Source of the DNA: Chloroflexota bacterium
GTDB taxonomy: Bacteria; Chloroflexota; Dehalococcoidia; Lucifugimonadales; UBA3495
Assembly (NCBI GenBank): GCA_022573285.1
Contig: JACZUF010000010.1
Coordinates: 5,602 to 69,601, forward strand
Direction of reading: 5' to 3'
DNA: 64,000 nucleotides
This document shows positions 1-64,000 of the stretch, piece by piece (position 1 is the first letter of the stretch; each line of letters begins with the position of its first letter). The notes below the pieces were generated by a model. That model was not told the origin of the DNA and ran no database searches. It saw nothing but the letters and a program-made list of their open reading frames with translations. Position numbers and translations under genes: made by a program.

Positions 1-690
1 GATTAAGTCTCCTCGTAACAATTCCGTGTTGTTCGCGGTATAGGTTTCCCGCTCCGCCACATGCCGCATGTCGTTGTAGGTGTAGAGAACAGACCCGTTG
101 TCAGCGTCGATCAGATAGTGGTAGGTGGCCAGGTCCGCATCGGAGAAGAGCCGGACATGCCACGCCAGGTACATGTGGCCGTCGCGGTGCTTGAACTGGA
201 CCAACTCGGCCTCGGGCGGCACGTCTTGGGACTCGGGCTGATCCAGTTGGCCCGCAGCGTAGTCCAAGGCCTGGGCCTCACCTACCGTGGGGCTTGCCGA
301 CGCGTCTACCTCGGTCAGCCGGTTGGCCTTGTAGCCCACCACCTCACCGGCCGGGTTGATGTGCACTTGCACCGACCCCTCGAATACCCGCACCCCGTTC
401 AGCACTTGCCGCAGAGTCACATGCCGGAACCCCTGTCGGTCGGTGACCACATTGGAAGTTTCAAAGGTTTCCGTCACCCCGTTGGGCAGTTCAACCATCT
501 CGGCCGTCTGCCGGATGAATCTGCGGGCAACGGTCTCTGGGTCATCCGTGGATGCCGCCGACAGCAATCCACTGATGAACTTGGGGCTCTTACCCGCGGA
601 ATCCCAGGTGATGTGATCTACATGGGAGTTGTGCGATGCCGCCTGGATACCCCTCAAAACACGGCGTTGCCGTCTGTTGGGCTCTGCCAT
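1..690 (-). CDS. M4 (thermolysin-like) metallopeptidase, N-terminal part only (FTP and PepSY propeptide region); runs off the window edge
   Basis: My own minus-strand translation from the ATG at 688-690: MAEPNRRQRRVLRG...ETFETSNVVTDRQGFRHVTLRQVLNGVRVFEGSVQVHINPAGEVVGY...LAWHVRLFSDADLATYHYLIDADNGSVLYTYNDM. The frame stays open to position 1. The listed + ORF 61..792 is its antisense shadow. Confidence 0.6.
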   Translation of the reverse strand, partial: MAEPNRRQRRVLRGIQAASHNSHVDHITWDSAGKSPKFISGLLSAASTDDPETVARRFIRQTAEMVELPNGVTETFETSNVVTDRQGFRHVTLRQVLNGVRVFEGSVQVHINPAGEVVGYKANRLTEVDASASPTVGEAQALDYAAGQLDQPESQDVPPEAELVQFKHRDGHMYLAWHVRLFSDADLATYHYLIDADNGSVLYTYNDMRHVAERETYTANNTELLRGDLI

Positions 691-966
691 GGTATTTACC
701 CCCTTCCGGCGTGTCCGGTATTCATAGCATGGAAAAGATGCGACATGATAACACGGTTATCATGGGGACGTTTGAGATATATTTCATGCTAAATCGCACA
801 AATCATGCCGGATATCGCTGAACCATCAATGAGCACCGTGCAAGGCTGCCTAGCCCTTCTCAACTGAAGCCAGGTTGTCCAGGTTGTATAGTAGGGGCAC
901 GTTGGAAAAAGGCTGCGCCGCTACGGCGCAGGCAAAACCAAAATAGATTTCCAAAGGAGACGAACC

Positions 967-1815
967 ATGGGACCCAAACTGGTCGACTACCTGCTGTACG
1001 AAGCCGAGGACTCGGGAATCGCTTGGATCAGATTCAACCGGCCCGAGCGCCGCAACGCCTTGATGGGGAACTCCCAGGAAAACAGCACCGTGGCCAAGGT
1101 GGGCGAATACATGCGGGCAGCCGACGACGACCCCGACATCCGCGTGATCGTGCTCACCGGTGAGGGCCAGGGGTTCTGCTCCGGGGCCGACATGCGCCGG
1201 GACAACGACCCATCGGTGCTGGGCGAGAACTTCGTGGGCAACCGGGACCACACCGAGGGGCCGGACCTGCAGCGCCAGCACTTCTTCCACGGGTTCACCC
1301 AGTTGCACCGCGACATCTCGCTGATCCGCAAGCCGACCATCGCCATGATCAACGGTGCGGCCGTGGGCTCGGGCATGGACATGGCCCTGCACTGCGACAT
1401 CCGCGTCGGCTGCGAGGCCACCCGCTTCGTCGGCTATCACCAACTGGGCCAAATCTTCGAGAACGGCGGCAGTTATTACCTGCCCAAGATGGCCGGACTG
1501 GGCCGGGCCCTTGAGTTCGCTTACACCGGGCAACTGGACGCCCAGCGGGCCTACGAATGGGGCCTGCTCAACTATCTGGTGGACTCCAGCGAGTTGGAGC
1601 AGACCACCCGGGACCTGTGCGAGCGCATCATGCGGGTGCCGCCCATGGTTCAGTGGGTCAGCAAGAGGATCATGCGCACGGCCATGGACACCACCCTTGA
1701 GAACACCATGGTGCTCACCTCCAACGCCGGCGGCATTCTCGGCGGGTCCGAGGACGCCGAGGAGGCGCGCCTGGCCTTTCTTGAGAAACGGGCGCCCAGC
1801 TTCAAGGGCCGCTAG
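967..1815 (+). CDS. enoyl-CoA hydratase/isomerase (crotonase) family protein
   Basis: 282-aa ORF with AGGAG 6-8 nt upstream. Crotonase-like motifs are present: IAWIRFNRPERRNAL, VIVLTGEGQGFCSGADM, KPTIAMINGAAVGSGMDMALHCD. Confidence 0.9.
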   Translation: MGPKLVDYLLYEAEDSGIAWIRFNRPERRNALMGNSQENSTVAKVGEYMRAADDDPDIRVIVLTGEGQGFCSGADMRRDNDPSVLGENFVGNRDHTEGPDLQRQHFFHGFTQLHRDISLIRKPTIAMINGAAVGSGMDMALHCDIRVGCEATRFVGYHQLGQIFENGGSYYLPKMAGLGRALEFAYTGQLDAQRAYEWGLLNYLVDSSELEQTTRDLCERIMRVPPMVQWVSKRIMRTAMDTTLENTMVLTSNAGGILGGSEDAEEARLAFLEKRAPSFKGR

Positions 1816-1905
1816 CGCCGGTCTGATCTTCAAGTGAAGGTCACACCCAGCTCGAATGGCCTTTCCGGAACGGCGGAAATCGAACTATCATAGGCCGGGC
1901 GAAAT

Positions 1906-1944
1906 GGGTGATTAGCTCAGTTGGTTAGAGTGCCTGCTTTACGC
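1906..1944 (+). pseudogene. tRNA-Val 5' half remnant (acceptor, D-arm and anticodon stem/loop only)
   Basis: gggtgattagctcagttggttagagtgcctgctttacgc matches the 5' part of the intact tRNA-Val at 2862 with about 4 mismatches and stops in the anticodon loop. The upstream aactatcata motif is also shared with the intact gene. Confidence 0.75.
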
Positions 1945-2221
1945 TAACCAATACGCAAGCGCAGTGTGTCCGTAGCTACGGACCGTATTAAAAAACGTTC
2001 ACTCATGCGCTCCAAGAAGGCCGGGTATTCCCGGCCTTCTTGCTGTCTAAAAATAAAGGCCGATGCCCCCACTTAAGGCGGCACCGGCCGAAGGCCAACG
2101 GGCACGCACCGTCAGCTTCTCGCCGCTTGCTATCTTGAAGGACTGCAAGGGCAGACCCCAGGCCTTTGCGTCCGGGCTTATATATCTGGAGGGACGCCAG
2201 GCTGCCCGGACGGTCTAAGAC

Positions 2222-2473
2222 CTAGTCGTCTCCGAGCTCTTCGATGAGCTTATCGACCAGCTTCTGCTTGAACGTCTCGTTAGACATCGCTGCGCTGACG
2301 AGCCGCTGTCGCAGGTCTGAATCGTTTTCCAAGGCGTCCTGCACCTTGTCGGCGATTTCGTCGACCAGGGTATCCATGGTGCTTGAATCCTCAATCAGCC
2401 CCGACACAACCTGATCCATGAATTCCTGGTCTGCCAGCACCTTGCCCACATCGCTTTCCTGTATGAGTCCCAT
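2222..2473 (-). CDS. small very acidic protein (83 aa, 21 Asp/Glu vs 7 Lys/Arg), unknown function
   Basis: ATG at 2471-2473 preceded by AAGGAGG (7-nt spacer). The protein MGLIQESDVGKVLADQEFMDQVV...KLIEELGDD looks helical and strongly acidic. Confidence 0.6.
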   Translation of the reverse strand: MGLIQESDVGKVLADQEFMDQVVSGLIEDSSTMDTLVDEIADKVQDALENDSDLRQRLVSAAMSNETFKQKLVDKLIEELGDD

Positions 2474-2861
2474 TGAACGTACCTCCTTAGGTCTATGTTT
2501 AAGCATTTGTTAAACCAGAATTTACTTCCATAAACATCGGCTGGTCCACCGGCATTCGGAAGACCTCCGCAGCGGCCCATTGGTTCGGCACATGTTTCAT
2601 GGTGTTGTCTAGTGGATAGCGGTTGGAGCCGCTTTGGGACCGGCGTTCCACCGGTGCCCTGAGTTCATGGCGGCTGGACAACCTGGGCATGCTGAAAGGC
2701 AACATCGGCGTCTAGAATAGCGTCGCCATCTGGTGCAAACCCATAAACGTCATCTTCAGCGTGGCCGTTCTACGGAGCGCAAACTAGGTCTGCCGGCCAA
2801 CATGAAGGTGGTGGGCCTTTACGCCATGGCAAAGCCCCAACTATCATAAGCTTGAATATGC

Positions 2862-2938
2862 GGGTGGTTAGCTCAGTTGGTTAGAGCACCTGCTTTACAC
2901 GCAGGGGGTCACAGGTTCGAGTCCTGTACCGCCCACCA
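2862..2938 (+). tRNA. tRNA-Val (anticodon TAC), CCA encoded
   Basis: Cloverleaf read by eye: acceptor gggtggt/accgccc, D-arm gctc-agttggtt-agag, anticodon stem cctgc/gcagg with loop tttacac, T-arm acagg-ttcgagt-cctgt, then discriminator a and cca. Confidence 0.95.
2890..2938. repeat. 49-bp direct repeat, left copy (3' part of tRNA-Val; attL-like)
   Basis: ctgctttacacgcagggggtcacaggttcgagtcctgtaccgcccacca is identical to 21412-21460. Confidence 0.9.
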
Positions 2939-2960
2939 CTTCAGGCACAAGCCAGGCATG

Positions 2961-2990
2961 GAAGCCGACGTCGCTTTCGGCTTCTTTTTT
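2961..2990 (+). terminator. rho-independent terminator after tRNA-Val
   Basis: Stem gaagccga / tcggcttc with an 8-nt loop, followed by tttttt. Confidence 0.7.
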
Positions 2991-3093
2991 CGTCGAAAAA
3001 GCAATTCCGACCCCCTGCCTTTCGGGTCTTTCGGTTAGGGCCCCAGATGCTTGCCTCTCAAACACTTCTTAAGAATGGAGGCAAGGAACTATC

Positions 3094-3372
3094 ATGGCCA
3101 GTAACCGGAACCTCAGGTGGGAAGAGATCGATAAATCAAAAACCGACCTCTCGGTGTTGATCCAGCACTTCGAGGTCCACAACAAGACCGAAGGGAAATC
3201 GCCTAGGACCGTCGGTTGGTACAACGAGGTTCTGGGTATGTTCATAAAGTGGCTAAGGTCGGTGTTCATTCCAAAGACTGTAGGCGAAAAGAGGGGTGTA
3301 TTCTGGCCGAGGTTTGATCGCGACCAGTTTTCCATCGCGAAGCCTAATCCCATCGAAAACTTCCCGTGCTAA
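3094..3372 (+). pseudogene. tyrosine recombinase/integrase, N-terminal SAM-like domain fragment only
   Basis: The 92-aa ORF LSVLIQHFEVHNKTEGKSPRTVGWYNEVLGMFIKWL resembles the N-terminal core-binding domain of phage-type integrases. No catalytic domain follows. Confidence 0.45.
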
Positions 3373-3512
3373 CTCCCGGCGCTGCTTCTGCATAACTTCG
3401 GATGCTCCCAAAGAGCCGGTAGGTTCCGTAAGAGCTCAGCCGCTCGGTCCAGGTTTGGAGTCGATTGAACCGTTGGCTTAGGTTCCAATGCCCGTCTTTG
3501 ACGCTCTAGTGC

Positions 3513-4149
3513 CTAGTACTCTGCCTTGAACTGTTGATCACCGATCACGTTCCAAATGTGTTGCTTGCGGAGATTTGCTAGGGCAGCATCAATCCTCTTG
3601 ATCTCTAATTTGTGGTCGGGTTCGGGGCCTTCTTTTGAGATTGCCTGATTTACGGCATCCCGCCAACCCTCATCGAGGGTGACGTATCCTAGAACTCGTT
3701 CGGCAAATTCTTGTTCCACATGAGGAGCCGGAAGGGACTGCGGGCGAATGTCACACCTGTGACAACTGTGCATCATGCTTAACGAAATACTTCCATTCTG
3801 GTGGCATCCTACGCCGTGGAACGCCCTTCCGCACCCGTCGCAGGTTGAGACACCAGTTGGGCGGGGAAATACGCTGTTGGCGAAAGGGCGGGCTGGACCG
3901 CCCCGGCGCATTTCTATCTCTACGTGTGCCTTGGCAGAGGGTCCACAACTCTTTAATCTCCCGAGGTACTTCATGGGCTCCGGGCATGACCTCTTCGTCT
4001 GATTGGAGATGAGGCCTAGCCCTCCCTAAGAAATCGCCATCGGACACTTTCTCGGACTGCTTCGTCGATGGCATTGTCTGGTCTGCTGGAAAGCGTATCA
4101 AGTTGCCGGTTAGCATCTTCCCGACACAACAGTCGAGAAGGGTCTCCAT
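3513..4149 (-). pseudogene. large serine recombinase, frameshifted C-terminal fragment (recombinase, zinc-ribbon and coiled-coil region)
   Basis: Two overlapping minus-strand frames. One carries PGAHEVPREIKELWTLCQ (recombinase-domain-like). The other carries CDGCGRAFHGV...CHRC and a C-terminal coiled-coil KRIDAALANLRKQ. The N-terminal resolvase catalytic domain is absent. Confidence 0.5.
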
Positions 4150-4301
4150 GGATCCCGGTGGACAAGCCTCATACCCTGACGATATTATTCCCGCAACACC
4201 GGCCCAGTGATTGAGGGATAATTAATTCTCGCTACCGCAAGCGCCTATCTCAGCATTGTTCGTCTCATTGATAGCCCCATCTATGTAATCGTCAGGTCGT
4301 T

Positions 4302-5723
4302 TTGACGCCGCTACGTCAATCTGTTATGCCAGTCAAAGAAAATCCCGGCCACATCCTCCAACTCACCGACTCAGTTACAACCCGAAAGTGCGCGTTTCGC
4401 CTGGACTTCACTGACGCCGATCTGCCCTGGGAGCGGTTGCTCGAACAATGCCTCAAGAATCCTCCCATCGACCGGCTACTGGAGGAACACCGCATAACCC
4501 CGGAGTCCGCCCAAAGCCTGTCTGCCATTCAGGACTTGGTCTACGTCAGCGACGAACACGGTCGGCTTCATGACATGTTCCCGGGGACTACCGTGAAACA
4601 AGGAGGCCGCACATTAGCCGCCGGGGCGGCCCCGGAGGTGGTTCTTGGGCGTACCGGCGAGATTGACGTAGCGGTGATCGACCTGGAGATAGACCGTTGG
4701 AACGTCGGTTATGGCCGCAATTGGACGGGCTTCAACAGGAGGAGATGGGGGAAGAACGAGTCCACCTATCTCGGTTTTGTTAGGTCTGCGCTGGAACCGG
4801 ACCACAGTCCCTCAGAAGCCGAATCAATCCTTGGGCTAGATTCGGCGGAGGCTAGACTGGTTGTCCTGCGGGCCCTGGCCATGCGAATCTGGGAAGCCGA
4901 CTTTGAGAGCTACTCCCGGTTTACCGGTCAGAAACTCATCTTCAAATCCGGGGACGAAACGGTCCGCAACATTATGGAAGGCGGCGGCGGAATCTGCTCT
5001 GAAAAAGTTCAAGCCTTGAAATTTCTCACCGATAACCTGGGTTACGAATCGGAGTATCTTCTGGCCGGACCCAACGCCCGAAGACCGATCCCCGAAGAGA
5101 AGCTGCGCGAGCTTCTCACTACCTTTGAATTCGGACTTTCCAAACGGTATATGCGTTACTGGCAGCACATGGCGCTCTTGTATCACCTAGATGGCGCCGA
5201 TATCATCGTTGATGCCACCAACGGGAATATACCTTTCATATTCCTGGCGGGGCCCGAGGCCGAACCGATGCTCAACTGCTGGGAAAAGGCTCCGGTATCC
5301 GTGAGAATGTCCTTGCATGAGGAGTCGTTCTATTACCACCGGGTATCCCAAGACATTCCCGAGGACCTGCTCTTTGCGTTGGAGGGTTGGATCCCCGAAT
5401 CCGACTTGATCCAGGTTTTCGAAAACGAACTAGGCCTTATCATTTCGGAGGGGTTCTTCGTCACGCCGATCCCATACCGGGACCGGCAGGGGTTCTTGGA
5501 GCTGGAGCGGCAATACAAAGAAGCCTGCGAGAAGGTTGGCCTGCCGTGCGTAGTCACCGAAAAATGGAGCCTGGATTCCGATATTGGGTCACGTTTTACC
5601 CAGGCGCACCCCTTCGCCAGCCAGCAGATCATGGCGTCCGAGCGGCATTTACTGTCCCGGTACAATGCAAGCGAAGGTGTAGACCATGAAGCCGGTTTGG
5701 TGGTGGTGAGGCTGAGGAACTGA
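4302..5723 (+). CDS. transglutaminase/papain-fold (Cys-His-Asp) protein, function unknown
   Basis: 473-aa ORF with a TTG start at 4302 and an alternative ATG at 4326. GGGGIC(232)SEKVQALKFL, then about 57 aa to RYWQH(289)MALLYH, then about 15 aa to IVD(304)ATNG, matching transglutaminase-core spacing. Confidence 0.7.
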   Translation: MTPLRQSVMPVKENPGHILQLTDSVTTRKCAFRLDFTDADLPWERLLEQCLKNPPIDRLLEEHRITPESAQSLSAIQDLVYVSDEHGRLHDMFPGTTVKQGGRTLAAGAAPEVVLGRTGEIDVAVIDLEIDRWNVGYGRNWTGFNRRRWGKNESTYLGFVRSALEPDHSPSEAESILGLDSAEARLVVLRALAMRIWEADFESYSRFTGQKLIFKSGDETVRNIMEGGGGICSEKVQALKFLTDNLGYESEYLLAGPNARRPIPEEKLRELLTTFEFGLSKRYMRYWQHMALLYHLDGADIIVDATNGNIPFIFLAGPEAEPMLNCWEKAPVSVRMSLHEESFYYHRVSQDIPEDLLFALEGWIPESDLIQVFENELGLIISEGFFVTPIPYRDRQGFLELERQYKEACEKVGLPCVVTEKWSLDSDIGSRFTQAHPFASQQIMASERHLLSRYNASEGVDHEAGLVVVRLRN

Positions 5724-5807
5724 GAAGATGGTCCCACCGAACACCGGCCAGTTGATCAACTTAAGATTGCTGGTTCACCATCGAGGGCGTGCTGAGCAGA
5801 TGACAGC

Positions 5808-6875
5808 ATGTTAAATATGCTTAAAGGACGCATAATTCGCCTCCGGCGCAGGAGGGGGGTAGGCGCCAGTTTTGTATTGGCAGCTCTCCTGGTCAGCATC
5901 GTCGGCAACGCCATGACGTTCTACCTATTCGAGAGAGGCGCCCGTCCGGAGTTATCCGTCGGCGATAGCTTTTGGTACAGTATGATATCCATCACGACGA
6001 TTGGATACGGTGACCTTTCCGCCAACACCATTGGGTCCAGGATCGGGACCATATTTTTTATCACGATGGTGGGCCTCACCGCATTCACCGCCTGGGCCGG
6101 CATCATAATCGGCTGGCTGATCGATCTGCAACACAGGGAGCGGACTGGCATGGGGAGTTTATATGTGAAGGAACATATCTTGATAATCAACTACCCCAAT
6201 GAGGGCCGCGTCCGCCACATAATCGACGAGTTCATGTCGGACCCGGCGCACCGGGAGGACGAGATCGCCATCATCACCGACCAGGTGGAATCACTGACCT
6301 TCTCGCATCCCAACGTCTACTTCGTCCGTGGCTCGCCCCTGGAATTGGAAACCTACGAACGGGCGAGGGCAGCCGAGGCCCAGAGGGCCATCGTTTTGAG
6401 CACGGGTTACGACGACCCGCACAGCGACAGCATCGTTGCGTCGGCCGTTTCCGTGCTGCACCGTTCGAACCCGCGGATCATGGCCACGGCCGAGTGCATC
6501 GATCCCAAGCATGCCGTGCTTTTTGAGCAGATGGACAACGTGTCCCTGGTTTTCCCGCTTCAGATGGCCAACAACCTTCTGGTGCAAGAATCTCAGGACC
6601 CGGGTGTAAGCCTGCTGGCCCAAGTCATCACCAGTAATAAGATGGACGGCACTCTGCTCAGCACCCGCTTAGAAGCGGTGCCGGAGAAGCGGGTAGCCTA
6701 TCCGGACATCGCCAAGCGAATGCTGGACCGCGACATCAACCTGGTGGGAATCGTGCGCAACGGGACCGTGCATCTCCGGTTCACTGAGTTGTTTCCGGTG
6801 CAAGATGATGTGCTGGTCTACATCGCTTCCTCCCGGCTGGAGTGGGAAGCTCTTCAGGAATCGTTGGCTCCCTGA
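5808..6875 (+). CDS. 2-TM potassium channel with C-terminal RCK (TrkA-N/C) domain, MthK-like
   Basis: K+ selectivity filter TTIGYGD lies between two hydrophobic helices. It is followed by an ILIINYP...VRGSPLE Rossmann-like RCK domain. Confidence 0.9.
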   Translation: MLNMLKGRIIRLRRRRGVGASFVLAALLVSIVGNAMTFYLFERGARPELSVGDSFWYSMISITTIGYGDLSANTIGSRIGTIFFITMVGLTAFTAWAGIIIGWLIDLQHRERTGMGSLYVKEHILIINYPNEGRVRHIIDEFMSDPAHREDEIAIITDQVESLTFSHPNVYFVRGSPLELETYERARAAEAQRAIVLSTGYDDPHSDSIVASAVSVLHRSNPRIMATAECIDPKHAVLFEQMDNVSLVFPLQMANNLLVQESQDPGVSLLAQVITSNKMDGTLLSTRLEAVPEKRVAYPDIAKRMLDRDINLVGIVRNGTVHLRFTELFPVQDDVLVYIASSRLEWEALQESLAP

Positions 6876-6948
6876 CCCTTGAGGTAGCCTAGGGATGGCA
6901 CGCAGCCCAAAGATGACCGGCACCAAAGAATGATAGGTAGCTCTTTAG

Positions 6949-9900
6949 ATGGTTAAGATCCCGATATTAGACCGGCTTGAAGGCTTGTCTCAAGCCATGA
7001 ACGCTCGCAGGGGGGCAGACCACCGTTTGGGGGGAAACCGCCTGAAGGAGATCCGGAGGCTCGATGCAGCTTCCTATTCCGATGTCGAACTGCGGGATAC
7101 CATTCATCGGATCGCTGGAGAGCTGGCCCATCGGGACCAACGCGGATCGGGTGACGATAACCTGCCGGCGGTGTTCGCCGTCGTCAACGAAGCCATCAAC
7201 AGACGGCAGGGGGCGTGGCGGTTCTTCGACCCAGCCGCGGACCAGCAAAGCCTTCAGCGGTATCATGCGCTGGCGGACCGCATATCCCACAGCCTGGATT
7301 ATGAGCGGGCCGCGATGGAGTGGGCGGGCAACGAGAGCAGATGCTGGGAGAGCTTCGACCAGGCCGTTAATCCGCTGATGGTCCGCCAAGGATTGGACCC
7401 CGAGGAAAGAATCCTGGTGGGGACGATTCTATTCGTCAGCCAAAGAAGCCAAGCGGAATACACGGCAAGTATCCTTCTCCCCGCCTGCTTTTATCAAACG
7501 CTCCAGGCACATGACAAGGACGGCGCACTGGCGTTTCGGGTGAGCGACGAGCAGATCCAGGCCGGGATTCTGCTGTACCAGGGCAACATCGTGGAGATGA
7601 ACGCCGGCGAGGGCAAAACGATTGCCGCGGTATTCCCTGCCGTCTTGCACGCGGTCCACGGAAGGACCGTTCACGTCATAACCGCCAACGATTACCTGGC
7701 TGGCAGGGACGCCGAGTGGCTGGCCCCCGTCTTCGAATCCCTCGGCCTAAGCGTGAGCGCAGTCCTGGAGGTCATGGACGAATCGGACCGGCGCTTTGCC
7801 TACGGGAAAGACATCGTGTACGGCGCCCTCCGGGAGTTCGGTTTCGACTTCATGCGGGACAACCTCAAGCTGTCTTCTGCCGAAGTCGTCCAACGCCGGT
7901 TGGATGTGGCCATCATCGACGAGGCTGATCACGCGCTAATAGATGAGGCCAATATCCCATTGATAATCGCCGGCGGGTCCGGGGCCGCCCCCAAGATACC
8001 GGCCAAGCTCAGGATAACCATTGAGGATCTAGTTGATCTGCAGCGTGCCGCCGTCTCGGCCTTGGAGCGGGAGTTGGAGCGCCTTCGACCCCGGTCGGAG
8101 GCCTACTTCCAGCTAATAGCCAAGTTGTATCTCGCCGATCCCGATGGCACGGTTTTGCGGCGGGAGTTCACCGCCGATCCCAGATGCTTGAAGCGCGTGC
8201 TTCGGATTTTCGCCGCGTGCCGCGTTGACGACGAATATGACAGCTTGACCGGCGGTCTTTGCTACTGGACCGACGACGATGGCAAGTCCCTATGCTTGAC
8301 CGAGAAAGGCCAAGATTTCGTCGAGTCCCGTCTCGGACCCCTGTTTGAAGACCTGGCCCTGCAGGAGCAGCTAAGCAGTGTCCAGGCGAATTACGACCTT
8401 CCGTTGGCCTTTCGCCGAAAGGAGATTGACAAGCTGAACCGGCAGCTTGCCCGGAGGCAGGACCGGATGCACCAGGTAGTTCGAATGTTGTGGGGCTACG
8501 TTCTACTGAAGAGGGACGTGGATTACTTGGTGCGGGATGACCAGGTTGTGCTGATCGATAAATACACTGGCAGAGGGCGCCCCGATACCCGTTATCACTA
8601 CGGGCTTCAGGCCGCCCTTGAAGTGAAAGAGGGTGTGCCGGTCCAACCTGAACACGAAGTTCTGGGCCGGATATCGGTGCGGGGCTTCGTGTCCCAATAC
8701 AGCAACCTTTCCGGCATGACCGGGACCGCCATGTCTTCCAAGGGCGAGTTTAGACGGGCCTACGGGCTGGATGTCGTAGCCATGCCACCCAGCAAGCCCT
8801 TAAAACGCACCGACCTCGAGCCCAGGATGTATTTCAGCAAGGGTGACAAGCTTCAAGCGATCTTAGAAGAGGTCCGCTTCTGCCACGGAATGGGCAGGCC
8901 GGTGCTGATCGGCACCCACTCCATCGAAGAGTGTGACGCGATCTCACAACTGCTGCGGGATGATGGCATCGAACACAACGTGCTCAACGCCGCCAACGAC
9001 CTGGAAGAGCATCGGATCATCGATGAGGCGGGCCTTTTCGGCTCGGTTACCGTGGCCACCGACATGGCCGGGAGAGGCACTGACATTGTCCTTGAAGCCG
9101 GATCGGACCGCCGGATCGCCGCCAGCTACGTTGCTTTGGTGGGCGAATTGCTGGCCCAGGGAGTTGGCGTCGTGAAGCTCAATTGCCCGGCCAAGGACGC
9201 TGCTGAGGTCTTGCTGTCCGCCATTGAAACGGCGGATCTGGATTGTTCGGTTGCCACAGTCCAGAACGGCGGCAGGACCGATGTTACCGTATCCGCTCAA
9301 GACGAAACCACCCAGGCCCGCACGGTCTATTTGGAATTCGGGCTTGGGCTGTACGTGATCGGGGCAGGAAACAGCGATAACGCGAGAATCGATCGTCAGC
9401 TCAAGGGCCGGAGCGGGAGGCAAGGAGACTTTGGCGCCTCCCGGTTCATCTCGTCTTCGGAAGACGGGCTCCCGAAGTTTGCTGGTGACGCGTCATCCGG
9501 GTTGGCCGGCGCAAGGACCGACTTTGCCGGACGTGCGTTCCGGGAAGGGGAGTCACTGACACGCCACCTCGAGAAACTCCAGAAGAACGCCGAAAAGGAC
9601 GCTGAATCCCGGCGGGCGAGGACCGAAGAATACACCCGGGTTTTCGAGGCGCAATCTTTCACTTACTACCGTGCCCGGAAAGATATCCTCCGCATGGAGA
9701 GCTTCCAACCTTTCCTTTCCCGGTTGGTGGCGGCGAAGGCCGGCCAGCTAGCCCAGAAGTACTTTCCTAATTCGCTGGTCGAGGACTACGAGCGTCAGTT
9801 CACCGGGCTCAGCGAGGAACTGGACCTCGACTACAAGGTTTCTGCTTCAAGTTTACGGGGGCTGGACCTCAACCTGCTGGAAGACGAGATGGCCATTTTG

Positions 9901-10236
9901 ATCGAGGCCAGGCTGGACCAGGCCAGGGAGAGATTTACAGCTGGGGAGTTTGAGAAGCTGGCGACGCTTTTGTATCTGCAAACAAGCGATGAGCTATGGA
10001 GGGACCATATGTCCTACGCCCAGAGCTTGATTCTTTGCACACAACTGTGTGGCAACAATGGGAGGGGCGACCTGGCCGCCTATACCCTGACCAGCTTTGA
10101 ATCCTATGAACACTTTCAATACCGGATCGTGGATTCATTCTTGCCGAAATTGGCTGCTTTCCCCAGTGGATTGACCGGGGGACCGCAGCCTCCGCAATTA
10201 GAGATTTTCGAGGAAGTCATTCAAATTCTAGCGTGA
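6949..10236 (+). CDS. divergent SecA-family ATPase (SecA paralogue), 1095 aa
   Basis: SecA motor motifs are present: MNAGEGKTI (Walker A), VITANDYLAGRDAEW, IIDEADHALIDEANIPLIIAG (Walker B), GLQAALEVKEGV, LSGMTGTA, ATDMAGRGTDI, RIDRQLKGRSGRQGD. It has extra insertions and no Cys-rich C-terminal zinc tail. Confidence 0.9.
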   Translation: MVKIPILDRLEGLSQAMNARRGADHRLGGNRLKEIRRLDAASYSDVELRDTIHRIAGELAHRDQRGSGDDNLPAVFAVVNEAINRRQGAWRFFDPAADQQSLQRYHALADRISHSLDYERAAMEWAGNESRCWESFDQAVNPLMVRQGLDPEERILVGTILFVSQRSQAEYTASILLPACFYQTLQAHDKDGALAFRVSDEQIQAGILLYQGNIVEMNAGEGKTIAAVFPAVLHAVHGRTVHVITANDYLAGRDAEWLAPVFESLGLSVSAVLEVMDESDRRFAYGKDIVYGALREFGFDFMRDNLKLSSAEVVQRRLDVAIIDEADHALIDEANIPLIIAGGSGAAPKIPAKLRITIEDLVDLQRAAVSALERELERLRPRSEAYFQLIAKLYLADPDGTVLRREFTADPRCLKRVLRIFAACRVDDEYDSLTGGLCYWTDDDGKSLCLTEKGQDFVESRLGPLFEDLALQEQLSSVQANYDLPLAFRRKEIDKLNRQLARRQDRMHQVVRMLWGYVLLKRDVDYLVRDDQVVLIDKYTGRGRPDTRYHYGLQAALEVKEGVPVQPEHEVLGRISVRGFVSQYSNLSGMTGTAMSSKGEFRRAYGLDVVAMPPSKPLKRTDLEPRMYFSKGDKLQAILEEVRFCHGMGRPVLIGTHSIEECDAISQLLRDDGIEHNVLNAANDLEEHRIIDEAGLFGSVTVATDMAGRGTDIVLEAGSDRRIAASYVALVGELLAQGVGVVKLNCPAKDAAEVLLSAIETADLDCSVATVQNGGRTDVTVSAQDETTQARTVYLEFGLGLYVIGAGNSDNARIDRQLKGRSGRQGDFGASRFISSSEDGLPKFAGDASSGLAGARTDFAGRAFREGESLTRHLEKLQKNAEKDAESRRARTEEYTRVFEAQSFTYYRARKDILRMESFQPFLSRLVAAKAGQLAQKYFPNSLVEDYERQFTGLSEELDLDYKVSASSLRGLDLNLLEDEMAILIEARLDQARERFTAGEFEKLATLLYLQTSDELWRDHMSYAQSLILCTQLCGNNGRGDLAAYTLTSFESYEHFQYRIVDSFLPKLAAFPSGLTGGPQPPQLEIFEEVIQILA

Positions 10237-10289
10237 ACACCGTAAGGATATTGGATCCGGACGGACTTTTCCGAAAAGAGGTATGAGCC

Positions 10290-11069
10290 ATGGGCAAAAG
10301 AAAGAGAATGGGGATGTCGCTTCTCCTGGGTTCAGGCATGTTAGTAGCCGGTCCGGTGCTGGCCGGTTGCGCTTACGGCGTGACCGCCGACAATTGGGCC
10401 GCCACCGAGGGGGCCATCGGCAGGATTAACATGGAAGCGGTCGAGGAGGCCTTCAAGAAATCCCAGTCTGTCGAGGAATTCGAAAAGCGTTTGAACGAGA
10501 TCTACGAAGGGGACGAGATCGTACTGATCCGGGCCAAGGATGAGGATGGCAAACGGGTGATCGAAGGCTACGAAGATCTGAACAGAAATTTCGAAGTCGA
10601 CCCGGACAAAGACGATCTACTATTCACCATCACCAATGAAGGCGACTCGAACGACCTCCGGGGAAACGGCGCGAACCAACATTACCGGAGCTCCTTCGGC
10701 GGCGGAAATTTCCTCTTCACCTATCTGATCTTCTCGTCTCTGGGACGAGGCGGTTTCGGCTACCACACCCCTCGTTCCCGGGTGCCTCAGATGGAGAGCC
10801 AACGGAATAGTTATCGTAATTCAACGGCCTATGCGGGCGGGCGCACCGGAGGGCAGGTCAAGAGAAACTCAACCTACTACAGCAAGCAGAGAGCCAGCAC
10901 GCAATTGAGCACGGCCAGGCAGAGTTATATCGGGACGCAGAAGACCAGCGGAGCGTTCAGGACCAGCAATACCGGCGTAAGGTCCGGTTTCGGCAAATTT
11001 GGCGGCGGCCGTGGCGGCCTCAGCGGTGGTGGTGGCGGCCAGATCATCATAAGGGGCGGGCGGTGGTAG
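10290..11069 (+). CDS. lipoprotein with acidic globular part and Gly/Arg/Ser/Tyr-rich low-complexity tail
   Basis: Signal peptide with lipobox LLVAGPVLAGC. The C-terminal third is FGGGRGGLSGGGGGQIIIRGGRW-type low complexity. Starts 53 nt after the SecA-like gene. Confidence 0.8.
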   Translation: MGKRKRMGMSLLLGSGMLVAGPVLAGCAYGVTADNWAATEGAIGRINMEAVEEAFKKSQSVEEFEKRLNEIYEGDEIVLIRAKDEDGKRVIEGYEDLNRNFEVDPDKDDLLFTITNEGDSNDLRGNGANQHYRSSFGGGNFLFTYLIFSSLGRGGFGYHTPRSRVPQMESQRNSYRNSTAYAGGRTGGQVKRNSTYYSKQRASTQLSTARQSYIGTQKTSGAFRTSNTGVRSGFGKFGGGRGGLSGGGGGQIIIRGGRW

Positions 11070-11095
11070 CCGGCCCTGTTCGCGGGTATTGAGCC

Positions 11096-12211
11096 ATGGA
11101 TGCTGACTCCGCTAAATACCGGAAAGAGTTGGCCGGTTTTTCCATCGAATACAATCCCGCCAAGGCCTACTACATCAAGCATCGTCCGTTTATCCTCCAG
11201 GTTTCCTTGGGCGACATGGACCTTGAGGACGCATTTTGGGTGAAGCTTAAGCCTGAATACCTGGAGTCCCGCCTCGGCGAGTTCCTAGACGATATCTTCT
11301 CCGGCAACCGCAGGCAGCAGGCAAAGTACCGCTCATGGCTGGACGTTAGGGAGAACCCGGACCTACCTGATATGTATACTGCGTTGCTCGAGATATTCGC
11401 GGAATGGCGCAGCGGGAAATGCACTCTTCATTTCTTCGCCAATCAGGGGCCGGAGATCAAGATGACCGACCGGCTGGACGACCACCTCAGTTTGATGCAG
11501 TCGCCGGAGCACCGGATGGAAGAGACTCCATTATTGGACTTGGTGATCGAGCAGAAGCTTGACGTCCTGGACTATCTGGCCAACTCCGGCTACTTCAAGG
11601 ACAAACAGACGATGATGGAGTTCATGCAGACCAACATGCTGATGTTCTTCCTCGACAAGCATGGATACAAACTTTCGGCAAGTCCAATAGTTGAGACCGA
11701 TAAAGACCTGCTGCCCATCGCCGAAAAGCTCCAGTCGGCGAAGCTAATCGAAACGCCGGACCTATCGGAGACTTTCGCGATAACCGAGGAAGGCAGGCAA
11801 GCCATCAGCAGAACGATCGCCGAGACGGAATCATACATAGACCAATATGACGTCTTCAAAGACGTGTTCTTCGACCCGGACAGCGGAGCGCTTGAGTTTG
11901 AAACCGGCCGCGGCAAGGACCTGAGAGTCCAGATGTATGAGCATGAAGACCTAGACCCGGTGCGGATCGTATTTTTGCTCCGTCTTTACGACTCCACCTT
12001 CGATGAAGTCCAGGCGGCTTGGCGCGATTCCATCCACTCGGAGCAATTTTTCGGGGAGATTTTAAGCCCGATAATGAACGCGGAGCGAACGGACGAAGAT
12101 ATGGTTGAAATGGTCCTCGAAGCCGGATACAACTTCAGCGAGGCCCAGTTCGATACCGCCAAAGAGGCGGAATCGCAGGAGGAATTACTCCGGCGAATAA
12201 GGGAAGAGTGA
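11096..12211 (+). CDS. acidic cytoplasmic protein of unknown function (possible winged-helix segment)
   Basis: 371-aa ORF starting 26 nt after the lipoprotein gene, with no TM segments. The stretch LPIAEKLQSAKLIETPDLSETFAITEEGRQAI looks wHTH-like, but this is weak. Confidence 0.75.
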   Translation: MDADSAKYRKELAGFSIEYNPAKAYYIKHRPFILQVSLGDMDLEDAFWVKLKPEYLESRLGEFLDDIFSGNRRQQAKYRSWLDVRENPDLPDMYTALLEIFAEWRSGKCTLHFFANQGPEIKMTDRLDDHLSLMQSPEHRMEETPLLDLVIEQKLDVLDYLANSGYFKDKQTMMEFMQTNMLMFFLDKHGYKLSASPIVETDKDLLPIAEKLQSAKLIETPDLSETFAITEEGRQAISRTIAETESYIDQYDVFKDVFFDPDSGALEFETGRGKDLRVQMYEHEDLDPVRIVFLLRLYDSTFDEVQAAWRDSIHSEQFFGEILSPIMNAERTDEDMVEMVLEAGYNFSEAQFDTAKEAESQEELLRRIREE

Positions 12212-12227
12212 TGCGGCGCCGGCTTCG

Positions 12228-13115
12228 TCAGATGGCCAAAAACAGTATCATCGCCGAACCGATAACCACCGCGCTTTCGATGAAAGCGACCCCCATGTTG
12301 CGTTCGGCGGCGATGGCGTTTGATGTGGAAACGGTGGGTAGCAGCAGCTTATCGAGCAGCACTCGCATGACGTAAAGCAGCGCGAAACCGATCACTCCAA
12401 AAGTGAGAAAGGCTGCGACTCCTTCGACCCACCCGGCAAAATCGCCAAACACTGCTTTAAACGCCACTAACCCGATGGCGATCAGGTTTCCCCCAAACGC
12501 GATACCCACGGCTGTATTGTTGCTTTCGATCTCGGAATGAATATCGAATGATGTGGTCAACTGGTAGAACAGCGCGAAGAGCACCAACAGCACCAATCCC
12601 ATGCCGAAGAACGCCGCCGCTGTGTCTGGCCCGCCGCCCTCTCCCGACACGGCGCCGGCAATCAGTAGCCCGGTGGCCACATACATGCCGAACTCTGCGG
12701 CCCCGCTCCCGACATTTTGGCCTTCAACCACCTCTTTTTCGATATCGAACCGGTAAAGTATCAGCCGGTTCATAAAGATTCTGACCAAGTTTAGAGCGGC
12801 TATGCCGGCCAAGGAGTAGAGGAACACCCTGAGGACGTCCTCGGCATACTCCCGGTCGAACCCCAGCCCGTCCACTGCGATGGAAGCCAACGGCTGATAC
12901 AACGCGCCGAGAAATACTAGTATTACCCCGATGAAGTAGCCGCTAAGCCGCACCGCGACCGCCAGATTTTTTTTGTTCGCGACTTCATCATCGATCCGGT
13001 AGGGGGTGATGATATCCCTGGCGAGCTTGGCGATCACCAATACGATCAACCCCAGACCAACAAACACCAACCCGCGGGGAATAATTTCCAGCGTATCGAT
13101 AATCGCTTCAATCAT
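12228..13115 (-). CDS. multi-repeat DUF350 (YjfL-like) integral membrane protein
   Basis: 295 aa and highly hydrophobic. It has repeated units of the type ITPYRIDDEVANKKNLAVAVRLSGYFIGVILV, YRFDIEKEVVEGQNVGSGAAEFGMYVATGLLI and FDIHSEIESNNTAVGIAFGGNLIAIGLV. Confidence 0.8.
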   Translation of the reverse strand: MIEAIIDTLEIIPRGLVFVGLGLIVLVIAKLARDIITPYRIDDEVANKKNLAVAVRLSGYFIGVILVFLGALYQPLASIAVDGLGFDREYAEDVLRVFLYSLAGIAALNLVRIFMNRLILYRFDIEKEVVEGQNVGSGAAEFGMYVATGLLIAGAVSGEGGGPDTAAAFFGMGLVLLVLFALFYQLTTSFDIHSEIESNNTAVGIAFGGNLIAIGLVAFKAVFGDFAGWVEGVAAFLTFGVIGFALLYVMRVLLDKLLLPTVSTSNAIAAERNMGVAFIESAVVIGSAMILFLAI

Positions 13116-13469
13116 TGTTTTCCCACTTGGATACCGAACATTCAGCTATTTGAGTCCGAATCATCATCTATTTATCACCGATTCCGATTTTTGACGGAGC
13201 AAATTTATCAGGGATATCGACCTACCTGATAGATTTTGCTATTGTAGTGGGCACGTCGAGACAGGTCAAACAATCGTCTGGTGCTTTCGGTTGGTCCGAC
13301 GGGGAATTCAGCTCCAAGAGATCGTTCACCCGCAAAACACGAAAACGCATAGCCACCCTTGTGGCTCCCCGCTACGGACGCGATTCAGGCTGGATTTTAA
13401 TTGTCAGCAAATCGGAACTTTTGTTTCGGTATAGCAGGAACCATTCAGTATTCACGGAGTTCATCCGAT

Positions 13470-14702
13470 TTGAACAGCAATCCCGGTCAAGCAACTGCTG
13501 ACGAATTGTCGGACCTGGCCCAGGTGTTTGCTCAAATCGGGGCCTCGATAGCAACGCCGGCGTTCGTCTACGAAGACGCGTTCATCAGGTCCCGGTGTGA
13601 ACACCTCAAGCAGATCGCCGAAAAGGCCGGCTGTAGACTCCTTTATTCCGTCAAGGCGTTAACTTTACCGTGGGTGCTGGAGTTGATCGCTCCCCACGTT
13701 CAGGGGTTCTCAGCCAGTTCGTTGTTCGAAGCGATCACGGCTCGAAATGTCCTTCCGGCGGAGGGCACTGTGCATCTAACGACTCCGGGTTTGAGGCCCG
13801 ATGAAGTCAACAAGATCTCAGAGTATTGCGACTACATCTCCTTCAACTCCATATCCCAATGGCTGCGGCACAAAGATGAACTTTCAGACCACATGGAGAT
13901 CGGATTGCGCGTGAACCCAGAAGTTTCCTTTCTGGACGATCCCCGCTACGACCCTTGCCGGGCTTACTCCAAGCTGGGCGCATCCACCCACGCCGTCAAA
14001 GAAGCGTTGGGCCAAAACTCCGCGGCGTCGCACGGCGTCAGCGGAATCCTCATCCACAACAACTGCAACGCTCCAGACCTTCGGGAGGTCATGTTAACGG
14101 TCCAAAAACTGGAGAGTGAACTCGGTCACGTCCTAGATAACTCAAAGTGGATCAACCTGGGCGGCGGATATCTGTTCGACCAAGACAGCACCAATCTGGA
14201 CGCGTTCTACGAAGCTGTGGATTCCCTGAAGTCGAGACACGGCCTGGAGGTGTTCATCGAGCCGGGTTCGGCTTTCGTGCGGGACGCAGGTTTTCTCGTT
14301 TCCACCGTGCTTGATCTGATTGAGGACGGCGACAAAACAATCGCGATTCTGGACACGTCCGTGAACCATTTGCCCGAGTCCTTCGAGTATGAGTGGCGGC
14401 CGGATGTTCTGCTGGATATCGAGGGAGGCCGGTTTCCCTACATAATCGCCGGATCTACTTGTTTGGCGGGTGACGTGTTTGGGGAATATGCCTTCGCGGA
14501 GCCCTTGGAGACCGGGTCCAAGGTGGTGATGTACGGCGTTGGCGCCTACAACCTGGTGAAAGCCCATACATTCAACGGGCTTCTTTTGCCATCGATCTAT
14601 TCCCTGGGCGTCAACGGCGAGGTCACTCTGGTGAAGGGATTCACTTTGGAAGAGCAATCTCAGAGATGGGGGTTTGAAGCCAGTGCGCGTTTCGGAAATT
14701 GA
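13470..14702 (+). CDS. nspC: carboxynorspermidine/carboxyspermidine decarboxylase (NspC-like)
   Basis: Collinear similarity (from memory) to Vibrio NspC: TPAFVYED, FNSISQW, GLRVNPE, IHNNCN, WINLGGGY, IEPGSAFV, GSTCLAGDVFG, AYNLVKAHTFNGLLLPSIY. The start is uncertain: the maximal ORF starts at a TTG at 13401, and the TTG at 13470 has GGAG 10 nt upstream. Confidence 0.8.
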   Translation: MNSNPGQATADELSDLAQVFAQIGASIATPAFVYEDAFIRSRCEHLKQIAEKAGCRLLYSVKALTLPWVLELIAPHVQGFSASSLFEAITARNVLPAEGTVHLTTPGLRPDEVNKISEYCDYISFNSISQWLRHKDELSDHMEIGLRVNPEVSFLDDPRYDPCRAYSKLGASTHAVKEALGQNSAASHGVSGILIHNNCNAPDLREVMLTVQKLESELGHVLDNSKWINLGGGYLFDQDSTNLDAFYEAVDSLKSRHGLEVFIEPGSAFVRDAGFLVSTVLDLIEDGDKTIAILDTSVNHLPESFEYEWRPDVLLDIEGGRFPYIIAGSTCLAGDVFGEYAFAEPLETGSKVVMYGVGAYNLVKAHTFNGLLLPSIYSLGVNGEVTLVKGFTLEEQSQRWGFEASARFGN

Positions 14703-16020
14703 ATTTGAGCTGCCCCTCCCTCCCGGACAAGGCAGCATCCTCGATTGGCTTGCCCGCGGGACCGCGGAGAGACTGCCTGACGGCGAGGAGCTGGTACGCC
14801 TGGTAATCACCGAATCCAACCACGACGTTTACCAGTGCGAGGCCACCACCTTCCAGGCCGCCGGGGACTCCCACCGGATTCCCAGTGGCCTGGCGATGGC
14901 GTTTCGGAAGCGCCTGTCGGAAAACACCGGGCGATTCAACGTCGCCATGCTGATACCCACCGGGATCGGCGCGGCCATCGGTGGCCATGCCGGTGACGCG
15001 ACGCCGGTGGCCCAATTGCTGGCTTCCACCTGCGACACCCTGATCATTCATCCCAACGTGGTGAACGCATCCGATATCAACGAGATGCCGGCGAATGCTC
15101 TGTATGTGGAAGGGAGCGTCCTGTGCCGTTTGTTCATGGGGACAGTCGGGTTACAGCCGGTGCGGTCGAACCGGGTGCTGGTGCTGATTCATCCTCACTC
15201 CGACCGGGTTTTCTCTGACTTGGCGGTCAATGCGGTGAATGCGGCCCGTTCCTCATATGGACTTAATTGCCCGCGAATTATCGAGATGGAGCGTCCGTTG
15301 GTGATGAGCCCCGATTACACCGGCTCCGCCAGGGCCGCGGGCAGCGTTGAGGGTTTCGACCATCTGTTTTATCTGCTGGATAAACACCGCGAAGAATACG
15401 ACGCAGTGGCCATTGCGTCGGTGATCTCGACCCCTCTGCATTACTATAGCGATTATTTCTGGAGTGACGGCAGCATCGTCAACCCATGGGGCGGGGTTGA
15501 ATCGATGCTTACCCATACGATTTCAAGCCTGTACGACCTGCCGTCGGCGCACGCTCCCATGTTGGAATCACAGGATGTTTTGGACATTGAAACCGGCATC
15601 GTCGACCCTCGAATGGCCGCCGAGGTCATCTCGGTTAGTTTCTTGCAGTGTGTGCTAAAGGGCCTTCAAAGAAGCCCCAGAATTATCGTTGACCCGGAGG
15701 CCATGCGAGAGCCAAACGTGCTCACTGCTCGGGATATCTCTTGTCTGGTCATACCCGACCAATGCTTGGGTCTGCCCACGTTCGCCGCGTTGGAACAGGG
15801 GATTCCAGTTATCGCCGTCAAAGAGAACCGAAATCTGATGAAAAACGACCTGACGGCGCTGCCCTGGGCCAAGGGACAACTACACATCGTCGAGAATTAT
15901 TGGGAGGCAGCCGGCGTATTGGGCGCCTTGCGGGCGGGGATCGATCCATTGGCGGCGCGGCGGCCCCTTGGGTCTGTCTCGGTGGAAAAGACCAGAACAG
16001 CTACGTCAGTGACGGAGTAG
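14674..16020 (+). CDS. conserved hypothetical protein (LIPTGIGAAIGGHAGDA motif; possibly DUF3326-like, unverified)
   Basis: 448-aa ORF overlapping the nspC-like stop by 29 nt, with a TTG start. The family assignment is from memory only. Confidence 0.65.
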   Translation: MKPVRVSEIEFELPLPPGQGSILDWLARGTAERLPDGEELVRLVITESNHDVYQCEATTFQAAGDSHRIPSGLAMAFRKRLSENTGRFNVAMLIPTGIGAAIGGHAGDATPVAQLLASTCDTLIIHPNVVNASDINEMPANALYVEGSVLCRLFMGTVGLQPVRSNRVLVLIHPHSDRVFSDLAVNAVNAARSSYGLNCPRIIEMERPLVMSPDYTGSARAAGSVEGFDHLFYLLDKHREEYDAVAIASVISTPLHYYSDYFWSDGSIVNPWGGVESMLTHTISSLYDLPSAHAPMLESQDVLDIETGIVDPRMAAEVISVSFLQCVLKGLQRSPRIIVDPEAMREPNVLTARDISCLVIPDQCLGLPTFAALEQGIPVIAVKENRNLMKNDLTALPWAKGQLHIVENYWEAAGVLGALRAGIDPLAARRPLGSVSVEKTRTATSVTE

Positions 16021-16028
16021 CTTAATCG

Positions 16029-17390
16029 ATGATGGCGACGCGGGAAGAAATTCGGGAACGGCTGGCCAACGACGGCGTTAAATACCTGCTCGCCCAGTTT
16101 GTGGACTTGAACGGCTCCCCCAAAGTGAAGTTGGTGCCCGCGGGCCATCTGGACGATGTGATAGACGACGGAGCCGCGTTCGCCGGAGCCGCTCTGCCAG
16201 GACTGGGACAGGGTCCGCACTCCCATGACATGATGGCCCGGATCGATCTGGACTCTTACACGCTGGTCCCTTGGACCGATGGCATCGCCCGCTTCGCCAG
16301 CGACCTCTTCGTAGACGGCCAGCCGCACATGTTCTGCCCTCGCCAGAACCTAAAACGCGTCTTGTCGCAGGTGCGCCAGCAAGGCTACGTGTTCAATGTC
16401 GGAATCGAACCCGAGCATTATCTGGTCACCAAGCAGAAAGACGGCTCCATTGTAGTGTGGGACCCCAACTGCGTTGACAACCTCCGCAACCCTTGCTACG
16501 ACTTCAAAGGCACTTCAAACGCGATTAACTACCTACGCAAGATGATGGATGCCATGGGCCGGATGGGCTGGGAACCCTACCAGTCCGACCACGAAGACGG
16601 CAATGGCCAATATGAGATCAACTTCGGCTACACGGACGCTTTGACCACGGCCGACCGTTACACCTTTTTCAAGATGATGACGAGCCAATACGCCCAGGAG
16701 TTCGGCGCCATCGCCACTCATATGGCCCAGCCCTTCACCAATCGAGTCGGAAGCGGAGGGCATATTCACTACCACCTGGCGGACGCTGCCACGGGAGAGA
16801 ACCTTTTCCTTGACGAGGAAGACCCTCGAGGGTTGGGCCTGTCGCAGTTGGCCTATCAATTTATCGCTGGGATATTCGCCCACGCGCCGGCCCTGTGCTC
16901 GGTCATGTCGCCAACGATAAATTGCTACAAACGGCTGCAGGTGGAACCAGGCCTGACGGATTCTAGTTTCGAATACGTGTGGACGCCCGCGTTTATCGCG
17001 TACGGTGACAACAATAGGACCCAGATGATCCGCACCCCCGGACCCAGCCACCTTGAAGACCGCAGTATGTCATCCGCCTCCAATCCTTATCTGGCTCTGA
17101 GCGTCTACGTCATGGCCGGCCTGGATGGAATACGAAAAGATCTGGACCCAGGAGAGCCCAATCTGGGCAATCTGTACAGCTTGGGTCTGGAGGAGGTCCG
17201 TCGCCGGGGGATACGGTTATTGCCTCAGACCTTGGACGAATCGCTGGCAGAATTAAAGCAAGACGAACTAGTACAAGAATCTTTGGGCGCCATCTACGAA
17301 GAATTTGTAGCCTTGAAAGAAGCCGAGTTGCGGGAGTACCACCGCCAGGTTACCCGGTGGGAGATCGAGCGATATTTGACGCTCTTCTAG
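16029..17390 (+). CDS. glutamine synthetase family protein (type I fold; gamma-glutamyl-amine/polyamine ligase candidate)
   Basis: 453 aa. The N-terminal beta-grasp VKYLLAQFVDLNGSPKVKLVP and the catalytic-domain motifs NVGIEPEHYL, DHEDGNGQYEINF, GSGGHIHYHL and NNRTQMIRTP are typical of the GlnA/PuuA family. Confidence 0.9.
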   Translation: MMATREEIRERLANDGVKYLLAQFVDLNGSPKVKLVPAGHLDDVIDDGAAFAGAALPGLGQGPHSHDMMARIDLDSYTLVPWTDGIARFASDLFVDGQPHMFCPRQNLKRVLSQVRQQGYVFNVGIEPEHYLVTKQKDGSIVVWDPNCVDNLRNPCYDFKGTSNAINYLRKMMDAMGRMGWEPYQSDHEDGNGQYEINFGYTDALTTADRYTFFKMMTSQYAQEFGAIATHMAQPFTNRVGSGGHIHYHLADAATGENLFLDEEDPRGLGLSQLAYQFIAGIFAHAPALCSVMSPTINCYKRLQVEPGLTDSSFEYVWTPAFIAYGDNNRTQMIRTPGPSHLEDRSMSSASNPYLALSVYVMAGLDGIRKDLDPGEPNLGNLYSLGLEEVRRRGIRLLPQTLDESLAELKQDELVQESLGAIYEEFVALKEAELREYHRQVTRWEIERYLTLF

Positions 17391-17597
17391 TCGGGGTTTT
17401 ATTTCAGGTTTTCGTTCAACCCTCCTGAGTGATGGCCTCTCGAGTAATGGAATGAGGGGACCGGGTTGATTTCTGCAGGATGCATATGCTAAAAATCAAC
17501 CTATGAGCAGTGCCTGACCGGCGCATGGGTCACCACGCGGGAACACCAACGGCCCGGTTAATCAATTCCGGGCCGTTGTCCGTGGGAGAGGTCCGAT

Positions 17598-18225
17598 CTA
17601 TTTGTAGGGGTGGAGTTGGATCTCCTTCAACGCAGGGATCACTTCCTTGCCCAACAACTCAACGGACCGCATGGCCCCTTCATTGCCGTATATCAGGAGA
17701 TATCCGGTTAAGGTTCTCGACCACATATTTCGGCTTCTCTATCAAGCTGTCCGGTGCGCCGACAATGACCACCCGGGCCTCCGTTGCTTCTCGTCGGACA
17801 TTGCCTGTCCCGCGTTGCCGGCGTATACGCCGGTAGGCCGCCAACTCGTGTTCCAGACCGACTTCGACTCTCCCCCATCTCCCCGTCCAGCTCATTGCAA
17901 GGAGATTCGTAACTTGCCGGGCAAACGGAGAACGGACGTCGTTTGCAAATAGTGAACACCCGACCCTCCTCCGTCTCCACCATAAACACGATTCAGACGC
18001 CTCAAGCTCGTTTGAAGTCTGGGGCGTCTGATTTATCAGGGCCACCCCGCTTCCCGCTCGGGTGGTCGCAATTTCGAACAAAGGCCGGAATGCCGGTTTG
18101 GGCCGGATGGCCCGGATCTCGCAGTCAACCGCTGATTTTGCCCATTTCCTCCCCACAGGCCTACAGAAACCCTTGATCGGATGAAAGATTTCCTCAGCCG
18201 ATATTATTCGAGATTCCGAGTCCAT
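17598..18225 (-). pseudogene. luciferase-like monooxygenase (LLM) remnant, frameshifted
   Basis: The minus strand reads ...RVVIVGAPDSLIEKPKYVVENL... in one frame. Another frame reads ...YGNEGAMRSVELLGKEVIPALKEIQLHPYK followed by a stop at 17598-17600. Both resemble LLM C-termini, but there is no continuous ORF. Confidence 0.4.
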
Positions 18226-18383
18226 TTCGCTCTAGATCCGATTACCAGATGGCGATTGTTCATGGTGAATCCGTGAGTTAGCCCACACCGCACTACTTTG
18301 TAAAAGACCTCAGGATCGTACTTGCTATCAAAATAAGGAGGAGTCCGACCATCCCCCATCTCGACGTCAACGAAGTCACATTT

Positions 18384-18464
18384 GATAGCTTAAGGTAGCA
18401 GTTTATCTGCTGATCTAGCGCCAGATTTCTTCGATAACTTAATTTCTGCCAACTTCACTACGAT
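18384..18464. repeat. imperfect direct repeat S1 (partner 19691-19770)
   Basis: tagcttaaggtagcagtttatctgct...agatttcttcgataacttaatttctgccaa versus tagcctaggttcaaaagctatctgct...aggatttctttggtactttaatttccggcaa. Identity is about 65-70% by eye. Confidence 0.5.
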
Positions 18465-18554
18465 TCCATTTTTGTGTCCCTGCGATGAAGATTGAATAGA
18501 CACCTGTACCCTATTAAGGGGTGCCGCTTGCGGTTTTTAATTAGGATTGATCGT

Positions 18555-19619
18555 CTACCAGGATTTCAGAACCGGCAACACTTCTTTGGCGAAGAGCTTC
18601 AGGCCCCGCTCCGCAATGGGGTAAGGCGTTCCACCGAAGCGGAACGAGACGTTCAATTCGAAATCACCGAGTAGTTTCCGGCGTTCCTCAAGGCCCCGTA
18701 GAATCTTGTCCGGTGTGCCCCAGCTCGCGGCCTTCATGAAACCGTCGACCGCCCCTTCGAGACCAGCCGAACGCGCGATTTCGGCCTTCTGTTGATAAGA
18801 GTCGTAACCCTTCACCGTTTTGAAATGTTCGCCGAGAAATTCGTAGTGATAAAAATTACTCTCAACGAATTTGCCCTGGTATTGCCGCGCTTCTTCCTCG
18901 CACTGGGCAATATCAGTGCCACAGATGACAAACTCGGTGAGCATCAGGTTAGGCGGCTCCGTGCCATGATATTCGCGGTGCAATGCACGGCCACGTTCGA
19001 TTCCCGGCATCCGAATTTCCCAGGGACGGTCCGCGAACATGATGATATGTGCGCCTAGTTTAGCCGCGGAGACAACCGAATCTTCGCTAGAGGCGACTGC
19101 GTAGATACGTCCGTCGAATGAATGCTGCGGTCGGGGCCTAATTTCCGTGCGGGGCTGCTTGTAGTAAGTCCCGTTGCCCTCGATAAACCCTGTCTTGAGA
19201 GCCTCGACAATCATCGGCGCCGCTTCGTCGAAGCGTCCCCGCGATTCGTCCATGCTGAGGCGGAAGGTCTCGAACTCACGCCGTGCAAGACCACGCCCGA
19301 ACCCGAGCCGGAATCGGCCATTACTCAACAAGTCGAGCACGGCAGCGTTTTCCGCGACACGTAACGGGTCATGCCAGGGAAGGATCACGGCGGCTGTACC
19401 CACATCGATATCCGAATGCTTCGCTGCCAAGTGGGTCATCACGTGGATATTGTCCGGCACGAAGGAATAGTCATTGAAATGATGCTCTGCCGACCAAAGG
19501 CAATCGAACCCCGCATTGGCGGCGACCTCCGCAAGGCGCAGTTCCTCCTCCCACATCTGAGCATCCGACCCTTCTTCCCAGCCGTAGCTCGAGAAGATCA
19601 TCATCATTCCGACATCCAT
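18555..19619 (-). CDS. LLM-class flavin-dependent oxidoreductase (luciferase-like monooxygenase)
   Basis: ATG at 19617-19619 with AAGGAG upstream. Contains LAEVAANAGFDCLWSAEHHF, GRFRLGFGRG and the rest of a typical LLM TIM-barrel pattern. Confidence 0.9.
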   Translation of the reverse strand: MDVGMMMIFSSYGWEEGSDAQMWEEELRLAEVAANAGFDCLWSAEHHFNDYSFVPDNIHVMTHLAAKHSDIDVGTAAVILPWHDPLRVAENAAVLDLLSNGRFRLGFGRGLARREFETFRLSMDESRGRFDEAAPMIVEALKTGFIEGNGTYYKQPRTEIRPRPQHSFDGRIYAVASSEDSVVSAAKLGAHIIMFADRPWEIRMPGIERGRALHREYHGTEPPNLMLTEFVICGTDIAQCEEEARQYQGKFVESNFYHYEFLGEHFKTVKGYDSYQQKAEIARSAGLEGAVDGFMKAASWGTPDKILRGLEERRKLLGDFELNVSFRFGGTPYPIAERGLKLFAKEVLPVLKSW

Positions 19620-19690
19620 GTAATTACTCCTTCGTTCTATAACCAACGGCAATGAATCCCATAATACCAATAAGACTAAGTTGTGTGGCC

Positions 19691-19770
19691 ATTAGCCTAG
19701 GTTCAAAAGCTATCTGCTAACGAACTCAGGATTTCTTTGGTACTTTAATTTCCGGCAAATTTGGTAGTCT
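19691..19770. repeat. imperfect direct repeat S2 (partner 18384-18464)
   Basis: See S1. This copy lies upstream of the intact LLM gene. S1 lies upstream of the LLM remnant. Confidence 0.5.
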
Positions 19771-19862
19771 ATCGTTGGCAGTCTCCACTAATGCTTCCTT
19801 CTAGCGGAATCCAAATCAACTTCCTCTGGTTAACAAAGGTCCGCAGCGACCGGAGAGACTCA

Positions 19863-20840
19863 ATGCAAGACCTCGACCTCAACATAGCTTTCTGGGATTA
19901 CGACCGAACCCGGCCACTGATGGACGGGAGAGTGCGGCCCGAGGGAATCAACCCCAACATAACTGTTTTGCGCCCGCGGGAAATCTTCCCCCGCATGCTC
20001 CAAGACCAGGAGTTCCATGCTGCAGAAATGTCCCTGGCTTCTTACGTAATCCTAAAAGCGCGAAACCGGTGCCCCTTCGTGGCCATCCCGGTGATGCTGT
20101 CAAAGATATTCCGTCACGACTGCATCTACGTCCGGCCCGATGCCGGGATCAGCGAGCCGGCAGATCTGCGCGGCAAGCGGATAGGACTGCCCCAATACAG
20201 TTCCACCGCAGGCGTTTTCATCAAAGGGTTGGTCCAGCACGATTATGGAGTGTCGCCCACAGAAATATCCTGGTTCATGGGCGGTCAGGATACTCCCGCG
20301 CCCACGCCTCTAGTCCCCCTGGACCTACCCGCCGATATCCACCTGGAATTTATACCTGAAGATAAGACCCTGGAAGGAATGCTGGCCGACGGGGACTTGG
20401 ACGCACTTTTCGCCACCTACATCCCCAACCTGTTTCTGAACGGCTCACCGAAGATTGCCCGCCTCTTTCCCAATTTCAAGGAGGTGGAACGGGACTACTA
20501 CCGGCGGACGGGAATATTCCCCATCATGCACACGGTGGTCATCCGAGAGGACGTACATCGGGAGCACCCCTGGGTGGCCGCAAGTCTGTACGACGCGTTC
20601 TCTCAAGCCAAGGACCTGGCGGTTAACCGCCTGTACGATACCGACGCGTTGGCTTTGACTCTGCCCTTCCTAATCGACCATTTGGAGGAAACCTGGAGGA
20701 CTTTTGGGTCCGATTACTGGTCCTACAATGTGGGGTCTAACCGGCCCGCTTTGGAAGCGGTCGCCCAATATGTGGTGGACCAAGGCCTGGCGCCCCGTGT
20801 GGTCAGCACCGAGGAGCTATTTCTTGCGGTCGCACCATGA
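19863..20840 (+). CDS. 4,5-dihydroxyphthalate decarboxylase-like / NMT1-type periplasmic-binding-fold protein
   Basis: The ATG at 19863 has GGAGAG upstream. LNIAFWDYDRTRPLMDGRVRPEGI...FHAAEMSLASYV...GKRIGLPQYSSTAGVF is typical of the PhtD-like family (from memory). Confidence 0.7.
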   Translation: MQDLDLNIAFWDYDRTRPLMDGRVRPEGINPNITVLRPREIFPRMLQDQEFHAAEMSLASYVILKARNRCPFVAIPVMLSKIFRHDCIYVRPDAGISEPADLRGKRIGLPQYSSTAGVFIKGLVQHDYGVSPTEISWFMGGQDTPAPTPLVPLDLPADIHLEFIPEDKTLEGMLADGDLDALFATYIPNLFLNGSPKIARLFPNFKEVERDYYRRTGIFPIMHTVVIREDVHREHPWVAASLYDAFSQAKDLAVNRLYDTDALALTLPFLIDHLEETWRTFGSDYWSYNVGSNRPALEAVAQYVVDQGLAPRVVSTEELFLAVAP

Positions 20841-21411
20841 ATCACCACATCAGGATTATCGTTCAACGAATATAGTGTCCGTTAGGAACTGACGAAGTGA
20901 TCACCCATGAATACTTGGGAAGAGGTCTACATCTTAGAGGGCGAACTCCACGAATCACTGGCCCAAGCAGCGGTGGTAGTAGACGCACGTCAATTATTTG
21001 CTGTAGTACCCCATTTCAAACGTGGTGCACCCGACGAGCGATGAATAAGAGCATGGGGCATGCCCGGCGGGCGGCAGGCGCAAAACATAAGGTGGAAAAC
21101 ATTGGCGAGCGCGACGTCGCAGGTTCTGGAAATCTTTTTTGCCAAAATATCGCAGCGATTCGGAATTAACAAATTACCTGCCTATTTAATTCGGGAACCG
21201 CTGGCGGCTTTTTAGATTGGGCGAGTCAAAGGCTGAAGGAACAAATTAGTTATGTCTGATTAGGTATTTAACTCACAGGCAATCAAGGTATAATCAGGCA
21301 AGCAAGCACCTGGGTCTTCAAAATCCGACGCCCTGACTGGCAAAGGATCTGCGCGGTTTCCTGACCTGATTCGTGTCTGAGTACCGGCGGGCAAGGGCTC
21401 TCCTCAGTGAA

Positions 21412-21460
21412 CTGCTTTACACGCAGGGGGTCACAGGTTCGAGTCCTGTACCGCCCACCA
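21412..21460. repeat. 49-bp direct repeat, right copy (orphan 3' part of tRNA-Val; attR-like)
   Basis: Identical to 2890-2938. The match begins in the anticodon stem and ends at CCA. The flanks diverge immediately. Confidence 0.9.
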
Positions 21461-21507
21461 TTTCCTGTCCGTCAATATTTTTAGGTACGGACATCCAGCT
21501 AGCCCGA

Positions 21508-22242
21508 TTAGGCCCGTTCCGGTCCGGCCTCCTCTGATAGGGCGGCTTTGAATCCCTCCCACGCGCCGCTTTCAGAGCCCTCTTCCCAGCCGTCGAAGTG
21601 CACCAGGCCCTCAAGCTCCATCCGGCCGCGCCAGCCCGCGGTCTGCAGGACCGGCTCCGGGGGGAACTCCACTGGGTATCCCAGGCACAGGTATGCCACC
21701 GGTATCACGTGGTGCGGTACGCCCAGTATCTGGCGCAACTGGGGTTGCTTCAAGATGCTGACCCAGCCGACGCCGACTCCCTCAGCCCTGGCCGCCAGCC
21801 ACAGGTTCTGCACGGCGCAGCAGGTGGAATATAGGTCGGTCTCCTGGATGGAGTTACGTCCCAGGACCACCTCCGCCCTGGTTGGGTCGCAGGTGACGCA
21901 AACGTTGACCGCCGACTCCAAGATCCCTTCCAACTTCAGCGACAGATAATGGGAACGCCGCGGCTCGTCAAAGAAACTGGACGCCGCCTGGCGCTCCCGG
22001 TCGAAAAGGTCCTTGACCTTTCGGCGCACATTCATGTCCCGGACCATGATGAAGTCCCACGGCTGCATGAACCCGACCGACGGCCCATGGTGGGCGGCGC
22101 GGATTATCCGGGCCAGGACCTCCGGCGGGATGGGGTCGCTCCTGAATGTCCGGATGTCCCGCCGGGAATAGATCGCCCGGTAAAGGCCGCGTTGTTCCTC
22201 TGCAGTGAAGCCATCTTTCTGGACTGGAGATTTTGATGCCAT
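21508..22242 (-). CDS. bluB: 5,6-dimethylbenzimidazole synthase (BluB, nitroreductase fold)
   Basis: GLYRAIYSRRDIRTFRSDPIPPEVLARIIRAAHHGPSVGFMQPWDFIMVRD is the BluB signature region. The gene sits directly downstream of a cobalamin riboswitch. Confidence 0.85.
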   Translation of the reverse strand: MASKSPVQKDGFTAEEQRGLYRAIYSRRDIRTFRSDPIPPEVLARIIRAAHHGPSVGFMQPWDFIMVRDMNVRRKVKDLFDRERQAASSFFDEPRRSHYLSLKLEGILESAVNVCVTCDPTRAEVVLGRNSIQETDLYSTCCAVQNLWLAARAEGVGVGWVSILKQPQLRQILGVPHHVIPVAYLCLGYPVEFPPEPVLQTAGWRGRMELEGLVHFDGWEEGSESGAWEGFKAALSEEAGPERA

Positions 22243-22286
22243 CGTTCCCTACTCCCAAATAACCATCTGATATAAGCGGCCAATAT

Positions 22287-22530
22287 AAAAAGCCCCGTCC
22301 CAATTCGTCGGGACGGAGCTTATGCACACACAGGCGCCCGCTCAATCCACGAAGCGGCGAGTTATGCGCGGCAGGTCTACTGACTCGTGGATCGTCACCC
22401 TTCGGCGCCTTCCCGTCCCGGTGTCCCGATGAATCGGGAGGGACAGTGACTGGCCTGCGCCGTGCCGAAGGACTCCCCAGTTACAGTGGCGGGCCCGTGC
22501 CGGAGTTTCACCGGCTTTCCTATTCTTCCC
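22287..22530 (-). promoter_or_regulatory. cobalamin (B12) riboswitch with intrinsic terminator expression platform
   Basis: The minus strand reads ...aggaaagccggtgaaactccggcacgggcccgccactgtaactgggg...gccagtcactg...agtcagtagacctgccg (B12 box, 22369-22386 on +). It is followed by the terminator ccgtcccgacgaattgggacgg plus ggcttttt (22294-22316) and then the bluB start. Confidence 0.85.
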
Positions 22531-22972
22531 GATGGAATTTCTAGCTTTGGGTAGAAATCAAATCGGGACACCGCGCGCTATTCTGTTTCCGTCCGCAAGG
22601 TTAGGCCATGGCCCGCCGGAAGTCAACGCCCGGTACTCGTTCACTGTATATGAGACAGTTGAGGCAGGATCTACAAACCTGGGTCAGTCAATCGGACACC
22701 GGCTGCAGCCAGTCCGCATCCTTCCTGCCCTGCCAAGCAGACCTCTTTCCCATGAGTGATGGCGGCAGGGGCAGGTAACGCACGTCCTAGGAGCGGCCCT
22801 GCTATTTCGGAATGGGGATTGGAGTTGGCCCAAATTTGCTGATGGACCGTGGGCTATCCGCCACCGGAAAACGGCGGAGGAATAGCTCATAGGGGGAGAA
22901 ATATTTGGGGGAATTGCCGGCGATACCATCGCCGGCAATACTGGACCAGAAGTTGATGGGCCGGGGTCCTAT

Positions 22973-23383
22973 TTAACCCTTGGCGGACCGGAGTCCATCG
23001 AGGATGTCTTCCACAACTTTTTCGATCAGCGGTAGATAGTCGGCGGGAGCGTCGGCTATCTTGCGGGATAACCGCCCGGCGGCATTGGCCGTCCGGCCGT
23101 AGGGCGCAGGTGCATCTGAGACGCGCCCCGACGCCTCCCCTGACGGTCCATTCTCCTGCTCCAAGTCCCCTTCCTCTAGGGTGAGAAACCAACGGATGGG
23201 TTTATTGTAGAGTTCGCAAAGCTTGTCTAGTAGGTGGTCTGGAACGGCGCGGTGGGACCGTTCCCATCGATGGACTGTCATCCAAGATACACCGATCCGC
23301 TCGGCCACCTTCTCCTGGCTCAGTCCGGTTCCATTTCGGGCCCGGCGGAGGCGTCCGCCGAGTCCCGGGATGCTAATTCTCAT
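22973..23383 (-). CDS. XRE-family helix-turn-helix transcriptional regulator
   Basis: From the ATG at 23381-23383: MRISIPGLGGRLRRARNGTGLSQEKVAERIGVSWMTVHRWERSHRAVP, a classic HTH_3 motif. Confidence 0.8.
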   Translation of the reverse strand: MRISIPGLGGRLRRARNGTGLSQEKVAERIGVSWMTVHRWERSHRAVPDHLLDKLCELYNKPIRWFLTLEEGDLEQENGPSGEASGRVSDAPAPYGRTANAAGRLSRKIADAPADYLPLIEKVVEDILDGLRSAKG

Positions 23384-23825
23384 ATCAAGCCACGTTTCCT
23401 TCCAGATTCGGTAGTGATTGTCGCAAAGCTTGGATTTTACTCCCATATCCACACTGGTAAGTGGTAATTACCAATGAAGCTGATATGCTGATTTTCGATA
23501 GACTACTGTGCTAGTTTTATGAAAATCGTAAGAAACCTAATCACTTCCTAAATAGTAGTAACCTCATGGCTTTCCAATCAAACATTGGCATCGTTATTAT
23601 TCCGGAGGCGGTAGCCGGTTCCGCAGGATTTCACAGCAGTATATTGTGCCTGCGTTACCGGAATCCAAACGGTTATTGAGCGTATAGTCCCGTAATAATT
23701 CTGTGTGGATGCGGGGCGCTCTTTATTGAGGTCTGTAATGTCTGGGATTACACTCAGTCCACTGCAGGCATTATATTGGATTCTGGGACCTGCTCTCTGG
23801 GTTCGGATATCGGTACAGTGGTGGC

Positions 23826-24923
23826 GTGATGGTCGACTTAGATGACTCAACTACTTTCGAGAGTCTGGACCCCTCCGGTCTGCACCGGCGGCTCCAGGGT
23901 CTGCCCGCACAGTGCCGCCGGGCTTGGGACGAGGCTAAGAAGACCGAGTTTCCGGATGAGTGGCGGCAGTGCACCGGAGTGGTGGTCGCCGGAATGGGAG
24001 GCTCGGCGATCGCAGGGGACCTAGCCGCCGATCTGGCCGGTCCATCCTCGGACACGCCCATCAGGGTGGTCCGGGATTTCGATATCCCCGGAATCTCGGC
24101 CAACCGGGCATCCCAACCGGGGCAATTGATCATTGTGTGCAGTTTCTCTGGTGAGACCGAAGAAACCCTTTCCATGTTCGATCAGGCCCAATCAGCCGGC
24201 GCCGCCATGGCCGCCATCACCGGTGGCGGTGCGTTAGGCCGGCGGGCGGCCGAGGCGGGTATCCCCGTGATGAACGTTGACGCCCCAGGCGAACCCCGGA
24301 GCGCGGTGGGCTACAATCTGATGCTTCTTGCCGCTTTGTTGGACCGCATCGGAGCTATAAATATCTCGGACCGGGAGGCGGCGGAAGCCGTCGAAGCCGC
24401 CGAATCCATGGTGTCCCAGGTAGGGATTGAAGTTCCGGCGGCAAACAATCCGGCGAAGTTGCTGGCGGCAGACCTAGTCGGGCGCCTGATTCTGGTGTAC
24501 GGCGGCGGGAATTTCTCCGGGATGGCCCTTCGTTGGAAGTCGCAGATCAACGAGAACGGTAAATCCTGGGCCTTCGCCGAATTGCTTCCGGAGCTCTTCC
24601 ACAATTCGGTGGAGAGTTTTCCCGGCGGCCCGGAGATACGCCAACGCACCACTGCGCTGCTGCTTAAACCGCACCAAACAACGCCTGGGCTTCAACGCAG
24701 GTACACGGTCTTGGGCGAGATGCTGGACCACTCGGGAATCGAGAACCGCATGTTTACCGGAGTCCAGGGAGGGCCACTGACCCAATCGCTGCCAATGATT
24801 GTTCTGGGCGATTATGTCAGCTACTACCTGGGGCTGCTCAACGGCATAAACCCCTCTGAGACGCCCAGCATCAACCTTTCCAAAGAGCGGATGTCAGCAT
24901 CAGGCCACGGCAGGGATTCGTAG
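23826..24923 (+). CDS. bifunctional phosphoglucose/phosphomannose isomerase (SIS domain)
   Basis: VVVAGMGGSAIAGDLAADL, CSFSGETEETL and the C-terminal GDYVSYYLGLLNGINPSETPSI are typical of the PGI/PMI family. Confidence 0.85.
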   Translation: MMVDLDDSTTFESLDPSGLHRRLQGLPAQCRRAWDEAKKTEFPDEWRQCTGVVVAGMGGSAIAGDLAADLAGPSSDTPIRVVRDFDIPGISANRASQPGQLIIVCSFSGETEETLSMFDQAQSAGAAMAAITGGGALGRRAAEAGIPVMNVDAPGEPRSAVGYNLMLLAALLDRIGAINISDREAAEAVEAAESMVSQVGIEVPAANNPAKLLAADLVGRLILVYGGGNFSGMALRWKSQINENGKSWAFAELLPELFHNSVESFPGGPEIRQRTTALLLKPHQTTPGLQRRYTVLGEMLDHSGIENRMFTGVQGGPLTQSLPMIVLGDYVSYYLGLLNGINPSETPSINLSKERMSASGHGRDS

Positions 24924-24951
24924 CAGCGGACATTACCTGCATCTAAGCGTG

Positions 24952-24980
24952 TTGACATCGTGTACTCCGTGGGTCAAAAT
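24952..24980 (+). promoter_or_regulatory. putative sigma-70-type promoter for the 25022 gene
   Basis: TTGACA (24952-24957), a 17-nt spacer, then CAAAAT (24975-24980). AAAAGGAG lies before the ATG at 25022. Confidence 0.35.
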
Positions 24981-25021
24981 CTCCGTTATGCACTAGCCTT
25001 GGTTCAAAAGGAGCTAGACCA

Positions 25022-26302
25022 ATGTTGAAAGTCGGTCATGTCGTGGTCCGCCCAGGAAGAAAAGCCGGCATGGATATCGTTGAGATTCCGGTCCCCGAGG
25101 AACTGGAAACCGTTCCTGGCATACCAATGGTCAGCAAAGACATCGATTTCTACAGCAGAGAATACCCGCTGCTTCGCCAGCAGGTTGAGCATGCCGCCGA
25201 CACCGAATGGGCGCCCACCGTGGGCACCGAGGCCATGCGGGCCTACCATCACCAGCACACTGCGGTGATGGAGGAGTTTTATCCTAGTATGAACCGCACC
25301 GGCGACCTGGAGCCCACCGGCGCCCCCTCCGGAGCCGATGTCACCCAGTTGATCCGTGACAAGGCTGTGGAAATGGGGTATTTGGATGTCGGTTTTACCG
25401 ACCATGATCTTCGGTTTGTCTACCAGGACCGGAAAGACCACGTCAAGTACCCCAACGCGGTCTGCCTGGCGCTGGAGCAGGACTTCGCAGAGACCCAGAC
25501 CGCGCCCAGCATGGCGGCGGAGCACGGTCACTACGGAACCTACGAGACCCAGGCGCCCATGGGCCTGAGGATGGTCGATTACATCTTGTCCCTGGGCTAC
25601 CACGCACAACTGCATGGCCCCAGCAACCACAGCGCCGCGACCATCCCCATGTTCGTCGCCGCCGGGATGGGCCAATTGGGAGCCAACGGCCAACTGCTCA
25701 CCCCCCACGCCGGCGCCCGGTGCCGTCTTCAGATAATCACCACCGACGCCCCGGTGACCTTCGACGAGCCCGTCGACTACGGGTTCCACGCCTTCTGCCA
25801 AGTTTGCCAGGTCTGCGTCAACCGCTGCCCCGGCCGCGCCCTGATGCGCGAGAAGATCTGGTGGCGGGGCGTCGAGAAGAACAAGCTCATCTACAAGCGC
25901 TGCCGTCCGGTCATGTCCCGCTACGAGGGCTGCGCCATCTGCATGAAGGTCTGCCCCATCAACAAGTACGGTGCCAAGGCCGTCATGGAGCACTACATCG
26001 AGACCGGGCAGGTGCTGGGCAAAGGCACCCACGACCTGGAAGGCTATACCCTCCATGAGGAGAGCACCGGCAAATACGCCACCGGCTACTTCGGGCCCGG
26101 TGAACTGCCCACCTTCGACGCCGACTTCTTCAAGATTCCCCAGGGGACCAGGGAAGCCGCCGCGCTGGACGAACTCATCGAGTATATCGAGGGCAACAAT
26201 AAGAGCCCGGACGGGGCGGAAGACGACAATGCATTGTTCAACTTCCGTGACCGGCTGCGGCATATCATCCACGGCGAGGTCAGCGACAGCACGATGTTCT
26301 AG
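25022..26302 (+). CDS. reductive dehalogenase / epoxyqueuosine reductase (RdhA/QueG) superfamily 4Fe-4S protein, cytoplasmic type
   Basis: AAGMGQLGANGQLLTPHAGARCRLQIITTDAPVTFDEPVDYG is followed by CQVCQVCVNRCP and CRPV...GCAICMKVCP. There is no Tat or Sec signal. Confidence 0.75.
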   Translation: MLKVGHVVVRPGRKAGMDIVEIPVPEELETVPGIPMVSKDIDFYSREYPLLRQQVEHAADTEWAPTVGTEAMRAYHHQHTAVMEEFYPSMNRTGDLEPTGAPSGADVTQLIRDKAVEMGYLDVGFTDHDLRFVYQDRKDHVKYPNAVCLALEQDFAETQTAPSMAAEHGHYGTYETQAPMGLRMVDYILSLGYHAQLHGPSNHSAATIPMFVAAGMGQLGANGQLLTPHAGARCRLQIITTDAPVTFDEPVDYGFHAFCQVCQVCVNRCPGRALMREKIWWRGVEKNKLIYKRCRPVMSRYEGCAICMKVCPINKYGAKAVMEHYIETGQVLGKGTHDLEGYTLHEESTGKYATGYFGPGELPTFDADFFKIPQGTREAAALDELIEYIEGNNKSPDGAEDDNALFNFRDRLRHIIHGEVSDSTMF

Positions 26303-26475
26303 GCCGGCCGAGCCGGCGTTAGTTCGACTGAAGATGGGAGCAAGAATCATTCTTGCTCCCATTTTTCTTTGGCGAGAATATGCCGGGAGGGCAAGCGCCC
26401 GCCTATGGACATACCCTGGGATTGGATTGTATCGTTGCTTCGCTAAACGAATATTCACGCGGAATGGAGCTGGTG

Positions 26476-27090
26476 ATGGCCGAGGAATGGACCGCCGAGG
26501 GAGACCTATTCGAAGGCTGCAATTGCAACCTGCTCTGTCCCTGCCACGTGTCTTTTCGGCAGCCTCCCACCAACGGCCACTGCGACACCATCTGGGCCGT
26601 GTCCTTCGAGCAGGGCCGCTACGGAGATGTGGACCTGACCGGTTCGAGCGTGGCCATCTTTCTGCATTGTCCAGGGAATATGGTGGATGGCGATTGGACG
26701 GTCGTATTGTATGTGGATGACCGGACTTCGCCGGAGCAAGACGAGGCGCTGCGGGCGATCTTTTCCGGAGAGGCGGGTGGGCCCTGGCAGATAATGTCCC
26801 AGTTCTACCGGGACGGAAAATACCAGGCGGTCACCAGGATCCCCTTGGAATTCACCATCGACGGGCGCACCAGGACAGTTAACGCCCCAGACCGGTTGTT
26901 TCTGGAGATGCAGACGCTTCTTGGCGCGGACCGTGAGGGCCAGGTCACGATCCACAACCTGCGGAATGTCATTCACGGAGACGAGCACGTGATGGGCCGT
27001 TCCAACTTCAAGGTTGATGATGAGGGCATGACCTGGGACTACCAGGGCAAACACGGCCTCTACAGCAAGTTCAAATGGTCGGGGTCCTAG
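26476..27090 (+). CDS. DUF1326-like protein (CNCxxLCPC motif)
   Basis: MAEEWTAEGDLFEGCNCNLLCPCHVSF. GGAG lies 6 nt upstream of the ATG at 26476. Alternative starts are at 26464 and 26353. Confidence 0.7.
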   Translation: MAEEWTAEGDLFEGCNCNLLCPCHVSFRQPPTNGHCDTIWAVSFEQGRYGDVDLTGSSVAIFLHCPGNMVDGDWTVVLYVDDRTSPEQDEALRAIFSGEAGGPWQIMSQFYRDGKYQAVTRIPLEFTIDGRTRTVNAPDRLFLEMQTLLGADREGQVTIHNLRNVIHGDEHVMGRSNFKVDDEGMTWDYQGKHGLYSKFKWSGS

Positions 27091-28319
27091 CCGCTGGAAA
27101 TCCGGTCCAGATAGACCTGCCCCTCCTTCATCACCAGCCGGATACGCTCTTTGTCCTGCAAGAGGGCAACGCCGGCCAAAGGGTCCCCGTCGACCACGAT
27201 CAGGTCGGCCAACTTACCGGATTCAATCGTCCCAATCCGGTCTTCCATGCCCAGGCATCCGGCGGCCCAACCCGTGGCCGCTACCAAGGCCTGCATCCGC
27301 GTCATTCCTGCCTCGACCAATAGCTCCAGTTCTTTGGCGTTATTGCCATGCTCCCAGCCCCCGGCGTCGGTGCCGGCCACTACTTTCACACCGGCCGACA
27401 GTGCCTGCTGCACCGTATCGATGTGCTGCTGCCGGAATTCTCCGGCCTCGGCCTGCGCGTGGGGGTTGCCATGGACGGCGTGAAACGTGAACACCGTGAA
27501 GGTGGGCACCAGGTAGATGTCCCGGTCGGCCATCATTTTCAAGAGATCAGGCTCCAACCCCAGCAGGCAGCCGTGTTCGATGGAATCTACCCCGGCCTCA
27601 ACCGCAGTGCGGAGCCCCGGACCTCCTATGGCGTGGCAGGCCACCTTCTTGCCGTGGATGTGGGCCTCATCGACCAACGCATTGGCTTCTTCCGGGGTAT
27701 AGGAGCGGGTCGTGCCGCTTTGGGTTTCTCGGCCGAAGCCGGTATTGAAGAACTTGATGAAATCGGCGCCCACCCGCACCACCTCCCGCACCATGGCGCG
27801 CACGTTTTCCACTCCATCGGCGATACCTCTAGGCAGGTTGGGGTCGGGCGAGGCGGGCTGGTGATGCCCCGAGGGACTGGAGCGGTCCTGGGTGCCCTGG
27901 ATGGGTGAAAGGGGGCTGGTGGCCAACTGCAGCCGGGGCCCGGAGATGAGACCCTGTTCCACCGCCTGTTTGTACCCGATGTCCAACCAACCACAGTCGC
28001 GGATGGCCGTGTAACCGGATAGCAGGGTTTCATCCATGACCTGGGCGACGCGCAGGGCTCGGGTGCTGCGCGGCTCCGCCCGGCCCCACCGCCCCATCAG
28101 GTCGTAACCGAAGGACGTGAGGTGGTCGTGGCAGTCAATCAGACCGGGAAGAAGCGTTTGACCGGTTATGTCAATAACCTGGCAGTCCGGCGGAAGCGTG
28201 ACCGCCTCGCGCCGGCCCACGGTCTCGATGCGCCCTTGTGCGTTGACCAACACCGTAGCGGCGGTCAGCGGCGGTCCGCCTGTGCCGTCAATCAGCTTGC
28301 AGTTGGTCAAGGCTAACAT
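27087..28319 (-). CDS. amidohydrolase family protein (metal-dependent hydrolase)
   Basis: LTNCKLIDGTG...LLPGLIDCHDHL...ACHAIG...AGTDAG is a typical amidohydrolase_1 pattern. Confidence 0.9.
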   Translation of the reverse strand: MLALTNCKLIDGTGGPPLTAATVLVNAQGRIETVGRREAVTLPPDCQVIDITGQTLLPGLIDCHDHLTSFGYDLMGRWGRAEPRSTRALRVAQVMDETLLSGYTAIRDCGWLDIGYKQAVEQGLISGPRLQLATSPLSPIQGTQDRSSPSGHHQPASPDPNLPRGIADGVENVRAMVREVVRVGADFIKFFNTGFGRETQSGTTRSYTPEEANALVDEAHIHGKKVACHAIGGPGLRTAVEAGVDSIEHGCLLGLEPDLLKMMADRDIYLVPTFTVFTFHAVHGNPHAQAEAGEFRQQHIDTVQQALSAGVKVVAGTDAGGWEHGNNAKELELLVEAGMTRMQALVAATGWAAGCLGMEDRIGTIESGKLADLIVVDGDPLAGVALLQDKERIRLVMKEGQVYLDRISSG

Positions 28320-28355
28320 GCTAGCCTGGTCCTGGGCACTGCCCGCCGGGCCGGC

Positions 28356-29189
28356 CTAGAGGGCCTGCCAATAGCGGCGGCCCCGCTCCCGCACGATTTT
28401 TCCGAAGCCTGGGGCGGCCAGGTGGACCGCCGCCACGGGGATACCCTCCCGTTCCAGACGGTCCATCAGCTCCCGGCGGGTGATCCGAGTCTGTACCGGG
28501 TCGATGTCGGCGCGGGATACCCAATCGGTGTTCTCAATCTGGACTGTGTTGTGCAGGATGTCGCCCAGGACCAGCCCGTTTTCACCCTGGGACGAGATCA
28601 TCAGACTCATGTGGCCGGGGGTGTGGCCCGGTGTGGCCAACGCGGTGATCTCGCTGGTTATCTTGTGACCGTCCTCCATGAATTCCAACACGCCCAGGTC
28701 TTCCAGCGGCCAGACGCACTCCGGGGCGTTGGGGAACCTGGCCTCGATCAGGGCCGGGTCATGGCAGGCCTCCCAGTCCTTGGTGCTCACGTAGTATTTG
28801 GCGTTGGGGAAGGTCGGGGTGTACTTCCCGTCCTTGGACACCAGGTTCCAGCCAACGTGGTCCCGGTGGGCGTGGGTCATGACCACCATGTCCACGTCTT
28901 CAGGGCGGATGCCGTGGGCCTTGAAATCGTTGAGCAACTCACCCCAGGGGGTTTCGGGGGTCTCTTTGGGCCCCAGGCCGGTATCGACGGCGATGGTGTG
29001 ACCGTCTGACTCGATCAGGAAACAGGCTAGATTGAAGCTCACGCCCTGGGAGGCCGAAAGGTGGCTTTCCTGTCCTTTCCAGTCCTCCTCCGGTATGTCT
29101 GGGAAGAAATTGCAGAGGTCGAACTCAAGAATTCCGTCCGACAGTGACGTGATTTCCACGTCGCCGATGGTCAGCTTGTCGTTTGGCAT
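28356..29189 (-). CDS. MBL-fold metallo-hydrolase
   Basis: ATG at 29187-29189 with GAGGAG upstream. The THAHRDHVGWN motif and a later TPGHTPGH are present. Confidence 0.9.
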   Translation of the reverse strand: MPNDKLTIGDVEITSLSDGILEFDLCNFFPDIPEEDWKGQESHLSASQGVSFNLACFLIESDGHTIAVDTGLGPKETPETPWGELLNDFKAHGIRPEDVDMVVMTHAHRDHVGWNLVSKDGKYTPTFPNAKYYVSTKDWEACHDPALIEARFPNAPECVWPLEDLGVLEFMEDGHKITSEITALATPGHTPGHMSLMISSQGENGLVLGDILHNTVQIENTDWVSRADIDPVQTRITRRELMDRLEREGIPVAAVHLAAPGFGKIVRERGRRYWQAL

Positions 29190-29306
29190 TTCGGCGCTCC
29201 TCAGAGGGTGGCTGCTTTCGATTTGTTTGATTGAACGCGACCGGCAGATTATAAGCGGGGTAATCCAGTGTGGCAATCACGTCGCCGCCGGCTTTGCCGC
29301 TTAAAT

Positions 29307-29398
29307 GTCACCCTGACCCCGACGGCAGCCGGGGAAGGGTCTCGTTGCCGCTCGTATGACCTGGGGCGGAGCAACGGGATTCTTCGCCGGCTGCCGTC
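29307..29398. repeat. REP/MITE-like hairpin element, copy 1 (about 92 bp)
   Basis: Left arm gtcaccctgaccccgacggcagccggggaagggtctc. Right arm gggattcttcgccggctgccgtc is partly its inverse. Collinear with 38899-38994. Confidence 0.7.
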
Positions 29399-29434
29399 TC
29401 CTCTAAATTACGAAGAAGAGAGCGGTGGCGCCTT

Positions 29435-29471
29435 GTAGGGGCACGGCATTGCCGTGCCCCTACGTTTTTTT
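29435..29471 (+). terminator. perfect GC-rich hairpin plus T-run (terminator-like; may also be a REP-type element)
   Basis: gtaggggcacggc att gccgtgcccctac followed by gttttttt. No + strand gene ends immediately upstream, so its role is uncertain. Confidence 0.4.
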
Positions 29472-29596
29472 CCGCAAGGACATCGGCGTCTGGGACACGA
29501 CAATCGCCGCCGGTGTGCCCGGTTACGTCCTTGGCATGACAACTGAGGCTACTCCATGGGCCGGACGGCCGCGCTTGCCGTTGACGCGGTTGGGGC

Positions 29597-30802
29597 CTAA
29601 CCGCGGTGGTCAGCGACTATCCGGCCCTCTTTTAGCACCAACTGCAGCTTTCGAAGGTTCTCTATGTCGGCCAATGGGTTGTCCGCGACCACTATCAGAT
29701 CCGCCAGCTTGCCCGGCTCCACGGTGCCCAACTGGCTGCCCACGCCGCAGAGCTCGGCGGCGTTCTTGGTGGCGGCGGTCAGTGATTGCCAGGGTGTGGC
29801 CCCGTTCTTGACCCACAGGCCCAGTTCCAGCAATGCCGAGTCCCGCATCGGCGAGATGTCCGACCCCAACGCCATCTTGACTCCAGCAGACAACGCCGCT
29901 TGGAAGGAACGGCGGTGCTCGTCTGCGGCGGCTTCAGCCCGGACCACCAGACTGGGCGCCAGGTTCTTGCGGGCGGCGTAGGCCTTCTCGTGCTCAGAAG
30001 TGGCGAGGCTGGGGGACAGTTGGCTGATGCTGAGAGTTGGCACATACCAGGCGCCGCTGCTGACGAAATCGGCGATGCACTCCTCGTCCGTGATGTAGGC
30101 ATGCTCCACGCTGTGAGCGCCCAGCTTGATGGCCATCTTCACCGCCTCGGGATACGTGGCGTGGGCCATGACCTTGAAATTGCGTTGACGGCAGAGCGCG
30201 AAGGCGGTCTCGATCTCCTCGGGCAGCAGGAACGACTCGGTGTGCCGGTCCCACCTGGGGCCCATGATTCCGCCCGACAGGTTGAGCTTGATGTGGTCTA
30301 CGTCGTGCTTCATCTGGTCGCGGATGGCCTGGGCGTAGCCGTAGGGGCCGTCGCACTCCCGGGCGTGCCCGGAGGTCAAGAAGTGGCCGCCGGTGGTGGT
30401 CAAAAAATTGCCGCAGGCGAAGACCCTCGGCCCGGCCGGTCCCGGTCCTTCAAAGGCCCGGCGCCAGGCCACGTCCATGAAATGGCCCGCTCCGCCGCTG
30501 CGCACGCCGGTTATTCCAGCCTCGATCAAGCCTCTTTGTAAATTTTGGCCGAACGCGGCGGTGAGCTGCGCTACCGTGGTGCCCGCCGGGTTGGGATGCT
30601 CGGGGTGGATATGTACGTCCCACAGTCCCGGCAGCAGATACGAGCCTTCCAGGTCGATCAACCGGTCACCGGACGTCGCGGCGGGCGGGCCGCCGTCCCG
30701 TACCTCTAGGATGCGCCCGTCCTCGATCACCACCGTGGCTTGGGCTTTGGGATCGGGGTTTACGCAGTCGATGACGTTGCAGTTGGTCAGTATCAAGCGC
30801 AA
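29597..30802 (-). CDS. amidohydrolase family protein
   Basis: LTNCNVIDCVN...LLPGLWDVHIHPEH...MAHATY...LGSDISP is an amidohydrolase pattern. It is a paralogue of the 27087-28319 gene. Confidence 0.9.
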   Translation of the reverse strand: MRLILTNCNVIDCVNPDPKAQATVVIEDGRILEVRDGGPPAATSGDRLIDLEGSYLLPGLWDVHIHPEHPNPAGTTVAQLTAAFGQNLQRGLIEAGITGVRSGGAGHFMDVAWRRAFEGPGPAGPRVFACGNFLTTTGGHFLTSGHARECDGPYGYAQAIRDQMKHDVDHIKLNLSGGIMGPRWDRHTESFLLPEEIETAFALCRQRNFKVMAHATYPEAVKMAIKLGAHSVEHAYITDEECIADFVSSGAWYVPTLSISQLSPSLATSEHEKAYAARKNLAPSLVVRAEAAADEHRRSFQAALSAGVKMALGSDISPMRDSALLELGLWVKNGATPWQSLTAATKNAAELCGVGSQLGTVEPGKLADLIVVADNPLADIENLRKLQLVLKEGRIVADHRG

Positions 30803-30828
30803 GTGGAATACTCCCAGTAAGTGCCGGA

Positions 30829-32088
30829 TTAATCCCGGGACTCGATCAAGGTGATGCAGCGGGCGGGGTCCGCCTCGGCCAGGACGGGAGCCGGGAGGCC
30901 GGTGTGGATATAGTCGGCCAACAACTTGCCGGCCATCGGTCCGCGCCCGAATCCGGAAGACGCCAGGCCGGTCAGGACAAACAAATTCTCCAAGTGGGGG
31001 GCCTTGCCGATTATCGGCTTCCCGTCCATGGAAAAGGGCATTAGTCCGGCCCAGGTGCGGCTGATGGGCAGCCTGCCCACCAATGGAATCACTTCGGCCG
31101 CGTGGCCCCGGTTAACCTCGATGCCCTGGGCGTCGGGGGTGTAGTCGTAGCCAGCCAACCGGCGGTCGCCGCCGAAGATGATCTCGCCGTTCCTGGTCTG
31201 GCCGCCGTATAGGTGGCGGGTCACGCGGGTATCCCCGTGGTGAGTCAATTCCGGAGGAAGGTCGTCGGTCTGAGGCTGTGGGTCCGATTCCATCCCCCGA
31301 CGCGTCGGAGTCGACCCTTGGCCGGAGCTCCAGTGAAATGCCGACTCCGCGGAACCGATCACATGGAAGATGCACGGCGGAACCGGGCCGGTGGCCCACA
31401 TCTGGCCTTTGACCGGGGCAATTGGAATCCTGAGGCCCAGCAGGCCGCCCACCGGACTGGACCAGGCGCCCACCGCCAGGACCAGGGTGTTGGCCCTGAA
31501 TTCTCCCCGGCTGGTCTGGGCCTGCCAAGAGCCGTCTTGTTGCTGGGTTAGCGCCTGGACATCGTGGCCGGTCTTGACGTCGGCCCCCAGAGCGGCTGCG
31601 GCATCGCCGAAGGCCACCGTGGCCTTGGTTGGGTTGGCGCGGCCACGGTTGGCCATGAACATGAACCCGGCCAGGGATTCAGACGCTTCAGGCTCGATGG
31701 CGCGCGCCTCCCGGGTCGTCAGCAGTTCCGCGCTGTAGCCATCCGACTTGAACTCGAGTACACGGTCCCGGACGTAGTCCCATTGCTGGGCCGTGTGCAC
31801 CGCCTGCAAACCGCCCGGAGCATGAAACTCGATGTCATAGCCCATGTCCAGTTGGAGCGTCTTAAATATCTCGAAGCTGCCTGCGGTCAGGTACGACTGC
31901 AGGTCGGGATTGTGGCCCCAGCCCAGGCCTCCCAGACCTCCCGCGTTGACCCCCGACGCTTCGCCGGCGATCTCCCCTCGCTCCAATAGCGTGACCCGTT
32001 CGCCGTGCTGCGCCAGGTGAAACGCGGTTGCAACGCCGCAGATGCCGCCACCGATTATCAGGACATCGGATTCATTCGCGCTGGCCAA
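30829..32088 (-). CDS. FAD-dependent oxidoreductase (DAO family; D-amino-acid/sarcosine oxidase-like)
   Basis: N-terminal dinucleotide fold DVLIIGGGICGVATAFHLAQHGERVTLLERGEIAGEASGVNAGG. Confidence 0.9.
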   Translation of the reverse strand: MASANESDVLIIGGGICGVATAFHLAQHGERVTLLERGEIAGEASGVNAGGLGGLGWGHNPDLQSYLTAGSFEIFKTLQLDMGYDIEFHAPGGLQAVHTAQQWDYVRDRVLEFKSDGYSAELLTTREARAIEPEASESLAGFMFMANRGRANPTKATVAFGDAAAALGADVKTGHDVQALTQQQDGSWQAQTSRGEFRANTLVLAVGAWSSPVGGLLGLRIPIAPVKGQMWATGPVPPCIFHVIGSAESAFHWSSGQGSTPTRRGMESDPQPQTDDLPPELTHHGDTRVTRHLYGGQTRNGEIIFGGDRRLAGYDYTPDAQGIEVNRGHAAEVIPLVGRLPISRTWAGLMPFSMDGKPIIGKAPHLENLFVLTGLASSGFGRGPMAGKLLADYIHTGLPAPVLAEADPARCITLIESRD

Positions 32089-32360
32089 GGTGGAAACCCG
32101 CCCCTCTTACAATGACTCCCGTTCCGGCGGTTCTCGCACCGGCGGAAGTTAAGCCCATCATAGTTAAGGGCATTGGACGGGTCAACGGTGCACCGGCTGT
32201 ACCAGGCGGCCTCAAATCGCGGCTAGGACAAGGGCGCGTTTACCATTGGGAGCGCCGGTATTCGATTACCCGAATTAATCCGAGAGGCAGATACATCGAA
32301 AACCGGCATCCTCTCAACACGGGCGCGGAATTGAAGGTAATATGCGGCCGGAACTGGCTG

Positions 32361-33398
32361 CTACAACTGGCGCAGCCGTGGGTCCAGCTTGTCCCGTAGC
32401 CAGTCGCCGAAGAGGTTCAGCGACATCACCGTGAGCATTATGGCCAGCCCTGGGAAGGTGGCGATCCACCAGAACCCGGCCAGCCTGTCCCGTCCATCGG
32501 ACACCATGGAACCCCAGGCGGCGGTGGGCGGAGGCACCCCGGCGCCGAGGAAGCTCAACACCGACTCCAAGAGGATGACGATGCCCACCTGCAGAGTCGC
32601 CACCACGATCAGGGTATTGATGGTGCCGGGGAATATGTGGACCAATAGGATACGCGGCGTGGATGCCCCGGAGACCTTGGCCAGCGCCACATAGTCCCTT
32701 GTTTTCAACTGCAGGACTTCCCCCCGCACCTGGCGGGCGAACCGGGGCCAGATGAACAAGCAGAGCACTGTGACGATGACGGTGAAGGACTGGCCCAAGG
32801 CCACCACCAATACCAACGCCACCAGTATGAGGGGCATAGACAGCATGACATCAACGAACCGCATTATCAGTTCGTCGACCCAGCGGCCATACCAACCGGC
32901 TACCAGTCCCAGCGTCACCCCGATGGTCCCGCCGACCCCAAGGGTCACCGCGGCCACTATGAGGGAGATGCGGGCGCCGTAGATCACCCGGGAGAGCAGG
33001 TCCCGGCCCAACTGGTCGGTCCCCAGCAGGTATTTGGTGGTGCCAGCGGGCCGTATGACCACCTCAAGGGAATCTCCCACCACCGCCTGCGGATCGATCT
33101 TTTGGGCATTCCTCAGTGTGATGAACCGGCCCTGTTCTCCCAGATCGACGCTCTCAGCCACGGTCTTGAACGCAGTTTCATCGCCGGACCAGAATGGGGG
33201 CAGGTTCCGCTCCCGCAGGATGCCCCGGTTTGGGTCGTGGGGCGCGATCCAGGGCGCCGCCACGCCGGAAATCAACACCAGGGACAATAAGAAGACGGGC
33301 AGGATCGGCCAGGTGCGCGCTGCGTGCCAGACCGAGCTCATGTTGATGAACCGTGGTCTTCGGGTTACCAGCGCTCCCGAAAGATCTTGATTCGCCAT
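32361..33398 (-). CDS. ABC transporter permease (DppC/OppC type)
   Basis: Multi-TM protein with the N-terminal OppC-type extension and the EAA-like region YVALAKVSGASTPRILLVHIFP. Confidence 0.9.
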   Translation of the reverse strand: MANQDLSGALVTRRPRFINMSSVWHAARTWPILPVFLLSLVLISGVAAPWIAPHDPNRGILRERNLPPFWSGDETAFKTVAESVDLGEQGRFITLRNAQKIDPQAVVGDSLEVVIRPAGTTKYLLGTDQLGRDLLSRVIYGARISLIVAAVTLGVGGTIGVTLGLVAGWYGRWVDELIMRFVDVMLSMPLILVALVLVVALGQSFTVIVTVLCLFIWPRFARQVRGEVLQLKTRDYVALAKVSGASTPRILLVHIFPGTINTLIVVATLQVGIVILLESVLSFLGAGVPPPTAAWGSMVSDGRDRLAGFWWIATFPGLAIMLTVMSLNLFGDWLRDKLDPRLRQL

Positions 33399-33418
33399 CT
33401 ACTCTTTGCTCCTCAACG

Positions 33419-34336
33419 CTAGGTGTACCGGATCCGCGGGTCTATGAAGGCGTATAGGACGTCCACCGTGAAGGAGGCGGCCACGTAGAGCAGGGTGAAC
33501 ACGATGACCACCGCTTGGAGGACGGCATAATCGAGGGCGAACAGGGCGTCCACGGCCAGCTTGCCCAAGCCGGGCCAGGCGAACACCGTTTCCACCACCA
33601 GGGAGCCGGTGACCAGCGCGCCCAGCGTTACGCCCGCGAAGGTCAACGCCGGTATTATCGCGTTGCGCATCGCGTGCTTCACGATAACTGTTTGACTGGA
33701 AACGCCTTTGGCCCGCGCCAATTTGATGTATTCCGAGTCCAGAACGTCCAACATGGCTGAGCGGATCAGGCGGAGATTGGCGGCGGCGTAGAACCAGCCC
33801 AGGGTTATGGCGGGGAGGATTATGCCCCGCGGGTCGTCGCGGCCGAACGGTGGGACCCAACCCAGATTCACGGAGAAGAAAAACATGAGCATGATGCCCA
33901 GCCAGAAGGGCGGCGCCGACTGGCCGACCAGGGCGACGGCCCTGCCGAAGAGGTCGATGGCACTGCCCCGCTTGACTGCGGCCAACACGCCCAGGGGAAC
34001 ACCGATGAGGAGGGAGAGCGCGAAGGAGGCCGATGCCAGTTGCAGGGTGGCGGGAAGGCGCTCTATCACGATGTGCATGGCCGGCCGGCCCTGTTTGATG
34101 GACTGACCGAATTCGCCTTTCAGGGCATCCTTGATGAAGATGCCGTACTGCTGGTAGTAGGGCTTGTCCAGGCCCAACGCGGCGCCCATGCGGTCCCAGT
34201 CCTCCATGGTGGAGTAGTCGTCCAGCAGCAGGGCGCGCGGGTCGCCGACGGCCCGGCTCATTACGAAAATAATCACGGACACCAACAGGACCGTGATGAT
34301 GGCTATGAAGAAGCGCCGGACTAAGAACCTTTGCAT
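33419..34336 (-). CDS. ABC transporter permease (DppB/OppB type)
   Basis: From the ATG at 34334-34336: MQRFLVRRFFIAIITVLLVSVIIFV. EAA motif region YIKLARAKGVSSQTVIVKHAMRNA. Confidence 0.9.
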   Translation of the reverse strand: MQRFLVRRFFIAIITVLLVSVIIFVMSRAVGDPRALLLDDYSTMEDWDRMGAALGLDKPYYQQYGIFIKDALKGEFGQSIKQGRPAMHIVIERLPATLQLASASFALSLLIGVPLGVLAAVKRGSAIDLFGRAVALVGQSAPPFWLGIMLMFFFSVNLGWVPPFGRDDPRGIILPAITLGWFYAAANLRLIRSAMLDVLDSEYIKLARAKGVSSQTVIVKHAMRNAIIPALTFAGVTLGALVTGSLVVETVFAWPGLGKLAVDALFALDYAVLQAVVIVFTLLYVAASFTVDVLYAFIDPRIRYT

Positions 34337-34515
34337 ACTAGAACATCTCCGGTCAACGCCCTTGACCACGTCGGCAAAGAACGGTATCCATGGGGCCCCG
34401 GTGTCAAGGACGACTGCCTGGGTGGGTTCGAACCAGGGACATCTCAATGGAGACGTCCCTGGTCATGATCAACGCCTAACGGAAGATTACCGCCAATTGG
34501 ACCGGGCATCCGGTC

Positions 34516-36321
34516 TTACCGGGGCTTGATGAATTCATACCCGTTGATGTTTCTGAGGTCGGTGAACTTCACGTGGGCCTTCCATTCCTCGATGTTCGGA
34601 CCCACGGGCCACACGGCGCCCACACTGTAAAGACCGATGTAGGTAAGGGCGTTGTCGAAGAGCCATTGGCCCAGTTCCGATTCCAGCCGCACCAGGTCGT
34701 TCGGGTCAACCGCGGCGCTTATCTTGGGCATGATCTCTTCCAGCCACGGGTGGCTCGCGCCTGCGTTCCAGGCCGCGTTTTCGGTGATCAGCGTCTGGGC
34801 GCCCACCGTGACGATCCGGGCGCCCGCGGCGTGACAAGTGGCTCCCTGGTAGGTGCGGGCGACCATCGTGGGCCTAAGGGTGGAGTACGGCAGGCTCTGC
34901 AACTTTACGTCCAGCCCTATGTCGCCCCACATCTGTGCTATCGCTCCGCAAGCCTCCACCTCAGCGGGAGCGCCCCGCAGAGAAGGTGTTAGCGTGATAG
35001 CGAAGCCGTTGGGGTAGCCGGCATCGGCTAGCAGTTGCTTGGCGCGCTCTGGGTTGAATTCCCAATCGCCGTTGATCTGTGAACCATGGTTACCCCAGAA
35101 CCAGAGTTTGATCGGGTCGGCGAACCCTTTGAGCAGCGTCTCGATGATGGTATCGCGGTCAATCGAGATCGCCAGGGCTATCCGTATCTTGCGGGCGTTC
35201 TCCCACTCCGGGGAGTCCAGTTCCCAATTGCTGGATATCCACGGCACTTCGGGGTCGTACGACGCCCGGTTCTCGGTGTCGGGCTTGGAGGCTTCGGTGT
35301 AGTAGCCGCCGTAAAGGTTGATGGCGTAGTCGATCGCGTTGGACACCGTCAACAGCTTCGCCCCGTCCACCTTTTCAACCTCTGGGATGGAGTCGAAGGC
35401 CATGAGGAACGTATCCAGCGTGCCGGTCTGGAACCCGGCGATACGGGAGGACTCCTCCGGTATCTCCCGGAATATCAGCTCGGCGAAGGCTGGCGTCTGG
35501 CGCCAGTGGTCCTCCACCGCGTTCATCCGCCAGAATTCGTTGTCACGGTGCTCGACCATCTCCCAGGGCCCGGTCCCGGCGATGTCCCGGTTGGCCGCTT
35601 CTATTCCGATCTCTTCGGACTGCTTCTTGCTGACTACCCAGTTGGAGGAGCCAGAAGGAGTCTTCGCCAGCCAGTTCTCCAATGTCACCAACTCTGAGAT
35701 CGCTATGCCGGTGTTCACCTCGATGGTGTAGTCGTCGACCGCCGTTACCGAGCCGCCCTCGGCCGTCCAGAACGCCCTGAAGTCTGGTGTCCTGGCATGC
35801 AATGGGTTGGTGCCCCATCCTTCCACATAGGAATAAATCACGTCTTCGGCCGTCATCTCGCCGTAGCCCTTGTGGAACTCCACGCCCTGTTGCAGATTGA
35901 AAGTCCAAGTCAGGAAATCTTCCGAGATGGACCAAGTGTCGGCTAGCCAGCCTTCAACCTGTTTGTTGATGTTGATGGTCACCAAGCCTTCGCTGACTGG
36001 CGCCGTTTGCTGTACGAAAAGGGAAGGGTTAACCGCCAATGCGGGGTGCCCTTGGAAGGTCCCCAGTTCTTTCTGGCCTACTTGAATGGTGCCGGCCGGC
36101 TTGGCTGCCGCGGCAGGCGCCGCAGTCGCCGCCGGCTTGGCAGTGGGCGCCGAGGCCGCAGGTGCGGTAGTGGCGCTGGGCGCGGTAGTGGCCCTAGGCG
36201 GTGTGGTGGCGGCGGGTTGCGGTGTCGCCGTGGCGGATGACCCGCAGGCCACCAACAGGAAAAGACCCAACATTAAAGACGAGAGAAGGAAGAAACCAGG
36301 CTTAGTGAAATAATGGGACAT
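34516..36321 (-). CDS. ABC transporter substrate-binding lipoprotein, family 5 (peptide/nickel type)
   Basis: ATG at 36319-36321 with GGAGG upstream. Lipobox LLVACGSS and an Ala/Thr/Pro-rich linker, then an SBP_bac_5-like body. Confidence 0.9.
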   Translation of the reverse strand: MSHYFTKPGFFLLSSLMLGLFLLVACGSSATATPQPAATTPPRATTAPSATTAPAASAPTAKPAATAAPAAAAKPAGTIQVGQKELGTFQGHPALAVNPSLFVQQTAPVSEGLVTININKQVEGWLADTWSISEDFLTWTFNLQQGVEFHKGYGEMTAEDVIYSYVEGWGTNPLHARTPDFRAFWTAEGGSVTAVDDYTIEVNTGIAISELVTLENWLAKTPSGSSNWVVSKKQSEEIGIEAANRDIAGTGPWEMVEHRDNEFWRMNAVEDHWRQTPAFAELIFREIPEESSRIAGFQTGTLDTFLMAFDSIPEVEKVDGAKLLTVSNAIDYAINLYGGYYTEASKPDTENRASYDPEVPWISSNWELDSPEWENARKIRIALAISIDRDTIIETLLKGFADPIKLWFWGNHGSQINGDWEFNPERAKQLLADAGYPNGFAITLTPSLRGAPAEVEACGAIAQMWGDIGLDVKLQSLPYSTLRPTMVARTYQGATCHAAGARIVTVGAQTLITENAAWNAGASHPWLEEIMPKISAAVDPNDLVRLESELGQWLFDNALTYIGLYSVGAVWPVGPNIEEWKAHVKFTDLRNINGYEFIKPR

Positions 36322-36620
36322 GATCTCAGCACCTCCAGACTTAAAGACGGCTATGTTTCCGTGGTCGCCCTCCGGCGTCATAAACAGATATGATTTATTG
36401 CAGATTGGCCAATTCAGTTGACGTGCCGTAGGAATATATTATATTACGTTTATCGATGTCAACTCGTAAGCCCCCCTTGGGCTCGGACAGGAGGCCGACC
36501 CCGACGCGCCGGGGGATGGAATCGGACCCGGTGAAAGATACGGCGAGATAACCGCCGAAGACGTTCTCAGTTCCATAAGATACGATGTCGAAGACTTAAC
36601 GGATCACTCCGCTTGGGGAC

Positions 36621-36652
36621 AGAAAAGGACCGCCGTTTCGTGACGGCGGTCC
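36621..36652 (-). terminator. rho-independent terminator downstream of minE
   Basis: Minus strand: ggaccgccgt cacgaa acggcggtcc followed by ttttct. Confidence 0.7.
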
Positions 36653-36681
36653 CCTTGTATCAGACTTGCTATGCCTTGGAT

Positions 36682-36987
36682 TTACGTTGTGGGCGCCGGC
36701 GTCAAGTCGCTTAGGTCTTTGACCTCAATATTGGAGACTAGGACGGTCAACTCATCGACGCGGCGCACTTCGAATTCCATGAAGTCGTCGTCCACCACCA
36801 TGTACTTGGAGACCACGTCCCAGATCTCCTTCTTCATCTCCTCCAGCTTTTCCGGGGCCAGTTCCAGCCGGTCCTGGATCAACACCAGCTTGAGCCGCTG
36901 TTTGGCCGTGTCCTTGGAGAGCATCTCAGTGGCCTGGTCCAATTCCTTCCCGCTCAGGCTGAAAAGCCAACGAAGTAGTTCACGCAT
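36682..36987 (-). CDS. minE: cell division topological specificity factor MinE
   Basis: The 101-aa protein with KDTAKQRLKLVLIQDR is a MinE-type N-terminus. It overlaps minD by 8 nt. Confidence 0.9.
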   Translation of the reverse strand: MRELLRWLFSLSGKELDQATEMLSKDTAKQRLKLVLIQDRLELAPEKLEEMKKEIWDVVSKYMVVDDDFMEFEVRRVDELTVLVSNIEVKDLSDLTPAPTT

Positions 36988-37798
36988 GAGAGTAGGCCCT
37001 CCCGTTCATGCCGACCATCTCCCTGAACCGCGAGAATAGGCCGGTCTTGGGTTGAAGGTCCATCAACGGAATGTCCTCTCCGTCCACCCTGGAAGCGATC
37101 CTCAGGAACGCTCCGCCGGCGGCGGACTTGGTGTTATGCACCACCGGGACTCCCCGGTTGGCGGCCACCACCGTGTGTTCGTCCGCAGGCACCAAGCCCA
37201 GGACCTCCACCGCCAGCAGGCTTTCCACGTCCTTCTGGTCCATCATGTCCCCGCGCTTGACCATGTCCGGGGAGATGCGGTTGATGATGAGCCGTGGCCG
37301 GTGCAGTCCCGACGACTCCAACAGACCGATGACCCGGTCCGCGTCCCTGATGGCCGCGACCTCCGGCGTGGTCACGATTATCGCCTCTTTGGCGGCGGCG
37401 GTGGCGTTCTTGAAGCCCTGCTCGATGCCCGCCGGACAATCGATGAGCACATAGTCGAACTCTTTCTCAAGTTCGGCGCACATGTCCCGGAGTTGTTCCG
37501 GCTCGACGCTGTTCTTGTCCCGGGTCTGCGCCGCGGGGATCAGGTATAGCTCGTAATCGTGCTTGTCCCTGATCATGGCCTGGCTCAGCTTGCACGTGCC
37601 TTCAATGACGTTCACCAGGTCGTAGACGATGCGGTTCTCCAGACCCATGATGACATCCAGGTTGCGGAGGCCGATGTCGGTGTCGACCACCACCACCTTG
37701 TGGCCGCGCATGGCCAGGCCGGAACCGATGTTGGCGGTCGCGGTGGTCTTTCCCACGCCGCCCTTGCCCGACGTAAATACGATGGTCCTACCCGTCAT
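36980..37798 (-). CDS. minD: septum site-determining ATPase MinD
   Basis: MTGRTIVFTSGKGGVGKTT deviant Walker A, with a MinD-like body throughout. Confidence 0.95.
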   Translation of the reverse strand: MTGRTIVFTSGKGGVGKTTATANIGSGLAMRGHKVVVVDTDIGLRNLDVIMGLENRIVYDLVNVIEGTCKLSQAMIRDKHDYELYLIPAAQTRDKNSVEPEQLRDMCAELEKEFDYVLIDCPAGIEQGFKNATAAAKEAIIVTTPEVAAIRDADRVIGLLESSGLHRPRLIINRISPDMVKRGDMMDQKDVESLLAVEVLGLVPADEHTVVAANRGVPVVHNTKSAAGGAFLRIASRVDGEDIPLMDLQPKTGLFSRFREMVGMNGRAYSHA

Positions 37799-38618
37799 AA
37801 GGTACTCCTTTATTGTATCTGGCAAACCGGCCCGCGAAGGGCGCCACGTGGATTGAACGGCTCCGCACGTAGGCGATCTTGGGTCCGGCCGCAGACGATT
37901 TGGACTTGCGGCGCGCCGAGGTTGGCGCGACGCCCTGATATTTGGCGATCTGGAACCGGGCCGAAGGTAGTTCCATGGCGATGATCACGGCTTTGGTGTC
38001 GCCGGAGGCCCCGGCGTGGGCCAATCCCTTGAGGGAGCCCAGCACCACAATGTCGCCGTCGGCCCGGATCTCCGCTCCAGGGTTCACGTCCGCCAACACG
38101 ACCACATCTCCATCGTGATTTATGGACTGTCCGGAACGGAACGTAGACTTGATGAACAGGGCCTCGGTGCGGTTCCGGTTTCGGGCGCCATTCTTGTTCT
38201 GACGCTTCTTCAGGCCCTCGATCACCGATTCCACCGTTGGTTCGGGTGTGGGTTCGGGGGGCGGCCCCGGCAGCACGATCTCGTTATGGGCCGCCGTCTT
38301 GGCGGGGTTTTCCACCGCCACAGGTTTGGCTTCAATGTGCAAATCGCCGCTGCCCAGGGAATCGGGCGAGCACCAGAATCTGGTAACCGTCAGGCCCGAC
38401 TGGGTCTCAATGATCGATTTAACCTGGGCCAACTCGTCCCGGGCCAGCAACCGCTGGCCGACGTTTACCGTGATTTCCCCCTTGGACCACAGTCCGGTCT
38501 GCTTGGCCAGGTACTCACGCAGATTCTCCGCGACAACTTCAAAGGGCGCATCTTGGTCAATAACGAAGGTCACGTCGGGGCCTCTGGCCACGACCTGCAC
38601 CACGCCGGTCTTCAGCAT
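37788..38618 (-). CDS. minC: septum site-determining protein MinC
   Basis: Sits upstream of minD with an 11-nt overlap. The C-terminal beta-helix region reads GDVVVLADVNPGAEIRADGDIVVLGSLKGLAHAG. Confidence 0.85.
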   Translation of the reverse strand: MLKTGVVQVVARGPDVTFVIDQDAPFEVVAENLREYLAKQTGLWSKGEITVNVGQRLLARDELAQVKSIIETQSGLTVTRFWCSPDSLGSGDLHIEAKPVAVENPAKTAAHNEIVLPGPPPEPTPEPTVESVIEGLKKRQNKNGARNRNRTEALFIKSTFRSGQSINHDGDVVVLADVNPGAEIRADGDIVVLGSLKGLAHAGASGDTKAVIIAMELPSARFQIAKYQGVAPTSARRKSKSSAAGPKIAYVRSRSIHVAPFAGRFARYNKGVPYDG

Positions 38619-38898
38619 GATTCCCCTGTGACCACCCACGTGGTTTCACGCGCAGTTACCTGCGCGGCTAATCGATGATTCCTAGATAACATTCCGCCCA
38701 CGTCCACTCTCACCTTATGTCACCAAGATTATTTCAGTTGGAGACGCTCCGGCACAACAAATTATTGGTCAGATTTTAAACAAAATTTAAGATTAAGTCG
38801 AATATTGAGCCTACAAGCTCAAAAAATCCAAGGTGTGGTGGAAGGCAAACACTCAGTAATTTCACACAAACCCCGGTCCGAAAGCCCCTCGCGATTTT

Positions 38899-38994
38899 GT
38901 CACCCTGATCCCGACCGCAGTCGGGAGAAGGGTCTCTTTGTTCCTGCACAGTCCTGGCTCAGCAACAACGAGATTCTTTCCCGACGCGTCGGGA
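38899..38994. repeat. REP/MITE-like hairpin element, copy 2 (about 96 bp)
   Basis: gtcaccctgatcccgaccgcagtcgggagaagggtctc ... gagattctttcccgacgcgtcggga, collinear with copy 1. Confidence 0.7.
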
Positions 38995-39157
38995 CCACCG
39001 CAGAAAGAGAGCTTTCCTGACAAGATGCGTGGATCTTATGCCGGCCTTTCTGGAGGGGACCGCTCTATTGGCGAATTACAGGCCGCGAAAAAACGCCTCA
39101 CCCCCCTCCCCGCCTAGCGGGAAAGAGATAAGGCGCGTAACAGGCCAGAGTCCCGTG

Positions 39158-39185
39158 CCGAAGGTCGAAACGCGCTTGCAGCGCC
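39158..39185. repeat. 28-bp direct repeat, copy 1 (partner 41961-41988)
   Basis: ccgaaggtcgaaacgcgcttgcagcgcc versus ccggaggtcggaacgcgcttgcagcgcc (2 mismatches). Contains the small palindrome gcgct-tgc-agcgc. Confidence 0.7.
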
Positions 39186-39200
39186 TTGCAGCGGCAGCGC

Positions 39201-40373
39201 TTAGTCGCGGGTGCCGAAGAGGGCCACGGAGCAGGTGAAGGAGCCGGGCCGGCCTCCCAGGTTGTGGGTCAGCCCCAGGGTGGGGTCTTTTAGCTGGCGT
39301 TCTCCCGCCTTGCCCTGGAGCTGTTTATAGACCTCATAGATCATGCGGATGCCGCTGGCCCCGATGGGGTGGCCGAAACACTTCAGCCCGCCGTCGGTGT
39401 TCACCGGCAGTTCGCCTTCAAGACTGAACGTCCCCGCCGCCACGTCCTCGCTGCCGCGGCCCCGGGGACTGAAACCCAGGTCCTCGTAGATGATCAACTC
39501 GGTGATGGTGAAGCAGTCGTGGACCATGGCCATGTCGATCTCTTTGCGCGGGTCGGAGATTCCAGCCTCCTGGTAGGCGGACTGGCTGGCCCGCACCGAC
39601 TCGGGGAAGTGGGTGAAGTCCCAGTCGTTGCGCAGGACGCCGTAGGCGCCCACTGAGAGACCGATGCCCTTGACCAGGATGTAGTCGTCCCTGAAGGTCT
39701 TGGCGATCTCCGGCGTGGTGATGATCGCCGCCGCCGCGCCGTCGGAGACGCCGCAGCAATCGAAGAGTCCCAGGGGCCAGGCCACCATTGGCGCGTTGAC
39801 CACCTGCTCCGCGCTAACCTCCCGCTGGAAGTGGGCCTTGGGGCTCATGGTCCCGTTGTGATGGTTCTTGGACGCTATCTGGGCCAGAGTCATCTTCCCT
39901 TCTTCATAGGGGATCTCGTACTGATGGAAATAGCGGGTGGCGGCCAGGGCGAACTGGGAGGGCGGCGGCACCGGCGGGTTGACGTCTGAGCCGGCCGGTT
40001 CGGCCACGGCCAGGCCGGAAAAGCCCGAGTCCTTGAGCTTTTCCACGCCCAAGGTCAGCACGATGTCATAGATGCCGGCGGCCACCGCGTAACAGGCGTT
40101 GCGGAAGGCGTCGGTGGCGGTGGCGCAGGCGTTCTCGACCCGGGTGATGGGTATATAGTCCAGTTTGAGGGCAGCGGCCAGGGGCTGGCCGGTCCGGAAC
40201 GAGGCCACGGTGCCCAGCCAGGCGGCCTGGATATCCTTTCCCTCGATTCCCGCGTCCTCGAAGGCCTCGTAGGCCGCTTCGACGATCAGGTCCGAAGCGC
40301 TGGAGTCCCAACGTTCCCCGAACTTGCTGCAGCCCATGCCGATCACGGCAACTCTGTCCTTGATACCGCTCAT
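39201..40373 (-). CDS. thiolase-fold protein (SCP-x/archaeal-type acetyl-CoA acetyltransferase)
   Basis: VAVIGMGCSKFGE..., ACATATDAF (active-site Cys region), and a C-terminal GHPIGASG...NLGG pattern. Confidence 0.9.
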   Translation of the reverse strand: MSGIKDRVAVIGMGCSKFGERWDSSASDLIVEAAYEAFEDAGIEGKDIQAAWLGTVASFRTGQPLAAALKLDYIPITRVENACATATDAFRNACYAVAAGIYDIVLTLGVEKLKDSGFSGLAVAEPAGSDVNPPVPPPSQFALAATRYFHQYEIPYEEGKMTLAQIASKNHHNGTMSPKAHFQREVSAEQVVNAPMVAWPLGLFDCCGVSDGAAAAIITTPEIAKTFRDDYILVKGIGLSVGAYGVLRNDWDFTHFPESVRASQSAYQEAGISDPRKEIDMAMVHDCFTITELIIYEDLGFSPRGRGSEDVAAGTFSLEGELPVNTDGGLKCFGHPIGASGIRMIYEVYKQLQGKAGERQLKDPTLGLTHNLGGRPGSFTCSVALFGTRD

Positions 40374-40422
40374 AACGTTCTCCTAATTCTCAACGCCCAA
40401 GAGCAATTATATCGTCTTGGCG

Positions 40423-41835
40423 CTAGGCGGCCCGCCGCCGGGGCACCGCTTTCCAATAGTAATTGTGTATTCCGTTCACCACCCGGAGCTTCCGGAAGCT
40501 CATCTCCACCTTTAGCCCAATCTGAACTTCCGAGGTCTCCCGGTCGGTCATCATGCAGAGGACCCGGCCTCCCGGCTCAAAATCCACCACGACGATGGCC
40601 AGGGGCGTGTCCACCGTGCCGGCCAGATAGTCCAGCGAGTAGGTGAACACCGTGCCCGGTTGGTCGCTGAGCCTGATCGGGGTCGAGTCGTCCCTGGCCT
40701 GACACTCGACACAGACGCTTTGGGGCGGGTATTGCACGTAGCCGCACTGGTTGCAGGCAGCGCCGTGGAACCGAATATTCTGGTCGTTCTCCCGCCACAA
40801 TGCCGTGACCGAGGGCGACTGGGGTTGGGGGCGTCTCGACGAGGAATCGGTGGGCCACACATCCCGCCATTTGGCGTAGGTCTCGTAGCTGTCCAGCACT
40901 TGACCGGAGTCCAAGTACCCTGAGACACCCAAGCTGGGTCTGCCGTCTCTTATCTTGGACGTGGTGCGGAAGCCCAGCACGTCGCTGCCGTCGCCGTAGG
41001 ACACGGTGAGCAGCAACTGGTCCGGCGGCCCATCTTCCAGTGCGCCGGCCAACAGCATCAGGGGGAAGGCGGCGCCGGTGTTGCCCATCCGGCCGAACAA
41101 CGGGTCCTGCACCTGCTCCGGCTGGAACCCCAGATGCCGCACCAACTGACTGTGGCGGCGGGCGTCCGGTGAGTAGAGGGCCAACTTGCCAACGTCCTTC
41201 ACCGACACCCCCTCTTTCTCCATGAAGCCCGAGACCGCCTCCCCCAGTATCCGTTCCAACCCCTCTTCGAGGGCGAATCGGTCTTCCCAGGAGCGGACGA
41301 ACTGGTCGCCGGCGCTGCGCCAGGTGTCCATCATGTTCTCGGTGATGGTATAGGAGCCGGCCTGCTCGGCGATGACATCCTCATTGGAGACGATGAAGGC
41401 CGCCGCCCCGTCTCCGGAGTTGCGCTCGGCCTCGCCCTTGGGAGCGCCTTGGCGGTTGTCGCTGGCCACCACCAGCACCTGCTTGGCCGACCCGGCGGCA
41501 ACCGAGTCCAGGGCCGACTTCAAGGCGGTGGTCCCGGCCCTGAGCACGTCGGTGATATCGGCGGTGAAGATGTCCCGGCGCAGGTCCAAAGCGGTGGCGA
41601 TTATCGAAGCGCACTGCTTCTCGGCGTAGGGCGCGGTGGTGGTGGCGAACAGCAGACCGTCGATGTCCTGACGGTCCCGGCCTTGCAGACAGTCGATTCC
41701 TGCGGCCACCGCCATGCTGACGCTGTCTTCGTCGAAGTTGGCCACGGAGCGCTGGCCGGTTGAGTCCCAGCCATCGGTTTCCGCGCCCAATCGGTACCTG
41801 GGGACGTAGGCCCCAAAGGCTGATATTCCTGCCAA
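40423..41835 (-). CDS. hydroxymethylglutaryl-CoA synthase-like condensing enzyme fused to a C-terminal DUF35 (Zn-ribbon plus OB-fold) domain
   Basis: N-terminus ISAFGAYVPRYRL...TTAPYAEKQCAS (HMGCS/KAS-III-like). C-terminus FHGAACNQCGYVQYPPQSVCVECQ...GTVFTYSLDY...VVVDFEPGGRVLCMMTD (DUF35). Confidence 0.85.
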   Translation of the reverse strand: MAGISAFGAYVPRYRLGAETDGWDSTGQRSVANFDEDSVSMAVAAGIDCLQGRDRQDIDGLLFATTTAPYAEKQCASIIATALDLRRDIFTADITDVLRAGTTALKSALDSVAAGSAKQVLVVASDNRQGAPKGEAERNSGDGAAAFIVSNEDVIAEQAGSYTITENMMDTWRSAGDQFVRSWEDRFALEEGLERILGEAVSGFMEKEGVSVKDVGKLALYSPDARRHSQLVRHLGFQPEQVQDPLFGRMGNTGAAFPLMLLAGALEDGPPDQLLLTVSYGDGSDVLGFRTTSKIRDGRPSLGVSGYLDSGQVLDSYETYAKWRDVWPTDSSSRRPQPQSPSVTALWRENDQNIRFHGAACNQCGYVQYPPQSVCVECQARDDSTPIRLSDQPGTVFTYSLDYLAGTVDTPLAIVVVDFEPGGRVLCMMTDRETSEVQIGLKVEMSFRKLRVVNGIHNYYWKAVPRRRAA

Positions 41836-41871
41836 TACTACCTTCCTGCCGGTAGTCGTTTCAAAATGTGG

Positions 41872-41909
41872 TTCGACAAGTCGCCCGATGCATCGGGCGA
41901 CTTGTCGAA
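41872..41909. repeat. 38-bp perfect palindrome
   Basis: ttcgacaagtcgcccgatg | catcgggcgacttgtcgaa. A half-related sequence gtttccaaaatgggattcgacaag lies at 44613-44636. Confidence 0.85.
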
Positions 41910-41960
41910 GGGCCGCACTATCAGTCGGACACGCGGTGCCTATGCAGCCATATTCCTGCT

Positions 41961-41988
41961 CCGGAGGTCGGAACGCGCTTGCAGCGCC
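41961..41988. repeat. 28-bp direct repeat, copy 2 (partner 39158-39185)
   Basis: See copy 1. Together the two copies bracket the thiolase/HMGCS-DUF35 gene pair. Confidence 0.7.
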
Positions 41989-42185
41989 GCCATGCTAGCA
42001 GCTTGCCGAAATCAGTGTCAACGCGCCCGCCAAGGCCGGCGGAGAGCCTGTAAAGGCCCGGCGCCTGGAGACTGTGCCAATCTCGCCCTATGTTACAATC
42101 GAAACCTGCATTGTGAACGCCACGGAGCCTGAATATTCCCCATCCGGAGAACGCCAGCCCCGCTCCGCGGCAGGAGTCGACTCCA

Positions 42186-43361
42186 GTGATCAGAACTCGA
42201 TTTTCCCTCAGTATTGTAGTTGCCACCACCATAGCGGTCATGCTATTGGTGGCCGCTGCCTGTTCCGGCGGTGACGACGGCAACCCCAGCATTGAGGGTC
42301 TCCCGCCTGAGTTTCAGCGGTTGAGCGAAGTGTGGGAATTGTTGAACCGGGAACACATCGATCAGGATAATCTGGACCCCCAGGCCATCAGCGACGGCGC
42401 GATCCGCGGCATGTTGCGCGCCCTGGACGACCCGTACGCCTCTTTTCTGAACGCGGAACAATACTCCCTTGAAAATGAAGATATCCGTGGGTTCTTCAGC
42501 GGGATAGGTGCGGAGGTTGGCTTCCGCAACGGAGTGATAACCATCTTGTCCCCCATGCCCGATACCCCTGCCGAAGCGGCGGGGGTCAGGCCCGGCGACG
42601 TGATCCTGGAAGTGGATGGGGAGAGCATCCGGGGTCTTAGTCTTCTGGAGGTGGTCCGGTTGATCCGGGGCGATAGGGGCACCAAAGTCACCCTTTTGGT
42701 GCGGCATCTGAACGACTTTGAGACCGTTTCCATCGAGATAGAACGGGACATCATAAACCTGGTGAGCGTCACCCTTCTGATGCAGGTGGGCCGGATCGGC
42801 CACCTCCGCCTATCGGGCTTTACGGGCACAACCGGCGAGGAATTGAAAGAAGCCCTGGAACGGTTCGAGCGGTCCCAGGGTGTTGGATTGGTTTTGGACC
42901 TGCGCAATAATCCGGGGGGGTTGGTGTCGTCCGTCGTTGATGTGACCAGCCAGTTCATCCGCGACGGACTGGTCCTATATCAGGTGGACGCCCAAGGAAA
43001 CCGCCGCAATTGGGGCATTAAATCGGGGGGGCAAGCCCTGGATATTCCCATGGTAGTCCTGGTAAATGAATTTAGCGCCAGCGCCAGCGAGGTGTTCGCG
43101 GGAGCCATCATCGACAACGGGCGGGCCACCATCATCGGGACCACCACCTTTGGCAAGGGCAGCGTCAATAACCTGTGGCCGCTGGATGACGGCTCCGGAG
43201 TAAATTTCACCACCGCTCGTTGGTTCACCCCAAACGGCTCATTGATCGAGGGTGAAGGAATCACGCCCGATGTGTTGTTGGAGTTTGCTGAAGACGACGA
43301 CGACGTTTATCTTGACCGGGCCATCGAGATCCTGAAGGAACAGATCAGCCGAGGCGGCTAA
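42186..43361 (+). CDS. S41 family C-terminal processing peptidase
   Basis: N-terminal membrane anchor or lipobox AAACSGG, a PDZ region SPMPDTPAEAAGVRPGDVILEVDG, and the catalytic region LVNEFSASASEVFAGA. Confidence 0.9.
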   Translation: MIRTRFSLSIVVATTIAVMLLVAAACSGGDDGNPSIEGLPPEFQRLSEVWELLNREHIDQDNLDPQAISDGAIRGMLRALDDPYASFLNAEQYSLENEDIRGFFSGIGAEVGFRNGVITILSPMPDTPAEAAGVRPGDVILEVDGESIRGLSLLEVVRLIRGDRGTKVTLLVRHLNDFETVSIEIERDIINLVSVTLLMQVGRIGHLRLSGFTGTTGEELKEALERFERSQGVGLVLDLRNNPGGLVSSVVDVTSQFIRDGLVLYQVDAQGNRRNWGIKSGGQALDIPMVVLVNEFSASASEVFAGAIIDNGRATIIGTTTFGKGSVNNLWPLDDGSGVNFTTARWFTPNGSLIEGEGITPDVLLEFAEDDDDVYLDRAIEILKEQISRGG

Positions 43362-43364
43362 CAA

Positions 43365-43892
43365 GTGGCAAAGAAGAGTACATCGACTCCAACGGTCCCG
43401 GCATCCAAGAAGGCGGCGCCCAAAAAGGCCGCTGCCGGTGACTTTCGTCCGGTGGCGTCCAACCGGAAGGCCCACTTCGATTACGAGATATTGGAGCGTT
43501 ACGAAGCCGGAATCGCCCTGACGGGCACCGAGATCAAGTCTGTCAGGGCGGGGAAGATGGACCTCCGCGACTCCTACGCCAGGGCCGTGGACGGCGAGAT
43601 GTGGCTCTACAACACCTACATAGCCCCTTACGACCCGGCCAGCGTCAATAACCATGATCCCAAGCGGTCCCGGAAGCTGCTGCTCCACCGGGCCGAGATC
43701 CAGCGGATGACCAGTTCCGCCGCCGAGAAGGGTCTGACCATATTGGCCCTGCGCGTCTACATCAAACGCCACGTGGCCAAGGTCGAGTTGGGCCTGGCCC
43801 GGGGCAAGCGGCAGTACGACAAACGCCGGGCCATCATTGACCGCGACATGGACCGTGAGGCCCGCCGGTCCATGGGCGCTAACCGGGATTAA
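43365..43892 (+). CDS. smpB: SsrA-binding protein SmpB (with Lys/Ala-rich N-terminal extension)
   Basis: NRKAHFDYEILERYEAGIALTGTEIKSVRAGK...RKLLLHRAEI...KVELGLARGKRQYDKR. Confidence 0.95.
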   Translation: MAKKSTSTPTVPASKKAAPKKAAAGDFRPVASNRKAHFDYEILERYEAGIALTGTEIKSVRAGKMDLRDSYARAVDGEMWLYNTYIAPYDPASVNNHDPKRSRKLLLHRAEIQRMTSSAAEKGLTILALRVYIKRHVAKVELGLARGKRQYDKRRAIIDRDMDREARRSMGANRD

Positions 43893-44091
43893 GGCGCTCT
43901 CTCTTCCCTCATACGTCTCCGTCCCACTGACCCCGTCCCGTTTCGTGAGATATAATCTACGGCTGGCGTAAATGTCCGCGCCTTGGCCACTGAGGCCCGA
44001 ACTGTGCCTTCTTGAGAGGATTGACCACGGCAGAAGACTGGCCGCGGCCGGCGTGCCGCGCCGCGTATACGCATAAATATGGAGGACCGAC

Positions 44092-44598
44092 TTGATTCGA
44101 ACCCTAGAAGGGAAGACCCCCAAGGTGGCCGAGACCGCATGGGTCAGCGAGTTTGCCTACGTCGTCGGCAACGTTGAGATCGGCGAGTACGCCAGCATCT
44201 GGCCCGGCGTGACCATCCGGGGCGACAGTCCCGATGCCATCGTCATCGGAGACTACGTGAATATCCAAGAAGGGTCGGTGGTCCACGGCAACGGACTGAC
44301 CATCGAGGACCACGTTTCGGTTGGCCATTCCGTGGTGGTCCACTGCGACCTGGTGGGCCGGGGCTCCCTCCTGGGCAACAACTGCACCGTGTTGAACCAG
44401 GTCACCCTGGGTGAAAACTGCCTGATCGCCGCCAATTCCGTGGTGATCGGCGGGACCCAGTTGCCGGCCCGCTCCTTCGTAACCGGAGCGCCGGGACAGG
44501 TAAAACGCCAGGTGACCGAGGAACAGATCGCGCAGATGAACCACACCAACGAGGAGTTGGTGACGCGGGCCAAGTTGTTTAAAGACAGCGGTTTGTAA
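44092..44598 (+). CDS. gamma-carbonic-anhydrase-like / hexapeptide-repeat (LbH) protein
   Basis: TTG start with GGAGG upstream. Contains VVGNVEIGEYASIWPGVTIRGD...NIQEGSVVHG left-handed beta-helix repeats. Confidence 0.85.
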   Translation: MIRTLEGKTPKVAETAWVSEFAYVVGNVEIGEYASIWPGVTIRGDSPDAIVIGDYVNIQEGSVVHGNGLTIEDHVSVGHSVVVHCDLVGRGSLLGNNCTVLNQVTLGENCLIAANSVVIGGTQLPARSFVTGAPGQVKRQVTEEQIAQMNHTNEELVTRAKLFKDSGL

Positions 44599-44673
44599 GA
44601 TTACTAGACATTGTTTCCAAAATGGGATTCGACAAGCTCACCATGAGCGGATATCAGGATGCCTCGAAACCGC

Positions 44674-45645
44674 TCAACCTGCGCCTGTCGAAGGATCCAT
44701 ACGGCGCGCCGCCGGCAGCACCTTGTCGGCCAGGTGTTCCATCACCTTGATGCAGTCGGACAGGCTCGCCACCCGGAAGTCGTAGGTCAGTTGGCCGATC
44801 CCGATTTCCTGGCAGACATGGAGGTCTTCGATGACCTCTTGGGTGGTGGCGATCAGAGACCCTCCGCTCCGTACGTGGCCGACTTCGCCCAGACCGATGT
44901 CGGTGAAATGCAAGCTCCGTTTCAGCGAGACGGTGACATCTGACTGGGCTCGGCCTTCTTTCTCGATGCGCTCCCGCAGATAGGGCAGGTTCCCGGCCAC
45001 GAAATCCGGGGTCTGGCGGGTGGTGTGCCAGCAATTGCCGTATCGAGCGGTCCGCCGCAGGGCCGCTTTGGTGTGGCCGCCCACCCAGATGGGGATGCTG
45101 GGTTGCTGGACCGGTTTGGGCTCAAATTGGATCCCTTCGATACTGTAATACTTGCCGTGGTACTCCGGGTCCGGCTGGGTCCAGAGCGCCTGCATGATCT
45201 CCAGGAACTCGTCGGTCATCGCCCCCCGTTGGTGGTAGTCCAGCCCAAGAATCTGGAACTCCTTCTCCAGCCATCCCACGCCCACGCCGCAGATGATGCG
45301 GCCGTTGGTCAGCACATCCAGCGAGGCGAACATCTTGGCCTGCACCACCGGGTTCCGGTAGGGGAGGATTATCACCGTAGTGCCCAGCTTGATCCGGCTG
45401 GTACAGGCCGCCAGGTAACCCAGCAGTGTCATCGTCTCCAGGAATGGCTCGTCTGACGGCCGGGAGAACGACCCGTCGCTGGTGTAGGGGTACTGATTGG
45501 TGCCTTCGGTCGGCAATACGATGTGGTCGCCGGCCAAGACCGACTCAAAGCCCAGTTCTTCCGCGCTCTCTACGAACCGCTTCAGCCCGAGTGCGTCGGG
45601 CAGCCGGGGGATGGAGATTCCGATTTCCAAAATTACCGCCTCCAA
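44674..45645 (-). CDS. LLM-class F420-dependent oxidoreductase
   Basis: FESVLAGDHIVLP..., IKLGTTVIILPYRNPV and GRIICGVGVGWLEKEF are typical of the F420-linked luciferase-like family. Confidence 0.9.
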   Translation of the reverse strand: MEAVILEIGISIPRLPDALGLKRFVESAEELGFESVLAGDHIVLPTEGTNQYPYTSDGSFSRPSDEPFLETMTLLGYLAACTSRIKLGTTVIILPYRNPVVQAKMFASLDVLTNGRIICGVGVGWLEKEFQILGLDYHQRGAMTDEFLEIMQALWTQPDPEYHGKYYSIEGIQFEPKPVQQPSIPIWVGGHTKAALRRTARYGNCWHTTRQTPDFVAGNLPYLRERIEKEGRAQSDVTVSLKRSLHFTDIGLGEVGHVRSGGSLIATTQEVIEDLHVCQEIGIGQLTYDFRVASLSDCIKVMEHLADKVLPAARRMDPSTGAG

Positions 45646-45676
45646 ATTGCCAAGATTTTTTTAAGACCGATCCGGT

Positions 45677-46384
45677 CTAACAGCCGGGCGGGTAGGATTT
45701 GGTCGACACCTGGATTCCCTGGGGGTCGAATAGCCCGGCGGTGTCGGGGGTGGTGTTGTTCCAGATGGAGCTTCCCCGTCCGAAGGAGAACCCACCCCAT
45801 TCGGCATGGACTTGGTTGGTGTAGACTCGCACCGTCCCGCCGCCGGCCAACGGGTGCGAAGGAAATTCGAAGATGGGGAAACCGTCGGCCACGTCTCGCA
45901 ACTGCCACCCTGCCAGATCGACGGCTCCCGGACCCTGGTTCATTATCTGGACGTACTCGTCGGCCTCGCTGGTCGGTACCACGCCGTCGAAGAAGATGCA
46001 TTCGATAATCACCGATGTGGCGGATACCGGCGTGACGGTTGGTGGCTGGGTCGGCGACGCGGTGGGTAGCGGTGTGGCGGTGGGTACTGACGTTGGCACT
46101 GGCGTGGGAGTCGATGTCGGTGCCGGCGCAAGGGTGACCGTGGGCGTGGGCATAGGTGACGGCGGAGGAGCCGTCACGGCAACAGCGGCGGTTGGCGACG
46201 ATACGGTGGTCGGTGTAATCCGCGTCGGCGTTGGCGTTGACCGCGTGGTGGGCGAAGTGGCGCCTCCGAAGACCACGGTCCGGCCGGGCTCGGAGCCGGT
46301 GCATCCAACGCCGAGCGCCACCAGAGACAGGATCACCACTGCGAGCGGGTATCCCCGTTGGGTGCTCGCCTGATTGGTGCTCAA
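45677..46384 (-). CDS. lipoprotein with Thr/Pro-rich linker and C-terminal lamin-tail (LTD) domain
   Basis: TTG start at 46382-46384 with GGAG 7 nt upstream. Lipobox LVALGVGCTG. The C-terminus DEYVQIMNQGPGAVDLAGWQLRD...GGTVRVYTN is LTD-like. The longer ORF to 46588 has no signal logic. Confidence 0.7.
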   Translation of the reverse strand: MSTNQASTQRGYPLAVVILSLVALGVGCTGSEPGRTVVFGGATSPTTRSTPTPTRITPTTVSSPTAAVAVTAPPPSPMPTPTVTLAPAPTSTPTPVPTSVPTATPLPTASPTQPPTVTPVSATSVIIECIFFDGVVPTSEADEYVQIMNQGPGAVDLAGWQLRDVADGFPIFEFPSHPLAGGGTVRVYTNQVHAEWGGFSFGRGSSIWNNTTPDTAGLFDPQGIQVSTKSYPPGC

Positions 46385-46586
46385 ATGACTACTCCAGGGA
46401 CTGGGCCGTTCCCTACGGGCGCTACTCAGCAATCCATCCGGAGACAACGGCTGGCTCCAACGGTAACTTAACGATTTGCGGAGCGCAATCCGCGTGCTAT
46501 AATTCCTCCAAATTACGGTTGGGGCAACCCAGACGTCAGGCCAAAACAAACATTCGATACGGTTAAGGACAATTAGGAGGACAACC

Positions 46587-47399
46587 ATGGAAAAAGGCGG
46601 AACGACCTTTGATGCCGGCTCGGTAGATTTCGCGATGAGCTACCGCAAAGAGATAATGGACGACCAGGGCCTGTGCCTGCAGGTCTATTCCAAGGTCGAC
46701 GGCAAAGACACCGAGATCCTTCGGTTCGACTGCTTCGACCAGGCCCCCCATTACCACTACGGGCCGGAGAACCACAACATCCGGCTGTTCATGGACAAGA
46801 CCACCGCGGGCAACCCGCTGGGCTGGACCATAAACAACCTGCGTAACAACCTTCCGGCCATGGTGCGCCGGGCTGGCTATGAGGACCTGGCCGCTTCTCT
46901 GGAAGCAACCCCGGTAAAGAAGACGGTATTGAACAAAGTGGAAGCCAAGGCCCGGGACATGGTCCGGGGAGAGCGCCGCACCGTCCACCACATGATGCCC
47001 GAGCTGATCGAAGGAGACAAGGTGCAAGCCGGAAACATCCGCTTCGGCCTGGAGTACCGGCACCTGCCTCAGATCAACGACGAAGGGATGGCCATCCACG
47101 TCCTGGCCGACGTGGCTGACCAGGAAGTGGAGTTGCTGGCCTTCGACTGTTTCCAGAACGCCCCTCACTACCACTACGGGCCCCGCAACCAGGACGTCCG
47201 CATCTATTGGGACGTGACCACCTCCGGCGAGACCCTGCGCTGGACCCTGGACCAGTTCAAGGGTGGCAAGTTAAAGTCCATGATCGAGCGGGCTGGCTAC
47301 CCCAGCATCGCCGCCGAGTTGGACGAAAACTTGATTCAAGACGTATTGCCCAAGGTCGAGAAAAGGGCCTGGGACTTGGTGGCGCTGAACAACAAGTAA
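46587..47399 (+). CDS. protein of unknown function with internal tandem duplication (two roughly 115-130-aa repeats, each with a F(D/A)CF(D/Q)xAPHYHYGP motif)
   Basis: Repeat 1: EILRFDCFDQAPHYHYGPENHNIRLFMD...MVRRAGYEDLAASLE. Repeat 2: ELLAFDCFQNAPHYHYGPRNQDVRIYWD...MIERAGYPSIAAELD. Confidence 0.8.
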   Translation: MEKGGTTFDAGSVDFAMSYRKEIMDDQGLCLQVYSKVDGKDTEILRFDCFDQAPHYHYGPENHNIRLFMDKTTAGNPLGWTINNLRNNLPAMVRRAGYEDLAASLEATPVKKTVLNKVEAKARDMVRGERRTVHHMMPELIEGDKVQAGNIRFGLEYRHLPQINDEGMAIHVLADVADQEVELLAFDCFQNAPHYHYGPRNQDVRIYWDVTTSGETLRWTLDQFKGGKLKSMIERAGYPSIAAELDENLIQDVLPKVEKRAWDLVALNNK

Positions 47400-47493
47400 G
47401 CGGCCAAACGACTCCGCAAACCAAAAGAGGCCCCGCCCCGATGGAATCGGGGCGGGGCCTCTTGAGTTTTGGCCCTGGTATGGACCGCCGCTG

Positions 47494-48288
47494 CTACATC
47501 ATCGTATAGCCGCCGCTTACGCTCAGGGTCTGGCCGGTGATGAAACTGGCCGCGTCCGAGGCCAGGAAGACCACGGCGTTGGCCACTTCCTGAGCCGTGC
47601 CCAAGCGGCGAATCGGGTAGTTGCGTTGAACCCGCTCGCGCACCTCCTCGGTGAATACCTCCCGCATCTGGTTCCACATGCTCTCTTCGCTGATGGACTC
47701 CTCGTCCGGCGGCACCACCAGCCCGGGACACACTACGTTCAGCCGCAGCCCGTAACGGCCCGTCTCCCGGGCGATGGACTTGCTGAGGGCGATCACCCCG
47801 GCCTTGCAAGCGGAGTAAACCGCCTCCCGGTACTCGCCCATCCGGCCCGCGTCGGAACTGATGCAGACGATGGCCCCGGCCTGCTTCTCGATCATGCCCG
47901 GCAGCACGGCGTGGATGCAGTTGATGGCCCCCCAGAGGTTAACCTGGACCTCCCGCTCCCACTCGTGCCTTGGCTTCTCCATGAACAGCCGGTCCACGGT
48001 CCACCCCACGTTGCTGACCAGAACGTCAACCGGCCCGAACTCCGCGATGGCTTGCCCCACCATGGCGGCCACCTTTTCCGGGTCGGTTACGTCGGTGGGA
48101 ATAACCGTTGCCCGGCTTCCCGTGTCCATCGCCGCAACCTCCCCGGCCACGATCTCGCCCTGGCTCGGCGCCAACTCGGCGATGGATATGTCCGACCCCT
48201 CGGCCGCGAAGGCGTGGACGATGGCGCGGCCGATGTTGGAGCCGCCGCCGGTAACGATGACGTGCTTACCCTTTAGGCCCAGTTCCAT
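47494..48288 (-). CDS. SDR family oxidoreductase (FabG-like)
   Basis: VIVTGGGSNIGRAI (TGxxxGxG), NVGW, and YSACKAG (YxxxK). Confidence 0.95.
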   Translation of the reverse strand: MELGLKGKHVIVTGGGSNIGRAIVHAFAAEGSDISIAELAPSQGEIVAGEVAAMDTGSRATVIPTDVTDPEKVAAMVGQAIAEFGPVDVLVSNVGWTVDRLFMEKPRHEWEREVQVNLWGAINCIHAVLPGMIEKQAGAIVCISSDAGRMGEYREAVYSACKAGVIALSKSIARETGRYGLRLNVVCPGLVVPPDEESISEESMWNQMREVFTEEVRERVQRNYPIRRLGTAQEVANAVVFLASDAASFITGQTLSVSGGYTMM

Positions 48289-48340
48289 GAAATTGCTCCT
48301 AGCGCCTGGCTGTTTTGTTGGCCCGGACCGGCCCAGCCGG

Positions 48341-49144
48341 TCATTGCATGGGAGACGGTGCCGCGGGCAACTCCACCCTCGGGACTCCGCCGAACCGAAG
48401 CCGCAGCAGGCCCTTCAAGTCTTCCATGGCCGTGCCGGCGACATTGACGGTGCTGGTCGGGTCGTCCGTCCACTTAACGGGAACCGAGGCGATGTTGAAC
48501 CCGCGCTTGGCGGCGATGACCAGCAACTCGGTGTCGAAGAACCAGTTGTTGTTCTTGATGCTGGGCACGATGGCCTCGGCGGCGGGACGGGTGAGGGCCT
48601 TGAAGCCGCACTGGGCGTCGGGCAGGCCGGTGAAGAACATGGCGTTTATCAGCAGGTTATACCCGCGCGAGATGAATTCCCGCTTGAAACCCCGGCTCAC
48701 CTGTGATTCCTTGCTCAGCCTGCTGCCGACGGCGATGTGGTTCCCCGCTTCGATGGCCCGGATGAGTTGGGGGAAATGGGACAGGTCCGTCGATAGGTCG
48801 GCGTCCATGTAGCTGACGATGTCGGCCCGGCTGTCCAGCCAGGCGGTCCGCAGGGCCCGCCCCCGGCCCTTCTGAGGGATGCGGAGATAGTTGACCCCGG
48901 GAAACCGCTCGCAGAGCATCTCCGATACCGCGCGGGTATTGTCGGTGGAGGCGTTGTCGGCGATGACGATCTGCCATGGGTTGGACAGGTGGTCGCGGAG
49001 GAACTCGGTCAGGATGACTATGGTGCGCGGCAGGGCCTCTTCTTCGTTGTAAACGGGAATGGTTATGTCAACCGTCGGCCCGCCGGCCGGCGGGCCGGGT
49101 TCCCTGGGTGGCCTTTTCTCTGGGTTGGCGCTCGTTTCTGCCAT
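48341..49144 (-). CDS. family 2 glycosyltransferase (polyprenyl-phosphate glycosyltransferase-like)
   Basis: VDITIPVYNEEEAL, IADNASTDNT, YMDADLSTD (DxD). Confidence 0.9.
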   Translation of the reverse strand: MAETSANPEKRPPREPGPPAGGPTVDITIPVYNEEEALPRTIVILTEFLRDHLSNPWQIVIADNASTDNTRAVSEMLCERFPGVNYLRIPQKGRGRALRTAWLDSRADIVSYMDADLSTDLSHFPQLIRAIEAGNHIAVGSRLSKESQVSRGFKREFISRGYNLLINAMFFTGLPDAQCGFKALTRPAAEAIVPSIKNNNWFFDTELLVIAAKRGFNIASVPVKWTDDPTSTVNVAGTAMEDLKGLLRLRFGGVPRVELPAAPSPMQ

Positions 49145-49159
49145 TTCGATAGGAGCGGT

Positions 49160-50704
49160 CTAATGTCTGAAGTGGCGCACGCCGGTGAACACCATGGCCA
49201 ATCCTGCCTTGTCGGCGGCGGCCACGACCTCGTCGTCGCGGATGGACCCGCCCGGTTGCACGATGGCAGTGATCCCGGCCTCGGCGGCCAGATCGATGTT
49301 GTCCGCGAATGGGAAGAAGGCGTCCGACGCCAGCACGGAGCCCTTGGCCTTGTCCCCGGCGGCCCGCTGCGACAGGTGGACGCTGACCACCCGGTTGGGC
49401 TGGCCGGCCCCCATGCCCACCAACGCCAGGTCTTTGGCGAAGACGATGGCGTTGGACTTGATGTGTTTGGCGGCCTTCCAGGCGAAGGCCAGGTCCTTCA
49501 TCTCGGCATCCGTGGGCGCCCGCTTGGTGGCGGTGGTCCAGGCGGCCGGGTCCTCCGCGATGACGTCGGCGGTCTGCACCAGGATGCCGCCGCTGATGGG
49601 CCGCAGGTCGTAGGCGGCGGCGTCCGGCTGCTTATCGATGGCCAGGATGCGCAGGTTACGTTTCTTCTGCAGAATATCCAGCGCCGCCGCTTCGTAGTCC
49701 GGGGCGATGACGACCTCGTAGAACACCGGCCCCATGGCCTCGGCGGCGGCGGCGGTGACGGTGCGGTTGAAGGCCACGATGCCCCCGAAGGCGCTCACGG
49801 TGTCGCCTTCGTAGGCGTGCAGATAAGCCTGGGCGATGTCCTCCCGGCTGGCCAAGCCGCAGGCGTTGGCGTGCTTCACGACGGCCACGGTGGCGTCGGC
49901 GAAGTCGGTGGCGGTGCGCCAGGCGGCGTCGGCGTCCATCAGGTTGTTATAGGAAAGCTCCCTGCCGTGTAACTGGCGCGCTCCGGCCATGCCAACCGGG
50001 GCGCTGGACTGGGCGTAGAGGGCCCCGCTTTGATGGGGGTTTTCGCCGTACCTCAGGCCGGCCACTTTCTTCAGGGAAATATTCAGCGAATCGGGCAATT
50101 CCTCCCCACCGTCTTTACCTTCGGTGGCCGGTCCGGCCATCAAGTACCCGGTCACCGCAGCGTCGTAGGTGGAAACATGGTGAAAGGCCTTGGCCGCCAG
50201 TCCCCGGCGGTCTTCGTTGTTCAGGCCGCCGTTGGCCAGCTTCTCGCCCACCCAGCCGTAGTCGGCGGGGTCCACCACCACGGCCACCGACGGGAAGTTC
50301 TTGGCCGCGGCCCGCAGCATGGTCGGCCCGCCGATGTCGATGTTTTCCAGGGCGTCGGCCAGGGTCACGTCCGCCTTGCTAATGGTCTCGACGAAGGGGT
50401 ACAGGTTAACCACCACCAGGTCGATGGTGTCGATGCCCTGGTTCTTCAACTCGGCCATGTGCTCCGGTGAATCCCGCCTGGCCAGCAGCCCGGCGTAGAT
50501 CGTCGGATGGAGGGTCTTGACGCGTCCCTCCAGGATCTCCGGCGACCCAGTGACCTCTGCCACCTGCTTCACCGGGAGGCCGCCTTCCTCGGACAATGTC
50601 CGGTGGGTGCCGCCGGTGCTGATCAGTTCGTACCCGGCCGATGCTACCTGGCGGGAAAATTCCACGATCCCCGTCTTGTCGTAGACGCTGAGCAGTGCTT
50701 TCAA
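49160..50704 (-). CDS. purH: bifunctional AICAR formyltransferase / IMP cyclohydrolase PurH
   Basis: KALLSVYDKTG...STGGT...GRVKTLHP...VVVNLYPF...QPGGSIRD. Confidence 0.97.
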   Translation of the reverse strand: MKALLSVYDKTGIVEFSRQVASAGYELISTGGTHRTLSEEGGLPVKQVAEVTGSPEILEGRVKTLHPTIYAGLLARRDSPEHMAELKNQGIDTIDLVVVNLYPFVETISKADVTLADALENIDIGGPTMLRAAAKNFPSVAVVVDPADYGWVGEKLANGGLNNEDRRGLAAKAFHHVSTYDAAVTGYLMAGPATEGKDGGEELPDSLNISLKKVAGLRYGENPHQSGALYAQSSAPVGMAGARQLHGRELSYNNLMDADAAWRTATDFADATVAVVKHANACGLASREDIAQAYLHAYEGDTVSAFGGIVAFNRTVTAAAAEAMGPVFYEVVIAPDYEAAALDILQKKRNLRILAIDKQPDAAAYDLRPISGGILVQTADVIAEDPAAWTTATKRAPTDAEMKDLAFAWKAAKHIKSNAIVFAKDLALVGMGAGQPNRVVSVHLSQRAAGDKAKGSVLASDAFFPFADNIDLAAEAGITAIVQPGGSIRDDEVVAAADKAGLAMVFTGVRHFRH

Positions 50705-50795
50705 CTTCCTCTCCGTCTCCTAGCGAGAATTGGTCAATGATATGGAGCGGCTCGTATTCCTGATGGCCGGAAAGGGATCAAGCGCGGCTAACTGC

Positions 50796-51842
50796 TTAGC
50801 CGCTGAAGACCACTTGATCGCCGTCTCCCCTGGGAATGATCTTGCCGATGACAACGGCGTCGGGCAGGTGTTCGATGACCTTCGCGACATTGGCTTCGGG
50901 GCAGACGGCCACCATTCCCAGACCCATGTTGAACACCCGGTACATCTCCTGGTCGCTGATCCCGCCCTCTTTCTGGATCACCTTGAAGATGGGCAGGACC
51001 GGCCAGGACCCGCGGTTGATCTCAGCCGTCAGTTCATCGGGCAATATGGCCGGTAATTTGCCGGGCAGACCTCCTCCGGTGATGTGGGCCAGGCCGTTGA
51101 CCAGGCACAAAACCGGCTCCATCAGAGGATAGTAACTGCGGTGGGGCACCAGCAATTCCTCGCCAAGCCCGTGGTTCAGTCCGTCAAACCGGCGGTAGAG
51201 GACGTTGGGGTCGCCGTCGGTGTTGAAAACCCGGCGCGCCAAGGAGAAGCCGTTGGTGTGGAGGCCGCTGGAGGGCACGCCGATCAGGATGTTGCCAGCC
51301 TCGATGTTTCGCGATTCGAGGAGCTGGTCCCGTTCCACCGCGCCGACCACGAATCCGGCCAGGTCCATCTCATCGCCGGAGTAGACCTGGGGCATTTGAG
51401 CGGTCTCGCCGCCGATCAGCGCGCAGCCCACCTCGCGGCAGCCCCAGGCTATCCCCCGCATCAGGTTGTCCAACCGCTGGACGTCCAGTTTGCTGAAGGC
51501 GACGTAGTCCAGGAAAAACAGGGGTTTGGCGCCCCGGGTGAGGATGTCGTTGACGTTCAAGGTGACCAGGTCTTGGCCCACGGACTCGAAGTGTCCCAGT
51601 TGGGCTGCGATCTTCATCTTGGTGCCCACGCCGTCGGTGCTGGCCACCAGGACCGGTTCCCGGTATCCCGAAAGTTGGTAAAGGCCGGCGAAGCTTCCGG
51701 CGCTGTCGAGTACCTCGGGGCCATGGGTGCTGGCGGCGAACCCTTTGATCCGCTCCTTCAGGCCGTCCATCAGGTCCAGGTCCACGCCCGATTCCCGGTA
51801 TGCGTCACTTGCCAAAATGAGGGTCCTCCCGTTCCCATCCAC
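50796..51842 (-). CDS. purM: phosphoribosylformylglycinamidine cyclo-ligase PurM
   Basis: YRESGVDLD...VASTDGVGTK...DYVAFSKLD...GGETAQMP...AHITGGG. Confidence 0.95.
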   Translation of the reverse strand: MDGNGRTLILASDAYRESGVDLDLMDGLKERIKGFAASTHGPEVLDSAGSFAGLYQLSGYREPVLVASTDGVGTKMKIAAQLGHFESVGQDLVTLNVNDILTRGAKPLFFLDYVAFSKLDVQRLDNLMRGIAWGCREVGCALIGGETAQMPQVYSGDEMDLAGFVVGAVERDQLLESRNIEAGNILIGVPSSGLHTNGFSLARRVFNTDGDPNVLYRRFDGLNHGLGEELLVPHRSYYPLMEPVLCLVNGLAHITGGGLPGKLPAILPDELTAEINRGSWPVLPIFKVIQKEGGISDQEMYRVFNMGLGMVAVCPEANVAKVIEHLPDAVVIGKIIPRGDGDQVVFSG

Positions 51843-51964
51843 CCGGCGGCAGCCGGAATAATCGCCGCTGTAAAAGGTTAATTCAAGGGTTGCGCGATGG
51901 CAAGGGGCAGCCGCTGCCCGGGACGACGCCGAGGTAACGGGAAGCCGGTCCGGGGATACAGGCG

Positions 51965-53419
51965 TTAATCGGAACTTGGCGCGACCTGCTCCAAACTGAG
52001 CTTGGTCAGTTCCAACTGTATGGGCACGGGGTAGTTGCCGGTGAAGCAGGCGTCGCAGAAACCGCCGTCGGAGCCGCCCACCACCTTCATGAGGCCCTGC
52101 ACGCTGAGATAGCCCAGGCTGTCGGCGCCGATGAAGGAGCGGATCTCGTCCAGGGTCTTATTGGCGGCCAATAACTCTTCGCGGGAGGCCATGTCCACGC
52201 CCATGAAGCAGGGGTGCTTGATGGGAGGAGCGCACACCCGCATGTGCACCTCTTTTGCCCCGGCTTTCCTAAGCAGGTTCACCACGTGGGGAGTGGTGGT
52301 GCCGCGGACGATGCTGTCGTCCACAACCACCAGCCGCTTGCCCTGGATCACTTCCACCAGGGGGTTGAACTTCTGGCGAACTCCCAGGTCGCGGAGGCGT
52401 TGTTCCGGTTCGATGAAGGTCCGGCCCACGTAGCGGTTCTTGACCAGCCCTTCGCTGTAGGGTATGCCTGATTCCTGGGCATAGCCCACCGCCGCCGCAG
52501 TCGAAGAGTCGGGTATCCCGATGACCAGGTCGGCATCCACCGAATGCTCCCGGGCCAACTGGGCGCCCAACTGCTGGCGCACCGAGTGGACCAATTGGCC
52601 TTCCATGATACTGTCGGGCCGGGCGAAGTAGATCAGCTCAAACACGCAGAGAGCGCGGCGCCCGGTGCCGCCGGACCAGGTGGCCGTGCGCAGGCCGTCG
52701 GCGTCGATAATTATGACCTCGCCCGGTTCCAGTTCCCGGAGGTACTCGGCGCCAAGGTGGTCCAGGGCGCAGGACTCCGAAGCGACAATCCAGCCGCCGT
52801 TCAGCTTGCCCAAGCAGAGCGGCCGGATGCCCAACGGGTCTCGGGCGGCGATCAGGGTGTCTTTGGTCTGGGCGACTATCGAATAGGCCCCTTCCAACTG
52901 GCGCATGCACTGGAAGACCCTTTCTTCCCAGGTCGCGCCGGTGGCGTGGGCCAGCATGAGGGCGATAACTTCGGTGTCGGTGGTGGAGGCGAAGGTGCAG
53001 TTCCACTCGTCTTGGAGCTGCTCCTTCAGTTGGGCGGCGTTGATGATATTGCCATTGTTCGCCAGGGCCAGTTGGCCGTGGAGGCCATCGACCAATAGGG
53101 GCTGGGCGTTGCAGAGTTCGCTGCTGCCGGTGGTGGAGTACCTGGTGTGCCCGATGGCCATGTCGCCGACCAGGGGATAGAAATCGGGCTCCCTAAATAT
53201 CTGGGTGACCAGGCCCATATCGGCGTGGACCACCACGTTCTCGCCGTTGGCGGCGGCGATCCCCGCGCTCTCTTGGCCGCGGTGTTGCAGGGCGAAAAGG
53301 CCGAAGAAAGCCAAACGGCTGGCCTCTCCTTCCGGGGTGAATACCCCAATTACCCCGCACTCTTCATGGGGGTGATCAAACGGGACTCGGCCGAAGGGGA
53401 AGTCCGACTCGCTTTTCAC
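51965..53419 (-). CDS. purF: amidophosphoribosyltransferase PurF
   Basis: Propeptide followed by CGVIGVF, then RGQESAGIA, VVVDDSIVRGTT, and C-terminal Fe-S cysteines. Confidence 0.95.
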   Translation of the reverse strand: MKSESDFPFGRVPFDHPHEECGVIGVFTPEGEASRLAFFGLFALQHRGQESAGIAAANGENVVVHADMGLVTQIFREPDFYPLVGDMAIGHTRYSTTGSSELCNAQPLLVDGLHGQLALANNGNIINAAQLKEQLQDEWNCTFASTTDTEVIALMLAHATGATWEERVFQCMRQLEGAYSIVAQTKDTLIAARDPLGIRPLCLGKLNGGWIVASESCALDHLGAEYLRELEPGEVIIIDADGLRTATWSGGTGRRALCVFELIYFARPDSIMEGQLVHSVRQQLGAQLAREHSVDADLVIGIPDSSTAAAVGYAQESGIPYSEGLVKNRYVGRTFIEPEQRLRDLGVRQKFNPLVEVIQGKRLVVVDDSIVRGTTTPHVVNLLRKAGAKEVHMRVCAPPIKHPCFMGVDMASREELLAANKTLDEIRSFIGADSLGYLSVQGLMKVVGGSDGGFCDACFTGNYPVPIQLELTKLSLEQVAPSSD

Positions 53420-53580
53420 GATGTTATTCTATGTAATCCCTTTTGCGGCGGTCAACATCAAAACCCGCTGTTTAAATGGCTTTTCGAAACCGGTCCGGAA
53501 TTTCTGGTAATTCCCGGATGTTAATGATGCCGCGAAGCCGTCTCAAGTGATGGGTGCGAAAATACCGCTATCGTGGTCGC

Positions 53581-54258
53581 TTAGTCCCGCTTTGGCATGA
53601 TCATGACCTTTCGGCCTTCCCCCTCGCCGGTGCTTTCGGTGGTTACCCCCGGATGGTCCGTAAGCGTGGTGTGGATGATGCGCCGGTCGGCCGGAGGCAT
53701 GGGCTCCAGGGTGATGCTGCGGTTGGTCTGGGCCACCCTGGCCGCCACCTTGGTGGCCATGTCGCGGAGGGAGCTTTCCCGCCGCTGACGGTAGTTCTCA
53801 ACGTCAAGCACCACGCGGACGCCGTCGAACTGTTTCCGGACGATCAGGTTGACCAGGAACTGGAGGGCCGCCAGCGTCTGACCCCGGCGTCCGATCAACA
53901 GACCGGAGTCCTCTCCCGCCAGGTCGATGATGGGTCCGCCGGATTCTGGGTCGTTGGCGGCCCGCAAGGTTCGGCTGACGTTGACGCCGGCCGCCTCCAA
54001 TATGCGCCCCACGGTGGCGGTGGCCACGCCGGCGGCGGTGGTCTCTCCCTCTGCGCCAATTGGCACTCCAGCAGCGTTGCGGCCTGAGGATATCCTGGTG
54101 ACCCGGACCCGCGCGACCTCCGAGCCGATGCCCAGGAAGCCGGTCTTGCCTCTACTTAGTATTTCGACCTCGGCCTCGTCGCGGTCGGCGTCGAGCTCTT
54201 TCAGTCCTAGCTCGATTGCTTCGTCGACGGTTCGGGCGCTCATTACGATCTCTTCCAT
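53581..54258 (-). CDS. jag: Jag/KhpB-type RNA-binding protein (Jag_N, KH and R3H domains)
   Basis: ATG at 54256-54258 with AGAGGAGA 10 nt upstream. MEEIVMSARTVDEAIELGLKELD (Jag_N) ... C-terminal R3H region LEPMPPADRRIIHTTL. Confidence 0.85.
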   Translation of the reverse strand: MEEIVMSARTVDEAIELGLKELDADRDEAEVEILSRGKTGFLGIGSEVARVRVTRISSGRNAAGVPIGAEGETTAAGVATATVGRILEAAGVNVSRTLRAANDPESGGPIIDLAGEDSGLLIGRRGQTLAALQFLVNLIVRKQFDGVRVVLDVENYRQRRESSLRDMATKVAARVAQTNRSITLEPMPPADRRIIHTTLTDHPGVTTESTGEGEGRKVMIMPKRD

Positions 54259-55081
54259 CTTGCACCGTCTCCTCTTGTGGGACATCTTGGGATGGCCGGG
54301 CTGCCGCCGCCGGCGCCCGCACCGACGCGGACTTGGGGAATAGTGGGAATAATGGTCCCCAGCCACCAGTCACGAAATATTGGATTCCGATGCCCATCAC
54401 GTTGGACGTTGTCCAATACAGGGACAGACCGCTGGGCAGGGTGAACGAGAAAAACGCGATCATCAAGGGCATCATCCAGAGCATCATCGCCTGGTTGCCT
54501 GACTGCCTCGGATCGCTGGACGGTTGCATGGTCATCTTCTGCTGGACCCAGGTGGACACGAAGACGAGCACCGGCATTATTATGTTGGTGGGGTCGGATT
54601 GGGCCAGGTCCAACCAAAGGAATTTCGAATCCAGGGGCGCGGCCGAGAATACTTGCGCCACCGGGATCCAGGTATACAACTTTTCCGACAGCCCAACCAG
54701 GTTGTCGGGGCGGGAGAATACGATCTGGATCAACACCCGGAACAGGCCGATCAGGATGGGCATTTGGACGATCATTGGGCCCAGGCAGCCAAGGGGGCTT
54801 ACCCCCGCCTCCCGGTACAGCCGCATGGTCTCTTGGGAAATTCGGGAACGGTCCCTGGAGTACCGGTCTTGAATCTCCTTCAGCTTGGGCTGCAGCGAAC
54901 TCATGGCCCGCATCTGCTTCAACTGCTTCAGCGTCAAAGGCAGCGTGGCCATCCGGATAATGGCGGTTAACACGATGATCGCCAAACCCATCTGGCTGAA
55001 GAAGATGGTGTAGAGCACCACCAGGCTGTTGAGCATGGGCCGAATTATCAGTTCGGTCCAGAGGAATGAAATGGCCTCCAA
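54152..55081 (-). CDS. yidC: membrane protein insertase YidC (short, Gram-positive-like form) with Arg-rich tail
   Basis: LAIIVLTAIIRMATLPLTLKQ...LGCLPMIVQMPILIGLF-like core. The tail reads RRRSNRARTERARRRPRRGRGRNTK. Confidence 0.9.
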   Translation of the reverse strand: MEAISFLWTELIIRPMLNSLVVLYTIFFSQMGLAIIVLTAIIRMATLPLTLKQLKQMRAMSSLQPKLKEIQDRYSRDRSRISQETMRLYREAGVSPLGCLGPMIVQMPILIGLFRVLIQIVFSRPDNLVGLSEKLYTWIPVAQVFSAAPLDSKFLWLDLAQSDPTNIIMPVLVFVSTWVQQKMTMQPSSDPRQSGNQAMMLWMMPLMIAFFSFTLPSGLSLYWTTSNVMGIGIQYFVTGGWGPLFPLFPKSASVRAPAAAARPSQDVPQEETVQDGRDRNERPNRRRSNRARTERARRRPRRGRGRNTK

Positions 55082-55145
55082 AGAGTCCTACCTCGCTGCC
55101 GGCTTAGCTGCCGAAATCATTCGGTTAGATTCCATTGATCCCGGT

Positions 55146-56468
55146 TTAGTTGCATCCCTCACCCTCGGTGTGCAGGCACCACATCACCACTTGGCCGCCT
55201 CGCACCTCGATGCGTCTGACCGTGCTGTCCTGTGAACCGACGTACACTGAGTCGCCGTCGGCGACCAACGGGGCTTTGATCTCGGCATCTCCCAGTGTCA
55301 GATTGGACAACTCACGCTGTAAGCCCAGGTTCGCGGGCCCGGTGTCCAGCAATATGAGCTTGCCAGCTTTGGCCGCCACCACCAAGCCCCTCGGCACCAG
55401 CACCGGGGATGACACTATGGCCGATCCCACATCGTGCTTCCAGAGCAGGTTGCCGTTTCGGTCCAGAGCGTAGATATTGCCGTCCATGTTGGGGGCGAAG
55501 ATGTTCTTCCCGTCGGTTACGGCCCCGGCCCAGAACCAGTTTTCGGCCTCGAAGGTCCACTCCACGGTCCCATCATCCGCCGATAAGGCGTACAGCTTCT
55601 TGTCGAAGGACCCGGCGATGACCTTGCCGTCAAAGACCAGGGGTTTCCCGGCCACCACGCCTCCGGTCTCGTACTGCCAGAGTTCCTTGCCGTCGTTTAA
55701 CGTCACCGCGTAGACCTTGTGGTCGTGGGAGCCAAAGTACCCGATGCCGTTTTCCACCGCCGGGGTGGACCAGATGGCGGCGCCGGTTTGGAAGGGGTCC
55801 CAGGCCCGGTCTCCGGATTTGGCGTTATAAGCGTAGAGACGCCCGTCTTCGGACGGGGCCAACACCAGGTCGTTCACAGGGTCGTAGGCTGGGCCGGCGA
55901 TCAAGGGCTCCAACTCTTCCGGTTGGCCCTGAGGCCGCCGCCAGCCGCCGGCTGCCAGGCTGCCGGTTTCCTTGTCTATTGCGTAGAGAAACCCGTCTTG
56001 GGCGCTTACGTAGACCAGGTCACCGACTACCAAAGGAGAGTGGTACACCCCTTGCAGACCGGGTTGACTCTGGGAGGGTGGGAAGCTCCAGCTTTCCCGG
56101 ACGCCCTCGAAGCCGTTGTCGACGAGGGCAATCACCTGACCCTCCTTGGTGGCGACGTAGACCACCCCGTCCTTGCTGGCCGGTGGGTTCCAGCCGGTCC
56201 CTTCACCACCGATATTTCGCGTGCAGCCGGCCAGAAGCGGCAACAGAATCAGGGCGCCAAGGGCCACCAGCTGCCAGTTTGCCCTTCTCGCCCGACTGGG
56301 AGAGGCTTCTGTCCGCGCCGTTTGTGTTGAGTGACCGCCGGGCCACCTGTTTTTACCGCTGAACAGCCGGAGCAAATTCCCGGAGGATTTGACGCCGTAT
56401 GAGTTAGTGGTTGGTCTGGTGAATGATTGGAAGATGGTAAGTCCCAACAGACGAATAAGCGTTCTCAC
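55146..56468 (-). CDS. PQQ-like beta-propeller repeat lipoprotein (BamB-like fold)
   Basis: Lipobox LLPLLAGC. Repeated motifs of the type G.VYV...DG.LYALD..TG...W run throughout. The GTG start overlaps the yidD stop (GTGA). The true start could be further downstream. Confidence 0.8.
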
Positions 56469-56674
56469 GGTACCGGGTCATATCCCTGGCCGCCCAGAGG
56501 ACGGCAGCGCCCCAGCCGTTTGATGCCAAGCCAGATTCCCTTGACGATCCCATACTTCTCCACGGCTTCCTGGGAGTAGTGCGAGCAACTGGGGTAAAAC
56601 CGGCAGGATGAGGGCAACAGGGGTGATAGGGTCCGTTGATAGACCCAGATCACCGAGAGCACAACATATTTCAT
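56465..56674 (-). CDS. yidD: membrane protein insertion efficiency factor YidD
   Basis: [31 protein letters not shown] is the YidD signature. Confidence 0.9.
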
Positions 56675-56712
56675 CTAAGCAAGTCCGTTGGTTAATTAAC
56701 GCGCCGGCGGGC

Positions 56713-57096
56713 CTACGGGTCTAATGGCTTGTCCACGGTATGCCCTGGACCGGTGGGCTGTGGACCGCTGTCCACCAACTTGGCGCGCCGCAACAGATTG
56801 TCCGTTGCTTCCTTTAGTTCCTGGTACTTGGCGGTCCCGGCCCCGCGCCGGGCTATGAATAAGGCGTCCCAGCCGGCTTTCACCGGGTTCAGGCGGACGG
56901 CCTCCCGCAGGCGGCGTTTCACCCTGTTCCTAACGGCCGCGTTGCCGATGCGCTTACTGACCAGGAATCCGAAGCGGCTACAGTCCGAACCATTGGCCAG
57001 ATACCTTATAACCAATAGCCGATTGGCTGCGCTGCTGCCCTCGACATGGATCTGCGAAAACCGTCTGCTGCCAGTTAACCGTTGCCTGCGTTGCAT
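56713..57096 (-). CDS. rnpA: ribonuclease P protein component RnpA
   Basis: RFGFLVSKRIGNAVVRNRVKRRLREA-type motif, positioned between rpmH and yidD. Confidence 0.9.
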   Translation of the reverse strand: MQRRQRLTGSRRFSQIHVEGSSAANRLLVIRYLANGSDCSRFGFLVSKRIGNAAVRNRVKRRLREAVRLNPVKAGWDALFIARRGAGTAKYQELKEATDNLLRRAKLVDSGPQPTGPGHTVDKPLDP

Positions 57097-57124
57097 TACC
57101 GGGCTGAATTACCGGGCACTGTGT

Positions 57125-57262
57125 TCAGACGGTCAGTTTGTGACGGCCCTTGAACCGCCGTCGCTTGAGAATCGCCCGCCCGTCGGAAGTGCTGGAGCGG
57201 TGGCGAAAGCCATGGACGCGAAACCTGCGTCGTTTCTTGGGTTGGTAGGTACGTTTAGGCAC
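57125..57262 (-). CDS. rpmH: 50S ribosomal protein L34
   Basis: Not in the ORF track because it is under 60 aa. My translation from the GTG at 57260-57262: [45 protein letters not shown]. Confidence 0.9.
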
Positions 57263-57348
57263 AGAAATACATCCTTATCTGCTGGAATTATAGGCGTGCC
57301 CAAATATGGCGTCAAGGAGCCCCGGCGGCTTCGGCCCTGTTTGCCCGC

Positions 57349-57798
57349 CTACTGGGAGCCGGGCCCCGCCATACGAACGAATGCCAGCCGGTAATTGGGG
57401 GCCCAGAGATCGTCGTATCCCTCCAGTCCCAATTCCCGCCGCCCCGCGTTGTGCCAGAGGCAGATGGCGTCCCGGCGGCCGTGGTTGCCCAGCCAAGGGT
57501 CATGAAGAAAGGCCACCGGCCCCTCCAACTGCACCTCCGGGTACTCGATCCCGAAGTAGAGCGCGTCCTCGTACAAAGGACGCTCCAGACCCTGCTTGGC
57601 CGCTTCGGCGGTGGCCTCTTCGGACGAAACGGGGTGATCGAAGCTGAGGAGGACAATCTCATGCAACATTTTGCCTTTGAAGGGCCTGGCCGGGAAATTG
57701 TCGGAGATCACCTGCGAGTGGCAGTAGCCGTAGTTGGCCGCCGCCACCAGTTCCTCGGTGGTCCTTCCGTCTCCCAGGGTGATGTGGTATACGTTCAA
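57349..57798 (-). CDS. hypothetical protein (149 aa)
   Basis: Clean ORF with coding-like composition. I recognise no domain. Confidence 0.65.
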   Translation of the reverse strand: MNVYHITLGDGRTTEELVAAANYGYCHSQVISDNFPARPFKGKMLHEIVLLSFDHPVSSEEATAEAAKQGLERPLYEDALYFGIEYPEVQLEGPVAFLHDPWLGNHGRRDAICLWHNAGRRELGLEGYDDLWAPNYRLAFVRMAGPGSQ

Positions 57799-57840
57799 AC
57801 CGCACCCTTCACTAGGCCAAGATGTCGGGCTGGCGCCCCT

Positions 57841-58194
57841 CTAGTCAGCCGCCACGCGCTGGAAGGATGTTTTGGGGAAGGACGCCAACAAAACCGCCTT
57901 GGCGCCGGAGCGGTTGACGAAGCCGTGTTTCACTCCCGCCGGGGCCAATACCGTGTCGCCGGGCCCCAAGGTGACCACCTTGTCTCCCAGCACCGCTTCC
58001 AGTCGTCCTTCCACTATGACCATCGCCTCTTCAGTGTCGGGATGAATGTGGGTGGTGACGCTGGCGCCCGGGTCAATCTCCAGATGCGCCACCCATAATG
58101 ATTTGGCCCCGTGGCTGGCGTCCACCAGAATGGTCCTGAGAATCCCTGGGTATCCCTCTTCCGTCTTGGCGTCCATCCGGTGCAAGATAGGCAT
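57841..58194 (-). CDS. cupin domain protein
   Basis: ATG at 58192-58194 with AGGAGGG upstream. Contains HIHPDTEEAMVIVEGRLE...GDTVLAPAGVKHGF cupin motifs. Confidence 0.8.
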   Translation of the reverse strand: MPILHRMDAKTEEGYPGILRTILVDASHGAKSLWVAHLEIDPGASVTTHIHPDTEEAMVIVEGRLEAVLGDKVVTLGPGDTVLAPAGVKHGFVNRSGAKAVLLASFPKTSFQRVAAD

Positions 58195-58288
58195 CAGAAC
58201 CCTCCTAACTGAATGACCCGTCATGAATAATAGCAGTCGAAGACTCCCAAGCGTTCCAGACAACATATCGTATAATACCAACGCACAG

Positions 58289-58321
58289 GCCGAAGTGGCG
58301 AAATGGTAGACGCGCCGGTCT
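58289..58321 (+). pseudogene. tRNA-Leu 5' fragment (33 nt, perfect copy of 61834-61866)
   Basis: gccgaagtggcgaaatggtagacgcgccggtct. Identity ends 2 nt into the anticodon loop. A consensus TATAAT lies at 58271-58276, upstream. Confidence 0.85.
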
Positions 58322-58391
58322 TCTGGCCGCGAAACAACGATGGACAGAAGCCCTGATTCGGCAATCAGGATCAAGTGATGAAAGTGCAACA

Positions 58392-58685
58392 ATGAACAGG
58401 CGACCCAGCCTCACAACCATGTTGAGGCAGTACAAAAAGGCCACGACCACCACTCGGGGTACGCCCCGCCAACGGATGCTGAAAGACGAGTGGTTCCAGC
58501 TTCGATATGCTGTTTTGAAGTCCACGCCTTACGATTGGGTCGAGTCGGCGTTCATAACCTCGGTCCGGAGAAAGTCTGCGGCCAATCGAGTTGCAATCAT
58601 GCGGGAGATGGAATTACTAGCCGGGGATCAGCAGCGGGAGTTTGTGTTAAGGACGTTTGCAGGGTTTAGGCCAGGCTTGCGGTAG
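58392..58685 (+). CDS. hypothetical protein (97 aa), weakly supported
   Basis: It is the only + strand ORF in the islet and I recognise no motif. Confidence 0.3.
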   Translation: MNRRPSLTTMLRQYKKATTTTRGTPRQRMLKDEWFQLRYAVLKSTPYDWVESAFITSVRRKSAANRVAIMREMELLAGDQQREFVLRTFAGFRPGLR

Positions 58686-58727
58686 GTAATTCCAAGGCTC
58701 CCAATCTGACAATAGAGTTGGCAATAA

Positions 58728-59162
58728 TTAATTTCCAAGCTTTTCCCTAATCTGAAGCCACATTTCTTGATAAGAGGCGCAAAGATTGGTAGATGGACAG
58801 AAAAAAAGTGTCGCTGAACTTAGCGCCCCCACATCGACAGGGCGGAAGTTCTCCGAATCCATGTCGAATTCCCAAGTTTCTTTGGTATCGGGATCGTATG
58901 GGTCAAACCGGAAAGTGACTCGATAATTCTCTCCTGCCGCCCGTTCTGTGGACCCCAAGGCCAGGAGACTGATTGACCAATATTCCAGATACTGTTCCTT
59001 TAATTCCACATCCTCCGTTTTATCAAGGTCAGGGGAATCCAGTACGGCATTGTAAAAAGCACTTAGGACTTCATTGGTACGTGCCTCGTTTTCCCCCGAT
59101 GAACATGCCAAGGAGAGTACAGCAAGAATCAGAAGTACCATTACCTTGTGCCAGTGTTGCAT
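58728..59162 (-). CDS. small lipoprotein (144 aa), unknown function
   Basis: Signal peptide plus lipobox VLSLACSSG. GGGAG lies upstream of the ATG. Confidence 0.7.
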   Translation of the reverse strand: MQHWHKVMVLLILAVLSLACSSGENEARTNEVLSAFYNAVLDSPDLDKTEDVELKEQYLEYWSISLLALGSTERAAGENYRVTFRFDPYDPDTKETWEFDMDSENFRPVDVGALSSATLFFCPSTNLCASYQEMWLQIREKLGN

Positions 59163-59171
59163 CGTGAGACT

Positions 59172-59250
59172 CCCTTGTAGCAGGCAGGATTCTCGCTGTA
59201 AGGACCGCTGTCAGCACCGCGCGGGTATAAGTTGGTTTTACCAGAATGGC
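59172..59250. repeat. leader repeat A1 (partner 60996-61075)
   Basis: cccttgtagcaggcaggattctcgct is identical in both copies, followed by about 85% identity through ...ttttaccagaa(t/c)ggc. It lies immediately 5' of a lipoprotein start codon on the minus strand. Confidence 0.85.
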
Positions 59251-59335
59251 TGTTACCGAATGATCCGAAGCGGCTCTGAGAACTACTTGCCCCTGGTAGG
59301 CAGGAAATGATGTACCGCTGTATATATTAATTTGC

Positions 59336-59370
59336 CTCTCACAAATATTGAAATTTGGGAAAATCGGGTT
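59336..59370. repeat. repeat B1 (partner 60413-60447)
   Basis: ctctcacaaatattgaaatttgggaaaatcgggtt versus ctctcacaaatattgaaatttagaaaatcggtttt. Confidence 0.85.
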
Positions 59371-59379
59371 CCGCAGTAC

Positions 59380-60384
59380 TTACCCACCACTCATTATTTC
59401 ATCGAGGACACGAGCGCAGTTAGATATCGAATCCTGCGTTGGAGTCCTTGCGCCTGTTCTCCGCGCCAACTCAATGTCTCCTTCCATGCCAACTATTCGT
59501 TCGATCGCTCTGTTAACGTCTGGCCCCGCGTCCTGCGGTGAAGAGGAAATCGAAAGAGACATAATAGCGTCAGCGGCCCCAGTGGCATTTATACAGAAGG
59601 GCCAATCAGATCGGTAGTCGATTCCTATCTGTTCATACTCGTCAAAGAACTCAAATAGCGAGTCGAACAATGAATTGGAAAGTCGGGTCCTCGCCTCTTC
59701 AAATTGGGTTTGCCGTGGTATTCCAGCAATTGCCGCACCGGCCCAAAATAGTTCTGCTAATGCAGCGAAAACTTCCGGCGAGCCAGTCTGTTGGTCGAGC
59801 GACGAATTGGCTATACCAGAGGTCGAGCCCGAAGTGCTCTTAGATTCGTCGTAGACCGTTTCAGCGACTTGGAGAGCGGCGGATATCAACCCTTCGGCCA
59901 GTGACCTCTGTTCGGCGAATTCATCGAGGGCCTCTGTAGTGGGAATACCCCTATTTCTCGCGAACTCCGCATAGACGGAATATATAGCGTCTAATCCTTG
60001 TCTCGCTAACCTGAAGCTCTTTGCCATTTCTAGACCCAATTCGTTGTTGCGCCCAGGAATAGCCTCAGAACTAACGCTCAACCCCTCGATGTCATCCTGG
60101 TGCTGCAAAATTCTCTCAAGATTTGTTCTTGCCGAGTCGAAGGACTGTACTGTTGCCATAGTACTGTCAATGCTAACGGTTTCGAGCGCTTGATCGAGCA
60201 CCGTGAGGTATTCGATGAGTATCGGGCTGATAGTCCTTGTGTACGCCGCTGTCTGTCTCTCTTCTCGAAGTTGTTGAGCAGTTTGCGTCGGAGAAGATTC
60301 AACTCCCTTATTGGTTGCACATGCGCCACTAATGAGGAAGATCGCGATTAAAAGTAGAGTGGTAATCGATCGATAAAAAAACAC
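59380..60384 (-). CDS. lipoprotein (334 aa), helical, unknown function
   Basis: GTG start. Signal peptide plus lipobox IFLISGACATN. Flanked by repeats B1 and B2. Confidence 0.7.
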   Translation of the reverse strand: MFFYRSITTLLLIAIFLISGACATNKGVESSPTQTAQQLREERQTAAYTRTISPILIEYLTVLDQALETVSIDSTMATVQSFDSARTNLERILQHQDDIEGLSVSSEAIPGRNNELGLEMAKSFRLARQGLDAIYSVYAEFARNRGIPTTEALDEFAEQRSLAEGLISAALQVAETVYDESKSTSGSTSGIANSSLDQQTGSPEVFAALAELFWAGAAIAGIPRQTQFEEARTRLSNSLFDSLFEFFDEYEQIGIDYRSDWPFCINATGAADAIMSLSISSSPQDAGPDVNRAIERIVGMEGDIELARRTGARTPTQDSISNCARVLDEIMSGG

Positions 60385-60412
60385 CGCGTCACCCGTCTAC
60401 GTATTACTTGGG

Positions 60413-60447
60413 CTCTCACAAATATTGAAATTTAGAAAATCGGTTTT
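60413..60447. repeat. repeat B2
   Basis: See B1. This copy lies about 30 nt upstream of the 334-aa gene start. Confidence 0.85.
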
Positions 60448-60554
60448 CTGGAGTCTGCACTACCTAACTCGCGAAAAAGGATTGATTACGGGTTGTAGAC
60501 ATCCGCCGGTAGAAGTTCCTCCCACCGGTCCCGTCCCGCGTATTTGTTTGCACT

Positions 60555-60989
60555 CTACTTCAGGCTCCGAATTTCAGATTCGACTCTAGTTTGGTTATGC
60601 ACCAGAACTTGCCGCTCACCCATGAGTTCTTCTAACTCAGACTGCAATACTCGTGTCTTTTTTTTCAAGGAAAGGATGTTTTGTTCGTAACCAATACATT
60701 CATATGGCCTGCCCGAGGGAGTACGGGCACATCTAGAAACATTATTCGTCATACGAATTAGAGCCGACGTTAGTCCACTCTGTAGGTCGAAAATACCCGA
60801 CATTGCCTCATCAATCTTCCGGTCCGTTATAGATATATTTGATTCAATCGCCGCCAATTGTTGTTCTTTAACTCGGATTTGTCCGATGTTTGGATTTGGA
60901 CTCGCAGTTGGAATTGACGCTGAATTACATGCTGCGAGCGCAGTCAGCAGGAGCATGGGGAATAAGAGAAGTCTAGCTAACCCAATCAT
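60555..60989 (-). CDS. small lipoprotein (144 aa) with coiled-coil character
   Basis: Lipobox LLTALAACNSA. Heptad-like segments QQLAAIESNISITDRKIDEA and LQSELEELMGERQVL. Confidence 0.7.
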   Translation of the reverse strand: MIGLARLLLFPMLLLTALAACNSASIPTASPNPNIGQIRVKEQQLAAIESNISITDRKIDEAMSGIFDLQSGLTSALIRMTNNVSRCARTPSGRPYECIGYEQNILSLKKKTRVLQSELEELMGERQVLVHNQTRVESEIRSLK

Positions 60990-60995
60990 ATGAGC

Positions 60996-61075
60996 CCCTT
61001 GTAGCAGGCAGGATTCTCGCTACAAGCACCGCTGTCAGCGCCGTGCCGGTATCAGTTGGATTTTACCAGAACGGC
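60996..61075. repeat. leader repeat A2
   Basis: See A1. This copy lies immediately 5' of the 60989 start codon on the minus strand. Confidence 0.85.
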
Positions 61076-61833
61076 AATTGCAGAGAAATGAGGCTGGTGT
61101 GGCCCCAACAGCCGATCGCCACGCCTCGAACGTGCATTGAGCGCGTCATTTGTTGTCAAATTACATTCAGGTTATCAACACCAGCAACCGTCGATTAATA
61201 GTCACGAAAAGAGCCTGAAATAGCTTGTTAGTCGTCCCCGCTCGCCTGTAAAGGTGCGGTGTAAGTGGCTAGGGTTTTGGCGGCCCCTGGCGGGCGTTAG
61301 GTGGCCATTGTGGCCAGTTATCAGTCGTCGGGCATACCCGTTTTTGCACGTAGAATCACCTGGCACGGATCAGCCCTTATTGCACGGTTTGACAACCTAC
61401 CCGTGAGACCCTTTTAGCATTCAAAATACAATCACCCGACTACGGGTAGGTAGGTTTCTAGTGCAAAAAGCCTTATTCACCTAACAAGGATCGATAGGAT
61501 TCTAATGTGGCCGGGGAAACACTGGCCATGAATGCGCGCGTAACGTCAGCTATGTCCTCGATTTAAGTTATGGCGGCGGCAGCCGATAAGAGAAGAGGAA
61601 TAGCCCTTACCGGCCCCGTTACCCCCGGTATTTGGACGCAGCTAGCGTGAAGAGAGGCTCATAGCTTGAGGCGAAGAAAGAACCTCAGTTCCATCTGCCA
61701 AGACCGCCGCACTAATTAGTTGGCGATATCCAAGTCCAGGTCTTCAAGCATCTGCTTGGTTACTGGGCCTGCTGCTCTGACCAACTGCAACACTGATGGC
61801 AAAAGCCAGCTTTTACGCGTAAAATGGCCACAA

Positions 61834-61919
61834 GCCGAAGTGGCGAAATGGTAGACGCGCCGGTCTCAAAAACCGGTGGGGGTGACTCCGTGTCAGTTCG
61901 ACTCTGACCTTCGGCACCA
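61834..61919 (+). tRNA. tRNA-Leu (anticodon CAA), type II with long variable arm, CCA encoded
   Basis: Acceptor gccgaag/cttcggc, anticodon stem ccggt/accgg with loop ctcaaaa, variable arm tgggggtgactccgtg, T-arm gtcag-ttcgact-ctgac. Confidence 0.95.
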
Positions 61920-61953
61920 GGATTTTTAGCTTAAAACAAAAAGGGGGTTCCCA

Positions 61954-62481
61954 ATGTCCAAGATTAGCATGATCCATCACATCAATATCCAGATCACCGA
62001 CCGGGAGCGGACACGGGAATGGTACGAAAAGGTCCTCGGAGCCCAATTTCTGGACCGAGGCCCGGCGCTGAATCAAAGACAACTTCAACTGCGGATCGGC
62101 ACCGGGGAGATACACACCAGCGACACGCCCGAGGTGATAGAGGTGCCCCGCGTTCACTTCGCCATCGAAGTCGAGGACTGGGACGGAATGCTCTCTCACC
62201 TGGAATCCGTAGACGTGCATTACTCCCGGACGGCAGGCGGAGCTTTTGCGTCTGTCGGCGATGATTCCAGCCAAGGCCACCGCGAGGACACCAACGAACA
62301 TTACACCTACATCAATGACCCAGATGGAAATTTGATCGAATTGGTATATCACCCCCTCGGCCTTGAAAGCTCGCGGGGCGCGAAAATGGGTCTATTGAAA
62401 GATGACGATAACGTGCGTTGGACGCAGCAGTCAGGATTCGTCGAGGATGCCTACAAGGCCCAACCCGTCCAGTCGTCTTGA
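61954..62481 (+). CDS. VOC family protein (glyoxalase/bleomycin resistance/dioxygenase fold)
   Basis: MIHHINIQITDRERTREWYEKVLGAQF...HFAIEVEDWDGM...YINDPDGNLIELV. Confidence 0.85.
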   Translation: MSKISMIHHINIQITDRERTREWYEKVLGAQFLDRGPALNQRQLQLRIGTGEIHTSDTPEVIEVPRVHFAIEVEDWDGMLSHLESVDVHYSRTAGGAFASVGDDSSQGHREDTNEHYTYINDPDGNLIELVYHPLGLESSRGAKMGLLKDDDNVRWTQQSGFVEDAYKAQPVQSS

Positions 62482-62842
62482 CCCGGCAGATATAGCAACT
62501 TAAACGCCGGTCCAAGCGGCCCGCGCTTCTTCGACGCCGACTCGTCCCCCGGCGGTCTCTCTCGGACGGCCGCCGGGGTTGATCGTGCCGTCGGCTAGCT
62601 TCCCGATCCCCTAGACGGACCCGCTGCCCACACTTCATCGACCCCTCGGGCAAAAGTCTGGGCAACACCCGGACCGGATACCCTTCCACAGCATTGTTCT
62701 ACGTGGGGCCGGTGATTCCGCCGGTCTCTGTCGCCCTTCACAACGGTTACGGCCTTTCCCCCAGGGTTTTTCGATTTTCTCAATTGCGATGGCTCCCCCG
62801 ACTCCATCGGGGCCAGACGATCGTCCAATTGACTTGTTAACT

Positions 62843-62911
62843 GTCATGCTGAGCGAAGCGAAGTATCTCGGACGTGGTTTACAGAGACCCTTCGCTGGCG
62901 CTCAGGATGAC
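62843..62911. repeat. REP-like inverted pair (related arm motif gtcaNNctgagcg..gaagNNtctc)
   Basis: gtcatgctgagcgaagcgaagtatctc, a 14-nt spacer, then gagacccttcgctggcgctcaggatgac (the inverse orientation of the same motif). Confidence 0.7.
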
Positions 62912-63033
62912 AATCGAAAAACCCCGCCTTTACCCGCACGTTTTGACATATTGCGGAAATGTGAATATCGTTGACCCGGTGAAATCCTTCGTGATTTATT
63001 AGGCTCGGCCGATTTCGAAAGCAGGTGTGAAAC

Positions 63034-63444
63034 ATGACAAAGCAGGGTGTGGTGCCCGATGAGTTGACCAAGCCCTTCTGGGAAGCCGCCAATGATGGGC
63101 GGCTGGTTATCCAGAACTGTACAGCCTGCAAGCGGCTCCAGAATCCCCCGGCGCCGGCATGCAGTCAATGCAGTTCGGGAGAGAATCTGGAATGGAAGGA
63201 GATGAGTGGGCGGGGCAAGATTTACAACTATGGGGTGGTGTACGACACTCCGGTAAAACTGCTTCAGGACGAGCAACCGTTCAACCTCGCGGTGATTACG
63301 TTGGACGACGACCCGGATATCCAGATGTACTCCCACCTCCCCGGAACTCCGGTGGACCAGGTCCCGGTGGGAGCCAGTGTAGAGGTCGTGTTCGAGGCAA
63401 CCGCCAACGGCCAAAAGGTCCCCGAATGGCGGGTGGCCGGTTAA
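63034..63444 (+). CDS. DUF35 family Zn-ribbon/OB-fold protein
   Basis: FWEAANDGRLVIQNCTACKRLQNPPAPACSQCSS...GRGKIYNYGVV...ITLDDDPDIQMYSHL. Confidence 0.85.
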   Translation: MTKQGVVPDELTKPFWEAANDGRLVIQNCTACKRLQNPPAPACSQCSSGENLEWKEMSGRGKIYNYGVVYDTPVKLLQDEQPFNLAVITLDDDPDIQMYSHLPGTPVDQVPVGASVEVVFEATANGQKVPEWRVAG

Positions 63445-63494
63445 ACCCGCCCATTTTTCCGGGTCCGTCGAAAGCTCATAGAAAGAGGTAAACA

Positions 63495-64000
63495 ATGACC
63501 ACTCAGAATGCTCCAGCTTCCATGTATCGAACTAAAGAGGGGTTGGGGCTATGGGAGCACAAAGGTAAGGTTGCAGCCGTCGGTGTCGGGCACTCTCCGA
63601 CTACCCGGCGCTGGGACGGTAAACCCGAGACATCCGTGGGCGCAAACAGCATCCTTGCGCTGAGAAGAGCAATCGAGGACGCGGGCGTATCGCCAGACCA
63701 GATCGACGGTTTGATCATCGACCCTGTGACCACCACCGGGGCTCACTGGCCGGAAGACCAACCCGTCCCCATGGATGTCGTCAACGCCTACAAACCCACC
63801 AGCGATCCCTTGGACGGCATCGCCAAGTTGAGCGCTGAGTGGATCTTGAATAACATGCCGGAGCTGAACAACGTCAAGTTCACGATGTACGGTCCCGGTT
63901 GTATGTCTCACGCCATCGTCGTTGCCGCTCAGGCCGTGGGTGATGGTCTCACTCACACCTGCCTGGTGCTCAAGAGTTGGCACAACCTGGAAGGCCGGTA
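63495..64000 (+). CDS. thiolase-fold (SCP-x / lipid-transfer-protein-like) protein, N-terminal part; runs off the window
   Basis: ATG at 63495 with AGAGG upstream. My translation: MTTQNAPASMYRTKEGLGLWEHKGKVAAVGVGHSPTTRRW...ILALRRAIEDAGVSPDQIDGLI. Open to 64000. Confidence 0.75.
   Translation, partial: MTTQNAPASMYRTKEGLGLWEHKGKVAAVGVGHSPTTRRWDGKPETSVGANSILALRRAIEDAGVSPDQIDGLIIDPVTTTGAHWPEDQPVPMDVVNAYKPTSDPLDGIAKLSAEWILNNMPELNNVKFTMYGPGCMSHAIVVAAQAVGDGLTHTCLVLKSWHNLEGR

Follow-up and report, generated by a model that had tools for sequence, protein, structure and literature searches.

A divergent SecA-family ATPase in a conserved Dehalococcoidia gene cluster with polyamine, DUF350 and lipoprotein genes: a candidate envelope-maintenance module

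Accessory Sec systems employ SecA2 and SecY2 together with Asp proteins in Gram-positive bacteria, and SecA2 with the chaperone SatS in mycobacteria. SecA-like domains that coexist with a normal SecA also occur in giant proteins of Omnitrophota and Actinobacteria, where they have been proposed to export their own gene product (bioRxiv 10.1101/2023.11.21.568195; eLife PMC8195603). PSP-linked operons for polyamine enzymes, DUF350, lipoproteins, DUF4178 and K channels have been described from comparative genomics (Ravi et al. 2024, mSystems, PMC11237479), and SecA, helicase and translocase are nowhere mentioned in the text of that survey. In a further pathway, PavB, a DUF3326 protein, and a CANSDC-like decarboxylase domain are both needed for the formation of N-(5-aminopentyl)pentane-1,5-diamine (bioRxiv 10.64898/2026.06.12.731819). 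A combination of a SecA paralogue with polyamine enzymes, a K+ channel, a lipoprotein and PspA was not found in the literature searched, including the PSP survey, in agreement with the initial annotation of the locus studied here, which knew of no described system pairing a SecA paralogue with these partners.

All nine open reading frames that were annotated as a cluster were found at their positions in the window, i.e. the whole 64-kb stretch of DNA analysed (Table 1). The intergenic gaps in the operon that includes the SecA-like gene measure 84, 73, 53 and 26 nt, and 16 nt separate this operon from the convergent DUF350 gene; only the first had been given differently, as 85 nt. The first open reading frame, of 473 aa, opens with TTG at 4302. 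Since its homologues are ~465 aa long, the start is probably the ATG at 4326, giving a protein of 465 aa. The true start of the decarboxylase gene is probably downstream of 13401.

Table 1. Coordinates of the cluster genes in the window and basis of their assignment.
Feature	Coordinates	Strand	Basis
Cys-His-Asp enzyme, NAT/transglutaminase (papain-like) superfamily	4326..5723	+	fold and invariant triad
K+ channel (TTIGYGD filter) fused to RCK	5808..6875	+	Ion_trans_2, Slo-like_RCK
Divergent SecA-family ATPase, 1095 aa, distinct SecA-like clade	6949..10236	+	four SecA Pfam domains
Lipoprotein, 259 aa, four-part	10290..11069	+	lipobox, motifs
Acidic cytoplasmic protein, 371 aa, pI 4.5, unknown fold family	11096..12211	+	homologue clusters, AF2 model
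8-TM membrane protein with two DUF350 (YjfL-type) repeats, convergent on the SecA-like operon	12228..13115	-	PF03994
NspC-like (carboxynorspermidine-decarboxylase-like) fold-type III PLP decarboxylase	13401..14702	+	TIGR01047, Orn_DAP_Arg_deC
DUF3326 protein, partner of the decarboxylase	14674..16020	+	PF11805
Type III glutamine-synthetase-family ligase	16029..17390	+	TIGR03105

The 1095-aa protein matched the Pfam families SecA_DEAD (4e-75), P-loop_SecA (3e-48), SecA_PP_bind (3e-15) and SecA_SW (3e-14); as judged from its sequence, ATPase motifs, preprotein-binding and scaffold/wing domains are retained. The Walker A and B motifs had been annotated as intact, and they are kept in altered form, as MNAGEGKT and DEADHALIDEA versus the canonical MxTGEGKT and DEVDSILIDEA. 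The score of 538 bits is below the NCBIfam SecA equivalog cut-off of 814, and the protein falls under every other NCBIfam SecA and SecA2 cut-off, including those of all four SecA2 models. A SAR202 orthologue is labelled 'hypothetical protein' at NCBI. Neither the Y[AG]Q[KR][DN]P motif nor the SEC-C zinc finger is found in the family; SEC-C is present in all but one of 120 canonical SecA matches to a Dehalococcoidales query. Canonical SecAs of Dehalococcoides, Dehalococcoidales and 'Dehalococcoidia bacterium' share 57–67% identity with that query, and canonical Dehalococcoidia SecAs share on average ~48% with SecAs of other phyla. Given that the cluster protein reaches only ~30% identity with any canonical SecA and is excluded from the one clade that these form, we strongly infer that its gene is a paralogue, additional to a canonical secA.

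As in accessory Sec systems, this probable second SecA-family motor adjoins a low-complexity candidate substrate, possible modifying enzymes and a possible cytoplasmic accessory protein or chaperone. In contrast to those systems, the protein scores below the SecA2 models and belongs to a separate clade, and SecY2, glycosyltransferases and Asp1-3 are absent from the cluster, the partners being DUF350, DUF4178, PspA and polyamine enzymes. The giant proteins of Omnitrophota and Actinobacteria likewise have divergent SecA_DEAD and preprotein-binding domains; there, however, they are fused into multi-TM giants that lack the scaffold/wing domain, whereas the Dehalococcoidia protein stands alone, keeps SecA_SW and lies in a PSP/polyamine context.

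The cluster is carried by a marine and soil Chloroflexi lineage comprising SAR202 and other Dehalococcoidia, and synteny was counted in the 46 GTDB Dehalococcoidia species genomes that have the SecA-like gene. Adjoining this gene are those for the lipoprotein (45/46), the Cys-His-Asp enzyme (40/46), DUF350 (37/46), DUF4178 and the acidic protein (36/46 each), DUF3326 and the NspC-like decarboxylase (32/46 each) and, more rarely, the K+ channel (24/46), PspA-PspAA (21/46) and an AMP-binding enzyme (15/46). AMP-binding enzymes and methyltransferases occur in variants of the cluster, and one variant has a tandem universal-stress-protein gene upstream of the SecA-like gene. The same synteny is visible on long ENA contigs. 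An operon in a Fibrobacterota MAG includes homologues (tblastn E 1e-29 to 1e-76) of the SecA-like gene and of its lipoprotein and acidic-protein neighbours, of the K+ channel gene and of the genes for the AMP-binding and Cys-His-Asp enzymes; CesT/Tir and PspA follow directly. The gene set is a conserved unit across Dehalococcoidia, with a remote form in one Fibrobacterota genome, and its adjacency is not due to chance. The synteny in unrelated genomes that was implied by annotating these genes as one system is thus strongly conserved.

No partner of the SecA-like gene is better conserved than the lipoprotein gene, which lies directly downstream of it in all but one of the loci and whose product is 52–58% identical even where the SecA-like identity is 29–33%. 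The lipoprotein consists of a LAGC lipobox, an acidic N-terminal domain with a WAATxGAxGRIN motif, a conserved hydrophobic segment NFLFTYLIFSSL and a polybasic G/S/R/Y/Q-rich tail, which confirms the annotated lipoprotein with a Gly/Arg/Ser/Tyr-rich tail; the lipobox and motifs are conserved among homologues. The tail has a mean length of 116 aa, with 19 K+R versus 2 D+E. The hydrophobic segment is short, and its 19-residue Kyte-Doolittle mean of ~1.0 is under the classical TM threshold, leaving a TM helix ambiguous. The gene for the 371-aa protein, where present (36/46), is always behind the lipoprotein gene. This protein had been described as an acidic orphan; it is acidic (pI 4.5) but no orphan, since at least 131 clusters of homologues exist, every one of them named Chloroflexi, SAR202 or Dehalococcoidia. 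A Foldseek search with its AF2 model (pLDDT 89.6) gave nothing under E 0.07, with only partial winged-helix and beta-grasp likenesses.

The annotated fusion of a K+ channel with an RCK domain was borne out by matches to Ion_trans_2 (1e-12) and Slo-like_RCK (1e-7) and by the TTIGYGD filter; the Fibrobacterota version has a channel with TrkA_N/TrkA_C. PF03994 matched two stretches of the DUF350 protein (5e-50), as expected from its annotation as a multi-repeat protein. In relatives, DUF4178 mostly comes after the DUF350 gene (36/46), and PspA-PspAA is also beside it (21/46), which upholds the link to the yjf cluster and PspA drawn previously. DUF4178 and PspA were absent from the 64-kb window when searched for, and therefore the PSP link at this locus depends on the relatives. 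Like the PspA/CesT-linked polyamine operons, including that of the E. coli yjf type (PMC11237479), the cluster family combines DUF350, DUF4178, polyamine enzymes, PspA and a ligand-gated K+ channel, the latter found in one described variant, and the CesT/Tir-PspA pair recurs in the Fibrobacterota version. A surface lipoprotein is present in both, a likeness in kind, with no claim of homology to the 'Ctha_1186'/DUF1190 lipoproteins. However, the enzymes of the described operons are SpeE-like, AdoMetDC or ATP-grasp (GspS-like), and a SecA-family protein is missing from them, whereas the Dehalococcoidia cluster pairs DUF3326 with an NspC-like decarboxylase and also encodes a NAT/transglutaminase-fold enzyme, the SecA-like ATPase and a new acidic protein.

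Residues C224, H281 and D296 of the Cys-His-Asp enzyme are invariant in 34 homologues and kept in the Fibrobacterota homologue. The His-to-Asp spacing is 15, which we take to be that of Salmonella NAT. Foldseek with the AF2 model (pLDDT 81, pTM 0.82) placed arylamine N-acyltransferases first (E 4.5e-4, prob 1.0), followed by the GdmF amide synthase, transglutaminase-like proteases and TGase3. Judged by this model, the nearest fold is that of arylamine N-acyltransferases, with transglutaminase-like folds second; the transglutaminase/papain-superfamily fold proposed at first is supported, with NATs ranking ahead. The protein shares the invariant Cys, His and Asp with these members of Pfam clan Peptidase_CA but exceeds them by ~200 aa and has additional domains at both termini; the TM-scores are only about 0.4, and no Pfam family matched over threshold (Acetyltransf_2, E 0.29).

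The NspC-like decarboxylase matched Orn_DAP_Arg_deC and, at 284 bits versus a cut-off of 409, TIGR01047; hence the annotated carboxynorspermidine decarboxylase is retained as an NspC-like enzyme. The DUF3326 protein (PF11805, 4e-90) contains a LIPTGIGAAIGGHAGDA motif, and the two genes always co-travel. Both are shared with the PavA/PavB pathway, where the decarboxylase-like PLP enzyme and DUF3326 are both needed for a symmetrical triamine, though the extra Rieske domain of PavA and the PavC cupin hydroxylase are missing from the Dehalococcoidia cluster (bioRxiv 10.64898/2026.06.12.731819). The partner of the decarboxylase is DUF3326 and not the glutamine-synthetase-family ligase (TIGR03105, 518 bits versus a cut-off of 470). 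The ligase gene is operonic in the window, but adjoins the cluster in just one of the 46 related species, the closest relative (L008); it is a clade-specific neighbour outside the conserved core, and its assignment to the system was not sustained.

The explanation that we favour, at about an even chance, is a conserved envelope-maintenance or envelope-stress module, in which a PspA-linked polyamine/DUF350/DUF4178/lipoprotein operon family acquired a dedicated, highly divergent SecA-family ATPase. DUF3326 and the decarboxylase would produce a triamine-type polyamine. The Cys-His-Asp enzyme would form an amide bond to this amine via a thioester intermediate, helped in many relatives by an adenylate-forming enzyme; either the polyamine would be acylated or it would be put on a protein glutamine, one candidate target being the Gln-containing lipoprotein tail. 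The SecA-like motor would use ATP to thread or insert the co-encoded lipoprotein, whose tail of ~+17 to +20 the membrane potential would tend to hold back, and possibly also the 8-TM DUF350 protein. The polybasic tail is paired with an acidic partner, which may be its cytoplasmic holder or adaptor. The RCK-gated K+ channel and PspA-PspAA may meanwhile buffer membrane potential and integrity, or start the process under membrane stress. In E. coli, defects of the Sec pathway induce psp, and PspA improves export. No SecY-like channel is encoded in the cluster at the 46 related loci; to act as a translocase, the protein would therefore depend on the housekeeping SecYEG or on a candidate partner such as DUF350. 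The ordinary Sec/lipoprotein signal peptide alone requires no special motor.

It is possible, though rather unlikely, that the SecA-like ATPase is not a translocase but serves in remodelling or signalling close to the membrane, comparable with the AAA+ and CesT/Tir chaperones that partner PspA. It would then hold a bitopic lipoprotein sensor by its polybasic tail in the cytoplasm and, together with the acidic protein, pass extracytoplasmic stress on to PspA, to the K+ channel and to polyamine synthesis. A hydrophobic segment followed by a tail with ~19 K+R and ~2 D+E fits the positive-inside rule with the tail in the cytoplasm. The missing Y[AG]Q[KR][DN]P motif and SEC-C tail, the lack of a SecY-like gene and the repeated coupling of PspA to ATPase chaperones and surface lipoproteins in the PSP survey (PMC11237479) point the same way. 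Against this, the polypeptide-clamping apparatus (preprotein cross-linking and scaffold/wing domains) is kept, and the hydrophobic segment is marginal (Kyte-Doolittle ~1.0).

Less probable still is a cluster for biosynthesis and export of a polyamine-derived small molecule or lipid, e.g. an N-acyl polyamine, made by the DUF3326, decarboxylase, AMP-binding and NAT-fold enzymes and handled by the membrane proteins, with the SecA-like gene loosely connected. The nearest folds are indeed NAT-family acyl/amide transferases, including natural-product amide synthases, variants carry AMP-binding enzymes and methyltransferases, and in another system a polyamine toxin precursor is the product of DUF3326 and a decarboxylase (bioRxiv 10.64898/2026.06.12.731819). 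However, the SecA-like gene is tied most tightly to the lipoprotein (45/46) and acidic protein rather than to the enzymes, the polyamine pair is absent from 14/46 loci and the AMP-binding enzyme from 31/46, and the substrates of SecA-family motors are polypeptides.

A defence role, anti-phage or by abortive infection, for a cluster carried on a tRNA-Val genomic island, as also suggested initially, is highly improbable. In principle, the K+ channel, ATPase and papain-fold enzyme could work together as effectors that depolarise the membrane, a recombinase fragment (phrog_95 integrase, E 0.0016) lies between tRNA-Val and the cluster, and the GC content is slightly lower at the cluster (about 0.55 versus about 0.60). 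However, PADLOC gave no hits, and the cluster occurs in about 46 species of one class with component identities declining together, as in vertical descent. No intact integrase was found beside the tRNA-Val of the window, and relatives have different flanks, with neither an integrase nor any tRNA, tRNA-Val included, at their loci, their neighbours being housekeeping or stress genes. Equally remote is a housekeeping SecA with neighbours assembled by chance or lineage history: a canonical secA was not demonstrated in the same genome, but canonical SecAs of the class are orthodox, the cluster protein lies outside their clade, fails every curated SecA threshold and is named 'hypothetical' at NCBI, and the same partner set recurs with a SecA-like gene in another phylum (Fibrobacterota). 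Thus, the module as first interpreted stands in its synteny, folds and yjf/PspA link, and not in the ligase, the tRNA-Val island or the defence role.

Comparative genomics is the only source on PSP-linked polyamine/DUF350/DUF4178 envelope systems; the favoured envelope-maintenance module would extend them by a variant containing a SecA-family protein, which is new.

All nine open reading frames of the initial annotation were found at their coordinates, and their profile assignments are collected in the table. The five co-directional genes, encoding the Cys-His-Asp enzyme (473 aa), a K+ channel, the SecA-like protein (1095 aa), the lipoprotein (259 aa) and the acidic protein (371 aa), are separated by 84, 73, 53 and 26 nt, and the end of the fifth gene lies 16 nt from the stop codon of the convergent DUF350 gene. 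The first gene probably starts at the ATG at position 4326, because homologues of its product are about 465 aa long. The 473-, 259- and 371-aa proteins matched no family in Pfam or NCBIfam. By the names that its homologues carry, the window belongs to SAR202, in the class Dehalococcoidia (Chloroflexota). A search of positions 2000-19000 against Rfam returned tRNA only and no riboswitch. Promoter-like and terminator-like sites occur at chance level; two 10/12 promoter-like sites of this class lie 5' of the first gene and of the DUF350 gene.

Features in and around the cluster, with profile assignments and the number of related Dehalococcoidia loci (of 46) in which the gene lies beside the SecA-like gene
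Feature	Coordinates	Strand	Assignment	Loci of 46
Cys-His-Asp enzyme				at least 40
K+ channel	5808-6875	+	Ion_trans_2 and Slo-like RCK; TTIGYGD filter in sequence	at least 24
SecA-like protein	6949-10236	+	SecA_DEAD 4e-75, P-loop_SecA 3e-48, SecA_PP_bind 3e-15, SecA_SW 3e-14	
Lipoprotein				at least 45
Acidic protein				at least 36
DUF350 membrane protein	12228-13115	-	PF03994, two repeats, 5e-50	at least 37
NspC-like decarboxylase	13401-14702	+	TIGR01047, 284 bits (cut-off 409)	at least 32
DUF3326 protein	14674-16020	+	DUF3326, 4e-90	at least 32
Type III glutamine-synthetase-family ligase	16029-17390	+	TIGR03105, 518 bits (cut-off 470)	1
DUF4178 protein				at least 36
PspA-PspAA				at least 21
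AMP-binding enzyme				at least 15
tRNA-Val	2862-2938			
ORF	3094-3372	+		
ORF, 153 aa	3513-3974	-	phrog_95, E 0.0016; weak Zn_ribbon_recom	
ORF	3751-4149	-		
Promoter-like site, 5' of first gene	4159-4188			
Promoter-like site, 5' of DUF350 gene	13269-13241	-		
Low-GC tract	58000-62000			
tRNA-Leu(caa)	61834-61919			

The genes form a conserved unit. Five look-ups of homologues of the 473-aa protein on long metagenome contigs gave an identical set of neighbours each time, with 36% to 65% pairwise identity to the window proteins. A scan of GTDB with one genome per species, using the SecA-like alignment as query, gave about 46 Dehalococcoidia loci, in which partners were scored in tblastn searches that used the window proteins and markers from relatives as queries; because several loci run into contig ends, the counts are lower bounds. 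The pairing of the SecA-like gene with the lipoprotein gene is near-obligate. The co-occurrence of a SecA-like gene with DUF350 and NspC-like neighbours in other genomes, proposed initially as a check, was found, and the DUF350 assignment is supported by its profile match. The common gene order is Cys-His-Asp enzyme, K+ channel (in some loci), AMP-binding enzyme with a 227-aa protein (in some loci), SecA-like protein, lipoprotein and acidic protein, followed on the opposite strand by DUF350, DUF4178 and, in some loci, PspA and PspAA. The DUF3326/decarboxylase pair lies on one or the other side of the cluster. DUF350, DUF4178 and PspA are physically linked to the unit among the relatives; DUF4178 and PspA are both absent from the 64-kb window.

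In one sub-clade (loci L043, L044, L047, L051, L056 and L058) the acidic protein is lost and the SecA-like protein is 29–33% identical to that of the window, with the lipoprotein still 52–58% identical. Measured by these identities, the evolution of the lipoprotein is much slower than that of the SecA-like motor. Two other relatives carry IS transposases (DDE_3; rve with HTH_38) between cluster genes (locus L019, 15360-16484, and locus L052, 14071-15081). A tandem universal-stress-protein gene lies directly 5' of the SecA-like gene in locus L017 (9067-9960), an arrangement that a role in stress would fit.

The SecA-like protein gave significant matches to the full SecA domain set (DEAD motor, PPXD, second P-loop and scaffold/wing; PF07517, PF01043, PF21090 and PF07516) and contains Walker A (GEGKT) and Walker B (DEAD) sequences. 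Its whole family keeps the ATPase motifs together with the preprotein cross-linking and scaffold/wing domains, and the motor and clamp domains are intact. Its scores are below the equivalog cut-offs of NF009538 (538 bits versus 814) and TIGR00963 (519 versus 800), and also below those of the SecA2 models TIGR04221, TIGR04397, TIGR03714 and NF012136. The family motifs are Mx[AS]GEGKT and DEAD[HQ]ALIDEA, as compared with MxTGEGKT and DEVDSILIDEA in most canonical representatives. The family lacks the SEC-C zinc finger and the conserved C-terminal motif Y[AG]Q[KR][DN]P, which we take to mark the two-helix-finger region; both are present in many canonical representatives.

A search of 1.84 billion representative proteins returned about 55 full-length clusters (50% identity) at 540–1720 bits, with canonical SecAs beginning near 410 bits and the nearest of these belonging to other phyla, Mcinerneyibacteriota and Sumerlaeia. 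The canonical SecA of a Dehalococcoidales MAG (L081) shares 41–46% identity (605–734 bits) with canonical SecAs of other phyla, as compared with only piecemeal matches, summing to about 300 bits, to the cluster SecA-like proteins. Canonical SecAs of Dehalococcoides, Dehalococcoidales and 'Dehalococcoidia bacterium' are 57–67% identical to the L081 query; SEC-C (PF02810) is present in 119 of 120 canonical matches, and these matches sit on contigs other than the cluster-bearing ones. In a neighbour-joining tree the canonical SecAs, 12 of them from Dehalococcoidia, all fall in one clade, and the SecA-like family lies outside it. Mean identity of the family to canonical SecAs is 30%, versus a mean of 48% between canonical SecAs of Dehalococcoidia and those of other phyla and a range of 48–68% among canonical SecAs. 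Given the scores below cut-off, the divergent motifs, the separate clade and the low identity, the SecA-like protein is, on sequence grounds, very probably an accessory paralogue. Its SAR202 orthologue is labelled 'hypothetical protein BZY87_10575' at NCBI.

At the N-terminus of the SecA-like protein (residues 1–195, window 6949-7530), residues 45–92 resemble the canonical N-terminal segment, FAVVNEAINRRQGAWRFFD, where SecA_DEAD matches at E 0.17. The canonical DEAD domain resumes only at about residue 195, after some 100 extra residues, which look like an insertion in the first nucleotide-binding domain that is conserved family-wide. The motif scan that yielded the cluster loci also gave SecA-family matches in Opitutaceae, Verrucomicrobia and Phycisphaerae MAGs (loci L061, L063, L064, L082, L084 and L087), which show no cluster synteny and score 280–335 bits against canonical SecA, as compared with about 700 for typical canonical pairs. 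These matches from the PVC superphylum may represent another divergent group of SecA paralogues.

A version of the cluster was found in a second phylum, in a Chitinispirillaceae (Fibrobacterota) MAG (L065; JBNKZD010000204.1, 1-14600). There, a single-strand operon encodes, in order, homologues of the lipoprotein and the acidic protein, an amidohydrolase, an AMP-binding enzyme, a 472-aa Cys-His-Asp homologue with intact triad, a TrkA-type K+ channel, a methyltransferase and a 962-aa SecA-like protein, directly followed by a CesT/Tir chaperone, PspA and a DnaJ-like protein. The homologues are remote (tblastn E-values 1e-29 to 1e-76), and neither DUF350 nor DUF4178 was found within the locus. The CesT/Tir-PspA pair is the hallmark of the polyamine operons linked to the PSP system (Ravi et al. 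2024, PMC11237479).

Behind a conserved lipobox, the lipoprotein carries an acidic domain, about 100 aa long, whose near-invariant WAATDGAAGRIN motif can be recognised even in Fibrobacterota. Next come a short, conserved hydrophobic stretch (FLFTYLLISS) and a C-terminal tail with a mean length of 116 aa, containing about 19 K+R, 2 D+E and 8 Gln residues and abundant Ser, Thr, Gly and Tyr. At a mean 19-residue hydropathy of about 1.0, the hydrophobic stretch is borderline, too low for a confident call of a transmembrane helix, and the tail may lie on either side of the membrane. The lipoprotein matched no Pfam family even at E <= 10 and has no relatives among plasmids.

The acidic protein has a pI of 4.5, with 76 D+E versus 41 K+R residues. 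Its structural model is confident (pLDDT 89.6) and has no significant structural neighbour, with only partial winged-helix and beta-grasp resemblances; a PDB sequence search with the family gave nothing usable. Charge complementarity and the fixed order of the SecA-like, lipoprotein and acidic-protein genes suggest that the three products may act as motor, substrate and holder, respectively. Longer homologues of the acidic protein (about 540 aa, with about 170 aa extra) are P0455, P0461, P0428, P0458, P0465, P0466 and P0469. A TPR-type repeat (PF13432) in P0455 and P0461 hints at a protein-protein adaptor role for the acidic family.

An alignment of 34 homologues of the Cys-His-Asp enzyme shows no variation at C224, H281 or D296, and the triad is kept in the second phylum. 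An AlphaFold model built from this alignment (pLDDT 81, pTM 0.82) had as its best PDB fold matches in Foldseek the arylamine N-acyltransferases (NATs; E 4.5e-4, probability 1.0, TM about 0.4), followed by the GdmF amide synthase and then by transglutaminase-like cysteine proteases, LapG and transglutaminase 3. Neither Transglut_core nor Acetyltransf_2 was matched at E <= 0.01, the latter appearing only at E 0.29, and a PDB sequence search with the family gave nothing usable. The transglutaminase/papain-fold assignment of the initial annotation therefore stands at the superfamily level, from the triad and the Foldseek matches, but not as membership of Pfam Transglut_core, and NATs are the nearest relatives. 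Assignment to the papain-like NAT/transglutaminase superfamily holds, with the triad read from the alignment and the fold from the predicted model. The nearest fold relatives are enzymes that move an acyl group from a Cys thioester onto an amine.

The decarboxylase is NspC-like, but its TIGR01047 score is below cut-off and carboxynorspermidine dehydrogenase (CANSDH) is not its conserved partner; this partner is DUF3326, and the two genes are always found together. In a 2026 preprint (bioRxiv 10.64898/2026.06.12.731819), PavB is a DUF3326 protein, PavA has a carboxynorspermidine-decarboxylase-like domain, and both are needed for synthesis of N-(5-aminopentyl)pentane-1,5-diamine. The earlier proposal that the cluster makes a polyamine is thus reasonable through the DUF3326 pair, but does not rest on the glutamine-synthetase gene. 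The latter belongs to the operon only in the window and in L008, the closest relative, and synteny ruled it out as a component of the system.

The closest known systems are the PSP-linked operons that combine polyamine enzymes, DUF350, a lipoprotein, DUF4178 and a K-channel, described by comparative genomics only (PMC11237479). DUF350, polyamine-metabolism enzymes and a lipoprotein with a conserved lipobox are features of this type present in the window. The PSP-linked operons use polyamine enzymes of the SpeE, AdoMetDC and ATP-grasp types (PMC11237479), whereas the cluster described here uses the NspC-like/DUF3326 pair.

With the gene content of the relatives taken into account, the favoured reading, given about an even chance, is that the cluster is a member of the PSP-linked polyamine/DUF350/DUF4178 family that serves envelope maintenance or the response to envelope stress and has taken on a SecA-family motor of its own. 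The Cys-His-Asp enzyme would link the polyamine through an amide bond, helped in many relatives by the adenylating enzyme. The SecA-like motor would thread or insert either the lipoprotein with its polybasic tail or the DUF350 protein, the acidic protein serving as holder, and the K+ channel and PspA would buffer membrane potential and integrity. In E. coli, psp is induced by defects of the Sec pathway, and PspA improves export.

No SecY-like or Asp genes were found in any locus examined, whether on long contigs or among the GTDB species loci. Alternatively, the SecA-like protein might be a non-translocating remodelling or signalling ATPase that acts on a cytoplasmic tail; with the preprotein cross-linking domain kept throughout the family, this is considered unlikely. 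A small-molecule acyl-polyamine pathway would be in keeping with the acyl-transferring fold relatives and the polyamine enzymes, and is quite improbable beside the SecA-like/lipoprotein pairing. That the protein is a housekeeping SecA with neighbours assembled by chance is barely credible given the recurrent neighbours and the low identity to the canonical SecAs of its own class.

The initial annotation placed the cluster on a tRNA-Val island and offered defence among its roles. No integrase domain was found by Pfam, and the 153-aa ORF resembles a serine-recombinase integrase fragment, its match lying in the middle of phrog_95, a family of large serine-recombinase integrases. No intact integrase is present, the two closest relatives have different flanks around the cluster, the clusters of relatives have no adjacent tRNA, and the GC dip across the cluster is mild; the island claim was not upheld, and the cluster behaves like a unit inherited vertically within one class. 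Between tRNA-Val and the cluster (2939-4300), the three ORFs listed in the table appear as decayed recombinase remnants, the first being by eye an N-terminal SAM-like integrase fragment with no profile support, and this segment may be what a mobile element left behind when it was lost. The low-GC tract just 5' of tRNA-Leu(caa), with a GC content of 0.48–0.51 versus about 0.60–0.64 elsewhere, is a stronger candidate than the cluster region for an island gained by horizontal transfer. A defence system on an island, for which the recombinase remnants might argue, is most improbable: PADLOC assigned none of the nine proteins to a family, the neighbours are metabolic or housekeeping genes, and PHROGs gave nothing meaningful for cluster proteins.

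Published work on SecA paralogues yielded SecA2 and domains of giant proteins only, in agreement with the earlier statement that no described system joins a SecA paralogue with these partners. The giant proteins of Omnitrophota and Actinobacteria (bioRxiv 10.1101/2023.11.21.568195; PMC8195603) differ in carrying SecA-like domains internally, without scaffold/wing and in another context. The description of the PSP-linked operons (PMC11237479) makes no mention of SecA, helicase, translocase, transglutaminase or Dehalococcoidia, and no experimental characterisation was found in the literature on DUF350, DUF4178 and the yjf genes. New to operons of this kind are the stand-alone SecA-like clade, the NAT/transglutaminase-fold enzyme family, the acidic partner of new fold and the DUF3326 polyamine route, and the cluster adds genomic context for DUF3326 as a partner in polyamine synthesis.

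SecA is among the most studied bacterial motors, and the only paralogues known to us belong to the SecA2 types or are SecA-like domains of giant proteins. The SecA-like family would be a further type of SecA-family protein, one that stands alone and has become fixed, as part of a multi-gene system, throughout a bacterial class, which includes SAR202, among the most abundant dark-ocean lineages, and many soil Dehalococcoidia. The cluster physically joins a Sec-type motor to PspA, DUF350, DUF4178, polyamine synthesis and K+ flux. Operons of the PSP-linked polyamine/DUF350 kind are widespread, and we know of no mechanism for them; with the lipoprotein as candidate substrate, a candidate chaperone, the motor and modifying enzymes co-encoded, the question of their mechanism becomes directly testable. 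A more speculative and rather doubtful extension is that the SecA-like family is a third kind of accessory SecA, in which the DUF350 8-TM protein would take the place of the SecY channel and PspA and the K+ channel would compensate the electrical and mechanical cost of moving a polycationic cargo. This cargo, the polybasic tail of the lipoprotein or a protein with amide-linked polyamine, would pass across or into the membrane. If true, this would be the first concrete mechanism for DUF350/DUF4178/polyamine operons, including E. coli yjf and the mycobacterial counterparts.

Follow-up and report, generated by a model that had tools for sequence, protein, structure and literature searches.

The window, meaning here the whole 64-kb stretch of Chloroflexota DNA that was analysed, carries near one end a gene for a SecA-like ATPase, which is surrounded by the following genes.

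4302..5723, forward strand: protein A, about 465-473 aa, cytoplasmic; the start is possibly the Met at 4326
5808..6875, forward strand: K+ channel that carries a cytoplasmic RCK domain for ligand sensing (Pfam Ion_trans_2, 1.3e-12; Slo-like_RCK, 1.1e-07)
6949..10236, forward strand: SecA-like ATPase gene, ATG start, 1095 aa
10290..11069, forward strand: lipoprotein D, 259 aa, with a signal peptide and the lipobox LAGC
11096..12211, forward strand: protein E, 371 aa, acidic, cytoplasmic, without known domain
12228..13115, reverse strand: 8-TM membrane protein with two DUF350 (YjfL-type) domains (Pfam DUF350, 5e-50, two stretches), convergent with the operon
13401-14702, forward strand: nspC-like decarboxylase, polyamine-type
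14674-16020, forward strand: DUF3326 gene, polyamine-type
16029-17390, forward strand: type III glutamine-synthetase-like ligase, polyamine-type, linked only in the closest relatives

To judge from this layout, the SecA-like gene is co-transcribed with the genes for a Cys-His-Asp enzyme (protein A), the K+ channel, the lipoprotein and the acidic protein. The initial annotation had placed the gene among an ion channel, a protease-fold protein and a lipoprotein, and all three neighbours were found: the K+ channel, a protein with invariant Cys, His and Asp residues, and a lipoprotein with a lipobox. In an alignment of 33 orthologues of protein A, Cys232, His289 and Asp304 were invariant, and the predicted triad is papain / transglutaminase / arylamine-N-acetyltransferase-like; matches to Pfam PF00797 near the Cys were weak (E 0.03-0.09, below the cut-off). 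Lipoprotein D is composed of the signal peptide, a conserved domain of ~110 aa, a short hydrophobic stretch and a tail rich in Ser, Arg, Tyr, Gln and Gly, and its lipobox Cys was invariant in 41 orthologues. Proteins A and D showed no sequence relatives in the PDB, protein E had no match in Pfam, NCBIfam or PDB, and the single-sequence model of protein E (pLDDT 37) was unusable. PADLOC, run to look for a role in defence systems, matched neither the SecA-like protein nor any of its five neighbours.

The 1095-aa protein contains all four SecA Pfam domains in order, with E-values far beyond chance (SecA_DEAD 4e-75, SecA_PP_bind 3e-15, P-loop_SecA 3e-48, SecA_SW 3e-14), and failed every curated SecA and SecA2 model; the proposal of a highly divergent SecA-family member is supported. 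Its scores were 537.8 bits against NF009538 (cut-off 814) and 519.1 bits against TIGR00963 (cut-off 800), while the SecA2 models gave 399.9 of 930 bits (TIGR03714), 447 of 725 (TIGR04221), 441 of 1085 (TIGR04397) and 346.5 of 1100 (NF012136). Thirteen other members of the family scored 395-642 bits, under the SecA cut-off of 814, and no member tested passed a SecA2 cut-off either, whereas three canonical Dehalococcoidia SecAs, in which the zinc finger is present, reached 1084-1110 bits on the same SecA model. An AlphaFold2 model of the protein (pLDDT 83, pTM 0.80) had SecA crystal and cryo-EM structures as its top structural matches, with a target TM-score of up to 0.79. The main features within the gene are listed below.

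7231..7533, forward strand: insertion 1, a helical bundle in NBD1, residues ~95-195 (from the E. coli alignment and the predicted structure)
7597..7929, forward strand: Walker A to DEAD box (MNAGEGKTI, residues 217-225; DEAD, residues 324-327)
8002..8502, forward strand: insertion 2 (residues 352-434 and 469-518), which adds helices to the preprotein cross-linking domain
9091..9339, forward strand: insertion 3, an alpha/beta subdomain in NBD2 between GRGTDI and LYVIG, residues ~715-797
9364..9429, forward strand: AGNSDNARID in place of TERHESRRID, followed by the conserved motif VI RIDRQLKGRSGRQGD
10045..10071, forward strand: two-helix-finger loop LCGNNGRGD, in which the canonical tip 'R(A/G)xxQ(K/R/Q)DP' is absent

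Each motor motif quoted in the initial annotation could be located in the protein, with DEADHALIDEANIPLIIAG at residues 324-342, LSGMTGTA at 587-594, ATDMAGRGTDI at 703-713 and RIDRQLKGRSGRQGD at 813-827 in addition to the Walker A segment. Among 34 aligned family members, G220, E221, G222, K223, T224, D324, E325 and D327 were invariant, as were R813, Q817, G820, R821, R824, Q825 and G826 of motif VI. In the motor, conservation covers Walker A, DEAD and motifs III, V and VI, and beyond the motor it includes the cross-linking domain core as well as the helical scaffold and the wing. The reported replacement of TERHESRRID by AGNSDNARID was seen at residues 806-815, and a family-wide alignment showed that this form occurs only in the SAR202 branch and that GTExNxSxRID is kept elsewhere in the family. 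The absence of a zinc tail was also confirmed: the C-terminus EIFEEVIQILA (residues 1085-1095) is reached without a Cys-rich tail, and no SEC-C match was obtained.

Two of the insertions correspond to the extra segments that had been remarked on at first. Near the N-terminus, the helix LPAVFAVVNEAINRRQG stops at residue 88, ahead of a Walker A segment that begins at residue 217. By an estimate from the alignment to E. coli SecA, ~120 extra residues precede the first aligned block, and ~100 of these lie between the helix and Walker A, in agreement with the earlier figure. Insertion 1 lies between a 'LPxVFAxVxEAIxRRLG' helix and 'FRxTDEQ', and is predicted to form helices at residues 100-113, 116-127, 133-146, 151-166 and 179-188 (pLDDT about 90). 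The insertion point could be located because a short subfamily (L032, L035 and L039), from which insertion 1 is missing, joins '...EAIRRxL' directly to 'FRATxEQ'. The idea that the 'LLPEAFAVV...MRHFD' element had been duplicated in tandem to give insertion 1 was rejected, since BLASTP gave no alignment between the two segments. For insertion 2, residues 353-506 correspond to E. coli SecA 230-298 in the alignment, and some canonical SecAs from outside the Chloroflexi have a region of similar length (e.g., residues 200-718 versus protein 98-622). The segment from GRGTDI to LYVIG, described earlier as long, spans 87 residues versus about 32 in E. coli SecA; here, insertion 3 has the predicted elements H719-736, E741-746, H749-762, E766-773, E776-783 and E792-796, with pLDDT mostly 83-95.

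The finger tip motif was present, at least in relaxed form, in 26/26 canonical sequences and in 0/22 family sequences over the aligned block, and the canonical N-terminal motif 'FGxxN(D/E)R' is also absent family-wide. The SecA-like fold, the finger helices and the cross-linking core are retained. On the sequence evidence, the elements that couple canonical SecA to lipids and the SecY pore (N-terminal motif, finger tip and C-terminal tail) have either disappeared or been remodelled.

The family comprises about 45 clusters at 50% identity, all kept at full length, and only Chloroflexota were seen among the members found, mainly Dehalococcoidia including SAR202. Its mean identity within this one class is 42%, indicating fast evolution, and SecA-like proteins and canonical SecAs share 31-33% identity. 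Some members are named 'preprotein translocase subunit SecA' by JGI, whereas the NCBI label is 'hypothetical protein'; therefore, genome-based tallies of Sec components or of single-copy markers may be inconsistent for these lineages. The family is not described in the literature searched on SecA, SecA2, Chloroflexi/Dehalococcoidia and DUF350/DUF4178, including the main text or supplements of SAR202 genome papers.

A simple NJ distance tree (744 columns, 100 bootstraps), which is rough and prone to long-branch effects, recovered the family as monophyletic in 100/100 replicates; the canonical Dehalococcoidia SecAs were likewise monophyletic (100/100) and branched from within the other canonical SecAs. 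The family and the canonical Dehalococcoidia SecAs formed a clade in 0/100 replicates, and the family was placed outside all canonical SecAs sampled. Consistent distances were obtained from pairwise comparisons, with a mean identity of 31% between the family and canonical Dehalococcoidia SecAs against 48% between the latter and other canonical SecAs; similarly, Dehalococcoides SecA scored 765 bits to E. coli SecA, but its best single segment to the family genes scored 117-274 bits. Because the family is monophyletic and never grouped with the SecA of its own class, the insertions are not lineage-typical features of SecA1, and the initial annotation, which had named such clustering as a refuting outcome, is favoured: SecA1 from the same class lacks the insertions and clusters with canonical SecAs. 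The canonical representatives nearest to the SecA-like protein are non-Chloroflexi (Mcinerneyibacteriota, Victivallales and Delongbacteria).

A second SecA was sought by tblastn of the Dehalococcoides SecA against the window and 84 loci, but neither the 64-kb window nor the sequence up to 10 kb from the SecA-like gene in 50 family loci contained one. Among the matches listed by the GTDB scan was one canonical Dehalococcoidales SecA (L078), which served, followed by a six-sequence profile, as the seed for further searches for canonical SecA. The matches listed (120 + 120), the canonical Dehalococcoides mccartyi SecA protein among them, all came from Dehalococcoidales-like lineages, and none was on a family-bearing contig.

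The gene neighbourhood is strongly conserved, with synteny around the SecA-like gene holding down to ~30% identity. Across 50 family loci, lipoprotein D was linked in 49, directly downstream of the SecA-like gene, and protein A in 44, upstream; the DUF350 protein (41/50), protein E (40/50), a DUF4178 protein (38/50), the nspC-like and DUF3326 pair (35/50), the K+ channel (28/50) and an AMP-binding enzyme (17/50) followed. The context of canonical Dehalococcoidia secA differs, reading glyA-prs-DUF2007-secA-...-valS-coaBC. As stated in the initial annotation, SecY2 and accessory Sec genes do not accompany the SecA-like gene: neither its surroundings in the window nor the 50 related loci yielded any, Asp and glycosyltransferase genes were absent from the same loci, and the window contains no SecY2 gene, no Asp genes and no other SecA. 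A YidC gene is present in the window, with no other Sec gene there.

We compared the protein and its locus with known systems. With canonical SecA (TIGR00963 / NF009538) it has in common the four Pfam domains in order, the SecA fold and intact Walker A, DEAD, TGTA, GRGTD and RxDxQxxGRxGRQG motifs, but it carries three extra subdomains and lacks the C-terminal linker and the zinc finger. In concept, it is like the SecA2-only systems of Mycobacterium (TIGR04221), Listeria (NF012136), Bacillus anthracis (TIGR04397) and Clostridioides difficile (SecA2), since a specialised second motor with no dedicated SecY and no zinc tail is predicted here from the genes, probably with only a few clients, whose genes may lie close by. 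SecA2s are shorter than SecA1 (about 775-810 aa), and some lipoproteins are exported by the mycobacterial SecA2. The SecA-like protein, in contrast, is larger than SecA1; moreover, the SecA2-like sequences aligned here keep the finger tip motif at least in relaxed form, whereas the family lacks it, and the two groups do not cluster in the NJ tree. The aSec system (SecA2/SecY2/Asp1-3, TIGR03714) offers a further likeness, a dedicated SecA relative encoded beside a putative substrate, but the present locus is without SecY2, Asp and glycosyltransferase genes, and the protein scores 400 bits versus a cut-off of 930.

The closest parallel for the operon itself is provided by the PspA-CesT/Tir operons found in other phyla, which combine an 8-TM DUF350 protein, a lipoprotein, DUF4178, polyamine genes and a ligand-gated K+ channel and for which SecA is not mentioned (PMC11237479). 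The SecA-like locus likewise has an 8-TM DUF350 protein, a surface lipoprotein, polyamine-type enzymes and an RCK-gated K+ channel, and DUF4178 is shared as well, through the 38/50 loci mentioned above. No Pfam or NCBIfam match to PspA or CesT was obtained for the ORFs from 61 to 17390, although protein E may still have a cryptic chaperone fold. The SecA-like ATPase, protein A and protein E occupy the operon where the PspA-CesT/Tir operons have PspA and CesT/Tir. With hhalign, lipoprotein D, protein E and protein A showed no detectable relation to YjfM, YjfK and YjfC of E. coli yjfIJKLMC.

Taken together, the explanation that we favour, with a probability of about one half, is that the protein is an accessory SecA-derived ATPase, neither an ordinary SecA1 nor a described SecA2, and a fixed part of a Dehalococcoidia-specific DUF350/lipoprotein/polyamine/K+-channel envelope operon. 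A specialised accessory motor is probable because the gene always shares its operon with a lipoprotein gene and with membrane or polyamine genes. Powered by ATP, such a motor would act at the membrane to clamp and thread a single dedicated client polypeptide or a small number of them, while general secretion would be served by a canonical SecA encoded elsewhere. The most likely client would be the co-encoded lipoprotein D with its long low-complexity tail, which may pass through either SecYEG or the 8-TM DUF350 protein, and the acidic protein E may serve as an adaptor or chaperone. The adjacency of lipoprotein D is no proof that it is a client, because similar operons in other phyla occur with no SecA mentioned (PMC11237479), and its signal peptide resembles an ordinary Sec/SPase II signal. 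Two observations also weigh against the accessory reading as such, namely that one family member per chromosome-level MAG would equally be expected of a sole SecA, and that the canonical Dehalococcoidia SecAs retrieved come from Dehalococcoidales-like lineages rather than from family-bearing contigs.

A different possibility, which we think rather unlikely, is that the protein is not a translocase but a SecA-derived, ATP-driven clamp in a polyamine/DUF350 envelope-stress module, where it would replace the PspA-CesT/Tir pair or AAA+ chaperones; on the cytoplasmic face, it might remodel a polypeptide or pass it to the Cys-His-Asp enzyme and the AMP-binding ligase to be modified, or it might sense the state of the membrane. 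This is consistent with published operons of the same type that carry PspA and a CesT/Tir chaperone and no mentioned SecA (PMC11237479), with the lack of a PspA domain among the ORFs scanned near the SecA-like gene, with the linkage of the enzymes in question (44/50 and 17/50), and with the loss of the SecY- and lipid-coupling elements; the three new folded subdomains of the model could be interaction surfaces. However, the cross-linking domain and the clamp architecture are conserved, and the gene linked most tightly, in 49/50 loci, encodes an exported lipoprotein.

It is improbable, in our judgement, that the protein is the sole housekeeping SecA of SAR202 and related Dehalococcoidia, that is, a fast-evolving or replaced SecA1 that performs general secretion via SecYEG. 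Exactly one member was found per chromosome-level MAG among the matches listed, no other secA was seen in the sequence searched around family members, the ATPase motifs and the cross-linking-domain core are invariant, the predicted fold is SecA-like with scaffold, wing and finger helices, the JGI name of some members is that of SecA, and the window offers YidC but no other Sec gene, all of which would fit this explanation. On the contrary, the family lies outside all canonical SecAs in the NJ tree, including those of its own class; its scores (395-642 bits) fall short of the cut-off of 814; the finger tip motif, which even SecA2-like sequences keep in relaxed form, is missing; the conserved operon is a non-housekeeping one rather than the glyA-prs-secA context; and whole subdomains vary between subfamilies, a kind of variation not usual in essential core machinery. 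Furthermore, cultured Dehalococcoides are not known to carry a member of this family. Lastly, a decaying or non-functional secA duplicate, which the strong divergence and the altered TERHESRRID of the SAR202 branch might suggest, is already contradicted by the conservation data, as the 1095-codon frame is intact, ~45 clusters at 50% identity stay full length, the catalytic residues are invariant in 34 members, the insertions are confidently folded in the model and synteny is kept to ~30% identity.

Few bacterial machines are as conserved as SecA, and the accessory SecAs known to date (SecA2) come almost exclusively from Gram-positive pathogens. The accessory ATPase favoured here would represent a third, structurally distinct SecA branch, larger than SecA1 and with a remodelled pore-inserting finger, which spans an environmental lineage that is abundant worldwide (SAR202 and other Dehalococcoidia) and is tied to a poorly understood envelope/polyamine operon, for which it would be a candidate energy source. 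It would also be a natural experiment that separates the SecA elements for the clamp and motor from those for SecY coupling. A bolder version, which we consider improbable, is that the motor has left SecYEG and forms, together with the 8-TM DUF350 protein, protein E and enzyme A, a self-contained system for ATP-driven export, insertion or modification of the operon lipoprotein. If true, SAR202 of the oceans and Dehalococcoidia of soils would widely possess a pathway for envelope maintenance or secretion that has so far gone unrecognised, and that stands in for the PspA-CesT module of the polyamine/DUF350 operons of other phyla.

The SecA-like protein is the 1095-aa product of an ATG-initiated ORF (6949-10236, +), in which all the SecA motifs cited in the initial annotation were located at the positions reported there. 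Its Pfam domains follow the canonical order (SecA_DEAD, SecA_PP_bind, P-loop_SecA, and SecA_SW). Insertions, two of which had been claimed in that annotation, also proved real in an alignment with E. coli SecA, where query residues 165-352, 507-725, and 794-1052 matched E. coli residues 45-229, 299-517, and 540-802, respectively: the SecA-like protein has an N-terminal surplus of ~120 residues, ~85 more within its preprotein cross-linking domain, and ~46 residues in NBD2 added on top of the E. coli variable loop. Its C-terminus has neither linker nor zinc finger, the lack of a zinc-binding tail having likewise been noted.

We then modelled the protein with AlphaFold2, using the family alignment (the protein and its divergent relatives) as input. 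The model was confident (pLDDT 83, pTM 0.80) and shows the three insertions as predicted folded subdomains, namely a helical bundle (residues 100-188), extra helices (residues 352-434 and 469-518), and an alpha/beta unit (residues 719-796). Its top Foldseek matches were SecA structures only, the highest target TM-score (0.79) being that of a substrate-engaged SecA-SecY complex. Conservation was scored over 34 family members, with invariant residues counted as kept. The Walker A GEGKT, the DEAD box (DExD), TGTA, GRGxD, and R..Q..GR..RQG were all invariant, as were DY, TGR, and GL...KE in the cross-linking domain core; a decaying secA copy is excluded by these conservation data. In contrast, several elements of canonical SecA (the ordinary export motor, SecA1) were lost or remodelled family-wide: the N-terminal 'FGxxN(D/E)R' segment, the two-helix-finger tip 'R(A/G)xxQ(K/R/Q)DP', the 'DPG' after motif VI, and the C-terminal tail. 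The finger-tip motif was present, at least in relaxed form, in 26/26 canonical sequences, including the short SecA2-like ones. The replacement of TERHESRRID by AGNSDNARID was present in the window protein as initially described, but it is restricted to the SAR202 branch, and most members outside this branch, of both long and short forms, retain GTExNxSxRID. These results show that the protein combines the motor and clamp of SecA, both conserved and foldable, with new surfaces, and that it is without the conserved elements for coupling to lipid and the SecY pore.

Canonical SecA exists in Dehalococcoidia as proteins of 876-985 aa that carry a SEC-C zinc finger and the NCBI name SecA; the 952-aa protein of Dehalococcoides mccartyi is among them, and the SecAs recovered with canonical seeds belonged to Dehalococcoidales-like lineages. 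The genes lie in a housekeeping neighbourhood (glyA-prs-DUF2007-secA-...-valS-coaBC). Against the NF009538 model (cut-off 814 bits), three canonical Dehalococcoidia SecAs scored 1084-1110 bits, while the window protein scored 538 bits and 13 other family members 395-642 bits; the window protein also fell below all four SecA2 models. The Dehalococcoides SecA matched E. coli SecA with 44% identity and 765 bits, versus 117-274 bits (best single aligned segment) for the family genes. Mean identity was 31% between the family and canonical Dehalococcoidia SecA, compared with 48% between the latter and other canonical SecAs. A distance tree built from 744 columns with 100 bootstraps recovered the family as monophyletic (100/100), and canonical Dehalococcoidia SecA was likewise monophyletic (100/100) and nested inside other canonical SecAs. 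The two never formed a clade (0/100), so the claimed divergence stands, as the family does not cluster with the SecA1 of its own class. Judged from these sequence comparisons, the family and the SecA1 of Dehalococcoidia are not orthologues, which implies either that both co-existed in some ancestor or that the family was gained horizontally. No second secA was found in the window or in the 10-kb flanks of 50 family loci, which leaves room for the rival, though unlikely, reading that these lineages have the SecA-like protein as their only SecA. Canonical Dehalococcoidia SecA (locus L078 and an alignment of such proteins, A3) carries insertions particular to its lineage, among them one after the N-terminal helix (helical, ~200 aa in L078) and one in NBD1 ('...YPMQNPAExLPARLYDPDYDSGDExDPWRHFRP...'), both absent from the divergent family.

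Full-length relatives in the protein database fell into two identity bands (64-97% and 41-48%), most of them being ~1050-1150 aa long. The few with names, from SAR202 cluster, Chloroflexi, and Dehalococcoidia MAGs, were labelled 'hypothetical protein' at NCBI, and JGI labels some members 'SecA'. Among 1.84 billion representatives, ~45 family clusters at 50% identity lay above the onset of ordinary SecAs at ~410 bits. In a scan of GTDB species genomes, the matches listed placed the family solely in Chloroflexota, mostly Dehalococcoidia, with one family entry per genome, many of these being chromosome-level MAGs. Complete chromosomes with a family member include OY761986.2 (2,396,350 bp), OZ240240.1, OZ244817.1, OZ240213.1, OY759598.1, and OY282442.1. 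Three forms could be distinguished: a long form with insertion 1, a short form of 870-936 aa without it (L032, L035, L038, L039, and L027), and a form with a C-terminal '...EQLPxELxxLLT' (L040, L041, L044, L048, L053, and L055). One member, P0046 (NCBI HIB13012.1, from a Dehalococcoidia MAG), is 1317 aa long and repeats the N-terminal part of NBD1 internally: 'LPEVFAIVSEVISRRLGTWRLFDPGFDRNS' is present twice, with a Walker A region between the copies, which reflects either a true duplication in tandem or an artefact of assembly. None of the curated models covers the family, and our literature search found no paper describing it. As a SecA-family ATPase, it is distinct both from SecA1 and from every SecA2 described so far.

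In the window, the SecA-like gene is one of five + strand genes spaced 27-85 nt apart:

4159-4188, candidate promoter-like site (consensus match only)
4302-5723, +, protein A
5808-6875, +, K+ channel
6949-10236, +, SecA-like gene
10290-11069, +, lipoprotein D
11096-12211, +, protein E
12228-13115, convergent with the operon, double-DUF350 membrane protein

Beyond the DUF350 gene (13401-17390, +) are genes for an nspC-like decarboxylase (284 bits, under the cut-off of 409), a DUF3326 protein, and a type III glutamine-synthetase-like ligase, which together look like a pathway, so far uncharacterised, of the polyamine or amide-forming kind. Linkage was counted over the 50 family loci, reaching down to ~30% identity. 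Lipoprotein D lay directly downstream of the SecA-like gene in 49 of them, the single exception being a contig end, followed by protein A (44/50), DUF350 (41/50), protein E (40/50), DUF4178 (38/50), nspC-like plus DUF3326 (35/50), the K+ channel (28/50), and an AMP-binding enzyme (17/50). The SecA-like gene is thus shown to be fixed in an envelope operon, adjoining an exported-lipoprotein gene. In lipoprotein D, the lipobox Cys is invariant and a highly conserved mature domain precedes a Ser/Arg/Tyr/Gln/Gly-rich tail. Cys-His-Asp is invariant in protein A, whose similarity to arylamine N-acetyltransferases is weak and lies under the threshold; a search for relatives of protein E detected none. 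Three short-form loci (L032, L035, and L039) have clusters without protein A, protein E, and DUF350 that retain the K+ channel, AMP-binding enzyme, and lipoprotein D. In two relatives, a toxic-anion resistance gene, TelA, lies near the cluster (L002, 2084-3340; L025, ~10 kb from the family gene on its downstream side), which adds to the ties with envelope-stress gene sets.

Elsewhere in the window, the sole general secretion/insertion component is a YidC-type insertase (54152-55081, -; 60KD_IMP, 2e-54), and there was no hit for secY, secE, or secG. A nitroreductase-family ORF (21508-22242, -) has a cobalamin riboswitch (22353-22590, -; 106 bits) upstream of it, B12 control of such a gene being uncommon. 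GC content drops to 0.49-0.51 at 58000-62000, versus 0.55-0.65 elsewhere; this stretch adjoins a tRNA-Leu (61834-61919) and may be an inserted island, and ORFs 56729-57394, 57451-58098, and 59380-60384 of this low-GC region had no Pfam match.

An 8-TM DUF350 protein, a lipoprotein, DUF4178, polyamine enzymes, and a ligand-gated K+ channel are also partners in PspA-CesT/Tir envelope-stress operons (PMC11237479), the account of which does not mention SecA. Compared with those operons, the family operon holds the SecA-like ATPase, protein A, and protein E. No PspA or CesT domains were detected in it, and a rival explanation is that the SecA-like protein is a non-translocating, ATP-driven clamp standing in for the PspA/chaperone function in the module. 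We propose instead that it would act as a dedicated accessory motor, clamping and threading a specific client at the membrane; lipoprotein D would be the most likely client and protein E a possible adaptor, while general secretion would proceed via an ordinary SecA encoded elsewhere. If it is SecYEG-independent, the SecA-like protein would be more than a variant of SecA-family ATPase.
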